Assembly (NCBI GenBank): GCA_038054875.1 | Contig: JBBUJK010000025.1 | Coordinates: forward strand, 1-37,959 | Length of the DNA: 37,959 nt | Reading direction: 5' to 3' | Source: Patescibacteria group bacterium | GTDB taxonomy: Bacteria > Patescibacteriota > Patescibacteriia > 2-12-FULL-57-11 | Shown: positions 1 to 37,959 of the stretch, piece after piece | Numbering within the stretch: the stretch's first letter is position 1 | Layout of the letters: each line of letters begins with the position of its first letter | Program-made: the position numbers and the translations under genes | The notes under the pieces: model-generated | Told to the model about the DNA's origin: nothing | The model's input: the letters and a program-made list of their open reading frames with translations, nothing else | Database searches by the model: none

Positions 1-1
1 C

Positions 2-877
2 GGCGGACTCGGTTTCGCTGCTTGGTGGTTCTTTGGTCGCGCACCAGCTGCACCCGCGCCTTTGGCAAACGCCAACATTAATCGTCCGGTGAACGTGAAT
101 CGGCCCGTGAACATCAACCTGAACCGGAATACCAACGTGAATGCGCCCGCGACTTCGACTCCGGCTGCGACCACGACGCCTGCGGTCACCACAAGCACTC
201 CGACCAATACGAACGCGAACCGGAATACCAACGTGAACATCCCGGCACCGACCGGTCCGGTGCGTTTGGCTGCGGACAGCGACGTCGATGGCCTGACCGA
301 CGTCGAAGAACTGCTCTATCACGCAGATCCCAACCGTCCAGATACGGACGGCGACGGCCACCTCGACGGGACTGAAGTGTTTAATCTGTATGATCCGGCC
401 GCGCCTTCTCCGGCAGAACTCGCCGCAGCCACGTCCTCGGTAAAACTTTATACGGAAGCGGGCTACTCCCTGCTCGCGCCCGTTTCCTGGCGTCGCAGTG
501 TGATCGATGCGCAGAGCCAGTCTGTGGCGTGGTTGGCTGCAAACGGGGAGTTCGTGCAGGTCTTGCTTGAGGACAACGCGGACAACCTGTCGCTCACCAA
601 CTGGTACCTGGAGCGTTCGCCCGGCGTGCCGCGCACGCAGATTCAGCCGTTCACCACGCGTTCCGGCCTTTCCGGCGTGCGCAGCCCGGACGGCTTTACG
701 AGCTATATCACTATCGCGCCCGGTCGCGTGCTCGTCCTCACCTACACGTTGGGCGGCCGCAGTGAGGCGTCGTTCCGGCGCACCTACGAGATGATGGCGA
801 ACTCTTTGCGGGCCGTGGTCACGCCTGCCGCTCCTGCGTCGACGACGCCGACGTCCACGGCGACCTCGACTCCGTAG
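2..877 (+). CDS. 5'-truncated membrane-anchored surface protein: Asn/Thr-rich linker, DxDxDG Ca-binding (TSP3-like) repeats, PsbP-like C-terminal region
   Basis: Frame is open from the window start (GGLGFAAWWFF, end of a TM helix); NRPVNVNRPVN/NRNTNVN repeats; DSDVDGLTDVEE and DTDGDGHLDGTE motifs. Confidence 0.75.
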   Translation, partial: GGLGFAAWWFFGRAPAAPAPLANANINRPVNVNRPVNINLNRNTNVNAPATSTPAATTTPAVTTSTPTNTNANRNTNVNIPAPTGPVRLAADSDVDGLTDVEELLYHADPNRPDTDGDGHLDGTEVFNLYDPAAPSPAELAAATSSVKLYTEAGYSLLAPVSWRRSVIDAQSQSVAWLAANGEFVQVLLEDNADNLSLTNWYLERSPGVPRTQIQPFTTRSGLSGVRSPDGFTSYITIAPGRVLVLTYTLGGRSEASFRRTYEMMANSLRAVVTPAAPASTTPTSTATSTP

Positions 878-882
878 CGGAT

Positions 883-1350
883 ATGTCACATACGGTAGAG
901 ATTGTGCGTCGTGTGCGCGGGGGATTGTCGGATCGTGACGTCCGTCGCGCTGTCGAGCTGACGCTGCGCACTCTGAAGCGCCGGACGCCGCAACATGTAT
1001 CCGTGACCTTTGTGGGTGATGCTGCCATGCGGGCGCTGAACAAGCGCACCCGGAAGATCGACAAGACCACGGACGTGTTGTCCTTTCCTGGGGAAGCCCC
1101 TCGACGCGCTGCGCTTGCTCGGGGAATTGTCATTCCTGGCGAGCCGCATTTTTTCGGCGACGTGGTGATCTCGCTGCCGTATGCGCGGCGCGACGCCACG
1201 CAGCTCGACATCACGCTGCAACACGAACTGTTCGACCTGCTCGTGCACGGCTTGCTGCATTGCGCCGGGCATGATCATGTAAAACCAGCCGACGCGCGCC
1301 GCATGTTCCGTCTTCAGGAATCCCTTGTTTCCCGCCTATGTTCTCGTTGA
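883..1350 (+). CDS. ybeY: rRNA maturation endoribonuclease YbeY
   Basis: TDVLSF, GDVVIS and HGLLHCAGHDH zinc motif. Confidence 0.95.
   Translation: MSHTVEIVRRVRGGLSDRDVRRAVELTLRTLKRRTPQHVSVTFVGDAAMRALNKRTRKIDKTTDVLSFPGEAPRRAALARGIVIPGEPHFFGDVVISLPYARRDATQLDITLQHELFDLLVHGLLHCAGHDHVKPADARRMFRLQESLVSRLCSR
1096..1129. repeat. Intragenic palindromic element in ybeY
   Basis: GCCCCTCGACGCG-ctgcgctt-GCTCGGGGAATTG; both 13-nt arms are identical to those at 7728-7753 in pyk. Confidence 0.75.
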
Positions 1351-1709
1351 AGACCCTGGGGAAAAGTTTGTCCTATGCCGGTCGCGGCATTGCTTTCGTT
1401 GCAAAAACCGAGCACAGTTTTCGGGTCCAGATCACCCTCGCGGTCCTGGCCGTGCTCCTTGGCCTGTGGCTCAGGATTCGGGCCCAGGAAATGGTCGTTG
1501 TCTTGCTTGTTGCGACGTTTGTGCTCGTGCTAGAATTGCTGAACAGCGCCGTGGAGCACATGGTCGATTTGTTCAAGCCGCGCCTCTCGCACCAGGTCGA
1601 AGTGGTCAAGAACGCCATGGCCGGTGCGGTACTCGTGGCTGCGCTCTGCGCCGCCGTCGTCGGACTCATCATTTTCGTGCCGTACCTGCAGACCGCGCTC
1701 CGCGGGTAG
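1338..1709 (+). CDS. dgkA: Diacylglycerol/undecaprenol kinase (DgkA family)
   Basis: LELLNSAVEHMVD motif, three TM segments, usual position after ybeY. Confidence 0.9.
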   Translation: MFSLKTLGKSLSYAGRGIAFVAKTEHSFRVQITLAVLAVLLGLWLRIRAQEMVVVLLVATFVLVLELLNSAVEHMVDLFKPRLSHQVEVVKNAMAGAVLVAALCAAVVGLIIFVPYLQTALRG

Positions 1710-1714
1710 TCCCT

Positions 1715-2971
1715 ATGGCCGAGAACTTCATCACCGGACTCGACATCGGCTCCACTGCGGTACGTATCGCGGTTGGTCAGCGCGCTGCCGAGGGCGCCAA
1801 GGCCGGGCTGCACATCATTGGTGCCGCCGAAGTGCCGGCCGAAGGCATCAACAAAGGCGTCGTGACCTCCATCGAGGACGCCGTCTCTTCTGTCTCGGCC
1901 TGCCTGGAGCGCGCCGAGCGCATGGTCGGTTTTGAAATTGAACGCGTCTGGGTGGGTATTTCCGGCAGTCATGTGCTGTCCCAGTCTTCGAAGGGCGTGA
2001 TTGGCGTGTCCCGGCCGGACGGAGAAATCCGGGATGAGGACGCCGAGCGCGCCATTGAAGCGGCCCGGACCGTGGCGAGCCCTGCCAACTACGAGATTTT
2101 GCACGTTATTCCAAAGAGTTTCACGGTCGACGGCCAGACCGGCATCAAAGATCCGGTTGGCATGAGCGGCATCCGGCTCGAAGTCGACGCTGAAATCGTC
2201 CAGGGGCTGACCAGCCAGATCAAGAACATCACCAAGTGCGTCTACCGCACCGGCCTCGAAATCGAGGACCTGGTGCTTTCCGTGCTTGCCACGGCCGAAG
2301 CAGTCGTCACCCCTCGCCAGAAGGAGCTGGGCGTCGCCGTCGTGAACATCGGCGGTTCCACCACAAGCGTCATTGTCTTTGAAGAAGGCGACGTGCTGCA
2401 CACGATCGTGCTGCCGATCGGCTCAGAACATGTCACTTCGGACATTGCCATCGGGTTGCGTACGTCGATCGACATCGCCGAATCGCTGAAGATCCGCTAC
2501 GGCACGGCCGTTCCCAAAGAAGTCGGCCGCCGCGACGATGTCGACCTCAAGGAGTTCGGCTCGGCGGACAGTGAAACCGTCAGCCGCAAGTATGTGGCGG
2601 AGATCATCGAAGCCCGCGCCGAAGAAATTTTCGAGAAAGTGGACAAGGAACTGAAGCGCGTCGGTCGCAGCGGACTTCTGCCCGCGGGGATCATCCTGAC
2701 GGGCGGGGGAGCTAAGCTGCCTGGTGTTGTTGAAGTTGCCAAGCGGAAACTCCGCTTGCCGATCCAGATGGGACTGCCGATTGGCGTCACCTCCATCACC
2801 GATCGTGTCAATGACTTGGCGTTTTCCACGGCGATCGGGCTCGTGGTCTGGGGCTCGCACTTCCAGGACACGCGGAAAACAAAGGGCTTTGGCAGGGTGA
2901 TGGGGAATGTCGCGGCCGTTTCAACGCTCACCAAATCGATGAAAAAGTGGTTCGGGCATTTGTTGCCTTGA
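1715..2971 (+). CDS. ftsA: Cell division protein FtsA
   Basis: ITGLDIGSTAV, VNIGGSTT and ILTGGGAKL actin-like ATPase motifs; start moved to ATG 1715, after the dgkA stop. Confidence 0.97.
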   Translation: MAENFITGLDIGSTAVRIAVGQRAAEGAKAGLHIIGAAEVPAEGINKGVVTSIEDAVSSVSACLERAERMVGFEIERVWVGISGSHVLSQSSKGVIGVSRPDGEIRDEDAERAIEAARTVASPANYEILHVIPKSFTVDGQTGIKDPVGMSGIRLEVDAEIVQGLTSQIKNITKCVYRTGLEIEDLVLSVLATAEAVVTPRQKELGVAVVNIGGSTTSVIVFEEGDVLHTIVLPIGSEHVTSDIAIGLRTSIDIAESLKIRYGTAVPKEVGRRDDVDLKEFGSADSETVSRKYVAEIIEARAEEIFEKVDKELKRVGRSGLLPAGIILTGGGAKLPGVVEVAKRKLRLPIQMGLPIGVTSITDRVNDLAFSTAIGLVVWGSHFQDTRKTKGFGRVMGNVAAVSTLTKSMKKWFGHLLP

Positions 2972-3089
2972 ACGCTGCTTGACGGCGTCTGATATACGCT
3001 CGTACAGTATGGGCGTCGGGAGGAAAAACCGCAGAAGAGAGGCGAAAATCGAACACAAATAGTGTTCAATCATCGTTGCGCTTCCAGGT

Positions 3090-4400
3090 ATGCCTGAGGT
3101 GAAACCAGACATCGAAACATTCGCCAAGATCAAAGTGGTTGGCGTTGGCGGTTCCGGCGGCAGTGCCGTCAATCGCATGATCGCCTCCAAGATCAAAGGC
3201 GTGGAGTTCGTCGCCATCAACACCGACGTCCAGGCGCTGCACTACAACCATGCGCCGGTGAAGTTGCATATTGGCAAAACCGTCACGCGCGGGCTTGGCG
3301 CCGGCATGGATCCGGAGTTGGGGCGCAAAGCCGCGGAAGAAAGCCAGAACGAAATCCGCGAGCTCTTGAAGGGCGCGGACATGGTGTTCATCACCTGCGG
3401 GCTGGGCGGCGGCACGGGTTCTGGTGCAGGTCCGTTCGTGGCCGAGATCGCCCGCGACATGGGCGCACTCACGGTCGCGGTGGTCACCAAACCGTTTGCT
3501 TTCGAAGGCGCGCAGCGCAGGGAAATCGCCGACCAGGCCTACAACGACCTGGCCGAGCGCGTCGACACCATCATCACGATTCCGAACGACCGGGTGCTGC
3601 AGATTATCGACAAGAAGACGTCGCTGTTGGACGCCTTCCAAATTGTAGATGACGTGCTGCGTCAGGGCGTGCAGGGCATTTCTGAATTGATCACAGTGCC
3701 GGGCATCATCAACGTCGACTTTGCGGACGTCAAAGCCATCATGTCCTCCCAGGGCACGGCGCTCATGGGCATCGGACATGGCAGCGGGGAGACCCGCGCC
3801 GTTGACGCCGCCAAGTCCGCCGTGGATTCACCGCTCCTTGAAGTGTCGATCGACGGTGCACGCGGCATCCTCTTCTTGATCACCGGCGGCCCAAGCATGG
3901 GCATGCACGAAGTTTCCGAGGCCGCGAAGATCATCACCGGCTCGGCTGATCCGGGCGCCAAGGTCATTTTCGGCGCCGTGATCGACGAATCGCTCAAAGA
4001 AGACATGCGCATCACGGTCATTGCCACGGGTTTTGAAGACAAGCCCCGCGTGTCGACCCCAAGCATCAAAACCGGCGTTGCTGGCGGCACCTACATGCCG
4101 ACGAATTTCATGAAGGCCAAAGATATTGCCCCGGCACCGCTTGCCGCGAGCGATGGGCGCGCCAGCAGCATGTTTACGGCTTCGGCATACCGGGCGCAGC
4201 AACAGGCGCCACAACCGCAGCAGGCGCCGCCCCCTCTGCAAAGCCCCGCACCAGAACCCGAACCCACGCCGCAGGAAGAGCGCCAGTTCAGCTCCAAGAA
4301 GCTGGTCGAAGAGCGCACGGCATTCACGAGCAAGGGTGCCGACGGCTCAGACGAGGAAGATTTGGAAATACCCGCGTTCATCAGGAAGAAGATGATGTAA
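3090..4400 (+). CDS. ftsZ: Cell division protein FtsZ
   Basis: GLGGGTGSG tubulin signature, NVDFAD, C-terminal [10 protein letters not shown]. Confidence 0.99.
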
Positions 4401-4409
4401 ACCCAGCTG

Positions 4410-4437
4410 CCCCGCCGTTACGAACGGCGGGGTTTTT
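4410..4437 (+). terminator. Intrinsic terminator after ftsZ
   Basis: CCCCGCCGTT-ACG-AACGGCGGGG followed by TTTTT. Confidence 0.85.
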
Positions 4438-4573
4438 GGTACAGAGCAACGACCGCGCTGCTTGCCTCTTTCCTGTTGTCGTAGTATGTTTTTGCGTTGG
4501 TGAAGCAAAAAAGAGAGAAATTGCTCACCAGACCGTGTGCGGAGGTACCGTACACGTGCAAAAGAGGAAAATC

Positions 4574-5188
4574 ATGCACTTTGCAGACGATTGGCCGGGC
4601 GGCCTGCCCGTCGTTCTTCTCGACCTTTCTGACGAAGTTCCAGAAAGGTTCTACCTGTGCTGCGTCGGACGGGTCATCCGTTCAGGCGACGAACGGGCGA
4701 CCGAGGTCGCTGTCGAAAGGATGTCCAGGAAGGAATCCCGCCAGGCTCTTTTGGGTCTTGCCGGGTTCCTCGCTGAGTTGATCGACCATGGCGGTTGCAC
4801 AGCCCAGAATGAAGAGGGGCCCCGCGCCTTGATTGCCGCATTGGCGGTTGCCGAGGCACGTGACGACCTGGCCAGCATGGAATCGCTCTTGCACACGGCG
4901 GTCAAGCAAAATCCTGTGCTCAGAGAAGCCCTTTCTCGGCTGCGGTGTGAGGTGGACGACGCGATCACCCTGACGGAGGAGCGCATCGCGTATCGAGGGG
5001 TGAGTGAGTCCATGATGACCCTGATCACGGGAGCAACGCTCGAACAGTTGAGCGAATGTCTCTCGCCGTGGTTGCGGTGGATCGCTCCAATGGCGATCAA
5101 CTCGTGGTGGCTTGCCCCCGTCCATCTCCGCTTGATGGGAGCGACCAGGAGCGTACGCGAGGAGGTCGCTCGCGGTCTCTCGAAGTGA
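4574..5188 (+). CDS. Hypothetical protein
   Basis: AGAGGA SD before ATG 4574; ORF fills the gap between ftsZ and nrdR and has its own terminator; no recognisable motif. Confidence 0.6.
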   Translation: MHFADDWPGGLPVVLLDLSDEVPERFYLCCVGRVIRSGDERATEVAVERMSRKESRQALLGLAGFLAELIDHGGCTAQNEEGPRALIAALAVAEARDDLASMESLLHTAVKQNPVLREALSRLRCEVDDAITLTEERIAYRGVSESMMTLITGATLEQLSECLSPWLRWIAPMAINSWWLAPVHLRLMGATRSVREEVARGLSK

Positions 5189-5207
5189 GACTACCGAGAG
5201 GTCGGTC

Positions 5208-5240
5208 GGGGCTGTGACGTGACGTCGCAGCCTCTTTTTT
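5208..5240 (+). terminator. Intrinsic terminator
   Basis: GGGGCTGTGACG...CGTCGCAGCCTC hairpin followed by T6. Confidence 0.75.
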
Positions 5241-5294
5241 ATGTCGATCGTTCTGTTTTTTGAGGGCACATGCATGCTACACTGGAACGGCATT

Positions 5295-5813
5295 ATGCAC
5301 TGTCCGGTCTGCAATTCCGCGGAAACCAAGGTCGTTGATTCCCGCATGTCCGGGGATGGCATGAACATCCGCCGGCGGCGCGAATGCGAACGCTGCGGCC
5401 ATCGTTTTTCGACGTTGGAGTCATTGGAAATTCTGGAGCTTGCGGTCGTGAAGCGCGACGGCAGCCGCCAGCCGTACAGCCGCGAGAAGCTCGAGGCCGG
5501 CCTGCGCCGGGCGCTCGAGAAGCGGCCGATCACCGCCGACGACTTCCACAAGCTCGTGAACCTGATCGAGCGCGACATCCAAAAACTCAAGCGCGACGAG
5601 GTCACGAGCAAGGAGATCGGCGAGATTGTCATGCATCGGCTGCAGCAGTTCGACAAGATCGCCTACATCCGGTTTGCCTCGGTCTACCGTTCCTTTGAAG
5701 ACGTGAAGACGTTTGAGCGTGAATTGAAACGGCTGATGGCACCCGCTCGCCCTGAGCGGAAGTCGAAGGGCAAGGGTCGCGCCGCCAAGAAGAAACGTCC
5801 GTATGCGCGTTGA
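5295..5813 (+). CDS. nrdR: Transcriptional repressor NrdR
   Basis: MHCPVC, VVDSR, IRRRREC..C zinc ribbon, ATP cone, AYIRFASVY. Confidence 0.97.
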   Translation: MHCPVCNSAETKVVDSRMSGDGMNIRRRRECERCGHRFSTLESLEILELAVVKRDGSRQPYSREKLEAGLRRALEKRPITADDFHKLVNLIERDIQKLKRDEVTSKEIGEIVMHRLQQFDKIAYIRFASVYRSFEDVKTFERELKRLMAPARPERKSKGKGRAAKKKRPYAR

Positions 5814-6084
5814 TCGCCAGAACACGCTCGAGGACAAGCTCGAGGAGATTCTCAAAAGCTCCCAAGCCGCGCAAAAGGCCGCCGAGTCCGCCAACGGCTA
5901 TCTGTTTTGGATGAACGTCGGTTTTTACGCGCGCATCGTCGTGCAGATTGCCATGATCGTCGGGTTCGTCATCTTCGGCTGGTACATCGTGGGCGAAGTG
6001 AGAAAACTTTCGAAACAGATTCCGCAGTACATCGCGAACATCAACATCCCGATCGACGTTTCCGTCAACCTTCCCACACCCTAA
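5803..6084 (+). CDS. Small single-TM hypothetical protein
   Basis: Overlaps the nrdR stop and ends 1 nt before the htrA start; central hydrophobic segment. Confidence 0.7.
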   Translation: MRVDRQNTLEDKLEEILKSSQAAQKAAESANGYLFWMNVGFYARIVVQIAMIVGFVIFGWYIVGEVRKLSKQIPQYIANINIPIDVSVNLPTP

Positions 6085-6085
6085 T

Positions 6086-7327
6086 ATGTTCCAGGACCGT
6101 CCTGTCCGCGTTGCAATCATCACTGCTGTCATCGTCTCCTTTTTTGTGGGGGGCGTGATGGGCGGCGCCACCGGGGCCATCGTGGCTTCACGCCCCGATT
6201 TCCTGGCCGGACCGCTTCTGGCGCGTCTGGGTGGTCGTTTGCCTGCACCACCAGAAAATCCAAAACTCACCGTCATCGAAGAGTCGGAAACCATTGCCGT
6301 GGTCGACAAGGTGAATCCGGCGGTCGTTTCCATTGTCATCAGCCGCAACGTGGCACAGCCAGGCGCGGACTTTCAGCCGTTCCCGTTCGACGACTTTTTT
6401 GGCACGTTACAACCGCCGTCGGCGCCGGATGTGCCAAGCACCGGCGAGCCGCAGATGCGCGTGGTGGGCGGCGGCTCCGGATTTCTCGTTTCTTCGGACG
6501 GCATGATTGTGACGAACAAGCACGTCGTGGATGGCACGGATGCGACGTATGAAGTCGTGCTTTCCGACGGTCGGAAGTTTCCCGGCAAAGTCCTGGCGCG
6601 TGATCCGCTCTTGGACCTGGCCATCGTCAAAATCGAGGGCACGGATTTTCCCACGCTCGCGCTCGGCGACTCGGATGCGCTTAAGGTCGGACAGACGGTT
6701 GTCGCGGTCGGCAACGCGTTCTCCGAGCTTGCGAACACCGTCACCAAAGGCATCATCTCCGGCATCAACCGGCGCATTGTGGCCGGCGGGATCGGGGGGA
6801 GCGAAGTGATCGAGGAAGCAATTCAGACAGACGCCGCCATCAATCCTGGTAATTCCGGTGGACCGCTCGTGAATCTGGCTGGAGAAGTCATCGGGGTCAA
6901 CGTCGCCGTGAACCGCGACGCGCAAGGCGTGGGCTTTGCCATCCCGATCAACGCCGCCAAAGACGTCATCACCTCGGTGCGCGAGAATGGTCGCATTGTT
7001 CGCCCTTGGATTGGCGTGCGCTACATCCTTATTACGCCCGAGTTCGTCAAAGCCAAGAATCTCACGGTCAACCACGGCGCGCTCGTGGTGCGCGGTGACA
7101 CGCCTACCGACCTCGCTGTTATTCCAGGCAGCCCGGCAGATACGGCCGGCATCAAAGAGAACGACATTATTTTGTCCGTCGACGGCAAGGACATCACCGA
7201 GGCGCATTCCTTGGCCGTGCGTATTCGCGGAAAAAAATCCGGCGATCAGGTAACACTCATCGTTTCTTCCCAAGGTAAAGAACGCCCGGTGGTATTGACC
7301 CTCGGCGAACTCAAGTCACAAGAATAA
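6086..7327 (+). CDS. htrA: HtrA/DegP-family serine protease with PDZ domain
   Basis: N-terminal TM; TNKHVV, DLAIVKI and AINPGNSGGPL give an intact triad; C-terminal PDZ. Confidence 0.93.
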   Translation: MFQDRPVRVAIITAVIVSFFVGGVMGGATGAIVASRPDFLAGPLLARLGGRLPAPPENPKLTVIEESETIAVVDKVNPAVVSIVISRNVAQPGADFQPFPFDDFFGTLQPPSAPDVPSTGEPQMRVVGGGSGFLVSSDGMIVTNKHVVDGTDATYEVVLSDGRKFPGKVLARDPLLDLAIVKIEGTDFPTLALGDSDALKVGQTVVAVGNAFSELANTVTKGIISGINRRIVAGGIGGSEVIEEAIQTDAAINPGNSGGPLVNLAGEVIGVNVAVNRDAQGVGFAIPINAAKDVITSVRENGRIVRPWIGVRYILITPEFVKAKNLTVNHGALVVRGDTPTDLAVIPGSPADTAGIKENDIILSVDGKDITEAHSLAVRIRGKKSGDQVTLIVSSQGKERPVVLTLGELKSQE

Positions 7328-7331
7328 GAAT

Positions 7332-7420
7332 GTCATCCTGAACGGCAGTGAAGGATCCTGCCAGTTCTTGCAAGAACCCTAATAAGACACGGAGAGATTC
7401 TTCGCTCCGCTCAGAATGAC
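7332..7420. repeat. Inverted doublet of GTCAT-tagged REP-like palindromes
   Basis: GTCATCCTGAACGGCAGTGAAGGATC (7332-7357) and, on the minus strand, GTCATTCTGAGCGGAGCGAAGAATC (7396-7420); 14-bp palindrome GTTCTTGCAAGAAC between them. Confidence 0.85.
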
Positions 7421-7429
7421 AATGCTCAT

Positions 7430-8887
7430 ATGAAACGCACCAAGATTGTTTGTACCATCGGCCCGGCCAGCAAAAAGCCGGCCATGCTCGAGAAGATGAT
7501 CAAGGCGGGCATGAACATGGCGCGGCTCAACTTCAGCCACGGCACGCACGCCGACCATGCGCGGCTGATGAAGCGCGTGCTGCAGGCCGCCAAAAAGGCG
7601 GGGACAACGGTCGCCATTCTCCAGGACCTCCAGGGTCCGAAGATCCGGGTGGGCGACTTGTCCAAGGAAGGCGTAAAGCTCGTGAACGGCAGCGAGGTGA
7701 TTTTTACGACGGCTTCTGTTCAAGGTCGCCCCTCGACGCGGCTCGGGGAATTGAGAATTCCGGTCGGCTACAAAAAGCTGCATCAGGATGTGAAGCCCGG
7801 TGATCGGCTGCTCTTGGACGACGGTCTGCTTGAAGTCATGGTCCAGAAGGTCAGCGGGCGCGATATTGTCTGCCATGTGGTGACCGGCGGCATGCTGACC
7901 TCGCACAAAGGCATGAACTTCCCCACGGCGACGCTGTCCATCCCTGCTCTGACCCCCAAAGACAAGGCCGACGTGGCCTTTGGCGTGCGCGCCGGCGTCG
8001 ACTACGTCGCGCTGTCCTTTGTGCGCTCGGCCAAGGACGTCATGCAGCTGCGTGCCCTGATCGCCAAGGAAGAAAAGAAGGCCCGCATCAAGCGCGACGC
8101 GCCGATCATGATCATTTCCAAGATCGAAAAGCCCCAGGCGCTCGATAACTTCGACGAAATTCTCGACGCCTCCGACGCCATCATGGTGGCGCGCGGCGAC
8201 CTGGGCGTTGAAACCCCGGCCGCGGACGTGCCGGTCCATCAGAAGCGCATGATCGAGAAGTGCCTGACGGCCGGAAAGCCCGTGATCGTGGCCACCCAGA
8301 TGCTCGACTCCATGATTAGGAATCCGCGCCCGACGCGCGCCGAAGTTTCGGATATCGCCAATGCCGTCATCGACCATACCGACGCCGTGATGCTGTCCGG
8401 CGAAACCGCCACCGGCGCCTTCCCGCTCCAGGCGGTGAAGATCATGGCCGAGACGGCCGAGGAAACCGAGAAGTCCCGCTACGACGACGTGCGCATCGAC
8501 ATCGTCGGCGTGGAGCCGACCGAGGCCCGGGAAGCGATCTCGAAGAGTGCCGCAGTCATGGCCCGCATGACGCCGGCCTGCGCGATTCTCTCCGTCTCCG
8601 TCTCCGGCCGCATGGGCCGCCGCCTCAGTCGCTTCCGCCCGGAAATCCCGATCGTGGTCGGCGCCTTCAGCCCCCGCGTCGCCCGGCAGCTGGCCCTCTC
8701 CTGGGGCGTGACGCCGATCCTGCTCACGCCAACCAAGGACGCGACCCGCGCCAAGAAGCAGCTTCTGAAAGAAGCCATGAAGCGCAAGCTCTGCAAAAAG
8801 GGGAATGACCTGTTGTTCGTGATGGGCTCGGTCGAGCGCGACGCCATGGGTCCGAACCGGTTGTCGCTGGAATTGTTCCGGGGGTAG
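7430..8887 (+). CDS. pyk: Pyruvate kinase
   Basis: RTKIVCTIGP, ARLNFSHG, DLQGPKIR, MVARGDLG, ATQMLDSM, MLSGETA. Confidence 0.98.
   Translation: MKRTKIVCTIGPASKKPAMLEKMIKAGMNMARLNFSHGTHADHARLMKRVLQAAKKAGTTVAILQDLQGPKIRVGDLSKEGVKLVNGSEVIFTTASVQGRPSTRLGELRIPVGYKKLHQDVKPGDRLLLDDGLLEVMVQKVSGRDIVCHVVTGGMLTSHKGMNFPTATLSIPALTPKDKADVAFGVRAGVDYVALSFVRSAKDVMQLRALIAKEEKKARIKRDAPIMIISKIEKPQALDNFDEILDASDAIMVARGDLGVETPAADVPVHQKRMIEKCLTAGKPVIVATQMLDSMIRNPRPTRAEVSDIANAVIDHTDAVMLSGETATGAFPLQAVKIMAETAEETEKSRYDDVRIDIVGVEPTEAREAISKSAAVMARMTPACAILSVSVSGRMGRRLSRFRPEIPIVVGAFSPRVARQLALSWGVTPILLTPTKDATRAKKQLLKEAMKRKLCKKGNDLLFVMGSVERDAMGPNRLSLELFRG
7728..7753. repeat. Intragenic palindromic element in pyk
   Basis: GCCCCTCGACGCG-GCTCGGGGAATTG, read as RPSTRLGEL; matches the ybeY element. 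Confidence 0.75.
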
Positions 8888-8902
8888 GATCAACAACGTC
8901 GC

Positions 8903-8979
8903 GTAGGGGCGCACCTATGCGTGCGCCCCGGTCCGTTGCCGGTCGGTCGATCGGGGCAGACGCATAGGTCTGCCCCTAC
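8903..8979. repeat. GTAG-type REP inverted doublet (REPIN-like)
   Basis: GTAGGGGCGCACCTATGCGTGCGCCC ... GGGCAGACGCATAGGTCTGCCCCTAC. Confidence 0.85.
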
Positions 8980-8989
8980 ACCGATGTTT

Positions 8990-9973
8990 ATGCCAACCAT
9001 TCCTCCAAAACTCAAGAAAGGCGACACCATTCGCGTGGTTGCACCATCGCGCTCTTTGAGCATTGTCATGCCGGGCAACCGCGAGATTGCCTTGCGGCGG
9101 TTTGAGGCGCTTGGACTTACCGTGACCTTCAGCGCGCACGCCGAAGAGATGGATGATTTTCGGTCGTCGTCGATTGCTTCCCGCGTCGCGGATTTGCATG
9201 CGGCATTCGCGGATCCGTCGGTCGCCGCCGTGATCACGGTCATCGGCGGCTTCAACTGCAACCAGCTCCTGCCGTACTTGGATTGGGATTTGATCCGCGC
9301 CAACCCCAAGATCTTCATCGGCTATTCCGACACCACGGCGTTGCAGAATGCCATGCTCGTCAAGGCCGATCTCGTAACCTATTCTGGTCCAGCGTATTCG
9401 ACGTTCGCTCAGGAGTTGCACTTCGAATACACCTTGGAGTACTTCGTGAAGTGCCTGTTCGAGAAGGAACCGTTCACGGTCAGCGTTGCGCCGGCCTGGA
9501 CCGATGATGCTTGGTGGAGTGACCAGAAGGATCGTCATCCGATTCCGAACGAGGGGCGCTGGACGCTCGCGGCAGGGGAGGCCGAAGGCACGATCATCGG
9601 CGGCAACATCGGCACGTTCGAGCTGCTTCAGGGCACTCCCTATTTCCCGCACGTCGAAGATGCCATCCTCTTCCTTGAGGACGACGAGGAATCGCGATTT
9701 GTGGGGTTCGATCGGCTGTTCGAATCCTTGCTTCAAGTGCTCCCACCATCGAGTATCCGTGGCATTGTCTTCGGCCGCTTCCAAAAGGTGAGCGCGGTGA
9801 CGCGCAAGATGATGGAGACGCTCATTGCAACCCGCCCGCAGCTCGCGAACATCCCGATCATCGCCAACGCCGACTTCGGCCACACCAGCCCGCTTTTCAC
9901 CTTCCCGATCGGCGGACGGGCGCGCATCCAGGCGGTGCCGGGGAAGGAAACGATCGAATTGTTGGAGTACTAA
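8990..9973 (+). CDS. S66 family peptidase (LD-carboxypeptidase/MccF-like)
   Basis: PPKLKKGDTIRVVAPS, IGGFN, FIGYSDTT, LFLED, DFGHTSP; start is 8990 or 8984. Confidence 0.92.
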   Translation: MPTIPPKLKKGDTIRVVAPSRSLSIVMPGNREIALRRFEALGLTVTFSAHAEEMDDFRSSSIASRVADLHAAFADPSVAAVITVIGGFNCNQLLPYLDWDLIRANPKIFIGYSDTTALQNAMLVKADLVTYSGPAYSTFAQELHFEYTLEYFVKCLFEKEPFTVSVAPAWTDDAWWSDQKDRHPIPNEGRWTLAAGEAEGTIIGGNIGTFELLQGTPYFPHVEDAILFLEDDEESRFVGFDRLFESLLQVLPPSSIRGIVFGRFQKVSAVTRKMMETLIATRPQLANIPIIANADFGHTSPLFTFPIGGRARIQAVPGKETIELLEY

Positions 9974-9983
9974 CGGCGCGCAT

Positions 9984-10067
9984 ATGGATTCCAATCCCGT
10001 CGGCTGGTTCGAAATTCCAGTCACCGACATGGAGGGGAATCGGGTCGCGCTGCATAGTCGGATATAG
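9984..10067 (+). pseudogene. Internally deleted VOC/glyoxalase family gene (27 codons)
   Basis: MDSNPVGWFEIPVTDM (typical VOC N-terminus) joined directly to EGNRVALHS (typical VOC C-terminus). Confidence 0.75.
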
Positions 10068-10159
10068 GGTTTTTAGAAGTCCACAGCCCGAACCTTCCCA
10101 AAGACTTGCCAATACCATAGGCTTGTACTAAAGTCGTCCGTTCACTTAGGCACCTCCTT

Positions 10160-10702
10160 ATGAAGGCCCCACTGCCAAAACTGAAGGCCATCATTCTGTA
10201 TTTTTGTGAAAATACGGATGCCAAGTTTTTGGGAAAAGTGAAGCTGATGAAGCTTTTCTACTATTTGGATTTTCTTCATGTAAAGAAATACGGTTCACCG
10301 GTGACATTTGACCGGTACGTCAAGCTTGAGCATGGGCCAATCCCATCGACCATTAAGAACATGGTGGATGATGCAGGAGAGGATGTGGAGCACTCCGTTC
10401 TCGCTGATACGATTGATATCGTACGGACTGAGGGGGTTCACATGCATCGGGTTGCAGCTCGAAGAAAGATGACAGAAGAAGAGCGTAAGCTGTTTACTGA
10501 GAGTGAGATCAGAATTCTCAAAGAGGTGTGCTCCCGTTTCGGACAGAAGAACACACAGTATATCGAGGATGCATCTCATAAGGAGGCTCCTTGGAAGGAG
10601 ACTTCGATGCTTCAGGAGATTCCATATACTCTAGCAGTCAAGGATGCGGACTGTGAGACTAGTGCAGAGGAGATTGAACTCGCTCTACAGATTCTCCTAT
10701 AG
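10160..10702 (+). CDS. Panacea (DUF4065/SocA/GepA-like) antitoxin-domain protein
   Basis: KVKLMKLFYYLDF, HGPIP and SHKEAPW motifs. Confidence 0.88.
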   Translation: MKAPLPKLKAIILYFCENTDAKFLGKVKLMKLFYYLDFLHVKKYGSPVTFDRYVKLEHGPIPSTIKNMVDDAGEDVEHSVLADTIDIVRTEGVHMHRVAARRKMTEEERKLFTESEIRILKEVCSRFGQKNTQYIEDASHKEAPWKETSMLQEIPYTLAVKDADCETSAEEIELALQILL

Positions 10703-10703
10703 T

Positions 10704-11090
10704 ATGGAGCTGTTGGCACTAGGCGACGTTTTCCGTTACCAGGAGCATGAGTACGTTTACCTTGTAGGTTCAGGTGAAGTTACCTACGCAGCGAGAATTC
10801 TCGACGAGGAAACAACAAGATTATTTCTTAGGAGCGTCGAGCGTGAGAGCGCACGTGCTACCTCCGGAAGGGTATCGATTGAAGAAAAGCCCGTTTATGC
10901 CTTTGTTATGCTTGAGACACCAAGCTATCAGGGTAAAGCCGCTCACTACGGATTCCCTGACATCGACAACCGGGCGCCTGAGTTTCAAAAGTTGGGTACA
11001 CTGATCGATAAAGATATTGCTTTGCTCCGAGAGGAGATTATCAAGTCGCGGGGGGTGCCCCTTAAACTAAAAGAGTTGATAGCCGAGTAA
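10704..11090 (+). CDS. Hypothetical protein, putative toxin partner of Panacea (possibly PemK/MazF-like fold)
   Basis: ATG 1 nt after the antitoxin stop; GDVF N-terminus and LGTLxDKDIALLREEI C-terminus. Confidence 0.6.
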   Translation: MELLALGDVFRYQEHEYVYLVGSGEVTYAARILDEETTRLFLRSVERESARATSGRVSIEEKPVYAFVMLETPSYQGKAAHYGFPDIDNRAPEFQKLGTLIDKDIALLREEIIKSRGVPLKLKELIAE

Positions 11091-11095
11091 TACGA

Positions 11096-11131
11096 AGCAA
11101 TAAGCCGCCTCATGTGAGGCGGCTTATTGCT
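11096..11131. terminator. Perfect 17-bp inverted repeat, likely bidirectional terminator
   Basis: AGCAATAAGCCGCCTCA-TG-TGAGGCGGCTTATTGCT between convergent genes. Confidence 0.75.
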
Positions 11132-11190
11132 AGGTGAGAGATGTAAAGATAATTGCCAAAATGCTTACATCTATCAAGACGATGTAAAGA

Positions 11191-11763
11191 TCAGTGCAAA
11201 TACCGGAAGCAGCTCGTAAGGTGATCATTGACCATCCCCACGGCCTGCATGTGCGCGTAGACGACGGTGGGGCCGAGGAAGGAGAAGCCGCGCTTTTTGA
11301 GATCCTTGGACCAAGCCACGGCCTCGTCCGTAGTGACCGGACACTCGCCCGGCGTTTTGAAGGCGTGGCGGACGGCTTTGTCGCCGACCCAGGTCCACAT
11401 GTACGTGGAGAAGGCGCCGAACTCTTTTTGGACCTCCAGGAAGCGTTGGGCGTTGTTGACCGCTGCGACGATCTTTTGGCGGTTGCGGATGATGCCGGCG
11501 TCCGAGAGGAGGCCCTGAACAGCACGATCACTCATGCGGGCGACCTTGGCCACCTCTAAGCCGTGAAAGGCCTTGCGGAAGTTTTCGCGCTTGTGCAGCA
11601 CGGTGCGCCAGGAGAGCCCGGCCTGGAAGGTTTCAAGCACCAGGAACTCGTAGATTTTCTGGTCGTCATGCACCGGCACGCCCCACTCGGTGTCGTGGTA
11701 GGCGATCATGAGCGGGTCCTGTGCCGGCCATGGGCAGCGCTGCTTTTCGGCGGGTCGGTGCAT
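11191..11763 (-). CDS. tag: DNA-3-methyladenine glycosylase I
   Basis: RCPW, YHDTEWG, LETFQAGLSW, GIIRNRQKI, GMVNDHLTSC. Confidence 0.96.
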   Translation of the reverse strand: MHRPAEKQRCPWPAQDPLMIAYHDTEWGVPVHDDQKIYEFLVLETFQAGLSWRTVLHKRENFRKAFHGLEVAKVARMSDRAVQGLLSDAGIIRNRQKIVAAVNNAQRFLEVQKEFGAFSTYMWTWVGDKAVRHAFKTPGECPVTTDEAVAWSKDLKKRGFSFLGPTVVYAHMQAVGMVNDHLTSCFRYLH

Positions 11764-11861
11764 AGGCAGACAGGCTAACACGGGACCAGAAGGGGATCAA
11801 AAGCCCGGATTCGCAGTCTGGACAGCCTCGGGGCCGCCTGCTAAACTATCGGCACAATTTT

Positions 11862-11936
11862 GGTCCGGTAGTGAAGCGGTTATCACGGTACCCTGTCACG
11901 GTACTATCACGAGTTCGAATCTCGTCCGGACCGCCA
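11862..11936 (+). tRNA. tRNA-Asp (GTC)
   Basis: Acceptor stem GGTCCGG/CCGGACC, anticodon arm GTACC-CTGTCAC-GGTAC, GTTCGAATC T-loop, encoded CCA. Confidence 0.97.
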
Positions 11937-11938
11937 TG

Positions 11939-11969
11939 AAAAGCGTCTCACCTTGTGTGAGGCGTTTTT
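11939..11969 (+). terminator. Terminator after tRNA-Asp
   Basis: AAAAGCGTCTCAC...GTGAGGCGTTTTT hairpin. Confidence 0.75.
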
Positions 11970-12024
11970 CGTTGCGTATGGTCGGCACTTGGAGTTCGGT
12001 CTGCAATATGGTGAAATGACGTGC

Positions 12025-14982
12025 ATGGAATCCCCAATCCTCAATTCACCCTACCTTGAACCGGACCGCCATTTTGGATCGGATGATCGTGGGCTTACGG
12101 AAGAAATTGTTGAGGGCCGGCGGCCCAGCGCGCTTTATATTCCCGTTCCCCGCGCAAAGACACGCAGTCGTCAGGAAGAACAGGCTTTAGCGGATGGGGC
12201 ATACGGAAATGAGCTCCAACGCGAAAATGAGTTCGTAAACAAGATTCGTGGACGTCTACAGGCTTGGCGCTTACAGGATTACTCCGGGCTGACTAAGGTG
12301 TCCCGCGATTTGTTGTTGTATTGGAAGAATCCAGACCGAGAAAATAAGTTGTTTTTCTGCCAGATTGAAGCGCTTGAGACGCTCATGTGGATCACGGAAG
12401 TCGCTGAAAAGTCTGGTGACGCATGGGTTCTTAATGATCTCAAGCGAGTTAATGGCGATGCGAACCCCGGGCTATACCGATTGGCGTTCAAAATGGCGAC
12501 TGGTTCGGGTAAGACCGTCGTCATGGCCATGATCATAGCCTATAACACGCTCAACAAGATTCGTTATATTCAGGATACCCGTTTTACAGATGCCTTCGTC
12601 ATTATCGCTCCAGGCATCACGATTCGTGATCGTTTGAATGTTCTTCAGCCAAACGACAGAAACAATTATTACGCTCAACGCGACATTGTCTCTCATCACG
12701 ACTTCGAGCTGCTTCAACAGGCTACGGTGCACGTCATCAACTTTCACCAACTTGAACCGCGACAGAATCCGCGCTACCAAGTCGGCTCCATCATGAAGGC
12801 GACCGGTCTCATCAAGGAGGCGGCCATGAAGGAAACGCCGAATGCGATGGTGAGCCGTGTATTTAAAAGTGTCATCAACAAGTCGCGCATCCTTGTTATT
12901 AACGATGAGGCACACCACTGTTATCGGGAGCGGCCCGGGTCGCAAAAACTCTCTGGCGACGACCGCAAGGAAGCGGACGAAAATAATGAGGCTGCGCGTG
13001 TGTGGATTAGTGGTATCGAATCCCTTGTAAAGAAATTAACCGTCAACGCCGTCATCGATCTCTCTGCCACGCCATATTTCTTGCGTGGATCCGGATACGA
13101 GGAGGGAGAGCTGTTTCCGTGGGTCATTTCTGATTTTTCACTGCTCGACGCACTCGAAGCTGGCATCGTGAAGATTCCACGTCTTCCGATTGAGACGGAC
13201 ACCACAAACGCCGAGCCTGAGTTTCGTAACCTGTGGTTGCACATCAGCGATGAGTTGCCCAAAAAGGGTAAAAAGACGGGAGATTACGATTTGAATACCA
13301 TCACGCTCCCTACCAAGCTTGAGGAGGCTCTGCTTTCGCTTTACCGGAACTACGAGAAATATTACGTGCGATACGTTGAGGATAAGAAGCACAACCAGGA
13401 CGTCATGCCGCCGGTCATGATCGTGGTGTGTAATAACACGACGGTTTCCGAGTTGGTCTATCGTTGGATTGCCGGGTACGAGCGTGAGACAAGCACTCAT
13501 AACATGAAGATTGAGAAAGGCAACCTCGACATCTTTCGTAATGAGGACGGAGTGAACATGCTGCAGAAGCCGAATACGCTCGTGATCGACAGCGCACAAA
13601 TCGAGAGCGGTGAGAAAGTCAACGACGAATTCAAAGAAATTTTTAAGCGCGAGATTGAGGATTTTCGAAAGGACTATATCCACCGATTTCCCGGTCGTGA
13701 TGAACCAACCGACGAGGAGATTTTGCGAGAAGTCATGAATACCGTCGGTAAGCCGGGCAAACTTGGTGAAAGCATCAAATGTGTTGTCAGTGTTTCCATG
13801 CTTACCGAGGGGTGGGATGTAAACACCGTCACACATATTCTCGGTATCCGTGCATTTTCAACACAGCTGTTGTGCGAACAGGTCGTCGGTCGTGCGCTTC
13901 GTCGCGTTGATTACAGTGTCAACGAGGAAACCGGGCTTTTGAGTCCGGAGTACGCCGAGGTGTATGGTGTTCCGTTCAGTTTCTTGCGTACGAGCGGAGA
14001 CGCAGCTGCTCAGCCGCCAAAGGTTATCCATCGTGTTCATTCTTTGCCGGAACGATCACAATACGAAATCACATTCCCTCGGGTTGAGGGATATCGTTAC
14101 GAAATCAACGAACGTAAGCTAGCCGCCGTATTTGCGGAAGAGTCTCGCATCGTTATAGAAAACGAACCAACAGAGGTTCGGTCGCGCGGAGCCATCGGCG
14201 AGGAGGAGATCGAGTCGATGGATAAGATTAAGGAACGGCGTGAGGGCGAGGTGATTACCCGACTCGCTGAAGGTTTGCTCAAGAGTTATTACAAGGATGC
14301 AGACGGGGAGCCGAAATACTGGCTGTTCCCACAGCTGAAAAAAATCAGCGAAGAATATGTGAAGAACTGGGTTACACTTAAGGATCGGATGGTTATTGGT
14401 TACCTTTCCGTCGGCGAATATTTTACCGGCGCATTAACTAAGATTCAGCAGGCAATCGTTAAGGAGAATATTGAACAGTCCGGAGAGAAGCATGTGCTTC
14501 CGGTCTTGGCGCAATTCGACAAGCTCGGCTCTACAAACTACGTCGATTTTCTTACAACGAAACCTGTGGCGGACACGGTGAAGAGTCAGATTAACTACGT
14601 CGTGGCCGATACTGAGGAATGGGAGCAGGGCGTGGCGAAGAAGCTCGAGCACATGCCGGAAGTGATCGCGTATGTCAAGAATCAGAACCTAGGATTCACA
14701 ATTCCCTACGAGTATCGGGGCGTGGAACACGCCTATGTGCCAGATTTCATCGCGAAGCTGGCAATGTCTGACGGCAGTCAGCTCAACCTGCTTATCGAGG
14801 TCACTGGTAAGAAGGACGACAAGAAAGCGCTGAAGACGAAGACCGCGCGCGATCTGTGGGTACCGTCCGTGAATAATGTTGGTGAGTATGGACGCTGGGC
14901 ATTCCTAGAAGTCCAGGATATTCACGAGACCGAACAACTCATTCGTGCAGGCGTTGCTCGCGGATTTGATAACCTGAAGTAG
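12025..14982 (+). CDS. Type III restriction-like Res subunit (SF2 helicase plus C-terminal PD-(D/E)xK nuclease)
   Basis: KMATGSGKT, INDEAHH, LSATP, MLTEGWD, EQVVGRALRR, YVPDF...LIEVTG. Confidence 0.9.
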   Translation: MESPILNSPYLEPDRHFGSDDRGLTEEIVEGRRPSALYIPVPRAKTRSRQEEQALADGAYGNELQRENEFVNKIRGRLQAWRLQDYSGLTKVSRDLLLYWKNPDRENKLFFCQIEALETLMWITEVAEKSGDAWVLNDLKRVNGDANPGLYRLAFKMATGSGKTVVMAMIIAYNTLNKIRYIQDTRFTDAFVIIAPGITIRDRLNVLQPNDRNNYYAQRDIVSHHDFELLQQATVHVINFHQLEPRQNPRYQVGSIMKATGLIKEAAMKETPNAMVSRVFKSVINKSRILVINDEAHHCYRERPGSQKLSGDDRKEADENNEAARVWISGIESLVKKLTVNAVIDLSATPYFLRGSGYEEGELFPWVISDFSLLDALEAGIVKIPRLPIETDTTNAEPEFRNLWLHISDELPKKGKKTGDYDLNTITLPTKLEEALLSLYRNYEKYYVRYVEDKKHNQDVMPPVMIVVCNNTTVSELVYRWIAGYERETSTHNMKIEKGNLDIFRNEDGVNMLQKPNTLVIDSAQIESGEKVNDEFKEIFKREIEDFRKDYIHRFPGRDEPTDEEILREVMNTVGKPGKLGESIKCVVSVSMLTEGWDVNTVTHILGIRAFSTQLLCEQVVGRALRRVDYSVNEETGLLSPEYAEVYGVPFSFLRTSGDAAAQPPKVIHRVHSLPERSQYEITFPRVEGYRYEINERKLAAVFAEESRIVIENEPTEVRSRGAIGEEEIESMDKIKERREGEVITRLAEGLLKSYYKDADGEPKYWLFPQLKKISEEYVKNWVTLKDRMVIGYLSVGEYFTGALTKIQQAIVKENIEQSGEKHVLPVLAQFDKLGSTNYVDFLTTKPVADTVKSQINYVVADTEEWEQGVAKKLEHMPEVIAYVKNQNLGFTIPYEYRGVEHAYVPDFIAKLAMSDGSQLNLLIEVTGKKDDKKALKTKTARDLWVPSVNNVGEYGRWAFLEVQDIHETEQLIRAGVARGFDNLK

Positions 14983-14984
14983 CT

Positions 14985-17441
14985 ATGCCGCGCAAGAAAA
15001 AGATGCCACCGACTACCGAGGCTGCTTCGGTGACTTCCTACAAACATGAGGAGAAGCGTAAGCGCATTCCGACCCAGGAGGAATCGGTCATGCTTTCTGC
15101 GCGCGATCGACGACCGGTAAAGAAGACTTATCAATACGATCCGTCGCTGGACCCGCAGCTGGTTTGGTCCGGCAAGGCGGAGCGTGGTCCGGAGTTCGGT
15201 GTGAGCACGGTGCCGATCTACGTCCAGGAGAAGATCGCGCCCGAGGCGATCATCGCAAAGCTCAAAGACGAAAATGCTGGCATGGCGCAGCAGTATTCGT
15301 TATTCGGCGAAACGGCCGGGATGCAATATGACCGCATCGCTAGCTTTTACGAGCACGAGGACAACTGGCAAAACCGCATGATCCTCGGCGACTCGCTGAC
15401 AGCCATGAACAGCCTGCTTGAAAAAGAAGGGATGCGTGGCCGTGTACAGTGCGTCTATATTGATCCGCCGTACGGGATTAAATTTGGGAGCAACTGGCAG
15501 GTTTCAACGCTGAAGCGTGACGTCAAAGACAACAAAATCGACGACCTTGTCCGTCAGCCGGAACAGGTAAAGGCGTTTCGAGACACGTGGGAACTCGGGA
15601 TTCATTCCTACTTGACTTACTTGCGTGACCGTCTGATTGCCGCTCGAGAATTGCTTACCGAGAGCGGATCATGTTTCGTGCAGATCAATGATGAGAATGT
15701 TCATCTCGTGCGGACTCTGATGGACGAGGTTTTTGGCAGCGAAAATTTCATTCGGGAAATCATCTACTCCACTTCGACCGGACTGGGAGCCAACTATCTT
15801 AAGAAGGTCAATGATTTTGTTATCTGGTACGGAAAAGATACAACTCGGACTAAATACCGTCAGCTTTACCGAGAACGTCTTGATTTGGTTGGCTACACGC
15901 ACGTTTCTGAAAATGGTTCTGTCAGGCCATTGACTAACGAAGAAGCAATTCGTCCGGCATTGCTTCCATCGAACGCGAAGGTATTTCGTACGGACAATCT
16001 TTCTTCCTCTGGACTCACCCCTTCCTGCGTATTCGATTTTGAATTGAATGGTAAAACGTATTCGCCTGCTCAAAGTCGTAGTTGGAAGACGAATCTTTCT
16101 GGGATGAAACGTCTGGCGGAAAAGGGTCGTCTAGCCACCTTCGGCAACACACTTCGATATATAAAATTTCATGAAGATTTACCTGTCGTCGAACTCGATA
16201 ACGTTTGGGTTGATGCTGGTGGCGAGCAGGAAAAAAGTTACGTCGTGCAGACGAGTAGAAAAATCATCCAGCGATGTCTTTTGATGTCTACAGATCCGGG
16301 CGATCTTGTTGTTGATCCTACTTGCGGATCAGGTACGACCGCATATTTGGCCGAGCAATGGGGTCGTCGCTGGATTACAGTTGATACCTCACGTGTTGCG
16401 CTTGCGCTCGCCAGAATGCGTCTCATGACGGCAAAACTTCCTCACTATCAACTTAAGGAATCGGGTAGAATCAATGGAGGTTTTGATTACAAAACAGTGC
16501 CACATGTTACGTTGAGATCATTAGCTAATGATGAAGCTCCAGAAAGCGAGGTCCTCTACGATCAGCCTGTTGAGAATAAAGATACTGTACGTGTTTCTGG
16601 GCCATTCACGGTCGAGTCCCTTTCTCCACATCGCGTTTCTGATGAACAAGAAATGCTTTCGACCGATAATTATATCGGTACGATCGTTGAAAACATGCGG
16701 CGTGCTGGTATCCAAACTGGTCAAAAGGGAGCGCGTGTCGAGTTTGTGAACTTGGATATTTTACCGGGTGGACCTGAGCTTCAAGCCCGTGGTGAGTACC
16801 TTTCAGATGATGGATTGAAGATCGCGGCAGTCGCGATTGGTCCAGAATTCGGCAGTGTTGATGACGACTTTATCCGCGCTGCTGTTGTGAAGGCAAAACA
16901 ATTTGCTGACCTTCTTGTCATCGCTGGCACGTCGTTTGATGCGTCTGCGTTCGCTGAACCGGCACAGGTGGATGGACTCCGGATCATGAAGGTGAAGATC
17001 AACCCAGATCTCTCCATGGGGGATCTATTGAAAAAGACTGGGACCGGCAACCTGTTCATGGCATTCGGCGAACCAGATATTCGCGTGACGACGGAAAAAG
17101 AACGTGTCACGGTCGAAATCAAAGGCGTGGATGTCTACGATCCAGTAAAGGGCGAGATTCGTGCGAGCGGTTCGGGTAACCCTGAACACGACATTGCCGC
17201 ATGGTTCATTGATACGAATTATGATGGCCGCAGTTTCTTCGTCTCCCACGCATACTTCCTCGGTGCCATCTGCCCGTTCGATAAGTTGAAGAAGGCGCTG
17301 AGAGCTGAAATCGCGGAGGAAGCCTGGGATTCGCTCTGCTCGGCTGTCTCCCGTTCGTTCCCAAAGCCCACCTCTGGCAAGATCGCCGTTAAAGCGATCA
17401 ACCATTACGGCGATGAGGTGATGAAGGTGATCGAGATTTAA
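14985..17441 (+). CDS. Type III Mod-like adenine DNA methyltransferase (beta-class motif order)
   Basis: YIDPPYGI precedes DPTCGSGTT; begins 2 nt after the Res stop. Confidence 0.92.
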   Translation: MPRKKKMPPTTEAASVTSYKHEEKRKRIPTQEESVMLSARDRRPVKKTYQYDPSLDPQLVWSGKAERGPEFGVSTVPIYVQEKIAPEAIIAKLKDENAGMAQQYSLFGETAGMQYDRIASFYEHEDNWQNRMILGDSLTAMNSLLEKEGMRGRVQCVYIDPPYGIKFGSNWQVSTLKRDVKDNKIDDLVRQPEQVKAFRDTWELGIHSYLTYLRDRLIAARELLTESGSCFVQINDENVHLVRTLMDEVFGSENFIREIIYSTSTGLGANYLKKVNDFVIWYGKDTTRTKYRQLYRERLDLVGYTHVSENGSVRPLTNEEAIRPALLPSNAKVFRTDNLSSSGLTPSCVFDFELNGKTYSPAQSRSWKTNLSGMKRLAEKGRLATFGNTLRYIKFHEDLPVVELDNVWVDAGGEQEKSYVVQTSRKIIQRCLLMSTDPGDLVVDPTCGSGTTAYLAEQWGRRWITVDTSRVALALARMRLMTAKLPHYQLKESGRINGGFDYKTVPHVTLRSLANDEAPESEVLYDQPVENKDTVRVSGPFTVESLSPHRVSDEQEMLSTDNYIGTIVENMRRAGIQTGQKGARVEFVNLDILPGGPELQARGEYLSDDGLKIAAVAIGPEFGSVDDDFIRAAVVKAKQFADLLVIAGTSFDASAFAEPAQVDGLRIMKVKINPDLSMGDLLKKTGTGNLFMAFGEPDIRVTTEKERVTVEIKGVDVYDPVKGEIRASGSGNPEHDIAAWFIDTNYDGRSFFVSHAYFLGAICPFDKLKKALRAEIAEEAWDSLCSAVSRSFPKPTSGKIAVKAINHYGDEVMKVIEI

Positions 17442-17521
17442 AGGAAAACATCCACAAGATAAGCATTCCTATCTATCGAAAGGCGGTGAAAAATTCGCTA
17501 TAATGTTCATATCCGCCGTAT

Positions 17522-18925
17522 ATGGCAAAATCAAAGGAAAAACCGAACTACGGCGATTGGCCAAAACCAAAGGTAAAAGTTACCGATCTTTTTCTTGACC
17601 CCGAAAATATTCGATTGGGACTTGAGCTCAAATCCTCTCAGGAGGCGCTCATCAATGATTTGTTTTCCAATGAAAAAGCAATGCGGGTTTTGGAAAGCAT
17701 AGCATCAGACGGATTCTTTCCGGATGAGATGCCAGTCGTCATTAAGGAAGGCAAAAAGTACATCGTCATCGATGGCAATCGCAGACTTGCGGCACTTAAG
17801 GTGTTAGGGCGGCCGGAAATTGTTCCCACGAAGGAAAATGCTGTCCGTGAGTTGATTAAAACTACGGGTCCGGCATTGAAAGAAATCCAGGTTGTCGTTG
17901 CGCCTAGTCGTGATTCAGTCAGTCAATTTTTGGCAAGTAAGCATACGCAAAATACCAGACGCCCATGGCGTCCATTGCGACAGGCGTATTTTTACAAGGC
18001 ACAACTTGAGAGTGGAAAAACCGTGCAGGATTTGCGGAACGATTATCCTACCGTTGATATTGGTAAGTTTTTGCGGCTGATAAACGTTCACAAGATAGCG
18101 AAATCCATAACATACGATTCCGACCAAATCACAAAAAAGGTACATAACGAGCGCTCCTTCCCAGCGTCGACCGTCGAGAGACTTTATGAAGATAAACACG
18201 TCCGCGATTTTCTTGGCTTTGATTTCGATGGCGATGGAGATGTACAAGTAAAAATTGACAAGAAAGAATTTGAAAAGGGTTTCAAGAAAGTTGTTCAGGA
18301 CGTTGTCGAAAAAGTTGTTGATTCCCGTACCCTGAACAACGAAAAAAGCCGAAAGGACTATATCGCTAGTTTCTCGAAAGCAGACATTCCGAATAAGACG
18401 AAGGCAGGCAAGGTACTCACAAGCAAAGATTTCAAAGATGCCGTCCCGGCCGTCAAAACCAGAAAAAGGACAAAGCTCGCCCCGAAAGATATTCAATTCA
18501 CACTTCAATGCCCCGGTGTGCGGAGGATGCTTACTGAGCTACAGGGAATTGACTATAACCAATTCCCTAATGCATCACATGATCTACTTCGGAGTTTTTT
18601 GGAGTGCGCACTGAAGTCATACTTCGATCAGTGCGGCCGTCCCGTAAAGCCTACAAAAGGAAAGTACGTTTATTTGAATGACGTTCTGGTCGCATTCAAA
18701 GACGAGATGGTCGCAGAAAAAAATATTGAGTTGTCGCAGGTTACGCAGAAAATCATCACTGATACCACGATGACCTCATATTCGGCACAAGCTTTGAACG
18801 CTACCAACCATAATCCGAGTGTCTTCGCAACCGCTAAGGAAGTTGAGGATGCGTGGGATGCAATGGAGAAGTTATTCCGATACATTCTGAGCCCCAAACC
18901 GAAACCAAATGTTCAAGATAAATAA
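17522..18925 (+). CDS. ParB/Srx-like N-terminal domain protein with HEPN-like helical C-terminus
   Basis: LDPENIR and VIDGNRRLAALK (ParB-like); C-terminal LLRSFLECALK...LNATNHNP; TATAAT at 17499-17504 upstream. Confidence 0.75.
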   Translation: MAKSKEKPNYGDWPKPKVKVTDLFLDPENIRLGLELKSSQEALINDLFSNEKAMRVLESIASDGFFPDEMPVVIKEGKKYIVIDGNRRLAALKVLGRPEIVPTKENAVRELIKTTGPALKEIQVVVAPSRDSVSQFLASKHTQNTRRPWRPLRQAYFYKAQLESGKTVQDLRNDYPTVDIGKFLRLINVHKIAKSITYDSDQITKKVHNERSFPASTVERLYEDKHVRDFLGFDFDGDGDVQVKIDKKEFEKGFKKVVQDVVEKVVDSRTLNNEKSRKDYIASFSKADIPNKTKAGKVLTSKDFKDAVPAVKTRKRTKLAPKDIQFTLQCPGVRRMLTELQGIDYNQFPNASHDLLRSFLECALKSYFDQCGRPVKPTKGKYVYLNDVLVAFKDEMVAEKNIELSQVTQKIITDTTMTSYSAQALNATNHNPSVFATAKEVEDAWDAMEKLFRYILSPKPKPNVQDK

Positions 18926-19757
18926 CAAAAGAAACAACAAGTTTCATTATAGCCCCTTGAGGTACCCGGGAGGAAAGACCTCTCTGTTTCCGTTTTTCGA
19001 CAAAGTGATCAAGCAAAATAATCTCGAAAATGTAACTTACATCGAACCATTTGCCGGTGGCGCAGGAGCGGCACTAGCTTTGCTTTTTTTGGAGAAAGTC
19101 GAACGAATCGTCATTAACGACCTCGATAAAGCAATCTACTCGTTTTGGAGGTCGGCAATTTTTGATTCCGCAAAATTCATAAAGAAAATTCATTCGACCC
19201 CAATCACGGTAAAAGAGTGGAGAAAACAGAAGGCAATTTATAGTAATCCTAAAGCCAAACGGTTTGAGTTGGGGTTCGCAACCTTTTTTCTCAATCGAAC
19301 AAACATGTCCGGCATTTTGGATGGCGGACCGATTGGTGGTGTAGATCAAAAGGGGAAGTGGAAAATTGACGCCCGATTTAATAAGGAAAAATTGTCAGAA
19401 CGAATCCATCAGTTGTCTCTCTATAAAAACAGAATTTCTGTTTTCAACAAAGATGGGATTGAGCTGATCGGCGCCTATTTGAAAAAGAAAAATGCTTTTA
19501 TTTATCTTGACCCGCCATATTTTGAGAAAGGCGCGACACTCTATCTGAACCATTACAAAAAGGACAACCATGCTGCTCTGGCTAAGCGCCTGAATGATAG
19601 CCCGGATGCTTTCTGGTTGCTTACTTACGATAACAAGAAAGAGATCAAGGCACTCTATCCAGACAGACAAGTTGTGAATTTCTCTTTAAACTACAATGCC
19701 TACGAGTCACGTAAAGGAAGAGAAATCATGGTCTTCTCCGATGCGCTTGTCTCCTAA
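18909..19757 (+). CDS. Dam/D12-class N6-adenine DNA methyltransferase
   Basis: SPLRYPGGK, YIEPFAGGAG, INDLD, YLDPPY; overlaps the upstream gene by 17 bp. Confidence 0.93.
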   Translation: MFKINNKRNNKFHYSPLRYPGGKTSLFPFFDKVIKQNNLENVTYIEPFAGGAGAALALLFLEKVERIVINDLDKAIYSFWRSAIFDSAKFIKKIHSTPITVKEWRKQKAIYSNPKAKRFELGFATFFLNRTNMSGILDGGPIGGVDQKGKWKIDARFNKEKLSERIHQLSLYKNRISVFNKDGIELIGAYLKKKNAFIYLDPPYFEKGATLYLNHYKKDNHAALAKRLNDSPDAFWLLTYDNKKEIKALYPDRQVVNFSLNYNAYESRKGREIMVFSDALVS

Positions 19758-19851
19758 GATAGATCTCCGATCTTTCGGGGTCAGGTTTTGAGATATCGCA
19801 CCCTTGACTCCCACGCTCGTGTTCGACTAGGGTCCTCGCAGGAGGAAACGA

Positions 19852-20310
19852 GTGACGGAACAAAAGCAGCAGTACGCCTACGTCGGTGTGGATCCGATCG
19901 TGCTCTTTGGTCGGCTGATCGTGCTGGCCAAGCGCGGACCGGATGCCAAGACAGGGCCTGGGGTGTGGCACACGCCTGGCACGGTGGTTCGCATCGGCCA
20001 GAACATGGAGAGCGCGATGTGCAGCCGCGTTCGCGAGAAGACCGGGCTCGTGGTGAGGCCGCTGTGCGACACCATGCAGCAGTCCTTCGTCCGTTTCTAC
20101 GACGACCTTCAACGAATCAACGAGTACGGCGACATCGCGCTCTCGTTCCTGAGCCGGGTCGTCGGCGGCGAGATGTGGCCGGGGGAGCACATCGCCGAGG
20201 TCAAGGCCTTCCGTCCCGACGAACTGTCGTCACTGCACATCGGCTTCGACCACGCGCAGATCCTCAAGGACGGCATCGCCCGGCTGCGCGATCTCGGCGA
20301 GATCGACTAG
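19852..20310 (+). CDS. NUDIX-fold protein with degenerate Nudix box
   Basis: GVWHTPG...SRVREKTGL, GFDHAQIL; GGAGG SD before the GTG start. Confidence 0.78.
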   Translation: MTEQKQQYAYVGVDPIVLFGRLIVLAKRGPDAKTGPGVWHTPGTVVRIGQNMESAMCSRVREKTGLVVRPLCDTMQQSFVRFYDDLQRINEYGDIALSFLSRVVGGEMWPGEHIAEVKAFRPDELSSLHIGFDHAQILKDGIARLRDLGEID

Positions 20311-20326
20311 TCGCGGCAGCAGTCGC

Positions 20327-20353
20327 GAGAGCGCTTCGGCGCTTTTCTTTTTT
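20327..20353 (+). terminator. Intrinsic terminator with UUCG loop
   Basis: GAGAGCGC-TTCG-GCGCTTTT followed by a T tract. Confidence 0.75.
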
Positions 20354-20363
20354 ACCGGTCGCA

Positions 20364-20437
20364 ATAACCGTGAAAATCAGCGTTTACGAGTAGTTTTTCA
20401 CGGTTATGTTGACAAAACCGTGAAAACTGCCTAGAAT
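20364..20437 (+). promoter_or_regulatory. sigma70 promoter with three-box operator upstream of the Fic gene
   Basis: TTGACA (20409)-17 bp-TAGAAT (20432); ATAACCGTGAAAA (20364-20376), its inverse (20395-20407) and a third AACCGTGAAAA in the spacer (20416-20426). Confidence 0.85.
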
Positions 20438-20445
20438 AGAGGTAT

Positions 20446-21327
20446 ATGGCGAAAATACTGAATGTTTTTAGCAGAATAAGCTCTCTCCGTGAGAGATATT
20501 ACAAAGCATCCACAGGCAAAGATGCGCTTATTCGTCTTATCAGTGAGGCCGAAGTAGCTGAGCAGGTGTACAACTCAAACGCGATTGAAAATAGCACGCT
20601 GAGTTTTGAAGAAACGGAAAAGATACTTCTTCAGATTAATTTGGACAGATTCGTTTCCGAACGGGAAATTTTTGAAACAAAGAATCTCGCGCGCGTCGTG
20701 TCATACATTGACAAAAGAGCGAAAGAGCAGGAGCTCACGCTTGAGGTGATTTTGTCGCTTCATAAAATGTTGATTTCAAACATCCGCGATGATGTTGCCG
20801 GAAGATTTCGAAGTGATGATGAATATGTTCGAGTGGGGAGCCATATCGCGCCGGCTCCAAAAGAAGTGAAAGAAAGACTTGAAAAGATGTTTGCGGAATA
20901 TAACGCCGCAAGTCATGAAAATATCATCAGGCGTATTGCGCGTCTGCACCTCACCTTTGAATACATACACCCGTTTGTTGATGGGAACGGTCGTATCGGA
21001 AGAGTGATGAATAATTACTTGCTCATTCGAGAGGGCTTTGTACCGGTGAATATTAAATTTATCGACCGTAAGATGTATTACGAAGCGTTCAAGGAATTTG
21101 ATGCAGATGGCACGACAAAAACGATGGAGGAAATTGTCGGAAAATCGCTCACGAACAGTTACCATAAAAGACTTGCCTATTTAGAGGGTGCGGAAATAAT
21201 GTCACTCTCCGCATATGGAAAGAAGAACAAGTTGTCGCATTCAAACCTCATTAATAAAGCCAACAGGCAGACGATAGAGGCTTTTCTTGAGAAAGGAGAA
21301 TGGAAAATCGCGATACCGAAGAAATAA
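20446..21327 (+). CDS. Fic family protein with N-terminal autoinhibitory motif and possible C-terminal HTH
   Basis: HPFVDGNGRIGR Fic motif; SNAIEN matches (S/T)xxxE(G/N). Confidence 0.92.
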   Translation: MAKILNVFSRISSLRERYYKASTGKDALIRLISEAEVAEQVYNSNAIENSTLSFEETEKILLQINLDRFVSEREIFETKNLARVVSYIDKRAKEQELTLEVILSLHKMLISNIRDDVAGRFRSDDEYVRVGSHIAPAPKEVKERLEKMFAEYNAASHENIIRRIARLHLTFEYIHPFVDGNGRIGRVMNNYLLIREGFVPVNIKFIDRKMYYEAFKEFDADGTTKTMEEIVGKSLTNSYHKRLAYLEGAEIMSLSAYGKKNKLSHSNLINKANRQTIEAFLEKGEWKIAIPKK

Positions 21328-21335
21328 TACAAGTC

Positions 21336-22019
21336 ATGAAAAAGGTCGCCATATTCGACATCGACGGCACGATCTTCCGCTCCAGTCTGCTGATTGAATT
21401 GATGGCGGTTTTTGTGCGTGAAGGCGTGATGCCGGCAGAAACGCAGAAGGTCTACGCCCAGGCACGCGCGAAGTGGCTCGATCGTGAAGGTTCGTATGAG
21501 GAGTACATCAGCGCCGTAGTCAGGGCCTTTGAGTCGCGGATACGGGGAGTGCCGAGCAAGACCTTTTTGAGAATTTCCAACAGGGTCGTGGCTGCGTCCG
21601 GCAAACGCGTCTACCGCTACACGCGCGATCTCATACAGACCCTGCGGCGGAAGAAGTATTTTGTGTTGGCCGTGTCGAATTCTCCGAAGATTATTCTTGA
21701 TCCGTTCTGCAAAAAATGGGGCTTCGATAAAGTCTACGGGAGGATCTACGAAACGGATCCGCGCGGACGGCTGACCGGAAAAACAGCGCACCTTGATTTG
21801 ATCTCCGATAAGGCCAAGATTCTTAAGCGCGCGGTGGAGCGCGGAGGACTGACGCTCAAAGACTCCATCGGCGTCGGGGATTCGGAAGCCGATATCCCAT
21901 TCCTCAAACTCGTCGCGCATCCTATCTGCTTCAACCCCAATCACAAGCTGTTTGTGGCGGCCAAGCGTCATGGCTGGAAGGTTGTCGTGGAACGGAAGGA
22001 TGTTATTTATACGGTGTAA
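21336..22019 (+). CDS. HAD-superfamily (subfamily IB, PSP-like) hydrolase
   Basis: FDIDGTI, VSNSP, GVGDSEAD, FNP. Confidence 0.9.
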   Translation: MKKVAIFDIDGTIFRSSLLIELMAVFVREGVMPAETQKVYAQARAKWLDREGSYEEYISAVVRAFESRIRGVPSKTFLRISNRVVAASGKRVYRYTRDLIQTLRRKKYFVLAVSNSPKIILDPFCKKWGFDKVYGRIYETDPRGRLTGKTAHLDLISDKAKILKRAVERGGLTLKDSIGVGDSEADIPFLKLVAHPICFNPNHKLFVAAKRHGWKVVVERKDVIYTV

Positions 22020-22096
22020 CCCTCCCCACAGCCCGCGTGTATCTCAGGGTACGGTGCACCAAAGAGGACGGTTCACTCAGTAACCCACAAAACACT

Positions 22097-22564
22097 ATGC
22101 GCATGAGAAAGGCCCTTCCTGCGGCTGCCGCGGGCATCGCGCTCGCCGGCACGCTGGCCTCGGCATCGCTCGTCTACGCCCATGATGGCGGCGTCGGAGC
22201 GGTGCAGCGCCCGCGGCTCGACAAGACGGAGATACAGGCCATGATTGCCGAGGACCTCGGGATCACGGTGGATCAGCTCAAGCAGAAGATCGACGCCGGC
22301 CAGAAGCCGGGGGAGATCGCCAAAGAGCTGGGCATCACGCCCGAGCAGATGAAGGAGAAGATGATCGCGCGCGCCACGGCGGAGATCCAGGCGCGGGTCG
22401 CGAGCGGCAAGCTCACCCAGGAGCAGGCCGACAAGATCCTGGAGCGGATGGCCAATCACCCCAAGCCGGGGAAGATGATGCGACATGTTATCAAGCATCG
22501 TTTCAACGGCAACGGCAATCCGCCGCCTCACTTCGAAAAGTTCAAAGAGATCCAAGCACAGTAA
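22097..22564 (+). CDS. Secreted helical-repeat hypothetical protein
   Basis: Signal peptide ending VYA; repeated LGITxxQL/M motifs and GKLTQEQAD. Confidence 0.75.
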   Translation: MRMRKALPAAAAGIALAGTLASASLVYAHDGGVGAVQRPRLDKTEIQAMIAEDLGITVDQLKQKIDAGQKPGEIAKELGITPEQMKEKMIARATAEIQARVASGKLTQEQADKILERMANHPKPGKMMRHVIKHRFNGNGNPPPHFEKFKEIQAQ

Positions 22565-22572
22565 CGCGCACC

Positions 22573-22602
22573 ACACGCTCCGCTCACCCCGGAGCGTGTT
22601 TG
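22573..22602 (+). repeat. 30-bp hairpin, copy 1 (terminator-like)
   Basis: ACACGCTCCGCTCACCCCGGAGCGTGTTTG, identical to 23444-23473. Confidence 0.9.
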
Positions 22603-22637
22603 CTTTCCCGCGGCAGTTCCCGTAAGTTTCTTGCCAT

Positions 22638-23432
22638 ATGAAACGCTATGCCATTCTTGGGGGTGTCGGTTTTGTCGCGTTTGTCTTCTTGTTCATCATC
22701 TTCTGGCCGTTTGGGACGGTCGGCGCGGGGGAACGCGGCATCATGCTGCGCTGGGGCGCGGTGACGCACCGGGTCATCGACGAGGGGTTGTACCTGCGCA
22801 TTCCGCTCATGGAACGCATCGTCATCATGGACGTGAGGATCCAGAAGGAAGAGGTGGAGGCCACGGCCGCGTCCAAGGATTTGCAGACCGTGAATTCCAA
22901 AGTGGCGTTGAACTACCATCTCGACCCGACGCGCGTCACGAACATGTACCAGGAAGTCGGCCTCGAATACGACACCCGGTTGATTGACCCGGCGTTGCAG
23001 GAATCCGTGAAATCCACGACGGCCAAATACACGGCCGAGGAACTCATCACCAAGCGCGAGGAGGTGCGGGACGCGATCCGTGCGCATCTCGTGAGCAAGC
23101 TCGAGTCGCGCGGCATCCTGATCGACGATTTCAACATCGTGGACTTCCGGTTCTCCGACGCGTTCGACAACGCGATCGAGCTCAAGGTGACGGCGGAGCA
23201 GAGCGCCCTTGCCGCCAAGAACAAACTGGAACAGATCAAATTCGAAGCGGAGCAGCAGGTTGCCGAAGCGCGCGGGAAAGCCGAAGCGCTGCGCATCGAA
23301 TCTGCCGCGTTGCAGTCCAGCCCGCAGATCCTCCAGCTCCGGGCACTCGAGAAATGGGACGGGAAGCTGCCGTCCGTCATGGGGTCGCAGGCCACGCCGT
23401 TTATCGACGTCACCGGCATCATCCGCCGGTAG
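22638..23432 (+). CDS. Prohibitin/SPFH (band 7) family protein
   Basis: N-terminal TM; VGAGERG, SKDLQ, YTAEELITKR, IELKVTAEQ, KWDGKLP. Confidence 0.93.
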   Translation: MKRYAILGGVGFVAFVFLFIIFWPFGTVGAGERGIMLRWGAVTHRVIDEGLYLRIPLMERIVIMDVRIQKEEVEATAASKDLQTVNSKVALNYHLDPTRVTNMYQEVGLEYDTRLIDPALQESVKSTTAKYTAEELITKREEVRDAIRAHLVSKLESRGILIDDFNIVDFRFSDAFDNAIELKVTAEQSALAAKNKLEQIKFEAEQQVAEARGKAEALRIESAALQSSPQILQLRALEKWDGKLPSVMGSQATPFIDVTGIIRR

Positions 23433-23443
23433 TCACGTCCACG

Positions 23444-23473
23444 ACACGCTCCGCTCACCCCGGAGCGTGTTTG
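23444..23473 (+). repeat. 30-bp hairpin, copy 2 (terminator-like)
   Basis: Identical to 22573-22602. Confidence 0.9.
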
Positions 23474-23489
23474 TCATCGCGCGGCTACC

Positions 23490-23598
23490 GGATGATCGGG
23501 GATTTCTCACCCTGCGAGGGTTCGAAATGACAGGTGGGTGTGCCACGCGGCTCCTTTGGATGACAAGTGTTTGTCATCTCGAACGGTAGTGAGAGATC
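23490..23598. repeat. GTCAT-tagged palindrome cluster, left flank of the GIY-YIG gene
   Basis: 23490-23564 is an imperfect direct repeat of 23948-24020; an inverted unit GTCATCTCGAACGGTAGTGAGAGATC lies at 23573-23598. Confidence 0.88.
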
Positions 23599-23603
23599 TC
23601 CGA

Positions 23604-23903
23604 TCACCCAACAAGATCAGTCATATCAAGAAGTCCGGGATTGGTGGATCGGATTAAGGATAACTTCTTCTCTCTGCGATACCTCTTGATCTGTTTTTCC
23701 CGCTCAAGCGCATCGCGAACGTCGGTGAATTTCTCCACGTAGAGGAGATGCGTGCAGCCGTACCTTGCCGTAAAACCGCCTCGGTGTGCCGAGCGATGCT
23801 GATTAATTCGCCCTTGTAGATTTCCGGTGGCACCGACGTAGTAGGTCGTGCGCCGCGGGTTCGACAGGATGTACACCCAGTAGTTGCGGTCGTGCATACC
23901 CAT
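23604..23903 (-). CDS. Small stand-alone GIY-YIG nuclease
   Basis: YWVYIL...YYVGAT.NL..R..QH, FTARYG, A..REKQIK, LI...NP. Confidence 0.92.
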   Translation of the reverse strand: MGMHDRNYWVYILSNPRRTTYYVGATGNLQGRINQHRSAHRGGFTARYGCTHLLYVEKFTDVRDALEREKQIKRYRREKKLSLIRSTNPGLLDMTDLVG

Positions 23904-23947
23904 CTATCGTCCCACATCGGGGATGGGCACCTGTCAATGCTCCTGCT

Positions 23948-24020
23948 GGATGATCGGGGATTTCTCACCCCGCGGGGGTTCGAAATGACATGGCTTGGCC
24001 ATGCGGCTCCTTGGGATGAC
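23948..24020. repeat. GTCAT-tagged palindrome unit, right flank of the GIY-YIG gene
   Basis: First 43 nt match 23490-23532 with two mutually compensatory substitutions. Confidence 0.88.
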
Positions 24021-24072
24021 GAAAAAGCGGTATAGTGATTGCGATCTGGGCCATCGGCCCGTTATTTCGCCT

Positions 24073-26274
24073 ATGCGCACATTTATTTCTCGCCTCGCTC
24101 TGGCTGCTCTGGCCGTTTCGGCCATGGCGCCGCTCTCCGTCGCCGCCATCACCGACTCGACGCCGCCCGTGGTGTCCTCGGTCACGCCGACCACGACGTA
24201 CAAGAACCAAGCTACGACCTACGATGTAACGACGAGCGACGACATTGCCGGCGTCGACGGCTGCGATTTGTACGTGAACACCGTCAACCAGGGAGCCATG
24301 ACCATGACGTTGATCAGCGGCATGAACTGGAGGGCCACCCGTTCCTACACATACACGGGATCCGCAGGGACCATTTCCATCTACGCCCGCTGCCGCGACG
24401 GCGCCATGGTACCGAATTTCGCGAACGGTGCGACGACGAGCATCACCATCTTCGTGGACAACTCGCCGCCGGCGGTCTCGAACCTCCTGCCGGCCACGGC
24501 CACGGTCGGCGTGGCCACGACGATCAGCGCGTTTGCCATGGATGACGAATTCGGTTCCGGGATCAACACCTGCGGGGGAATTATCGATGGTGTAGAGTCC
24601 GGCCTCATGACCCCGTCGGGCTCGACCTACTCGCTCTCCGGCGTGACGTTTTCCACCGCCGGTTCGCATACCCTCCAGGTGAACTGTTTTGACCGGACCG
24701 GCAACCTGGGTACGGCATCGCGGACCGTGACGGTCTCTGCGCCCGCCGACACCACGGCGCCCGTCGTCAACCAGATCGATCAATCCACGGCCACGGCCGG
24801 AACCGCGCTCACGCTGACCGCCATTGCCATGGACAACGTCGGCATCAGCAGTTGCTCGCTTTATGTCGGCGGTGTTTCGCAAGGGACGATGGCCGTCTTG
24901 GGTGGGGTTGCTTCCCGCAGCCACACTTTTCCGGCAGCTGGAAGTTACGCTGCAGATGTTCGCTGCACAGATGCCGCCGGGAATCCGACGACTGGCGCAT
25001 CGCGCACCATTGTTGTCGCCGCTGCAGCTGATTCCACGCTCCCGACGGTTACAGGCGTTGGACCTACAACGGCTTCGACCGGCAGCGCCGTTACGCTGAC
25101 CGCGACGGTCGCTGACAACATCGGCGTCAGCAGCTGCACGCTCTACGTCGGCGGCACGTCGCAAGGCGCCATGACGGTCTCGTCCGGCGTCGCCAGCCGC
25201 AGTCACACCTTCGCGAGCGCAGGAAGTTCCTCAGTGGAAATTCGCTGCGTTGATGCTGCGGGGAATACGGGAACCGGCAGCGCAACGGTCACGGTCAGCG
25301 CGTCGCCTGCCACGGCGGACACCACGTTGCCGATCGTCGGCCAGGTCGCGCAGACCACGGCCACGGCCGGAACCGCGATCACGCTGACGGTCGCGGCCTC
25401 GGACAACATCGGCATTTCCTCCTGCACGCTCTACGTCGGTGGTGTCTCTCAGGGCACCATGGCCGTGTCCGGCGGGAGCGCCTCGCGTAGCCACACGTTC
25501 TCCTCATCTGGAAACATCGCCGTGGAAGTGCGCTGCACGGACGCGACGGGGAACATCGGCATCGGCGTTTCGCGCACCATTGTCGTGGCCGCAGCCGTGA
25601 CGCCGGTACCGCCCACGCCGGTTCCAATTTCCACGGGCGCGGATCTTGATACGGACGGCGATGACTTGTCCGACGCCGATGAGGCGGTCTACGGCACAAG
25701 TCCCACGAACCGCGACACCGATGGCGACGGATTTGCCGACGGCACGGAAGTGCGCAACGGCTACAATCCGTTGGGCGCGGGCCGCATCAGTCCGCCGACG
25801 ACATCCGCCGTACCCGGGCGCCTCATCAAGCTGGCGTGCCCGGCAGGCGCGAACGGCTATCATCCTTGCAAGGCCGTGTACTACTACGGCCGCGACGGCA
25901 AGCGGCATACATTCCCGAGCGCGCGCATCTACGCCACCTGGTTCAATGACTTTTCCACGGTGCAGGTGGTGGACGCTGCCTTCATGGCGTCGTTGTCCGT
26001 CGGCAAAAACGTCCTGCCACGGCCGGGCGTGCGGCTCGTGAAATTCGAGACCGTGAACACGGTGTATGCCGTGGACCGCGGCGGCATTCTGCGCGGCATC
26101 TCCAATGAGACGGTGGCCGCGGGAATCTATGGAAGCACTTGGAACACGAAGCTCGATGATGTCGTCGACACCCTGTTCGGCAACTTCCTGATCGGCACCG
26201 ACATCACATCGGCCTTGGACTACAGCCCGGCCACGGTCACCGCCGGCACGACGTCCATCGACGGGAACTTCTAG
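24073..26274 (+). CDS. Secreted surface protein: five Ig-like repeats, DxDxDG repeats, CPR-type C-terminal domain
   Basis: Signal peptide; five D(S/N/T)xxPxV-initiated repeats of about 95-100 aa, each with two Cys; DTDGDDLSD/DTDGDGFADG; GRLIKL..C...CKAVYYYGRDGKRH. Confidence 0.85.
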   Translation: MRTFISRLALAALAVSAMAPLSVAAITDSTPPVVSSVTPTTTYKNQATTYDVTTSDDIAGVDGCDLYVNTVNQGAMTMTLISGMNWRATRSYTYTGSAGTISIYARCRDGAMVPNFANGATTSITIFVDNSPPAVSNLLPATATVGVATTISAFAMDDEFGSGINTCGGIIDGVESGLMTPSGSTYSLSGVTFSTAGSHTLQVNCFDRTGNLGTASRTVTVSAPADTTAPVVNQIDQSTATAGTALTLTAIAMDNVGISSCSLYVGGVSQGTMAVLGGVASRSHTFPAAGSYAADVRCTDAAGNPTTGASRTIVVAAAADSTLPTVTGVGPTTASTGSAVTLTATVADNIGVSSCTLYVGGTSQGAMTVSSGVASRSHTFASAGSSSVEIRCVDAAGNTGTGSATVTVSASPATADTTLPIVGQVAQTTATAGTAITLTVAASDNIGISSCTLYVGGVSQGTMAVSGGSASRSHTFSSSGNIAVEVRCTDATGNIGIGVSRTIVVAAAVTPVPPTPVPISTGADLDTDGDDLSDADEAVYGTSPTNRDTDGDGFADGTEVRNGYNPLGAGRISPPTTSAVPGRLIKLACPAGANGYHPCKAVYYYGRDGKRHTFPSARIYATWFNDFSTVQVVDAAFMASLSVGKNVLPRPGVRLVKFETVNTVYAVDRGGILRGISNETVAAGIYGSTWNTKLDDVVDTLFGNFLIGTDITSALDYSPATVTAGTTSIDGNF

Positions 26275-26286
26275 GATAAAAAACGG

Positions 26287-26310
26287 CCGGCATCCTTGCG
26301 GATACCGGCG
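26287..26310. terminator. Hairpin between convergent genes
   Basis: GCCGGCATCC-TTGC-GGATACCGGC with an upstream A tract. Confidence 0.55.
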
Positions 26311-26328
26311 TGTCGGAGAAGCGTTGGA

Positions 26329-27978
26329 CTACGGAGTGCCTCTCCGTTTATCCCTACGCTTCTGTCGTGCCGAGCGAGCATCCGTCTCCGGAGGCGCGTT
26401 CGGTGCAGATGGCACCTTGTCTGGCCTGGGAACGACGACTTCGACGGTCGCATCCCCACGACCCATGGCTTCGTAGCCCACCGTGCTCCGCACGGGTGTT
26501 GGGGCGGCCACACCTCTGGGCGCGCCTGCGACCTCTGCCAGTCCGACACCGGGCGAGGTTTCTGAACCTGCGAGTGGTTCGATGCTGGGCGTACCCTGCA
26601 CCTGGTCGACGTGGATGATCTGCGTTTCCTCGTTCGCCAGCTCGTCGTCTGCATCTTCGCGCGCCGGCCGTCCGCCGCTCGCGATGCTCTGGGCGAGGTC
26701 CGCGTTCGCCTGCTCGAGATCGGCGATCCGTTTCTCGAGCGAGCTCACGGTCTCCTGACGCTCTGTGGCGAGATCGTTGATCTCCACGACCGAACTTCTG
26801 CCGATCGAGGCGACTTCCTCTCTCGCCGCAGTGAGCTCTTGCTCGAGCTCTTCGATGCGCTGTGTTGCAGCGGGCGACGGGTGCAGCTGGGCGCCGACCT
26901 GATTCAGGACGCGTTCGATGTCCTTGCGGGCGGCGTCCGCGACCTTGGTGTCGGTGACCTGCTGCTGGAGCGTTGTGTTCTCGGCCATGAGCGCGATGTT
27001 GCCATCGCGGTAGCCGTCGCGTGCCCTCCGCACCATCTCCGGATTGTCGTTCGGATCAACGGGCATCTGGGCGCGAATGGCCTTCTGCCGTTGCAGCCGC
27101 TTGTAGGCGGTCCAGCGGCGCCGGAGCGCCTTTGTCGCAGGCGGTGTCAGCTCCCAGAGTATCCATCCAAAGGCGATGAGCAGGAGCAGTCCTGCGATCG
27201 CAGCGACGGTGATCGCTATTCCTTGGAGGATGGTAGTGAACCCTGTGTTGTCGCTCGGGACGTCTTCACCACCACCGGTGCCTGTGCCGCCCGTCCCACC
27301 TGTGCCGCCCGCAAGGACGACACCGGCGTCGGGGTTGTATTCCGTATCGCTTGCTGCGATGGCACCGGCGTCGGGCGCCGTGTCCGTGTCGACTTCGACG
27401 ACGGCTGCGGATGCAACCGGCGCATCAACGATGGGATCCTCGTTGACCATGCTGGAGTCTTCGCCGGCCGGCGTGATGCCGGGTGCGTTCATCGCCGCAG
27501 CGATGCGGCGCATGTCACGCGCGATGCCGGGCGTCGTGCGCGTGAGCTCCGCGAGGCGCTGGCTCGGAATCCAGCGCATCGGAATTTCGATGACGCGGCC
27601 GACCGAGCGGCGGATCGAGTATCGGGCGTACGCGTCCGGGCAGTCCTGAAGCGGGGTACGCTCTTCGTCCGGGACCTCCTCCGGCCAGTCGCATCGCGCC
27701 ACCCAGATGACGCGGCGGTTGCCGTCGTAGGCCCGCAGCCGACCGATGTCCCCGGAGCGATGTCGCCCCAGGTAGTGCTGCATGATGCCGCCAGGGCCAT
27801 ACCGACCGTCGTCGGTGGTGAGGTTTTCTCCCTCCTGCACGACGTGACGGATGATGAGCGAGGCTCTGACCGGCGCATCCTCGGCGCTCCGGTCACGGTT
27901 CTGCGCGACCACGGTCCAGGTGACCAGGCCGAAAACCAGTGCCAGCAACGCGGCCGAGGCCGCAGCGATCTTCCTCAT
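26329..27978 (-). CDS. Membrane protein: LysM-like extracellular region, acidic/Gly linker, TM, cytoplasmic coiled coil
   Basis: GGGAGG SD; N-terminal signal/TM; HVVQEGENL...GRVIEIP; PDAG motifs; second TM; heptad-rich C-terminus. Confidence 0.7.
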   Translation of the reverse strand: MRKIAAASAALLALVFGLVTWTVVAQNRDRSAEDAPVRASLIIRHVVQEGENLTTDDGRYGPGGIMQHYLGRHRSGDIGRLRAYDGNRRVIWVARCDWPEEVPDEERTPLQDCPDAYARYSIRRSVGRVIEIPMRWIPSQRLAELTRTTPGIARDMRRIAAAMNAPGITPAGEDSSMVNEDPIVDAPVASAAVVEVDTDTAPDAGAIAASDTEYNPDAGVVLAGGTGGTGGTGTGGGEDVPSDNTGFTTILQGIAITVAAIAGLLLLIAFGWILWELTPPATKALRRRWTAYKRLQRQKAIRAQMPVDPNDNPEMVRRARDGYRDGNIALMAENTTLQQQVTDTKVADAARKDIERVLNQVGAQLHPSPAATQRIEELEQELTAAREEVASIGRSSVVEINDLATERQETVSSLEKRIADLEQANADLAQSIASGGRPAREDADDELANEETQIIHVDQVQGTPSIEPLAGSETSPGVGLAEVAGAPRGVAAPTPVRSTVGYEAMGRGDATVEVVVPRPDKVPSAPNAPPETDARSARQKRRDKRRGTP

Positions 27979-28065
27979 GACTTCCTCCCATTGTGACTGC
28001 CGCACCATGCGGACAGCTACGCTCTGTAAGTACGGGGAAAACGCGGTATTGTCAAGCCTGGTTTC

Positions 28066-28144
28066 ACTTCCCCATCCCCTTCTTCGCAAGAAGGGGCGAC
28101 CCGAGCATTCCCTCCCTCTTGCGAAGAGGGAGATGGAGGGAGTC
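28066..28144. repeat. C/G-rich 'CTT-CGC-AAG' hairpin doublet
   Basis: 28109-28144 is a 35/36-nt inverted match to 34863-34898; second hairpin CCCCTTCTT-CGC-AAGAAGGGG. Confidence 0.85.
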
Positions 28145-28145
28145 T

Positions 28146-28193
28146 AAAAAAAAGAAGACGGCCGCCTTCCACTGGAGTGGAAGATGACCGTCT
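28146..28193 (-). terminator. Intrinsic terminator for the 28213-28845 gene
   Basis: Minus strand AGACGGTCATCTTCCAC-TCCA-GTGGAAGGCGGCCGTCT followed by a T tract. Confidence 0.75.
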
Positions 28194-28212
28194 GCGACTG
28201 TACCCCATGCGC

Positions 28213-28845
28213 TCAGGGAGCGGCGGTGGGATGCCAGTCGGGGGTGAGCGCGCGAGCCAGGCCGAGTGCGTGGTCGAGACAGCGCAGATGCCCCTCGTCC
28301 GTGAGCCCGTCCGGCGTGCCGCAGGGACTCGTGTCGGCCGTGGCGACGACTGCAGGTTCTGCCGCAGATTCGACCGCGGGTGGCTCCGTTGGTCCCGCCG
28401 AAAGCGTGGGAGGCGGAAGCGCCGTGGGTGGCTCTACCGCTGCCACCACGACGGCGGCATCGGCTTCGTCGTCCGTTGCCGCGACCTCGTCGGCCGCTGC
28501 CACGGGCGCTGCTTCCGTGTCGTCCACGACCACGTCGCTCTCGCCGGGATCGTTCGGGTCCGGTACGTCAGCGGAAGGCGGCGGAACGTCGCGACCCCTC
28601 GCGGCTGCGGCGATCTCCCCGTCGCTGTTCGGCCGGTTCATCCAGCCCATGGCGGCCATGATGCCGCCGCCGACGACCATGATTGCCACCAGGGCAATCG
28701 CGATGGCGCCAGCCACGTGCCACTTGTGGCCCGCGAGGCGCGCCTTGAACTGTTGTGTCGTCGATTTCATCCTGTTCCGCCAGCCCTGCCTGGGCGGTGG
28801 AGGCGGGGGAGGCATTCCGGGTACAGACCCTGTTCCAGCTTGCAT
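28213..28845 (-). CDS. Single-TM acidic/Pro-rich hypothetical protein
   Basis: AGGAG SD; poly-Pro N-terminus, TM, low-complexity stalk, C-terminal Cys pair. Confidence 0.6.
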   Translation of the reverse strand: MQAGTGSVPGMPPPPPPPRQGWRNRMKSTTQQFKARLAGHKWHVAGAIAIALVAIMVVGGGIMAAMGWMNRPNSDGEIAAAARGRDVPPPSADVPDPNDPGESDVVVDDTEAAPVAAADEVAATDDEADAAVVVAAVEPPTALPPPTLSAGPTEPPAVESAAEPAVVATADTSPCGTPDGLTDEGHLRCLDHALGLARALTPDWHPTAAP

Positions 28846-28912
28846 CTCGATTCTCCTAACACGACGCCCGCACCCTGTGTGCGGTTGCGTCGAGGGAGGA
28901 ACATATACCAAA

Positions 28913-28941
28913 AGAGCCCTCCCGTCAAGGGTGGGCTCTCT
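28913..28941 (-). terminator. Terminator-like hairpin after rplT
   Basis: AGAGCCCTCCC...GGGTGGGCTCT with a T run on the minus strand. Confidence 0.6.
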
Positions 28942-28952
28942 CTATTCTTCTG

Positions 28953-29300
28953 TTAGACGGCGGCCTTTTTGAGGATTGCCGCGAAGACTGCGGGGTGGTC
29001 AACGGCGAGCGTTGCCAGCACTTTGCGGTCCAGCGCGATGTTGGCTTTCTTGATCTTCCCCATGAGGACCGAGTAGGACATGCCATGCTCGCGGGCTGCG
29101 GCGTTGATGCGCATCTGCCAGAGCGCCCGGAACTCACGCTTCTTTACGCGACGGTCGCGGTAGGCGTAGGCACCTGCTTTGACCGCAGCGGTCTTGGCGA
29201 GCTTCAACTTCGACTTACGCCCCCACTTCATCCCTTTGGTGCGGGCGAGGATGTTCTTGCGGCGTTTGACGTGTGTTGTTCCGCGTTTTACGCGAGGCAT
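28953..29300 (-). CDS. rplT: 50S ribosomal protein L20
   Basis: MPRVKRG, YAYRDRR..KREFRALW..RINAA, LDRKVLA. Confidence 0.98.
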   Translation of the reverse strand: MPRVKRGTTHVKRRKNILARTKGMKWGRKSKLKLAKTAAVKAGAYAYRDRRVKKREFRALWQMRINAAAREHGMSYSVLMGKIKKANIALDRKVLATLAVDHPAVFAAILKKAAV

Positions 29301-29307
29301 AGGGAAA

Positions 29308-29505
29308 TCAGACGCGGATGAACATCGTCTTCACCGAGCGGGTGTAGGCGGCCGAAAGAACGCGGTGGCGGCGCTTGCCTTTGGTGACCTTGCTGCTTTC
29401 GCGGGTATTGAAGTGATCCTGGCCGGCCGTGCGATGCACCACCTTCTTATTCTTAGTGATACGCATCCGCTTGGCACCGGCTTGGTAGGTTTTTCTGGTC
29501 GGCAT
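29308..29505 (-). CDS. rpmI: 50S ribosomal protein L35
   Basis: 65-aa basic protein with KT...AKR.RIT, between infC and rplT. Confidence 0.9.
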   Translation of the reverse strand: MPTRKTYQAGAKRMRITKNKKVVHRTAGQDHFNTRESSKVTKGKRRHRVLSAAYTRSVKTMFIRV

Positions 29506-29541
29506 ACGAAATAGGGGAACGGCGGGATTCTACCGGGAGGT

Positions 29542-30096
29542 TCAGATTTTGGCAATAAGCAGCGTCATGCGGCCGCCCTGCTTGGACACGGGTTGCTCGA
29601 TGCGCACTGCCACATCCTGTTTCACGCGCTCAACGAAACCGTACATGACTTTCTCGGCCAAGGCCGCATGGGCCTTCTCGCGGCCGCGCAGAATCAGTTC
29701 GACCTGCACTTTGTCGCCGTCCTCAAGGAAGACCATGGCTTGGGATTTGCGGATGTCGAGGTCGTGGATGCCGATGCGCAGGGACAAACGCACGCCTTTG
29801 ATTTCCACTTTCTTGGCATGGGCCTTTTGCAGACGGTCTTTCTTTTCCTGTTCGTACTTGAACTGGCCGTAGTTCAAGTATTTGCAGATCGGAGGAACGT
29901 CCTTCGGGGAAATTTCCACCAGGTCGAGGCCGCGCTCATGCGCCTGGGCAATGGCCTCGGCGAGCGGGAGGACCCCGACGTGGACGCCGTTCTCATCGAT
30001 GATGCGGACTTCTGGAACGGCGATTTTTTCGTTGACGCGGAATTTGGGTTCCTCGACGCGCTGTTGGAACTTCCGGCGGTGACGCGAAATGCGCAT
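29542..30096 (-). CDS. infC: Translation initiation factor IF-3
   Basis: VNEKI..PEVRII, GLDLVEISP, PPICK, YGQFKYE, GDKV...RGRE. Confidence 0.96.
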   Translation of the reverse strand: MRISRHRRKFQQRVEEPKFRVNEKIAVPEVRIIDENGVHVGVLPLAEAIAQAHERGLDLVEISPKDVPPICKYLNYGQFKYEQEKKDRLQKAHAKKVEIKGVRLSLRIGIHDLDIRKSQAMVFLEDGDKVQVELILRGREKAHAALAEKVMYGFVERVKQDVAVRIEQPVSKQGGRMTLLIAKI

Positions 30097-30118
30097 TGTG
30101 TGGAATGAAATTATCTGT

Positions 30119-30173
30119 GTAGGGGCAGGCCTTGCGCCTGCCCTGTTTGGGCGACCGCAAGGGTCGCCCCTAC
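30119..30173. repeat. GTAG-type REP inverted doublet
   Basis: GTAGGGGCAGGCCTTGCGCCTGCCC-tgttt-GGGCGACCGCAAGGGTCGCCCCTAC. Confidence 0.85.
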
Positions 30174-30218
30174 GCACGTGTACATCTTCATCTGGGATCA
30201 TCTTCTGATGATCACAAG

Positions 30219-30598
30219 TGGAGATGGTGGGATTTGAACCCACGTCTAGAACTCAGGACCGCGGATGCTCTACGCGCGTAGAACGCTTTGAGAGTCCGGC
30301 GAGCGGTCAAAAGCGTCCAAAAGACGCTCGCCGCAAGCCCCGTGGATCTGACGGCTGCGTCGGGGCCGACGCAGACGCGAGCCTGTAGATGACGTCCGGA
30401 TCCGCTCCGACAGGCGCGGAGCGGGGGACGGTCAGGTCGTTTTTAGGCGACTGACGGGACCAGGCTCGGAACGCGCAATGCGTTCGTCACCTTGGTGAGT
30501 GCGTTGGCACTTCAGAGGTTCCACGGATTGGGACGCGGGTGCCGTGGATCGCGGCGCGCACATCCGGCGGATGAATCCTATCGAATCCAGACATCCCC
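30219..30598 (-). ncRNA. ssrA: tmRNA
   Basis: 5' GGGGATG...GGATTCGA; 3' GTGGGTTCAAATCCCACCATCTCCA with G3-U acceptor pair; predicted tag ORF 30508-30443 ANALTKVTNALRVPSLVPSVA*; directly downstream of smpB. Confidence 0.95.
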
Positions 30599-30614
30599 AT
30601 ATGGAAAGATCTGC

Positions 30615-31094
30615 TCACTTCTTCGGGCGAAGAAGCGCGCGGCGAGTATCACGGTCCACGGCCTTCTTGCGAAGCGCGTCCCGTTTCTCGAATTGCTGTT
30701 TGCCGCGGGCCAGCGCAAGGCGAAGCTTCACGCGACCGCCCTTACTATAGGCAGAAACAGGCACGAGTGTCAATCCGGTTTTGTCGGTTTTCCCGGCAAT
30801 TTCCTGGAGTTCCTTTTTGTGGAGGAGGATCTTCCGGCTCCGGTCCGGGTCCTGCGCGATGCTGGGACCGGCCGGCTTGAAACGGGCGACGTGCGCGCCG
30901 ATCAGCCAGGCCTCGCCGCCGCGCACCACCACGAACGCGCCGGACAAGCGCAAACCACCGGTTTTCGCGGATTTGGTCTCCGGACCGGTCAGAACAATGC
31001 CCGCTTCGTATTCTTGAACGAACTCGTAGTCGCGGCGGGCCCGGCGGTTGTCGGCAAGCAGGTCGGACACAGGCGTAGGGGCGTGATTCATCAC
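30615..31094 (-). CDS. smpB: SsrA-binding protein SmpB
   Basis: NRRAR.DY, EAGIVLTG.ETKS, R.RKILLHKKE, ARGK...KR. Confidence 0.97.
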   Translation of the reverse strand: MMNHAPTPVSDLLADNRRARRDYEFVQEYEAGIVLTGPETKSAKTGGLRLSGAFVVVRGGEAWLIGAHVARFKPAGPSIAQDPDRSRKILLHKKELQEIAGKTDKTGLTLVPVSAYSKGGRVKLRLALARGKQQFEKRDALRKKAVDRDTRRALLRPKK

Positions 31095-31147
31095 GCCCGG
31101 ACAAGTATAGCGTTCCTAGGGCTGTTTTGGTACGCTTCCCATGTCCT

Positions 31148-32191
31148 ATGGCAGAACACAAGCAGGAACTCGTCGTCCACATTTCCACCAAGACCTACCT
31201 CCGCGCGCTGGGAGTCGGCGTGGGCGTCTTTTTGTTGTGGTACCTCTCGAACGTTGTTTTCATCCTACTTCTGTCGATCGTGCTCGCCGCGCTCATCCTG
31301 CCGTTGGCGCACTGGGCGGAGAAACGCCGCATCCCGCGGGCGGTCGCGGTCGGCGCGGTGTACGTCGTGCTCATCGCCATTGTCTCCGGCGTGCTTTCAC
31401 AGATCGTGCCGCCGGTCGTCAGAGAATCAACCGAGCTGTTCAAGAGCGTTTCGGTGCTGATGCGCGAATGGCTGCCCAGCTGGCTCGACTTCGGTAAGAC
31501 GTTCTTGGGTTTCTCCGGGACGACACCGAGCTCGCTGCCGAACATCGGCAGCACGATTTCCGACGCGGCGTTCGGCGCGTTCACCGGCATCCGTGGCGCC
31601 ATCGGTGATGTCATCACGTTTATCCTGGTCCTCGTCATCTCCTTTTATATGGTGGTCGAGGAGGCGGCCATTCATCGGATGCTCAAATCAGTCATCCCGG
31701 CGGAGAAGTACGCAGTTCTCTCCGTGGCGCTCGGGAAGGCCCAGGAGAAGATGGGGCTGTGGCTGCGCGGCCAGCTCATACTGATGCTGATCATCGGCAT
31801 CGTCATCTACGGCGGACTGGCCATGTTGGACGTGAAGTATGCATTGGTGCTCGGTCTGTTCGCCGGGCTCATGGAGTTCATCCCGTACGCCGGGCCGTTG
31901 CTCGCGTTCATCCCGGCGGTGCTCATAGCGTTGTCTGATTCGCCGCTGAAGGCGATTCTCGTAGCTCTCCTCTTCATCATCATTCAGCAGTTGGAGAATC
32001 ACGTGCTCGTGCCCAAAGTCATGCAGAAGGCCGTGGGCATCAACCCGCTCATCTCGATTTTTTCGGTCCTGATCGGCATCCGGCTGGGCGGCGCCATCGG
32101 CGCGCTTGTGGCCATTCCCATTGCCACCTGCGCGATCGTTTTTGTGAAAGACTACCTCGCGCTGCGCAACGGGACGGCGCCGGAACTATGA
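31148..32191 (+). CDS. AI-2E family transporter (PerM/UPF0118)
   Basis: WLRGQL, FIPYAGP, QQLENHVLVPKVM, GALVAIP; multi-TM. Confidence 0.92.
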   Translation: MAEHKQELVVHISTKTYLRALGVGVGVFLLWYLSNVVFILLLSIVLAALILPLAHWAEKRRIPRAVAVGAVYVVLIAIVSGVLSQIVPPVVRESTELFKSVSVLMREWLPSWLDFGKTFLGFSGTTPSSLPNIGSTISDAAFGAFTGIRGAIGDVITFILVLVISFYMVVEEAAIHRMLKSVIPAEKYAVLSVALGKAQEKMGLWLRGQLILMLIIGIVIYGGLAMLDVKYALVLGLFAGLMEFIPYAGPLLAFIPAVLIALSDSPLKAILVALLFIIIQQLENHVLVPKVMQKAVGINPLISIFSVLIGIRLGGAIGALVAIPIATCAIVFVKDYLALRNGTAPEL

Positions 32192-32586
32192 AGTCACCGG
32201 TGAGGATGGCGCAGATCGTGGCGATTGCGGTTGCCGCGCTTGTGCTTATCATCGTCGGTGTGGTCCTCTGGAAGACGTTTGCGTCGAAATCTGCAACGCC
32301 CGGTACGAACGGCCCTGTTCCGATCGCCGCCCAACCGCTCGCCGACTATCCGACCGCATCCAACGAGGCCGTGCAACAATTCTCCGCGGCGCTTTCCTCT
32401 GGCGACGATGCCGCGCTCCCGGCCGCTGCAGAGCGCACCAAGAATGCGCTCATGGGGCTGACCGTTCCGGCTGACGCCCGCGCGTCGCACCTCGCCCTTA
32501 TTCTCGCGCTTTCGCGTTTTGAACAAGACCCGTCTCCGGAGGCGCGCGCCGCGCTCGCCGCCGCTGTCGAGGCATTTTCCCGCTAA
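32188..32586 (+). CDS. Membrane-anchored hypothetical protein
   Basis: ATGA overlap with the upstream stop; N-terminal TM. Confidence 0.7.
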   Translation: MKSPVRMAQIVAIAVAALVLIIVGVVLWKTFASKSATPGTNGPVPIAAQPLADYPTASNEAVQQFSAALSSGDDAALPAAAERTKNALMGLTVPADARASHLALILALSRFEQDPSPEARAALAAAVEAFSR

Positions 32587-32590
32587 GCCC

Positions 32591-33355
32591 ATGCCGCTGC
32601 TTCGGCACATTCTGTCGCTCGTGCCGGGGCTCGCCGCCGCGCTGTTGTTCATCGTCGCACTGCGCGATCCGCTCAACGCGCCTCCGCTGTTTGTGGTTTG
32701 GCTCGTGGTGTTCCTGGTGTCTTTCATCATCGTTTCCGGCAAAGAAGCGCGTCCCGGCGCGTTCTGGTTTTTGGCAGTGCCGCCGGTGGCACTTGTGTTC
32801 GGCACCTGCGCGTTTCTGTTCCTGCTCGAGAATCGCGGCGTCGGTATTGCCGTTGCCGTGGGGACGAGCATGCTCACGGCCCTCTTTGGTTATACGCAAT
32901 TTCTGTTCGTTCGGCAGCCGGCCCGTTACCAGTCCTATTCCTTGGAATCGTTGTCTCTAGCCGCGAATCTTGCCGCTTTCTTCCTGATCGGTGCGTCCAT
33001 CTTGGGTTACGTATCCCTGTTGTCCCTCCCGCAATGGGTCGTGGCTTCCACCGTGCTCGGGGTGGCAGGACTCCTTGTTGCGGAAACGCTGTGGGTGAGC
33101 AAGGTGCGCGGAGAACGTCTGCCCGGACTCGTCATTGCCGGATCGCTCCTCCTGGCCGAAGCCGCGGTTGCACTCCTGCTTTTGCCTGTTTCGTTTCTTG
33201 TTGCCGGGGCCGCGCTCGCCGTGACGTATTACGCCGTGGTCGGCCTTTTGCGCGCGCACGCGCTTTCGGCCTGCGGAGTGCGCGTGGTGCAGCGGTATGT
33301 CGGCGTGGCGCTTGTGGCGGTTGTTGTTATTGTCGGCACGGCCCGCTGGATTTGA
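32591..33355 (+). CDS. Polytopic membrane protein
   Basis: About 8-9 hydrophobic segments; tight operon spacing; ends TARW. Confidence 0.75.
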   Translation: MPLLRHILSLVPGLAAALLFIVALRDPLNAPPLFVVWLVVFLVSFIIVSGKEARPGAFWFLAVPPVALVFGTCAFLFLLENRGVGIAVAVGTSMLTALFGYTQFLFVRQPARYQSYSLESLSLAANLAAFFLIGASILGYVSLLSLPQWVVASTVLGVAGLLVAETLWVSKVRGERLPGLVIAGSLLLAEAAVALLLLPVSFLVAGAALAVTYYAVVGLLRAHALSACGVRVVQRYVGVALVAVVVIVGTARWI

Positions 33356-33356
33356 T

Positions 33357-34397
33357 ATGACTTCGCGTTCCTCTTCTTCTTTACCGCTGATCATCGCGAC
33401 CGCGCTCGTGGCCGCGGCCGCTGGTGTGGCCGGCGCGCTGGTCGTTGCCGCATATGTGCTGCCGCCGTCTGTTCCCGAAGGTGCAGCAGGGACGCGCACC
33501 GGCCGTTCCATACAAAACAGCGTTGATGCCGAAGCGTTATCTCGGGCAGCAGCGGCAACGGTTCGCGTGTATGTGGGAGCTGGCATCAAAACGGCTGCCG
33601 GCATGGTATTTGCGGCGGAACAGCAGCGCGGCGCGGGCGTGGTTCTGACTGCTGACGGGTGGATTGCGGTGGAACGTTCTACCTGGAGCGCCGAGGCAAC
33701 GCTCGTGTCTGCCGCGGGTCATCGTTTGACCGTGGAGCGCAGCGTCGACGCTGTTGCATTCAATCTGGTGTTCCTCAAAACCGACGGACGCGACCTGACC
33801 GTTGCCGTGTTTGGCGACAGCCGCATACTCCAAACCGGGGATGACCTGTTCACTCCTGCGATCGGTGGGTTTGCACCTGTGCCGTTCGTCTCCGCCGCCG
33901 TGCAGGATGGCGCGCCATCTCTTCCAGAAACAACCGCCGATTTCCGGCGCCGCTTGGCCTTGGGGGTCGAAGTGACGCCGCCTGGCGCGCCCGTCTTTAG
34001 CGGCAGCGGCGATGTGGTCGGCGTGGCTCTGCCTGCCAAAACCGGAGAACAGGGGAGAGCTTTGCCCGTGGAAGTGTTGCGCATCGCGCTCGGCCGCGTG
34101 CTTGCGGATCGCGTCGTGGCCGCCACGGACATCGGGGTCCGCGGCCTGCCGCTCGCCGCTATTTCCGTGCCAGACCCGGCATTGGCCGTGCGCGGCGGCT
34201 GGTACGTGACCGAAGTACGCCGTGCAGCATCTGGATTGCGCGTCGGCGATCTGGTCCGCTCCGTCGGCAGCGACGCCGTCACTCCCTCGCGTCCGCTTGG
34301 TGAAATTCTCGCAGAATCCTCCAGCAGTGCGCGGCCGGAACTGCTCGTGCTGCGCGACGGACAGGAACTGCGCATTCCGGTAACGCTCACACCTTAA
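33357..34397 (+). CDS. HtrA-like trypsin+PDZ protein lacking the catalytic triad
   Basis: GAGVVLTADGWI, FGDS..L..GD, GAPVF..SGDVVGV and a PDZ-like tail; His/Asp/Ser motifs replaced. Confidence 0.75.
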   Translation: MTSRSSSSLPLIIATALVAAAAGVAGALVVAAYVLPPSVPEGAAGTRTGRSIQNSVDAEALSRAAAATVRVYVGAGIKTAAGMVFAAEQQRGAGVVLTADGWIAVERSTWSAEATLVSAAGHRLTVERSVDAVAFNLVFLKTDGRDLTVAVFGDSRILQTGDDLFTPAIGGFAPVPFVSAAVQDGAPSLPETTADFRRRLALGVEVTPPGAPVFSGSGDVVGVALPAKTGEQGRALPVEVLRIALGRVLADRVVAATDIGVRGLPLAAISVPDPALAVRGGWYVTEVRRAASGLRVGDLVRSVGSDAVTPSRPLGEILAESSSSARPELLVLRDGQELRIPVTLTP

Positions 34398-34398
34398 T

Positions 34399-34857
34399 AT
34401 GCGTTTCAACACGAAACAGCTTCGTCTTGTCGGCGTGTGTGTCGTGATAGGTTTGGCCGCTGCAGCCGTGTTTATTTTTCTCCAGCCATTGCGTGCCGGT
34501 GCCACGGTCCGGCTTTTGGTGATCCCGCGGAGCGATGCCGCGGAAGCTGGCCATGACGCGCGGGTGTTGGCCGCGGTCGTCAGAAGCACCGACTTTTTCA
34601 CCAAAGTGGCGGCGCAGGACCCACAGATTTCCTGGGCAGATTTTGGCGACAAGGATGCGGACCGTCGCGTTCGCTGGCAGAAAATAATCCATGCTGCGCC
34701 CGACGAAAAAACCGGTCTCCTGACCCTGACCGTGCGCCACCCTGACCGTGCGCAGGCCGGACGCATTGCCCAAGCCGTGGCCGATGTCCTCACCCGCCGG
34801 GGCGGGGAATATCTGGCAGGGAATCCGCAGGTGATGCTCGTGGATCCGCCGCTCTGA
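34399..34857 (+). CDS. Wzz/chain-length-determinant-like membrane protein, possibly truncated
   Basis: N-terminal TM, A.VRLLVI, LA.VV.S..F, TGLLTLTV...D..QA..IA. Confidence 0.6.
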   Translation: MRFNTKQLRLVGVCVVIGLAAAAVFIFLQPLRAGATVRLLVIPRSDAAEAGHDARVLAAVVRSTDFFTKVAAQDPQISWADFGDKDADRRVRWQKIIHAAPDEKTGLLTLTVRHPDRAQAGRIAQAVADVLTRRGGEYLAGNPQVMLVDPPL

Positions 34858-34862
34858 TGTAG

Positions 34863-34942
34863 GACTCCCTCCGTCTCCCTCTTCGCAAGAGGGAGGGATA
34901 CCCGTGTTTCTCCCCCTTGCGAAGGGGGAGTACTGAGGGAGT
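34863..34942. repeat. C/G-rich 'CTT-CGC-AAG' hairpin doublet, second copy
   Basis: CTCCCTCTT-CGC-AAGAGGGAG and CTCCCCCTT-GCG-AAGGGGGAG, enclosed by ACTCCCTC/GAGGGAGT. Confidence 0.85.
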
Positions 34943-35096
34943 AAACTTCTAGCTAAAAACAGGGGCCTTGACCCCTGTTTTCCTGTTTGCTAGGGTCCCC
35001 ACATCGTTGAAAATGGGCGGAAAAGGCCAGAAATAAGCCTTTTTCGTGAGATCGCTGGGGAATGGCCCCTCGGCGACTCGGATACGCCGGGCATCG

Positions 35097-35119
35097 GCCC
35101 TTCGACTACCGCTCAGGGC
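35097..35119. repeat. Single GA/GA-type palindrome
   Basis: Minus strand GCCCT-GA-GCGGTAGTC-GA-AGGGC; same architecture as the 7332 and 23573 units and the intragenic copies. Confidence 0.65.
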
Positions 35120-35123
35120 GGGG

Positions 35124-35152
35124 TTGACAAAAGCTGGCTGCCGTGGTATTGT
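35124..35152 (+). promoter_or_regulatory. sigma70 promoter
   Basis: TTGACA-17 bp-TATTGT with an extended -10 TG. Confidence 0.7.
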
Positions 35153-35440
35153 CCGCCGTTAATTCGGAGCCTTGAGGCGGTTTGGTGCGAGGCCCGGGAT
35201 GCCTCCTCCTCATCACGAGGACTCACACCAAACCACTTCAGGGCTTCCGTAACGGAGGGGCCTGTATTCGACAGGGTTCCTCCATTGCGGGGACCCCTGT
35301 TGTGTTCCTTACAACGTTGTTCTCACGCGTTCCGACGCGCAGACCACTCATGATCTGCGGTTCGGAGCGCGCAGCCTGCGAAGGCGCCTCCATGGGCATA
35401 GTGCCCAAGTCGCCTACGCAGGCAGAAGAGGAGAACTCAG

Positions 35441-37060
35441 ATGAAGAAGACGAACCTGTCGCTGGCTTTGGCCGGCGTCGCCATGGCTTTCCTCGCCGCC
35501 GCTCCCGCGGAGGCGCAGGACAGCTGCCAGCAGCCCGAGTGCATTCGGGCCCGGGAGATCCGGGACCGGATGAACGCCATCACGGAGTGCAACGCGGACA
35601 ACGCGGAGGAGGTCATCCGCCTCTCCCGCGAAGCCGCGACGGCGCTCACGGCGTGCGAGGCGCGTTCGGCGGCTTGTGCCACGGCGTACCGCACGGCGGT
35701 GGAGATCATCCGCAACGGATGTGACCCGGCGGCCATCGCCCGCGAGCCCTCGTTCTGCGAGGCGCGGTGCACGGCGCGCGGCCACGGCACCTGGTGCGCG
35801 GCTGGCGACAGCCGCGCCGAGTGCCAGTGCGCAAGCGACAGCGCGGGTCGGTCCTGTCGGCGCGAGCGCGATCGATCGACGACCGCGCACTGGTGCGCGC
35901 CGGTACGGGGATATCAGATCCTCGACCGCTGCCTCCCGCGGCGCATCCCGCCCCCGCCGCCTCCGGAGCCACCGGTTCCGCCTCCGCCCCCGCCCGACGC
36001 CCGCTGCAACGTGGGCATCGATGCGGACGGCGACGGCGTCCCGGACCTGAGCAGCACCTGCATCCCGGACGACAACTGCCGGATCCGGTACAACCCGGAT
36101 CAGTCGGACGTCGACACGGACGGGGAGGGCGACGCGTGCGACGACGACGACGACCTCGAGGGTCTGCGCCGGGAGATCAATGCCCGGTTCCAGAACCTCT
36201 GCGTCGCCGTCACGGACCAGACGCCCGTGTGCGTCCTGATCCGTCAGTTGCGTGGTGGTCACGAGCCCCGGGTCTCGCTCGACGAGATCTGGAGCGAGCT
36301 CCGACGGCTCGCTGCCGAGGATGTGGAGATCAATCGCCGCCTCGACGAGGTGGAGAGGATCCTTCACGACCACGGCGACATGATCGTCGACCTCGGTCGG
36401 CGTATCGGTCTGTTCATGGATCGCGTCGAATGCCTTCGCCGCGGCCGGGACTACCGTCTGGCCACGGAGGAGCGCGTCGCGGGTCATGAGGTCGGCGAAC
36501 AGGCGGAAGGGACGATGATCCGCGAGGATCGCGTCGTCTGTCTCGAGACGTGCGTCGACACGGACGCGGAGTTCAACTCCGAGTCCGGACGCTGTGAGGC
36601 ACGGCCGATGCTGCCGGGTGAGTTCGACCTCTCGGTCGGACCTGCGGTCAGCTTCTACGACGAGTTCACGCTCGGTGTGGAGCTGGACGCGACCTGGTGG
36701 CTGCAGGAACGGTTCGGCTGGTCCCTCTGGGGATTCGCCGGGCTGACCGTGGTTCGCCAGCCGGTGCTCGACATCGCTGTCGCCACCGGGCCGTCGTTCC
36801 GGCTCGTGCTCGAGAGAGAGTTCTCACTCGATCTCGGACTCGGCGCCTTCGGACGCAACGGCACGTCGCTGCGCGACGGAACGGTCGGAGTCTTCACCGG
36901 CTTCGGCGGCTACGTCGACTTGGCGGCGATCGTCGGCAACAGGCGCAGTGATGTGCGAGTGCGAATCTTCGGACGGTTGCTGCTCGGGTTCGCCGACAGT
37001 GATCAGACCGATCCGCACTTCGCACCCGGCGTCATGGGCGGTCTGCAGCTGACCTTCTAG
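35441..37060 (+). CDS. Cys-rich secreted protein with TSP3 repeat, coiled coil and predicted C-terminal beta-barrel
   Basis: GAGGAG SD; signal peptide ending AEA; DADGDGVPD...DNC...NPDQSDVDTDGEGDACD; alternating amphipathic strands ending GGLQLTF. Confidence 0.8.
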   Translation: MKKTNLSLALAGVAMAFLAAAPAEAQDSCQQPECIRAREIRDRMNAITECNADNAEEVIRLSREAATALTACEARSAACATAYRTAVEIIRNGCDPAAIAREPSFCEARCTARGHGTWCAAGDSRAECQCASDSAGRSCRRERDRSTTAHWCAPVRGYQILDRCLPRRIPPPPPPEPPVPPPPPPDARCNVGIDADGDGVPDLSSTCIPDDNCRIRYNPDQSDVDTDGEGDACDDDDDLEGLRREINARFQNLCVAVTDQTPVCVLIRQLRGGHEPRVSLDEIWSELRRLAAEDVEINRRLDEVERILHDHGDMIVDLGRRIGLFMDRVECLRRGRDYRLATEERVAGHEVGEQAEGTMIREDRVVCLETCVDTDAEFNSESGRCEARPMLPGEFDLSVGPAVSFYDEFTLGVELDATWWLQERFGWSLWGFAGLTVVRQPVLDIAVATGPSFRLVLEREFSLDLGLGAFGRNGTSLRDGTVGVFTGFGGYVDLAAIVGNRRSDVRVRIFGRLLLGFADSDQTDPHFAPGVMGGLQLTF

Positions 37061-37080
37061 GAGGTGAGCGCGGACTGCAC

Positions 37081-37129
37081 CTGAGCGGAGAGAGGGACAA
37101 CACCTCTCTCCGCTCAGGACACATTTTTT
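37081..37129 (+). terminator. Terminator-like hairpin
   Basis: CTGAGCGGAGAGAGG...CCTCTCTCCGCTCAG followed by a T tract. Confidence 0.65.
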
Positions 37130-37332
37130 CCTTCAATGAATCAACGCGCGCATCTCCAAGAGGTGCCCGCATGCGTTCCTTGAATCCTGCCGTGTGCACG
37201 TCCCAACCTGGGGAATCAATCTGGTTCCTCGTGTTGGGGCGTGCATGTGTGATGCGGCGCCCCCGAATACCGGTTTGACCGGATTCGAAGCGCCAATCAC
37301 ACGGCACAAACAAACAACGACAGGAGACTCAG

Positions 37333-37959
37333 ATGACACGAACGATGGTGTTCTTGGTTGCGGCGATCACGGCGACGGTCGTTGCGGGGTGTTACGACCC
37401 CGAGTCGACGGGACCGCATCAGGGTCCCGTGGCCGACGCCGGCATCGTGCCGACGTCCGATGGCGGCCCCGTTCCGACGGCCTGCGAGAGCGACCCGCTC
37501 ACGCAGGACCAGGACGGCGACAGGTGGTGCCCCTCGGGGCGCGACCTGGACGCCGACGGCACCTGCTGCGACTCCGGGGAGGCCTTGCCGGCCGACCAGG
37601 GGGACTGCGACGACGATCAGCGCGGCGCCGGGGGCATCTCCAACCCCGGCGTGCACGAGATCTGCGGCAACGGGATCGACGAGGACTGCGGCGAGACGCC
37701 GTGTGCCACGCCGAGCTCCTGTCCAGACCTCGACGAGCTCGATCCGGACTGCGATCCGTCGCTCAATGTGTGCGACGCGGATGCGGTCTGCGCGGACGGG
37801 AGCTTCTGCACGGTGAACGTGCGCTGCGCGGACCATCGCTGCATCGCGGGTATCCCCCGCGTCTGCGACGACGGCAACGCGAGCACGGCCGACACGTGTA
37901 ACGAGGCGGCCGATCGCTGCGACTACGTGCCGCTTCCCAGCTGCACGACGCACGCGGCA
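37333..37959 (+). CDS. Cys-rich lipoprotein with MopE-like metal-binding and CDDGN repeats (3'-truncated; absent from the ORF track)
   Basis: AGGAG SD; MTRTMVFLVAAITATVVAG-C lipobox; DQDGD..DCDD..NPGVHEICGNGIDEDC; CDDGNASTADTC; open to the window end. Confidence 0.85.
   Translation, partial: MTRTMVFLVAAITATVVAGCYDPESTGPHQGPVADAGIVPTSDGGPVPTACESDPLTQDQDGDRWCPSGRDLDADGTCCDSGEALPADQGDCDDDQRGAGGISNPGVHEICGNGIDEDCGETPCATPSSCPDLDELDPDCDPSLNVCDADAVCADGSFCTVNVRCADHRCIAGIPRVCDDGNASTADTCNEAADRCDYVPLPSCTTHAA

Follow-up and report, generated by a model that had tools for sequence, protein, structure and literature searches.

A REP-like repeat module inside and between genes of a Patescibacteria bacterium and its likely link to a GIY-YIG nuclease

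Two matching strings in the genes ybeY and pyk of a Patescibacteria group bacterium each represent one copy of a REP-like module, a short, selfish DNA element repeated at dispersed sites. The module has probably spread both between and inside genes, been kept in frame at tolerated sites and moved with the help of a GIY-YIG nuclease, a reading to which we assign a probability of about 60%. In the 889-kb genome, which is 79.7% complete with about one fifth unassembled, a pattern scan with CCCYTCGAYN{2,14}CTCRGGG yielded 34 matches, and the same pattern read backwards none. The module comprises 19-30 nt with loops spanning 2 to 14 nt and reads CCCY-TCGAY-loop-CTC-RGGG on one strand. On the opposite strand, which is oriented like the TGTCA/NTS strand of known repeats, it reads CCCY-GA-GC..TC-GA-RGGG: The stem CCCY/RGGG is followed by GA..GA. 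The first two copies lie in the window, the whole 37,959-nt stretch of contig JBBUJK010000025.1 that was analysed:

883..1350, plus strand: ybeY, a listed ORF and host gene of copy 1 (Pfam YbeY, E 6e-31; AlphaFold mean pLDDT 93.5)
1096..1129, plus strand: long-form module with shared flanking bases in ybeY; core 1097-1124 CCCCTCGACGCGCTGCGCTTGCTCGGGG; encodes APRRAALARGI (aa 72-82)
7430..8887, plus strand: pyk (pyruvate kinase), host gene of copy 2 (Pfam PK, E 1.3e-121, and PK_C; AlphaFold mean pLDDT 87.8)
7728..7753, plus strand: short-form module with shared flanks in pyk; core 7729-7748 CCCCTCGACGCGGCTCGGGG; encodes RPSTRLGEL (aa 100-108)

Both 13-mers were found where the original prediction had placed them. 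In ybeY, GCCCCTCGACGCG (1096-1108) and GCTCGGGGAATTG (1117-1129) are separated by the spacer CTGCGCTT (1109-1116); in pyk they are contiguous (7728-7740 and 7741-7753). Because the strings are read ..GEAPRRAALARGIV.. in ybeY and ..QGRPSTRLGELRI.. in pyk and are translated differently, the identity resides at the DNA and not at the protein level, as had been proposed. The combination CCCCTCGAC-N(0-20)-GCTCRGGG matches twice in the window and in none of 100 dinucleotide shuffles. Each 13-mer alone, with two mismatches allowed, is not above chance (5 matches vs 3.46 expected and 4 vs 1.72). The pyk core is one of five identical 20-mers in the genome, which also carries four identical 28-mers.

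Comparison with relatives separates filled from empty sites. In a 27-row alignment, the inserted YbeY residues are absent from the 26 other rows including both congeners, G001 and G002, and a DNA alignment displays a clean 24-nt gap in the two congeners exactly at the module, so that ybeY gained 24 nt or 8 residues. The expectation that orthologues lack the residues was thus borne out for YbeY but less cleanly for Pyk. None of the three family-level pyk orthologues compared at the DNA level (L003-L005) carries an insert, and in the 20-row alignment the length of the site is variable. G002, the only congener with pyk, has a different, longer insert of 51 nt at the same site, bordered by a 12-nt imperfect duplication. 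Two congeners likewise hold different inserts at this site, in truB and in the tail of a DUF2304 gene. Genome-wide, G002 lacks the module at 26 of 28 alignable anchored sites and keeps it at two. The DnaK insert DPSTGSG is absent from 18 of 18 aligned relatives. Against G002, the net indel is a multiple of three at each of the 19 sites aligned within genes or conserved ORFs; two of these ORFs (C19:18036 and C30:12299) have no Pfam match. These indels amount to 24 nt (six times), 21 nt (four times), 15 and 9 nt (twice each), 6, 51, -3, -21 and 0 nt; gene-internal net inserts range from 6 to 51 nt. The intergenic indels measure 73, 22, -83, 79, 65, 101, 24 and 24 nt. Module counts are very uneven between relatives, with none in 13 of 31 genomes, 61 in G029, 18 in G017, six in G002 and three in G001. 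With 34 copies compared to six and three in the two congeners, the family grew in this lineage.

The inserts are not assembly artefacts: Contigs of other samples and of a second study carry them unchanged, the ybeY insert with 0 differences in contigs of two further samples, which belong to two studies, and the pyk insert with 0 differences in a contig of another sample. Presence and absence among relatives suggest that the module is mobile, as had been proposed, although movement itself was not observed: Since the examined contigs of other samples, which drop rare variants, contain neither an empty-site allele nor a joint skipping the module, nothing points directly to ongoing movement. At the module junctions read, no constant target duplication was found.

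The expected further copies are present. Two more lie in the window:

5750..5770, minus strand: third module copy CCCTTCGACTTCCGCTCAGGG, antisense to nrdR (5241-5813, plus strand) within its C-terminal tail
35098..35118, plus strand: intergenic single copy CCCTTCGACTACCGCTCAGGG, immediately preceding a TTGACA promoter-like hexamer

In NrdR, the Pfam domains Zn_ribbon_NrdR and ATP-cone end at aa 154, the module lies beyond them, and the net indel relative to G002 is 15 nt. The 35098..35118 copy is missing in G002 (net indel 24 nt). In total, 20 of the 34 copies are located inside Pfam-supported genes, among them those for DnaK, MurD, TsaD, RsmH, TruB, Alr, SOD, Dus and an aminoacyl-tRNA synthetase. 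These 20 copies occupy all three frames and both orientations (sense phases 0/1/2: 1/7/6; antisense: 6). In the CCCYTCGAY strand, all three sense frames are free of stop codons in 34 of 34 copies, and for this reason the module persists as 2 to 17 extra residues. The added peptides appear harmless and are predicted to lie in surface loops, which agrees with the tolerant loops originally envisaged: In AlphaFold models, the YbeY and Pyk peptides are low-confidence loops in otherwise confident folds. The YbeY peptide is located between strands E65-69 and E89-97 in the only stretch with low pLDDT (62 for block 71-80, 76 for block 81-90, at least 92 for all other blocks). Pyk residues 98-106, in a loop between E89-93 and E109-112, form the sole model segment whose pLDDT falls below 50.

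Six head-to-head dimers of the module were found; the intergenic ones surround an AT-rich spacer. Two dimers, positioned exactly between neighbouring genes, are missing in G002. Several module copies have CCA-like tails, and the heads on the NTS-like strand are CCTG, GATT or variable. Dimers fold better than shuffled sequences (z -2.0 to -6.9). For single copies the term palindrome, used in the original prediction, is weak, because they fold no better than shuffles (z 0.1 to 1.3) under an energy model that credits no tandem G.A pairs.

A resemblance to GIY-YIG-flanking repeats had also been noted, and this link holds. On contig C39, a stand-alone GIY-YIG gene (90 aa) has one module dimer on each side. 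Its product (PF01541, 40.6 bits; PDB 1zg2, UPF0213, E 1.4e-10; no family given by NCBIfam) is a putative UPF0213/Ssn-like nuclease. Furthermore, the module can be aligned with TGTCA-headed hairpins beside the other GIY-YIG genes of the genome. One such locus is found in the window:

23607..23903, minus strand: stand-alone GIY-YIG nuclease gene, 99 aa (PF01541, 60.8 bits), counted among the five small GIY-YIG genes of the genome
23490..23532, minus strand: TGTCA-headed hairpin repeat beside the GIY-YIG gene, TGTCATTTCGAACCCTCGCAGGGTGAGAAATCCCCGATCATCC on the minus strand; stem-GA-inner-GA-stem layout as in the module
23948..23990, minus strand: second copy of the TGTCA-headed repeat on the opposite side of the GIY-YIG gene, read directly

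The mechanism that we consider most likely is the following. By analogy with SsnA and its NTS, the module would fold in single-stranded DNA, and a GIY-YIG nuclease may bind it and nick next to the hairpin. Host replication or repair might then copy the module into the nicked or gapped site, short junction homology helping. New copies were added both between and inside genes; within genes, only those with net lengths that are multiples of three and located in loops, linkers, tails or leader peptides survive. The data show the copies and their frames, their presence or absence relative to relatives, their placement in loops and their proximity to the nuclease gene, and the conditional steps are the dependence on a nuclease, the hairpin in single-stranded DNA and the copying. 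GIY-YIG nucleases are hydrolytic, and therefore we know of no enzyme for the joining step.

Several data speak against a nuclease as driving force. Only two of the 34 copies adjoin a GIY-YIG gene. Among 120 loci from other phyla containing the 20-nt core, a GIY-YIG match was found within the locus in one. Of 31 relatives, 29 have small GIY-YIG genes, whose numbers bear no clear relation to those of the module; G027 has ten of them and no module. It is conceivable, though clearly less probable than the involvement of a nuclease, that the mobile repeat spreads without a dedicated nuclease, new copies being pasted either through template switching in repair guided by microhomology or through gene conversion with existing copies as donors. 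Module numbers that do not track GIY-YIG gene numbers would fit, as would the apparent junction homologies: GGGGAAG|..|GGGGAAT in ybeY (empty site in G001: GGGGAAG|GGGAG), TAA|..|TAA at C18:4485 and CAGG|..|CAGG at C28:1760. The imperfect duplication around the G002 pyk insert and the different inserts of the congeners in pyk, truB and the DUF2304 tail point in the same direction. However, these apparent homologies comprise just 2 to 6 nt in diverged alignments, and both the dimers flanking the GIY-YIG gene and the published association of Ssn nucleases with repeats suggest a cognate enzyme. Mobilization by an IS200/IS605-type tyrosine transposase (RAYT), as with classical REPs, is improbable. 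In its singletons and head-to-head dimers the module is similar to REPs, and in a genome 79.7% complete the gene could be missing. Yet, a search for PF01797 (Y1_Tnp) that was positive in 6 of 14 control genomes had no match here, the module is devoid of a GTAG tag, and CGTC-type REPs, as far as described in PMC3733652, flank no transposase gene.

Two other readings are very improbable and already contradicted by shared DNA across frames, by outgroups and by independent contigs. One holds that there were no insertions but ancestral loop sequences lost in relatives or a chance convergence of GC-rich hypervariable loops. The YbeY and Pyk loops do vary in length among relatives, and additional residues are present at the pyk site of G002 as well; however, unrelated genes share identical 20- and 28-mers in different frames, 34 copies face 0 in the control, and all outgroups are without the YbeY and DnaK inserts. 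The other, equally far-fetched, invokes a selected functional protein motif or an assembly or binning artefact. Similar peptides (xPST..G) encoded by phase-2 copies in several proteins would support a motif, but the shared sequence is used in three different frames and in both orientations, the peptides are predicted to be disordered or of low confidence, and the inserts show 0 differences in independent contigs of other samples and of a second study. To return to spread with the aid of a GIY-YIG nuclease, a bolder version of it is doubtful: The Ssn-type module would be an actively expanding peptide-inserting element that proceeds by nicking and microhomology-templated repair and not by transposition, repeatedly uses the same permissive loops (pyk, truB, DUF2304 tail) and codes for pilin leader peptides. 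If true, it would continually supply essential proteins with new loop sequence.

The findings extend in-gene CGTC-type REPs and hairpin repeats tied to Ssn GIY-YIG nucleases to ultra-small CPR bacteria, with a repeat that is mostly intragenic (20/34) and resides, among others, in dnaK, murD, tsaD and an aminoacyl-tRNA synthetase gene. Because comparison with a near-isogenic congener provides clean filled and empty sites, this genome is a convenient natural data set on the copying of transposase-less repeats. Practical consequences are lineage-specific indels in marker genes and spurious cross-phylum nucleotide matches, the latter since the 20-nt core occurs in many phyla (127 copies from other phyla, some TGTCA-headed).

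RPE-1-type elements are reportedly selfish palindromic DNA of roughly 100-150 bp with a long palindromic fold, said to have been described by Ogata and co-workers in 2000 (a study cited in PMC3733652) as inserted in frame into housekeeping genes, with peptides at permissive surface sites. The predicted parallel to them holds for location, as the module is in frame in protein-coding genes and absent from orthologues, and truB is a host in both. It does not hold for size and structure: Modules are 19-30 nt long, a fifth to a seventh of classical RPE-1, with net inserts of 6 to 51 bp, and their single copies are not stable hairpins by nearest-neighbour models. REP/BIME and bacterial MITEs are similarly dispersed short repeats, single or as inverted dimers and often right at gene ends. 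Unlike REP/RAYT and MITEs, the module has no GTAG tag, constant target-site duplications or terminal inverted repeats enclosing a larger body, and the 79.7% complete genome gave no Y1 transposase match.

The closest known systems are CGTC-type REPs and Ssn/SRM. The CGTC-tagged REP superfamily includes Neisseria dRS3 and RPE-4 and RPE-6 of Rickettsia conorii (Di Nocera, De Gregorio and Rocco 2013; PMC3733652). According to this article, members of the superfamily are 20-40 bp stem-loops with an unpaired 5' tag CGTC (variants TGTC and CCTC), an 8-9 bp stem starting with two A-T pairs, a 4-5 nt loop and a short tail. They form mostly head-to-head dimers plus singletons and flank no transposase gene; most are intergenic, and some lie inside known genes including a tRNA synthetase gene and truB (PMC3733652). 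The module shares with them shortness, head-to-head dimers (six here), the lack of a transposase and intragenic copies including those in an aminoacyl-tRNA synthetase gene and truB. Measured against the published description, it differs in its CCCY/RGGG stem with GA..GA interruption, its 2-14 nt loops, its tag (mostly CCTG, GATT or variable instead of CGTC/TGTC), its intragenic share (20/34) and its host, Patescibacteria being outside the five phyla listed in PMC3733652. Ssn nucleases cut single-stranded DNA beside flanking hairpin repeats (Chenal et al. 2025, PMC11893778). The published SRM pattern HGTCWYN(0-2)YYVSBRHN(0-5)WNVSBRGN(0-2)RNCYNB (Chenal 2025) overlaps none of the 34 modules and has five matches in the genome vs 3 to 11 in ten shuffles. 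The main text of PMC11893778 contains neither 'intragenic' nor 'Patescibacteria' and has 'coding' twice, never for repeats inside genes. Shared with Ssn/SRM, where the small nuclease is of the cd10448 type, are a stand-alone GIY-YIG gene of ~90-100 aa with dispersed hairpin repeat copies on both sides, a copy number very uneven between related species and, as in the Ssn NTS, a C after the palindrome on the NTS-like strand (14 of 17 strict CCCC-type module copies). The landing of such a repeat inside genes is a known kind of event; the host is new.

Two strings, GCCCCTCGACGCG and GCTCGGGGAATTG, are shared by ybeY and pyk in the Patescibacteria genome under study, exactly as stated in the original prediction, spacing included. 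The genome comprises 889,201 bases in 45 contigs with 60% G+C, and the window is contig C25. The features are:

883-1350, + strand: ybeY (Pfam)
1096-1129: copy within ybeY, GCCCCTCGACGCG and GCTCGGGGAATTG with CTGCGCTT between them, read as APRRAALARGI
7430-8887, + strand: pyk (Pfam)
7728-7753: copy within pyk, GCCCCTCGACGCG and GCTCGGGGAATTG contiguous, read as RPSTRLGEL

The combined two-string pattern is found twice in the window and in none of 100 shuffles. Since the two peptides differ, the identity resides at the DNA and not at the protein level, as had been proposed. The 20-mer of the pyk copy occurs five times in the genome, and the ybeY copy is two positions off a 28-mer found four times.

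The repeat, of the type CCCTGAGC..GTCGAAGGG and termed module here, occurs elsewhere in the genome. The pattern originally suggested yields 17 copies genome-wide, and the wider pattern CCCYTCGAYN{2,14}CTCRGGG yields 34 (17 per strand) versus 0 for the reversed pattern, so that the further copies anticipated exceed chance. Two sub-types can be distinguished: CCCC..GGGG followed by AAT(C) or CAGG, and CCCT..AGGG followed by CAGG. Both have short (19-21 nt) and long (28-30 nt) forms. Six intergenic copies have an inverted module (CCCGAGC..GTCGAGGG) downstream, separated from them by an AT-rich stretch of about 15-25 nt; together they make up a long hairpin, i.e. a head-to-head dimer. The dimers fold better than shuffled sequence (z -2.0 to -6.9), and single copies no better than shuffles (z 0.1 to 1.3, RNA or DNA parameters), in an energy model that gives G.A pairs no credit. 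The designation 'palindromic' is therefore only partly appropriate: The CCCC-GA-..-GA-GGGG layout does exist on the other strand, yet as palindromes the single copies in ybeY and pyk are weak. Rfam at gathering score detected only tmRNA and tRNA in the window and nothing for the module, and a search of eight module-bearing loci with E up to 1 gave nothing relevant.

The majority of the copies is located within genes: 20 of 34 lie inside Pfam-supported ORFs and three in conserved ORFs without Pfam match, while six are members of intergenic dimers and five are single intergenic copies. The 20 Pfam-supported hosts are RsmH, a Wzy_C protein, DUF2304, a class I aminoacyl-tRNA synthetase, Fe/Mn superoxide dismutase, a GSDH-like protein, TsaD, YbeY, pyruvate kinase, NrdR, alanine racemase, TruB, three pilins, a tRNA_edit protein, DnaK, Dus, MurD and an alpha/beta hydrolase. 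In 14 of them, the CCCYTCGAY strand is sense (one copy in phase 0, seven in phase 1, six in phase 2), and in six it is antisense. This bias fits the coding capacity of the module: None of the 34 copies has a stop codon in any sense frame, whereas in antisense the three frames are free of stops in 18, 31 and 34 copies, respectively. In the three pilins (Pfam N_methyl; C1:6355-6374, C30:17880-17899 and C30:20480-20499, all outside the window) the module is antisense and encodes ALSRVEG directly in front of the methylation motif FTL(I/V)ELLVV. The last residues of the prepilin leader, among them the glycine preceding the presumed cleavage site, thus come from the module.

All module sites were aligned with the entire genome of the congener G002. 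Among 28 sites that could be anchored, the module is missing at 26 and kept at two, the aminoacyl-tRNA synthetase site (18/19 bases identical) and one pilin leader (17/20). One pilin-leader module is common to G002 in decayed form, and another is replaced there by unrelated sequence. In total, G002 has six modules and the second congener G001 three. Aligned sites in genes or conserved ORFs number 19, two of them in ORFs that lack a Pfam match (C19:18036 and C30:12299), and at every one the net length difference is a multiple of three.

Net length differences relative to G002 at these 19 sites
51 nt: one site (tsaD)
24 nt: six sites (ybeY, rsmH, alr, dus, murD; C18:4485 at a stop codon)
21 nt: four sites
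15 nt: two sites
9 nt: two sites
6 nt: one site
0 nt: one site (the shared aminoacyl-tRNA synthetase copy)
-3 nt: one site
-21 nt: one site (pyk)

Intergenic sites differ from G002 by 73, 22, -83, 79, 65, 101, 24 and 24 nt. Two dimers absent from G002 are placed exactly between the stop or start codons of adjoining genes. The 73-nt insert at C1:11414-11442 seemingly contains an imperfect copy of about 30 nt of the adjoining gene start on the opposite side of the module, possibly a long target duplication. In tsaD, C20:2144-2171 and about 40 nt downstream, the 51-nt net insert consists of a full module and a second 3' half (TTCGCTCGGGGAAAG), and stands in place of about 20 nt of different G002 sequence.

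At the ybeY site, compared to G002 and G001, there is a clean gap corresponding to CCCCTCGACGCGCTGCGCTTGCTC between GGGGAAG and GGGGA, and the inserted residues are found in none of 26 other YbeY rows, in agreement with the proposed insertion. Likewise, the 7-residue insert of DnaK is found in none of the other rows among the 19 aligned there. For pyk, the expectation was borne out in part: DNA of three family-level orthologues carries no insert, but in G002, whose pyruvate kinase shares 89% amino-acid identity, this position is occupied by a 51-nt insert of different sequence. An imperfect 12-nt duplication flanks the G002 insert, which is present in one copy in that genome. Across 20 rows, the length of the pyk site is variable. 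Different inserts instead of empty sites are found in G002 at three positions, the pyk loop (window 7728-7753), truB (C29:30889) and the DUF2304 tail (C9:23032), where G002 has a pair of TGTCA-headed hairpins. These three sites could be insertion hot spots, or the insertions there could be old and have diverged in the meantime.

AlphaFold2 places both inserts between strands. The YbeY model (26-row alignment) has a mean pLDDT of 93.5, and the insert, aa 72-82 between strands 65-69 and 89-97, lies in its only low-confidence blocks (62, 76). In the Pyk model (16-row alignment, mean pLDDT 87.8), aa 98-106 (QGRPSTRLG) are the only segment below 50, a loop with strands 89-93 and 109-112 on either side, in what is presumably the B domain. 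Among relatives, the length of both sites is variable. The original observation and its main inference, that a mobile element adds peptides to tolerant loops, hold.

Other explanations were considered. A selected protein motif is ruled out by the differing reading frames of the module among its hosts. The pyk copy has the look of a CRISPR-like orphan repeat (GTCGC...ATTGA), a reading that was dropped since the copies occur alone or as inverted pairs, in no case as direct arrays. An assembly artefact is ruled out, too, since the inserts are unchanged in Logan contigs of other samples: The ybeY insert recurs with 0 differences and 0 gaps in sequencing run X3 (record 9) and, from a different study, X6 (record 25), the pyk insert in run X2 (record 7). 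No joints skipping either insert were detected in Logan contigs, which cannot reveal rare alleles. At window 7376-7649, the summed contig depth (about 260-517) is far above that of adjoining bins in three of four runs, probably due to a conserved N-terminal pyk segment common to other organisms of the metagenomes.

The proposed link to GIY-YIG-flanking repeats is supported by a 90-aa gene on contig C39 that has a module dimer on either side and whose product matches PDB 1zg2 (UPF0213; E 1.4e-10). PF01541 has six matches in the genome, five in small genes and one in a 629-aa frame, presumably UvrC. NCBIfam has no family above cut-off for the five small proteins. The other small GIY-YIG genes, among them window 23607-23903, have TGTCA-headed hairpins at their flanks, which show the stem-GA-inner-GA-stem layout of the module. 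One such hairpin, GGATCCTTCGCTACCGCTCAGGATGACA, aligns with GA-CCCTTCGACGCGGCTCAGGG-CAGG of the module. By this alignment, the strand matching the published NTS orientation (see below) is the one antisense to both ybeY and pyk. Just past the stop codon of the GIY-YIG gene in the window, there is another TGTCA-headed hairpin, the third, in inverted orientation (TGTCATCTCGAACGGTAGTGAGAGATCTCC; window 23572-23601, + strand). This gene is hence situated between inverted and direct copies. Directly 3' of dnaK, a small GIY-YIG gene is present in three genomes of the family (C32:2342-4644 here, C44 in G004, C51 in G006), and looks like a long-resident gene and not a recent arrival. Small GIY-YIG genes were found in 29 of 31 relatives; across 31 genomes, which are not independent as relatives, module and GIY-YIG gene counts exhibit no clear relation. 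From the flanking of a GIY-YIG gene we infer that the module may be moved by that nuclease. A Y1/RAYT transposase was not found in the genome, which is 79.7% complete.

The 20-nt core CCCYGAGCNNNGTCGARGGG occurs in at least 120 stretches from many phyla, among the matches listed Acidobacteriota, Bacteroidota, Cyanobacteria, Chloroflexota, Planctomycetota, Spirochaetota, Proteobacteria, Actinomycetota, Patescibacteria and others. The 127 core copies among these matches have a 5' head G-Y-Y-Y-R (GCCTG, TGTCA, GTTCG and similar) and mostly a GNA loop. Only one of 120 loci among the matches listed has a GIY-YIG match nearby, which is uninformative either way for a dispersed repeat.

Literature searches with the core 15-mer, its complement and the two peptide readings returned nothing relevant, and those for GIY-YIG with intergenic hairpin repeats gave no pertinent paper either, most of them being on organelles and phages. 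Among the papers listed for Patescibacteria/CPR and palindromic or REP elements, none joins the two. Two known systems are comparable. According to passages of Chenal et al. (2025, PMC11893778), ssDNA is cut beside the hairpin repeats NTS/SRM by stand-alone GIY-YIG 'Ssn' nucleases. These repeats are dispersed, with hundreds of copies, and are found at the flanks of the nuclease genes; the mechanism of spreading is stated there as unknown and likened to IS200/IS605. In the main text of that paper, 'intragenic' does not appear, and 'coding' is used twice, in neither case for repeats located in genes. Its SRM search pattern matches 0 of 34 module copies. CGTC-tagged REPs, which include dRS3 and RPE-4/-6, are described in passages of Di Nocera et al. 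(2013, PMC3733652) as forming head-to-head dimers with CCA-like tails and lacking a transposase. They were already seen within known genes, including tRNA synthetase genes and truB, so that the phenomenon as such is already published. The module has the organisation of the CGTC-tagged REPs and Ssn repeats in common, but not their defining tag or stem, and is best filed with this kind of element. New for this kind are the host phylum and the unusually high intragenic share.

What the first reader, a model, noticed from the sequence alone, without database searches (positions are those of the whole stretch)
23473..24020. GIY-YIG nuclease flanked by structured GTCAT-tagged repeats: candidate REP-mobilising system without a RAYT
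Seen: a 99-aa stand-alone GIY-YIG gene lies between ~75-bp direct repeats (23490-23564 and 23948-24020). Their first 43 nt differ only by a compensatory pair (CCCT-GCG-AGGG versus CCCC-GCG-GGGG), and an inverted unit abuts the stop codon. Unit consensus: GTCAT-stem-GA-inner hairpin-GA-stem. Related units occur at 7332-7420, 35097-35119 and inside ybeY and pyk. Known: this layout (enzyme flanked by its palindromes, copies dispersed) is the hallmark of RAYT/REP systems, which use HUH enzymes; some GIY-YIG proteins such as Slx1 are structure-specific nucleases. Inference: this nuclease recognises and spreads the hairpins, or the repeat-gene-repeat unit is itself mobile. Similar tagged repeat families have been catalogued, but I know of no demonstrated mechanism.
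Basis: partly seen in the sequence, partly recalled or inferred. Interest (0 to 1): 0.88.

Follow-up and report, generated by a model that had tools for sequence, protein, structure and literature searches.

The report
Small nuclease gene nested in hairpin repeats
A 99-residue GIY-YIG nuclease gene sits between two inverted copies of a small DNA hairpin that is also scattered, without the gene, through this and many other bacterial genomes, which suggests an undescribed kind of mobile or self-propagating DNA element.

Summary
The gene (23604-23903, minus strand) lies inside one unit bounded by inverted hairpin arms, tags outward (23573-23597 and 23960-23989).

- **Genome census:** 32 arms in the 889-kb genome. 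They form 3 gene-bearing units and about 12 gene-less, MITE-like units. Similarity between copies stops at TGTCAT and ATGACA.
- **Homologues:** in 80 loci from 16 named phyla, an arm lies upstream in 59, an inverted arm downstream in 54, and both in 45. Shuffled flanks give about 2.
- **Hairpin:** 98% of cells pair and 5 of 7 pairs show compensatory changes. The apex is often the GCGNAGC DNA mini-hairpin motif.
- **Tracking:** in 301 genomes of the phylum, hairpin abundance follows this GIY-YIG clade (49 of 85 against 15 of 216). It does not follow Y1/RAYT transposases (34 of 130 against 30 of 171).
- **Prior description:** no Rfam family and no paper found in ten searches.

Mobility and cleavage are inferred. 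No empty site was found. My best reading (0.45) is a hairpin-ended element served by a minimal Slx1-like nuclease.

The parts
23604..23903 (-). GIY-YIG nuclease gene, 99 aa, catalytic domain only
   Evidence: ORF. Pfam PF01541 E 1.6e-16. Invariant Y11, Y22, R32, H36, E69, N88 across 62 sequences. AlphaFold model pLDDT 87.3. Best fold matches are UPF0213 BH0048, Slx1 and UvrC.
23960..23989 (-). Upstream (5') arm of the gene-bearing unit: GTCAT, stem ATTTC/GAAAT, GA, inner hairpin CCCC-GCG-GGGG, GA
   Evidence: The DNA fold gives exactly this structure (-6.2 kcal/mol, z -1.99).
23573..23597 (+). Downstream (3') arm of the gene-bearing unit, inverted relative to the gene; it starts a few bases after the stop codon
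   Evidence: (E 3.3e-5). The same fold is predicted, but the energy is not better than shuffles (z -0.03).
23990..24020 (-). Outer extension of the upstream arm, ending in a second GTCAT tag; it resembles the 5' half of the arm at G000:C45:11937
   Evidence: Repeat D3 and sequence comparison. That it is a remnant or nested arm is inference.
23473..23564 (+). Gene-less tandem unit: degenerate left arm, one canonical arm (23502-23531, minus strand) and the same outer extension (23532-23564). It reads as a copy of the gene-bearing unit that lost about 23582-23942.
   Evidence: Repeats D5, D1 and D3, canonical arm, side-by-side print. The deletion origin is inference.
23444..23470 (+). Terminator-like hairpin of the upstream Band-7/SPFH gene; not part of the element. 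The first unit begins 3 nt after it.
   Evidence: Inverted repeat I6 and terminator scan 23452-23467.
7332..7420 (.). Gene-less 89-nt unit of the same family (arms 7332-7356 plus strand and 7397-7420 minus strand), in the 102-nt gap between two long ORFs
   Evidence: (E 8e-10 and 4e-8).

Best explanation
The locus holds one copy of a compact, hairpin-ended genetic element. It has two inverted arms with their GTCAT tags outward (full border TGTCAT...ATGACA) and, between them, a gene for a minimal Slx1-like GIY-YIG nuclease.

Each arm is a small hairpin on the strand that starts with GTCAT. It has a 5-bp stem AT-NNN/NNN-AT, tandem G-A mismatches, and an inner hairpin that is often the very stable GCGNAGC or GCGNNAGC DNA mini-hairpin.

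Gene-less hairpin pairs of 61-101 nt, scattered in short intergenic gaps, are non-autonomous derivatives that lost the gene.

Proposed mechanism, all of it inferred. The arms fold in single-stranded or cruciform DNA. The nuclease, which has no separate DNA-binding domain, recognises the folded arm by shape plus the tag. It nicks at or near the tag of its own unit and of gene-less units. Host repair or replication then copies or moves the unit. This is the role that HUH Y1 enzymes play for REP and IS200/IS605 elements, here taken by a different nuclease fold.

Shown: the anatomy, the hairpin covariation, the gene-hairpin association across phyla, the sharp borders, and independence from Y1 transposases. 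Inferred: binding, cleavage, and movement.
For: 1. **Nesting.** Three of the four close paralogues found by tblastn lie between inverted arms. A fifth small GIY-YIG gene on C11 was not examined.
2. **Generality.** In 80 homologue loci, an arm lies within 200 nt upstream on the sense strand in 59 and an inverted arm downstream in 54, with both in 45. Shuffled flanks give 2.0-2.5 of 80. Distal windows give 7 and 8 of 146. The 77 usable loci come from 16 named phyla.
3. **Matching arms.** The stem triplet is the same in both arms in 22 of 45 loci, against 6.6 by permutation (maximum 15 in 2000). Where the triplets differ, each arm is still self-complementary, though this was required by the arm-finding rule.
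4. **Hairpin, tested without demanding pairing.** All 22 distinct 25-nt pattern hits have 3 of 3 Watson-Crick triplet pairs, against 5.4 with shuffled partners. On alignment A3, 98.2% of cells pair, 5 of 7 pairs change on both sides, and the covariation score is 0.578 against 0.260 (0 of 500 shuffles). Slid registers pair at most 54%.
5. **DNA-type apex.** RCGN(1-2)AGY occurs in 25 of 31 own-genome arms and in 51 of 113 arms beside homologues, against 6.6 in shuffles. GCGNAGC and GCGNNAGC are the 'extraordinarily stable mini-hairpin DNA' motifs (PMC13037366, abstract start seen).
6. **Sharp borders.** The C32 and C5 gene-bearing units (78% identical) and 10 gene-less units align from TGTCAT to ATGACA, with unrelated flanks.
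7. **Gene-less units look like deletion derivatives.** Their core keeps the bases just inside the 5' arm and the last codons plus stop of the ORF.
8. **Abundance tracks the gene.** At least 5 hairpins occur in 49 of 85 genomes with the clade and in 15 of 216 without it. For Y1_Tnp the figures are 34 of 130 and 30 of 171. Twenty-two genomes with 10 or more hairpins have no Y1 match.
9. **Likely active, structure-specific fold.** The catalytic-type residues are invariant. The nearest characterised folds are Slx1 chains solved with branched DNA.
Against: - No movement was seen. Two congeners and three family members gave no precise empty or filled pair, because the intergenic regions have diverged completely.
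- Copies are old: the best gene-less pair is 94% identical, the median is 74%, and the gene-bearing pair is 78%.
- No target-site duplication is visible in 10 units (by eye).
- The correlation is imperfect. Twenty-one of 85 clade-positive genomes have none of the pyrimidine-triplet hairpins that the pattern covers. Fifteen of 216 clade-negative genomes have 5 or more, including G034 with 22 and no GIY-YIG match (87% complete) and G102 with 59.
- Related genomes are not independent, so the p-values overstate the case.
- The correlation would equally arise if the gene merely needs hairpins as landing sites.
- Nearest-neighbour DNA folding predicts the expected hairpin, but its energy beats shuffles only weakly: z ranges from -2.5 to +0.3 over 9 folds, and only 2 are near -2 or below.
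- The protein is only a catalytic domain, so sequence-specific recognition is unexplained.
- The fourth paralogue (C39) sits between direct, not inverted, repeats of another family.
Confidence: 0.45

Rival explanations
1. Homing-type parasite of the repeats. The hairpin pairs spread or persist by some other route. The GIY-YIG gene is a free-standing homing-endonuclease-like gene that cuts gene-less pairs near their centre. It is then copied in by repair from a gene-bearing unit, with the arms serving as homology.
For: The gene always lies at the centre of a pair, and gene-less pairs have the same borders. GIY-YIG is a classical homing-endonuclease fold (established knowledge). The genome-level correlation fits equally well if hairpins are landing sites. 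Fifteen of 216 genomes have many hairpins without the clade.
Against: The arms offer only about 25-40 nt of homology. The protein lacks the DNA-binding modules of known free-standing GIY-YIG homing enzymes (99 aa, single domain). None was found in 50,697 phage records, where such genes are typical. Nothing else in the 80%-complete genome is known to spread the hairpins, and there is no Y1 match. Gene-less cores retain the ORF's last codons, which is easier to explain by deletion.
Confidence: 0.22
2. Domesticated partnership, similar to RAYT and REP. The hairpins serve the host, for example as terminators, mRNA stabilisers or structural sites. The nuclease is kept to maintain or process them and is not selfish.
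For: All own-genome units sit in tight intergenic gaps, often 2-15 nt after a stop codon. The family is ancient and very widespread. Copies are old.
Against: There are several diverged gene copies per genome: 3 nested copies here, and up to 15 matches in other genomes at a threshold that also admits other small GIY-YIG genes. Three of 80 homologues carry in-frame stops, as do 7 of the 150 matches listed. Presence is patchy even within families and genera. Units are absent from the same loci in congeners. These are traits of selfish elements.
Confidence: 0.15
3. RNA-level elements. The arms are 5' and 3' UTR structures that regulate or stabilise the nuclease mRNA, and the gene-less pairs are terminators. 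No DNA transaction is involved.
For: The upstream arm is on the sense strand in 59 of 80 loci. Hairpin pairs after stop codons could terminate transcription.
Against: The downstream arm is inverted, so on the mRNA it would carry UC/UC where the upstream arm has the conserved GA/GA mismatches. Forward and reverse copies are nearly equal in every genome, for example 39/36, 50/49 and 73/67. The apex is a DNA-specific stable motif. No Rfam family matches. Borders are shared between gene-bearing and gene-less copies.
Confidence: 0.06

Closest known systems
REP elements and their RAYT (REP-associated tyrosine transposase) genes
   Same: One small enzyme gene is flanked by inverted copies of a short tagged hairpin. 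The same hairpin is scattered through intergenic DNA, mostly as inverted pairs (REPIN-like), and no target duplication is visible.
   Different: The enzyme has a GIY-YIG fold, not a Y1 HUH fold: no PF01797 match in the genome, and the hairpins do not track PF01797. The tag is GTCAT, whereas I recall GTAG for REP. The stem holds tandem G-A mismatches and a GNA-type mini-hairpin. There are several diverged gene copies per genome. The family spans at least 16 phyla.
IS200/IS605 family (single-strand 'peel and paste' elements)
   Same: Ends are defined by small DNA hairpins rather than by long inverted repeats read as duplex. There is no target-site duplication. A single-strand mechanism is plausible.
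   Different: There is no TnpA or Y1 gene. Here the two end hairpins are on opposite strands (a true inverted pair), whereas I recall IS200/IS605 end hairpins lying on one strand.
Free-standing GIY-YIG homing endonuclease genes (Seg proteins of T4, I-TevI type)
   Same: The catalytic fold is GIY-YIG, the gene is selfish and embedded in a specific sequence context, and decayed copies occur.
   Different: No DNA-binding domain: 99 aa against about 200-250 aa (recalled). The context is a dispersed hairpin pair, not a conserved host gene. None was found in 50,697 phage records. NCBIfam TIGR01453 scores only 23-25 bits against a cut-off of 56.
Slx1 structure-specific nuclease and the bacterial 'standalone Slx1-like' / UPF0213 proteins (BH0048 1ZG2, EF2693 1YWL)
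   Same: These are the nearest sequences and folds. Dunin-Horkawicz et al. 2006 call the prokaryotic standalone forms the minimal GIY-YIG variant (PMC1564403, passages read). Slx1 cuts branched DNA, according to the titles of the matched PDB entries.
   Different: No RING or zinc-finger domain and no Slx4 partner. UPF0213 proteins have no assigned function. The UPF0213-like paralogues score far weaker (E 1e-9 to 1e-26) than the hairpin-linked clade (E 1e-31 or better).
MITEs (miniature inverted-repeat transposable elements)
   Same: Short gene-less units share their ends with a longer gene-bearing unit and keep fragments of its interior.
   Different: No target-site duplication was seen. The putative parent encodes a nuclease, not a DDE transposase.

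Membership tests
GIY-YIG nuclease superfamily | Match to the curated family profile above its cut-off | tested here: met
   PF01541, 60.8 bits against a cut-off of 22.6, E 1.6e-16.
GIY-YIG nuclease superfamily | Conserved catalytic-type residues (two Tyr, Arg, His, Glu, Asn) | tested here: met
   Y11, Y22, R32, H36, E69 and N88 are invariant in 62 sequences. Mapping them to catalytic roles is recalled from I-TevI and UvrC work and was not tested.
GIY-YIG nuclease superfamily | Three-stranded sheet plus helices fold | tested here: met
   Model pLDDT 87.3, pTM 0.80. Foldseek: 1zg2 E 4.3e-4; Slx1 chains E 6.5e-3 to 4.6e-2 with TM about 0.57; UvrC 1yd6 E 0.48.
REP/RAYT system | Enzyme is a Y1 HUH transposase homologue | tested here: not met
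   No PF01797 match in G000, which is 79.7% complete. The flanked gene is GIY-YIG.
REP/RAYT system | Enzyme gene flanked by inverted copies of the dispersed palindrome | tested here: met
   (45 of 80 homologue loci have both arms).
REP/RAYT system | Repeat abundance tied to the enzyme gene | tested here: met
   Tied to the GIY-YIG clade (49 of 85 against 15 of 216), not to Y1 (34 of 130 against 30 of 171). Related genomes are not independent.
IS200/IS605 | TnpA (Y1) gene and subterminal hairpins on one strand | tested here: not met
   No Y1 match. The arms are on opposite strands.
MITE / DDE-type inverted-repeat transposon | Terminal inverted repeats plus target-site duplication | tested here: not met
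   Inverted ends are present, but no duplication flanks 10 aligned units (by eye). No search for DDE transposases was made.
Free-standing GIY-YIG homing endonuclease | Catalytic domain joined to a DNA-binding domain; match to the group I intron endonuclease model | tested here: not met
   A single 99-aa domain. TIGR01453 scores 23.5 and 24.7 bits against a cut-off of 56.05 for two paralogues, and nothing for the window protein.
Mobile genetic element (any) | Presence/absence polymorphism at a defined site, or near-identical copies at different sites | tested here: inconclusive
   Units are absent from the same loci in congeners, but the spacers are not alignable. The best copy pair is 94% identical. 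No joint skipping the unit was listed in public contigs.
Any Rfam RNA family | Covariance-model match | tested here: not met
   Nothing at the locus at the gathering threshold or at E<=10 beyond three chance-level hits. No matches in 20 homologue loci.

The most novel reading that the evidence does not exclude
This is a new class of prokaryotic mobile element. Its only protein is a roughly 95-residue Slx1-like GIY-YIG nuclease, and its ends are extraordinarily stable DNA mini-hairpins (GTCAT tag, tandem G-A mismatches, GNA loop). The nuclease reads DNA shape rather than sequence, which would explain how a bare catalytic domain can serve elements whose stem triplets differ from lineage to lineage. 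The element and its gene-less derivatives would then be the source of many of the GTCAT-tagged palindromes found in intergenic DNA of bacteria from at least 16 phyla.
Probability: 0.4. Interest if true: 0.92.

Novelty: new variant of a known kind. Interest (0 to 1): 0.82.

Why it matters
Short tagged palindromes fill intergenic DNA in many bacteria. A propagating enzyme is known only for the REP/RAYT and IS200/IS605 types, both of which use HUH enzymes.

Here a different and much smaller nuclease fold is linked to a different hairpin by anatomy, by covariation and by genome-level statistics. The link holds in 16 named phyla, including the tiny genomes of uncultured groundwater bacteria.

If the nuclease acts on the hairpins, three things follow:
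- A nuclease family would be added to the short list of enzymes that drive DNA transposition in prokaryotes.
- A large 'GIY-YIG nuclease family protein' / UPF0213-like group that has solved structures but no function would get a role.
- Biology would have a use for the GCGNAGC mini-hairpin, so far mainly a biophysical curiosity.

A 95-residue structure-specific nickase with a defined 25-nt DNA hairpin substrate would also be a handy reagent. The question is directly testable with oligonucleotides and one small protein.

Tried and rejected
**Empty sites.**
- A DNA search of 30 relatives with window 22700-24700, followed by reading the matches, found the Band-7 gene in congener G001 and the Ig-repeat gene in congener G002. 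Their neighbours differ, so no empty site can be defined.
- The dnaK-dnaJ spacer (genes named by eye) holds the C32 unit in G000. It is about 165 nt of unrelated sequence in G001, about 80 nt in G003, and 1.4 kb with two other ORFs in G002.
- The uvrB-uvrA spacer (genes named by eye) holds an orthologous unit in G002 and is about 205 nt in G005.
- Result: the spacers are variable, but there is no clean junction.

**Public reads.** Runs X2, X3, X5 and X6 are all Logan contigs. They showed no listed joint that skips 23573-23989, and one X3 contig covers 23517-24095 without change. Contigs drop rare variants, so this says nothing either way.

**Energies.** DNA folds of single arms give the expected structure, but the z-scores are unremarkable. 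The standard model may not credit sheared G-A pairs and GNA loops; that is my assumption.

**Alignment A2.** MAFFT left-aligned arms of unequal length, so I did not use it for structure counts or for a covariance model. I used a fixed-length class instead. No covariance model was built.

**Co-phylogeny.** Hairpin triplets change 32 times on the protein tree, against 45.3 +/- 1.9 when shuffled. Host phylum clusters as well (31 against 48.7), so this is not independent evidence of co-evolution.

**Promoter scan.** No promoter-like site was found at 23350-24150.

**Vectors.** The protein matches 32 of 72,556 plasmid records, mostly large non-mobilizable replicons, and 0 of 50,697 phage records.

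**Literature.** Ten searches found no paper linking GIY-YIG genes to these repeats. 'GIY-YIG transposase' gave 0 papers. Six arm motifs searched as text gave only primer-like hits. Subscription journals and supplementary files were not searchable, so a description there cannot be excluded.

**Rejected idea.** The 75-nt direct repeats are not a target duplication or the borders of a mobile 'repeat-gene-repeat' module. They are homologous arms of two tandem units.
Full report
**What is at the coordinates**

The window is contig C25 of an 889,201-base, 45-contig assembly with 60% G+C, estimated 79.7% complete. Runs that hold the stretch are labelled groundwater metagenome.

The minus-strand ORF 23604-23903 encodes 99 residues and matches Pfam GIY-YIG (PF01541, E 1.6e-16, 60.8 bits, cut-off 22.6). 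Upstream on the plus strand lies a Band-7/SPFH gene (22638-23432) with a terminator-like hairpin (23444-23470). Downstream lies a 759-residue Ig/PKD-repeat protein gene (23995-26274).

The pairs are 23485-23532 with 23943-23990 (48 nt, 92%) and 23535-23564 with 23991-24020 (30 nt, 83%). By blastn they are 88% identical over 75 nt. A 23-mer from them occurs twice, with none expected by chance. The two copies of the inner stem differ by one compensatory pair.

**The anatomy is different from what was proposed**

The 75-nt repeat occurs nowhere else in the genome. Reading the locus in the gene's orientation, beside the three close paralogues found by tblastn (C32, C5, C39), shows the real unit.
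- Upstream of the gene is a hairpin arm that starts with GTCAT (window 23989 down to 23960).
- Just after the stop codon is the same kind of arm, inverted (23573-23597).
- The tags therefore face outward, and the full border reads TGTCAT...ATGACA.
- The C32 and C5 paralogues are built the same way. By eye, they lie between dnaK and dnaJ and between uvrB and uvrA.

One is the gene-bearing unit 23573-24020. The other is the gene-less unit 23473-23564. The gene-less unit shares the first 15 nt (repeat D5) and the last 78 nt (D1, D3) with its neighbour. It looks like a copy that lost about 23582-23942 (the deletion is inference).

**Census in the own genome**

An nhmmer profile of 31 arms finds 32 arms at E<=0.01, and the next hit is at E 0.25. 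They make up:
- 3 gene-bearing units;
- 10 complete gene-less units of 61-101 nt of one subfamily;
- one unit of another subfamily (C45:11863-11937);
- the degenerate tandem unit in the window;
- two truncated units and one single arm on C29.

The window holds five canonical arms, including the unit at 7332-7420.

Aligned with their flanks, the C32 and C5 gene-bearing units are 78% identical. Their similarity begins at TGTCAT and ends at ATGACA, and the same holds for the gene-less units. I saw no target duplication. The core of the 89-nt units retains the bases just inside the 5' arm and the last codons with the stop of the nuclease ORF, as expected of deletion derivatives. Every unit lies in a short intergenic gap, often 2-15 nt behind a stop codon.

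**The arm is a hairpin**

I selected arms by a fixed-length pattern that demands no complementarity (GTCAT, 3 free bases, GA, 7 free bases, GA, 3 free bases, ATC). The 80 homologue loci give 30 hits and 22 distinct sequences.
- All 22 have three Watson-Crick pairs between the two free triplets. With shuffled partners the mean is 5.4 and the maximum 13.
- On alignment A3 (these 22 plus three window arms), 98.2% of cells pair.
- Five of 7 pairs change on both sides.
- The covariation score is 0.578 against 0.260 +/- 0.028, reached by 0 of 500 shuffles.
- Slid registers pair at most 54%.

The two GA dinucleotides face each other as mismatches on the strand that starts with GTCAT; on the other strand they would be TC/TC.

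The apex is RCGNAGY in 14 of the 22. RCGN(1-2)AGY occurs in 25 of 31 own-genome arms and in 51 of 113 arms next to homologues, against 6.6 in shuffles. GCGNAGC and GCGNNAGC are the 'extraordinarily stable mini-hairpin DNA' motifs (PMC13037366; I saw only the abstract start in the listing). Together with the asymmetric GA/GA mismatches, this points to folded single-stranded or cruciform DNA rather than a duplex binding site or an RNA.

One result points the other way. The standard DNA energy model predicts the expected fold, but its energy is hardly better than shuffles, with z from -2.5 to +0.3 over nine folds.

**Generality**

A profile of 13 proteins found 583 relatives in one-genome-per-species contigs, and the best 80 were kept. 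I searched within 200 nt of each gene with a hairpin rule: GTCAT, a triplet, 8-60 nt, the complementary triplet, AT.

| Position and orientation | Loci or windows with an arm |
|---|---|
| Upstream, sense strand | 59 of 80 |
| Downstream, inverted | 54 of 80 |
| Both | 45 of 80 |
| Upstream, opposite orientation | 21 of 80 |
| Downstream, opposite orientation | 25 of 80 |
| Shuffled flanks | 2.0-2.5 of 80 |
| Distal 200-nt windows | 7 and 8 of 146 |

I attribute the opposite orientations to neighbouring gene-less units.

The 77 loci with intact reading frames come from 16 named phyla. The stem triplet differs between loci (12 types) but is the same in both arms of a locus in 22 of 45, against 6.6 by permutation. 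Three of the 80 genes carry an in-frame stop, as do 7 of the 150 matches listed.

In a cultured alphaproteobacterium, Novosphingobium aromaticivorans DSM 12444 (plasmid pNL2), a homologue is flanked by an inverted hairpin of quite different sequence. The nesting principle may therefore be wider than the GTCAT tag.

**Which enzyme do the hairpins follow?**

In 301 genomes of the phylum, the pattern for pyrimidine-triplet arms hits 109 genomes, with up to 140 hits in about 1.5 Mb. Forward and reverse counts are nearly equal. The pattern read backwards gives 0 or 1 per genome.

The protein profile gives a bimodal best E-value. It is 1e-31 or better in 85 genomes (the clade) and 1e-9 to 1e-26 in 121 others, which hold other small GIY-YIG genes.

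| Gene | Genomes with the gene that have 5 or more hairpins | Genomes without it that have 5 or more hairpins | Odds ratio | Spearman |
|---|---|---|---|---|
| GIY-YIG clade | 49 of 85 | 15 of 216 | 18 | 0.57 |
| Y1_Tnp (PF01797) | 34 of 130 | 30 of 171 | 1.7 | 0.11 |

Within clade-positive genomes, Y1 makes no difference (24 of 42 against 25 of 43), and 22 genomes with 10 or more hairpins have no Y1 match.

The exceptions are real:
- 21 clade-positive genomes have no such hairpins, although the pattern does not cover other tag types;
- G034 has 22 hairpins and no GIY-YIG match;
- G102 has 59, G242 has 31, G183 has 27 and G142 has 24, each with only weaker GIY-YIG matches.

Related genomes are not independent, so the p-values overstate the case.

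**The protein**

Y11, Y22, R32, H36, E69 and N88 are invariant in 62 sequences. The model is confident (pLDDT 87.3, pTM 0.80).

By sequence, the only solved relatives are two UPF0213 proteins of unknown function, 1zg2 and 1ywl. By fold, 1zg2 comes first, then nine Slx1 chains (E 6.5e-3 to 4.6e-2, TM about 0.57), among them complexes with flap and branched DNA, then UvrC. NCBIfam has no model that reaches its cut-off.

The 2006 survey of the superfamily describes prokaryotic standalone Slx1-like proteins as the minimal form of the domain. In the passages I searched it does not mention palindromes, and the only 'repeat' hits concern ankyrin repeats (PMC1564403).

**What it most likely is**

I read the unit as a hairpin-ended element with a minimal structure-specific nuclease, and the gene-less pairs as its non-autonomous derivatives.

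Shown here: the nesting, the hairpin, the borders, the cross-phylum association, and independence from Y1 enzymes. Inferred: that the protein binds and nicks the folded arms, and that this moves or copies units.

The main rival is homing of the gene into pre-existing hairpin pairs. It explains the central position and the correlation equally well, but it leaves the spread of the pairs unexplained. A domesticated, host-serving role and an RNA-level role fit fewer observations.

**What is missing**

No empty site, recent copy or excision product was found.

No Rfam family matches the arms. Ten literature searches found no description. Subscription journals and supplementary files could not be searched.

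Noticed in passing
window 35097-35119; G000:C39:4950-5600; six GTCCC-type copies genome-wide: Other hairpin families share the stem-GA-inner-GA-stem plan without the GTCAT tag (stems GCCCT/AGGGC, GTCCC/GGGAC, CCCC/GGGG). The most divergent small GIY-YIG paralogue (C39, 38.6% identity to the window protein) lies between direct repeats built from such hairpins.
   Followed up: partly
L109 (Novosphingobium aromaticivorans DSM 12444 pNL2) 540-960 and 378-1030: A homologue in a cultured bacterium is flanked by an inverted hairpin of a different sequence type (no GTCAT, no GA mismatches). Farther out there is a direct repeat of about 40 nt on both sides.
   Followed up: no
G002:C2:176540-177990, between dnaK and dnaJ (genes named by eye): The same spacer that holds a GIY-YIG unit in G000 holds about 1.4 kb with two unrelated ORFs in a congener. 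To my eye that insert is AT-richer than its surroundings. In two other relatives the spacer is short unrelated sequence, so it looks like an insertion hot spot.
   Followed up: partly
window 7151-7801: Summed contig depth in three of the four public runs laid (X2, X3, X5) is about 10- to 50-fold higher over the bin that holds the 89-nt gene-less unit than over most other bins. This fits a repeat shared by many genomes in those samples.
   Followed up: no
window 30216-30598 (-) and 11862-11933 (+): tmRNA (126 bits) and one tRNA are the only Rfam matches in the window.
   Followed up: no
G000:C29:58042-58130: A truncated unit whose outer left arm is replaced by a G+C-rich hairpin next to a run of A, which looks like a terminator. 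This hints that units sit at or next to terminators.
   Followed up: no
G069:C4:26676-26843 and similar places listed: The smallest units consist of two arms that overlap by the central GATC, about 67 nt in all, and can stand in tandem.
   Followed up: no
window 23995-26274 (+): A 759-residue protein with repeated Ig-like domains (Big_7, PKD) and a bacterial TSP3 repeat. A terminator-like hairpin at 24047-24061 lies inside the longest reading frame, so the true start is probably later.
   Followed up: no

What the first reader, a model, noticed from the sequence alone, without database searches (positions are those of the whole stretch)
35441..37060. Outer-membrane beta-barrel-type protein in a presumed outer-membrane-less CPR bacterium
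Seen: signal peptide, Cys-rich domains, poly-Pro, a TSP3 repeat, a coiled coil, then about 145 aa of alternating amphipathic strands ending in a terminal Phe (GGLQLTF). Known: a terminal aromatic beta-signal is what BamA recognises, and CPR genomes are generally reported to lack outer-membrane biogenesis genes. Inference: acquired from, and possibly inserted into the outer membrane of, a diderm host such as a myxobacterium; a candidate host-manipulation or mimicry factor.
Basis: partly seen in the sequence, partly recalled or inferred. Interest (0 to 1): 0.75.

Follow-up and report, generated by a model that had tools for sequence, protein, structure and literature searches.

The report
Outer-membrane-type barrel protein in CPR bacterium
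A tiny single-membraned groundwater bacterium encodes a secreted, stalked protein ending in a barrel of the kind otherwise built only into bacterial outer membranes, although it lacks the machinery that normally installs such barrels, so the barrel probably inserts itself into a membrane, perhaps that of a host cell.

Summary
ORF 35441-37060 (+) encodes a 539-aa protein. It has a Sec signal peptide, a Cys-rich N-domain, a Pro-rich linker, a TSP3-like repeat, a long helix and a C-terminal 149-aa domain.

AlphaFold2 models that domain as a closed 8-stranded barrel (pLDDT 91.7). Its best structural matches are NspA, OmpW, OmpA and OprF (Z 15.6-16.4). One strand face is almost purely hydrophobic. 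The helix is predicted to form an in-register trimeric coiled coil (0.69 against control 0.08).

The gene is not a chimera or contaminant. The locus is collinear with an 855,898-base contig of a same-genus Patescibacteria MAG. The family has 10 distinct members, all in one CPR family.

Omp85, POTRA, TamB, LptD, LpxC, secretin, TolC-type OEP and OMP_b-brl were found in none of 4 to 7 related genomes.

No donor was found. The barrel matches no Pfam or PDB sequence, and there were no credible hits in 301 Myxococcota-phylum or 301 Acidobacteriota-phylum genomes. Acquisition from a host is therefore unsupported.

My reading is a BAM-independent, self-inserting barrel anchor on a trimeric stalk. Host outer membrane is the favoured target, and the cell's own membrane is the main rival. 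Localisation is untested.

The parts
35124..35152 (+). Promoter-like site (TTGACA, 17-nt spacer with TG, TATTGT)
   Evidence: 10 of 12 consensus matches. It was the only site found in 34700-37500, where shuffles give a mean of 0.1. It lies in a stretch 77.7% identical to L003.
35160..35440 (+). Long, highly structured 5' leader of the gene (inferred transcript start after the promoter-like site)
   Evidence: minimum free energy -150.4 kcal/mol against -103.4 +/- 5.1 for 200 shuffles (z -9.2, 0 shuffles as stable). Its function was not tested.
35441..35515 (+). Sec signal peptide (residues 1-25, cleavage after AEA)
   Evidence: Read directly from the sequence. The AAAPAEAQ block is conserved in 6 of 7 homologues. 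No signal-peptide predictor was available.
35516..35935 (+). N-terminal Cys-rich, mostly helical domain (residues 26-165) of unknown fold, with the invariant C..R.HG.W motif
   Evidence: One search shows the invariant Cys and the motif. In one search this part is helical at pLDDT about 40-67. No relatives were found in Pfam, NCBIfam or the ESM Atlas.
35948..35995 (+). Pro-rich linker (residues 170-185)
   Evidence: Read from the sequence. Its length varies among homologues. One run shows other letters here (table 5c).
36005..36151 (+). TSP3-like Asp/Cys calcium-binding-type repeat region (residues 189-237)
   Evidence: Pfam TSP_3 scores E 0.069, below its cut-off. NCBIfam matches lie only in this region and far below their cut-offs. 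Of the 150 best library hits, 145 match only within residues 159-294.
36269..36439 (+). Coiled-coil stalk (residues 277-333), predicted parallel in-register homotrimer
   Evidence: helix 280-333; score 0.69 against a best control of 0.08. Contacts recur at 3-4 residue spacing from 280 to 333, and the same residue numbers pair across copies.
36440..36610 (+). Small beta-rich, Cys-containing connector (residues 334-390; invariant C367, C371, C385)
   Evidence: Inter-copy contacts occur at residues 335-337, 372-375 and 384-387.
36611..37060 (+). C-terminal 8-stranded outer-membrane-type beta-barrel (residues 391-539, ending ...GGLQLTF) plus the stop codon
   Evidence: pLDDT 91.7, pTM 0.83, 8 strands. 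NspA Z 16.4 (rmsd 2.5 A, 144 residues aligned), OmpW 16.3, OmpA 16.2; 15 of 15 Foldseek hits at E <= 0.001 are outer-membrane barrels. TM 0.76-0.83; hydrophobic face.
37080..37118 (+). Intrinsic-terminator-like hairpin ending the transcription unit
   Evidence: a 16-pair stem with 11 G-C pairs, followed by a T run.
37333..37959 (+). Downstream gene for a Cys/Asp-rich lipoprotein (lipobox VAGC), cut off by the window end. It is a conserved neighbour and a possible partner.
   Evidence: One search gives the sequence. A gene of this kind follows the barrel gene in 4 of 4 genomes examined. The PF11617 MopE motif is confirmed in the L003 and L084 neighbours. No binding test was made.

Best explanation
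The gene encodes a lineage-specific, Sec-exported envelope protein that forms a trimer through a coiled-coil stalk of about 8 nm.

Each chain ends in a complete 8-stranded, lipid-embedded beta-barrel of the OmpA/OmpX/NspA class with very short loops. Each chain begins with a Cys-rich head and a TSP3-like calcium-type repeat.

The organism and its relatives lack BamA and every other outer-membrane biogenesis marker tested. The barrel must therefore enter a bilayer without a producer-encoded assembly machine, that is, by self-insertion after secretion.

I read the protein as a tether or 'grappling hook'. The three barrels anchor in a membrane. Stalk, linker and head reach about 10-20 nm to whatever the head binds.

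The membrane I think most likely is the outer membrane of a diderm host cell at the epibiont-host contact. A beta-barrel is the one kind of membrane anchor that can be secreted first and inserted later into a distant bilayer. The cell already uses lipoprotein anchors for its own membrane.

Shown: the gene, its conservation, the absence of BAM-type genes in the genomes searched, and the amphipathic pattern.
Predicted: the barrel fold and the trimer.
Inferred: self-insertion, the membrane targeted, and the tether role.
For: Fold. The barrel-only AlphaFold2 model has pLDDT 91.7 and pTM 0.83 with 8 strands. An exhaustive comparison with 48,161 PDB chains puts integral outer-membrane barrels in the top 10: NspA Z 16.4 (rmsd 2.5 A, 144 aligned), OmpW 16.3, OmpA 16.2, Thermus OMP 15.9, OprF-N 15.6 and a designed transmembrane barrel 14.8. 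Soluble 8-stranded barrels score Z <= 12.3 and align over only about 99-113 residues. An independent ESM Atlas model matches PF13505-type clusters at TM 0.76-0.83.

Lipid-facing surface. One strand face has 57 residues with mean hydropathy +2.21 and 1 charged residue. The other has 59 residues with mean -0.59, 13 charged and 14 Gly. None of 2000 shuffles reached this contrast.

Short loops. The loops on the side opposite the termini have 1, 5, 5 and 6 residues, so few polar residues must cross a bilayer.

Trimer. Score 0.69 against a best control of 0.08, the runs agree in at least 74% of contacts, partner pLDDT is at least 76, and contacts are heptad-spaced and in register over 280-333. The calibration mark was reached by 20 of 30 solved pairs and 1 of 23 single chains, and it holds only roughly here because three copies and my own alignment were used.

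No assembly machine. Omp85 was found in 0 of 7 genomes of the family, 5 of which are at least 90% complete. POTRA, TamB, LptD, LpxC, secretin and OEP were found in 0 of 4. The controls rang in 2 to 8 of the 14 named control genomes.

Selection. The barrel is the best-conserved part: 76/66/65/62% identity against 58/49/48/48% for the whole protein. A terminal aromatic residue occurs in 9 of 10 members.

Precedents.
- Outer-membrane proteins can fold spontaneously into lipid bilayers in vitro (PMC7383365, passages read).
- CdiA assembles into a neighbouring cell's outer membrane (PMC13625785, abstract read).
- A patescibacterial epibiont with gammaproteobacterial hosts has been described (10.1101/2024.03.08.584096, abstract start in a search listing).
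Against: - Nothing locates the protein. No RNA or protein data were found.
- The host of this lineage is unknown and may not be diderm.
- An unfolded barrel would have to cross the producer's own wall and then enter a host outer membrane from its outer leaflet. In native-like lipids, small barrels such as OmpX, PagP and OmpW fold poorly without BAM (PMC7383365).
- The head has no recognisable wall-binding or membrane-anchoring module that would hold it to the producer.
- The nearest bilayer to a Sec-exported chain in a monoderm is the cell's own membrane.
- Both the fold and the trimer are predictions from shallow alignments of 9 and 7 sequences.
- I could not read model coordinates. That the hydrophobic face points outward rests on two things: the match to outer-membrane barrels, and the argument that 39 large hydrophobic side chains cannot fit inside an 8-stranded barrel.
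Confidence: 0.4

Rival explanations
1. Same protein, same self-inserting barrel, but the bilayer is the producer's own cytoplasmic membrane, entered from outside straight after Sec export. The barrel is then a C-terminal anchor. The trimeric stalk projects the Cys-rich/TSP3 head into or through the wall or S-layer, as a surface fibril, adhesin or membrane-to-wall tether. The layout is that of OmpM or a trimeric autotransporter, but without an outer membrane.
For: - It shares all the fold, trimer and no-BAM evidence.
- It is physically the simplest route. The chain emerges at this membrane, both barrel termini stay on the side of entry, and no wall has to be crossed.
- The N-head, stalk, C-terminal-barrel order is that of surface adhesins anchored in the producer's own membrane (trimeric autotransporters; recalled knowledge).
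- The gene is a single-copy, monocistronic unit among housekeeping genes.
Against: - No outer-membrane-type barrel is known to reside in a bacterial cytoplasmic membrane (my knowledge; none of the papers I opened describes one).
- The genome already anchors many surface proteins by lipoboxes. A novel barrel is therefore an odd solution for the cell's own membrane.
- Phosphatidylethanolamine/glycerol-type head groups suppress spontaneous insertion in vitro (PMC7383365).
Confidence: 0.3
2. This CPR family has an unrecognised outer lipid layer of its own, and the protein is its tether to the wall. It would be a functional analogue or remnant of the OmpM/SlpA system of diderm Terrabacteria.
For: - The layout is the same as OmpM: a periplasmic N-domain, a trimeric coiled-coil stalk and a C-terminal barrel (PMC10628300, abstract).
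- CPR are placed within Terrabacteria next to lineages thought to have lost an outer membrane (10.1101/2021.05.31.446380, passages read).
- TSP3 repeats occur together with a PF13505 barrel and an OmpA domain in a cluster from diderms (row 6).
Against: - Omp85 was found in 0 of 7 genomes, and POTRA, TamB, LptD, LpxC, secretin and OEP in 0 of 4, including a 99%-complete two-contig genome.
- This is the only barrel-like ORF found in the genome by the profile search and the crude screen.
- The family occurs in only 2 of the 5 genera of one family, and in none of the other roughly 790 Patescibacteria genomes sampled. That is too narrow for an ancient remnant.
- There is no SLH domain.
- Patescibacteria are described as monoderm (PMC11665869, passage read).
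Confidence: 0.07
3. The C-terminal domain is not membrane-embedded. It is a soluble or lipid/ligand-binding 8-stranded barrel of the avidin, lipocalin or haemophore type, or the model is wrong.
For: - Soluble 8-stranded barrels also appear in the structural list at Z 8-12.
- Amphipathic alternation alone does not say which face points outward.
- The alignments are shallow, and there is no sequence match to any outer-membrane family.
Against: - The top 10 structural matches are all integral outer-membrane barrels and cover 115-145 of the 149 residues. The soluble barrels align over only about 99-113 residues.
- All 15 Foldseek hits at E <= 0.001 are outer-membrane barrels.
- The strands are 12-17 residues long.
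- The hydrophobic face holds 16 Leu, 10 Val, 9 Phe, 2 Trp and 2 Ile, too many for the lumen of an 8-stranded barrel (inference). The other face is 14 Gly plus small and charged residues, as in OmpA/OmpX interiors.
Confidence: 0.08
4. The gene is foreign DNA: a binning or assembly artefact, or a very recent transfer from a diderm bacterium, and says nothing about CPR biology.
For: - Local G+C is 0.67, somewhat above the contig mean of 0.58.
- Short-read contigs break at a repeat at 34863-34940, just upstream of the gene.
Against: - Window 30000-37927 is collinear with L003 4621-12485, an independently assembled contig: 80.6% identity over 4887 nt upstream, 77.7% across the intergenic stretch, and 71.4% over the 3' part of the gene and its neighbour.
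- Homologues occur in 3 of 3 genomes of the genus and in 1 genome of a second genus, each followed by a similar lipoprotein gene.
- One public contig spans 34869-35728, running from the intergenic stretch into the gene.
- No relative was found in the diderm phyla searched.
- Other parts of the contig reach similar G+C, 0.64-0.67 at 25-29 kb.
Confidence: 0.03

Closest known systems
Small 8-stranded outer-membrane barrels: NspA (1p4t), OmpA transmembrane domain (1bxw, 3nb3), OmpX/Ail (1qj9, 3qra), OmpW (2f1t), OprF N-domain (4rlc); Pfam PF13505 OMP_b-brl / PF01389
   Same: Predicted fold, strand number and length, a hydrophobic outer face with a Gly/polar interior, and a C-terminal aromatic residue. 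Z is 15.6-16.4 with 129-145 of 149 residues aligned. TM is 0.76-0.83 to PF13505-type clusters.
   Different: - No detectable sequence similarity.
- The barrel is C-terminal to a large passenger region instead of N-terminal or stand-alone.
- All loops are very short.
- The producer has no BamA and, by all markers tested, no outer membrane.
OmpM / SlpA outer-membrane-to-peptidoglycan tethers of diderm Terrabacteria (PMC10628300; PMC9388160)
   Same: The order of parts: an N-terminal domain, an extended trimeric coiled-coil stalk and a C-terminal beta-barrel. The trimer is predicted here. It could work like this as a membrane-to-wall tether.
   Different: - There is no SLH domain.
- Each chain has 8 strands, not a large porin barrel.
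- The organism lacks an outer membrane by the markers tested.
- There is no sequence relation.
Trimeric autotransporter adhesins (YadA type)
   Same: An N-terminal head, a trimeric coiled-coil stalk and a C-terminal beta-barrel anchor with a terminal aromatic residue.
   Different: In those adhesins each chain gives 4 strands to one shared 12-stranded barrel, and the passenger crosses it with BamA's help (recalled knowledge). Here each chain has its own complete 8-stranded barrel, and the three barrels do not touch in the model. No YadA-anchor match was found.
CdiA of contact-dependent inhibition systems (PMC13625785, abstract read)
   Same: It is a working precedent for a surface protein of one cell that assembles into the outer membrane of a neighbouring cell from outside.
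   Different: CdiA is a protein of about 300 kDa made by diderms, exported by an Omp85-family partner, receptor-dependent, and delivers a toxin. No toxin domain, receptor-binding domain or partner is evident here. There is no sequence relation.
De novo designed transmembrane beta-barrels (6x9z)
   Same: A minimal 8-stranded barrel with very short loops (Z 14.8, 115 of 120 target residues aligned). That these designs fold into membranes unaided is recalled knowledge.
   Different: They are artificial and stand-alone. The similarity shows only that the geometry is compatible with unaided insertion.

Membership tests
8-stranded outer-membrane beta-barrel superfamily (OmpA-TM / OmpX-Ail / NspA / OmpW; PF13505, PF01389) | Closed antiparallel 8-stranded barrel | tested here: met
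   Prediction only. AlphaFold2 gives pLDDT 91.7 and 8 strands. NspA scores Z 16.4 with rmsd 2.5 A over 144 residues. All 15 Foldseek hits at E <= 0.001 are of this class. The ESM Atlas model gives TM 0.76-0.83.
8-stranded outer-membrane beta-barrel superfamily (OmpA-TM / OmpX-Ail / NspA / OmpW; PF13505, PF01389) | Lipid-facing hydrophobic belt from alternating residues | tested here: met
   One face has 57 residues with mean hydropathy +2.21 and 1 charged residue. The other has 59 residues with mean -0.59 and 13 charged. None of 2000 shuffles reached this contrast. That the hydrophobic face points outward is inferred, not read from coordinates.
8-stranded outer-membrane beta-barrel superfamily (OmpA-TM / OmpX-Ail / NspA / OmpW; PF13505, PF01389) | C-terminal aromatic residue (beta-signal-like last strand) | tested here: met
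   The terminal residue is F in 8, W in 1 and L in 1 of 10 distinct members. The beta-signal consensus itself is recalled, not taken from a call.
8-stranded outer-membrane beta-barrel superfamily (OmpA-TM / OmpX-Ail / NspA / OmpW; PF13505, PF01389) | Significant match to a family sequence profile | tested here: not met
   No Pfam family matched the query barrel at E <= 10, and 1 of 9 members gave TraO at E 0.081. PF13505 was found in 0 of 7 genomes. The barrel profile found no PDB sequence at E <= 10.
8-stranded outer-membrane beta-barrel superfamily (OmpA-TM / OmpX-Ail / NspA / OmpW; PF13505, PF01389) | Residence in an outer membrane, assembled by BamA | tested here: not met
   Omp85 was found in 0 of 7 family genomes and POTRA in 0 of 4. 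Other outer-membrane markers were found in 0 of 4. The protein's actual location is not testable with these tools.
OmpM / SlpA-type outer-membrane tethers | N-terminal SLH domain binding modified peptidoglycan | tested here: not met
   The Pfam scan of the whole protein at E <= 0.1 gave only TSP_3. The N-domain has no relatives in NCBIfam or the ESM Atlas.
OmpM / SlpA-type outer-membrane tethers | Trimeric coiled-coil stalk between the N-domain and the barrel | tested here: met
   Prediction only. The score is 0.69 against a best control of 0.08, with in-register heptad contacts over residues 280-333. The calibration is only rough for three copies.
OmpM / SlpA-type outer-membrane tethers | Large porin-type barrel in the outer membrane of a diderm | tested here: not met
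   Each chain has 8 strands, and no outer-membrane markers were found.
Trimeric autotransporter adhesins (YadA anchor) | Four strands per chain forming one shared 12-stranded barrel | tested here: not met
   Each chain forms a complete 8-stranded barrel. Barrel residues are not among the inter-chain contacts. There was no YadA-anchor hit.
Thrombospondin type 3 repeat (PF02412 / PF18884) | Asp-rich calcium-binding loops with paired Cys, matching the family profile | tested here: inconclusive
   The DxDxDG-type motifs and Cys are visible at residues 189-237. Pfam TSP_3 gives 13.3 bits, below its cut-off of 25. All 19 partial hits carry PF02412.

The most novel reading that the evidence does not exclude
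A monoderm CPR epibiont secretes a trimeric 'grappling hook' whose three self-inserting OmpX-like barrels plant themselves in the outer membrane of a diderm host. This would tether the host's outer membrane to the epibiont's surface. It would be the first outer-membrane-type barrel protein made by a cell without an outer membrane and delivered in trans into another cell's membrane.
Probability: 0.35. Interest if true: 0.9.

Novelty: new variant of a known kind. Interest (0 to 1): 0.72.

Why it matters
Barrels of this class are treated as a signature of outer membranes and of the BamA/Sam50 machines that build them. They are used to infer whether an uncultured bacterium has one membrane or two.

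A conserved, confidently predicted barrel in a lineage with no such machine forces one of three conclusions, each of interest:
- barrels can be delivered into another cell's membrane by an epibiont, which would be a new attachment mechanism for CPR bacteria, whose host-binding molecules are largely unknown;
- such barrels can live in a cytoplasmic membrane;
- some CPR have an unrecognised outer layer.

The question is directly testable. The 149-residue domain is small, can be refolded in vitro, and can be expressed in diderm and monoderm laboratory hosts.

It is also a caution for genome-based calls of cell-envelope type.

Tried and rejected
- Origin of the barrel. The barrel profile A2 gave only marginal per-genome matches in three samples. 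In 401 genomes of the phylum, apart from the window's own genome, there were 2 at E 0.003-0.006. In 301 genomes of the phylum of a Pyrinomonadaceae-titled genome there were 2, the best at 6.9e-4 with three stop codons inside. In 301 genomes of the phylum of a Myxococcota-titled genome there were 6 at 0.0014-0.0077. About 3 such hits per 300 genomes are expected by chance, so no donor is named.
- G308 hit (E 2.6e-5). It lies inside a Gly/Thr-rich fibrous protein and is rejected as compositional.
- Full-library search. Weak barrel-only relatives could be hidden below them. The word-indexed search with the barrel profile covered only longer proteins. Stand-alone barrels of 80-260 aa were never searched by sequence.
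- ESM Atlas feature hits. These were 139-153-aa hypothetical proteins, commonest in Acidobacteriota, scoring 0.95-0.96. They came without ids and could not be tested.
- Expression. No RNA holder is listed.
- Read bridging. Public contigs break at the repeat at 34863-34940, so they do not bridge it. The chimera question was settled by synteny instead.
- N-terminal domain. The ESM Atlas structure matches have TM by query below 0.5, and NCBIfam matched only the TSP3 region, far below cut-off. No function is assigned.
- Catalytic barrel of the PagL or PagP type. The only columns invariant across the 9 barrels are Val, five Gly, Arg and Pro. There is no His, Ser or Asp, so this is rejected.
- Literature. 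No paper held Patescibacteria + epibiont + 'host outer membrane' (0 papers). Searches returned none whose title or listed abstract start describes an outer-membrane-type barrel in CPR; I opened only some of those listed. PMC10629564 reports predicted transmembrane barrels in classes that include monoderms (Actinomycetia, Firmicutes; passages read) but does not mention Patescibacteria.
Full report
THE OBSERVATION

ORF 35441-37060 on the + strand encodes 539 residues from an ATG, preceded by GAGGAG. Reading the sequence and a 7-member alignment gives these parts:
- a Sec-type signal peptide ending AEA|Q;
- a Cys-rich region (24 Cys; 17 invariant in the alignment);
- a Pro-rich run at residues 170-185;
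- an Asp/Cys repeat at about residues 189-237;
- a C-terminal stretch ending GGLQLTF.

Pfam sees only a sub-threshold TSP_3 match (E 0.069, 13.3 bits, cut-off 25). However, 145 of the 150 best hits of a full-library phmmer search match just residues 159-294. All 19 partial hits of the indexed search carry PF02412. The repeat is therefore TSP3-like.

THE FOLD

AlphaFold2 on the 7-sequence alignment gave a poor overall model (pLDDT 62.9). It did give a confident C-terminal part (10-residue blocks from 371 onward at 74-93), a helix at 280-333, and eight long strands at 394-538.

Foldseek against the PDB returned 15 matches at E <= 0.001. All are outer-membrane barrels: OmpA, Ail, NspA, OprF-N, OmpW, OmpX and a Legionella porin.

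I then modelled the barrel alone from a 9-sequence alignment (A2). This gave pLDDT 91.7, pTM 0.83, eight strands of 12-17 residues, and loops of 1-7 residues.

An exhaustive alignment to 48,161 PDB representatives gave these top matches:
- NspA, Z 16.4 (rmsd 2.5 A, 144 aligned);
- OmpW, 16.3;
- OmpA, 16.2;
- a Thermus outer-membrane protein, 15.9;
- Legionella porin III, 15.7;
- OprF-N, 15.6;
- a designed transmembrane barrel, 14.8.

Soluble eight-stranded barrels (avidins, designed soluble barrels, haemophores) follow at Z <= 12.3 with about 99-113 residues aligned. The ESM Atlas's own model of the protein independently matches PF13505-type clusters at TM 0.76-0.83 by query.

At the sequence level, alternate residues of the eight strands split into two faces.
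- Face one: 57 residues with mean hydropathy +2.21. It holds 16 L, 10 V, 9 F, 2 W and 2 I, and one charged residue.
- Face two: 59 residues with mean -0.59. It holds 14 G and 13 charged residues.
- The difference is 2.80 against 1.26 +/- 0.33 for shuffles, and 0 of 2000 shuffles reached it.

I could not read coordinates. That the hydrophobic face is the outer one is an inference. It rests on the structural matches and on the fact that so many large side chains cannot fit inside an eight-stranded barrel.

THE STALK

Three copies of residues 276-539 were folded together. The score was 0.69 against a best control of 0.08. The runs agreed in at least 74% of contacts, and partner pLDDT was at least 76. 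The mark was reached by 20 of 30 solved pairs and 1 of 23 single chains in the tool's calibration. That calibration used two copies and other alignments, so it holds only roughly here.

The contacts run from 280 to 333 at 3-4 residue spacing, with the same residue numbers paired between copies. That is a parallel, in-register coiled coil of about 54 residues, roughly 8 nm. The barrels themselves are not in the contact list. The model supports a trimer but does not show one.

IS IT REALLY A CPR GENE?

The window is contig C25 of an 889,201-base, 45-contig genome (79.7% complete, 0.68% contamination). All of its contigs have G+C 0.56-0.64. The window also carries ybeY, ftsA, ftsZ, nrdR, an HtrA-type protease, pyruvate kinase, infC and tmRNA.

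Full-length homologues (41-58% identity) exist. One lies on an 855,898-base contig titled 'MAG: Patescibacteria group bacterium' (L003). By its coordinates this is the same assembly as G002, a same-genus genome of two contigs that is 99% complete.

Window 30000-37927 is collinear with L003 4621-12485:
- 80.6% identity over 4887 nt upstream;
- 71.4% over 36536-37927.

One public contig spans 34869-35728. The contig is therefore not chimeric at this point, and the gene is inherited within the lineage.

DISTRIBUTION

The barrel profile found one copy in each of the 3 genomes of the genus, including the window's own, and in 1 genome of a second genus of the same family. It did not find it in the other 3 genera of that family. 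It found no credible match in the rest of 401 class-level and 401 phylum-level Patescibacteria genomes. The one further hit, G308, is an internal stretch of a Gly/Thr fibrous protein.

Public protein collections add a few metagenomic members, giving 10 distinct sequences in all. The barrel is the most conserved part: 76/66/65/62% identity against 58/49/48/48% for the whole protein. The last residue is aromatic in 9 of 10 members.

NO ASSEMBLY MACHINE, NO OUTER-MEMBRANE MARKERS

- Omp85: 0 of 7 genomes of the family, 5 of them at least 90% complete.
- PF13505: 0 of 7.
- LptD, LpxC, secretin, OEP/TolC, TamB and POTRA: each 0 of 4 (G000-G003). The controls rang in 2 to 8 of the 14 named control genomes.
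- In a crude screen of all 2168 stop-to-stop frames of at least 150 aa for C-terminal amphipathic alternation, this ORF ranks second. The four other top frames I read are a probable wrong frame, an aminoacyl-tRNA synthetase-like protein, an epimerase-like protein and a membrane permease-like protein, identified by reading the sequences only.

This looks like a lone barrel, not part of an outer-membrane proteome. Patescibacteria are described as monoderm (PMC11665869, passage read). The clade of Chloroflexi, CPR and Dormibacteraeota is described as monoderm and as having lost porins and SLH domains (10.1101/2021.05.31.446380, passages read).

ORIGIN

The barrel profile matches no PDB sequence at E <= 10. 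It matches no Pfam family apart from one TraO match at E 0.081 in 1 of 9 members.

Profile searches of 301 genomes from the phylum of a Myxococcota-titled genome and 301 from that of an Acidobacteriota-family-titled genome gave only chance-level matches.

TSP3-type repeats also occur in two other surface proteins of this window, the ORFs at 2-877 and 23995-26274.

Nothing therefore supports acquisition from a myxobacterial or other diderm host. Equally, a distant origin cannot be excluded, because stand-alone small barrels were not searched by sequence.

GENE CONTEXT

The gene looks monocistronic. It has a promoter-like site at 35124-35152, a leader of about 280 nt, and a strong terminator at 37080-37118. 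Another terminator lies after the upstream gene.

In all 4 genomes examined it is followed on the same strand by a gene for a Cys/Asp-rich lipoprotein. The PF11617 MopE motif is confirmed in two of these neighbours. This conserved pairing across two genera hints at a functional link, but such lipoprotein genes are numerous in this genome according to an earlier scan note.

HOW IT MOST LIKELY WORKS

Shown or predicted: the protein is secreted, disulfide-rich and trimeric. Each chain ends in a lipid-embedded barrel whose termini both lie on the side of entry. The producer has no machine to insert it.

Outer-membrane proteins can fold into bilayers unaided in vitro, although poorly in native-like lipids (PMC7383365, passages read). 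Here the four loops that must cross the bilayer are only 1, 5, 5 and 6 residues long. I therefore infer self-insertion after secretion.

Which bilayer is the open point. I favour the outer membrane of a diderm host (0.4).
- A barrel is the one kind of anchor that can be exported first and inserted later into a distant membrane.
- The cell already uses lipoboxes for its own membrane.
- CPR bacteria are epibionts, and some have diderm hosts (10.1101/2024.03.08.584096, abstract start in a search listing).
- CdiA shows that a surface protein can assemble into a neighbour's outer membrane (PMC13625785, abstract read).

The main rival (0.3) is insertion into the producer's own membrane from outside, which is physically simpler. 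A cryptic outer layer (0.07), a non-membrane barrel (0.08) and an artefact or recent transfer (0.03) are less likely.

COMPARISON WITH KNOWN SYSTEMS

By fold the barrel belongs with the small outer-membrane barrels. It fails two membership features: a profile match, and residence in a BamA-built outer membrane.

By layout the protein resembles OmpM/SlpA tethers and trimeric autotransporters, with a head, a trimeric stalk and a C-terminal barrel. It lacks the SLH domain, the porin-size barrel and the shared 12-stranded anchor.

I file it as a new variant of a known kind: a known fold in a new architecture and, above all, in an organism where it should not exist.

LIMITS

- All structural statements are predictions from shallow alignments.
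- No expression or localisation data exist.
- The host is unknown.
- The window's own genome is only 79.7% complete, but two relatives at 98-99% give the same negative results.
- Supplementary files of the papers were not consulted.

Noticed in passing
window 35160-35440: The roughly 280-nt leader between the promoter-like site and the start codon folds far more stably than shuffles: -150.4 against -103.4 +/- 5.1 kcal/mol, z -9.2. Its 5' part is 77.7% identical to L003. It may be another of the structured leaders that earlier scan notes describe in this genome. Rfam at gathering threshold found nothing there.
   Followed up: partly
window 34863-34940: Two short GC-rich hairpin repeats lie just after the upstream gene. 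In public runs the depth jumps here (46.9 against about 9 in X1), and many contigs end with unrelated loose ends. The element is therefore multi-copy in the community. This fits the REP-like repeats beside terminators in an earlier scan note.
   Followed up: partly
window 37333-37959 (3' open); L003 11783-13963; L084 3-1301 (-); L083 2-829 (-): A Cys/Asp-rich lipoprotein gene follows the barrel gene on the same strand in 4 of 4 genomes. PF11617 is confirmed in two of them. An earlier scan note links 37195-37500 to a conserved leader in front of hypervariable (DGR-target) genes. A functional pairing with the barrel protein was not tested.
   Followed up: partly
window about 10000-22000: This is a low-G+C block (0.44-0.52, except 0.57 in the 11-12 kb bin) against about 0.60 elsewhere. 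A tRNA-Asp gene lies within it at 11862-11936. It carries a SocA/Panacea antitoxin-like gene, a ResIII helicase/restriction gene, two DNA methylases and a Fic gene. It looks like an integrated defence island.
   Followed up: no
window 35948-35994: In one public run (X5) a contig carries other letters across the Pro-rich linker (table 5c). The linker's length also differs among homologues. The linker appears to be length-variable between strains.
   Followed up: no
window 33297-34397: The 366-aa protein two genes upstream of the barrel gene keeps only weak trypsin-like and PDZ matches (E 0.013 and 0.012, below cut-off). A canonical HtrA-type protease lies at 6086-7327. It may be a degenerate, possibly non-catalytic paralogue, and it is conserved in L003.
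   Followed up: no
window 2-877 and 23995-26274: Two further predicted surface proteins carry bacterial TSP3 repeats, the second with Big_7 and PKD domains. TSP3-type calcium repeats are thus a recurrent building block of this organism's surface proteins.
   Followed up: no
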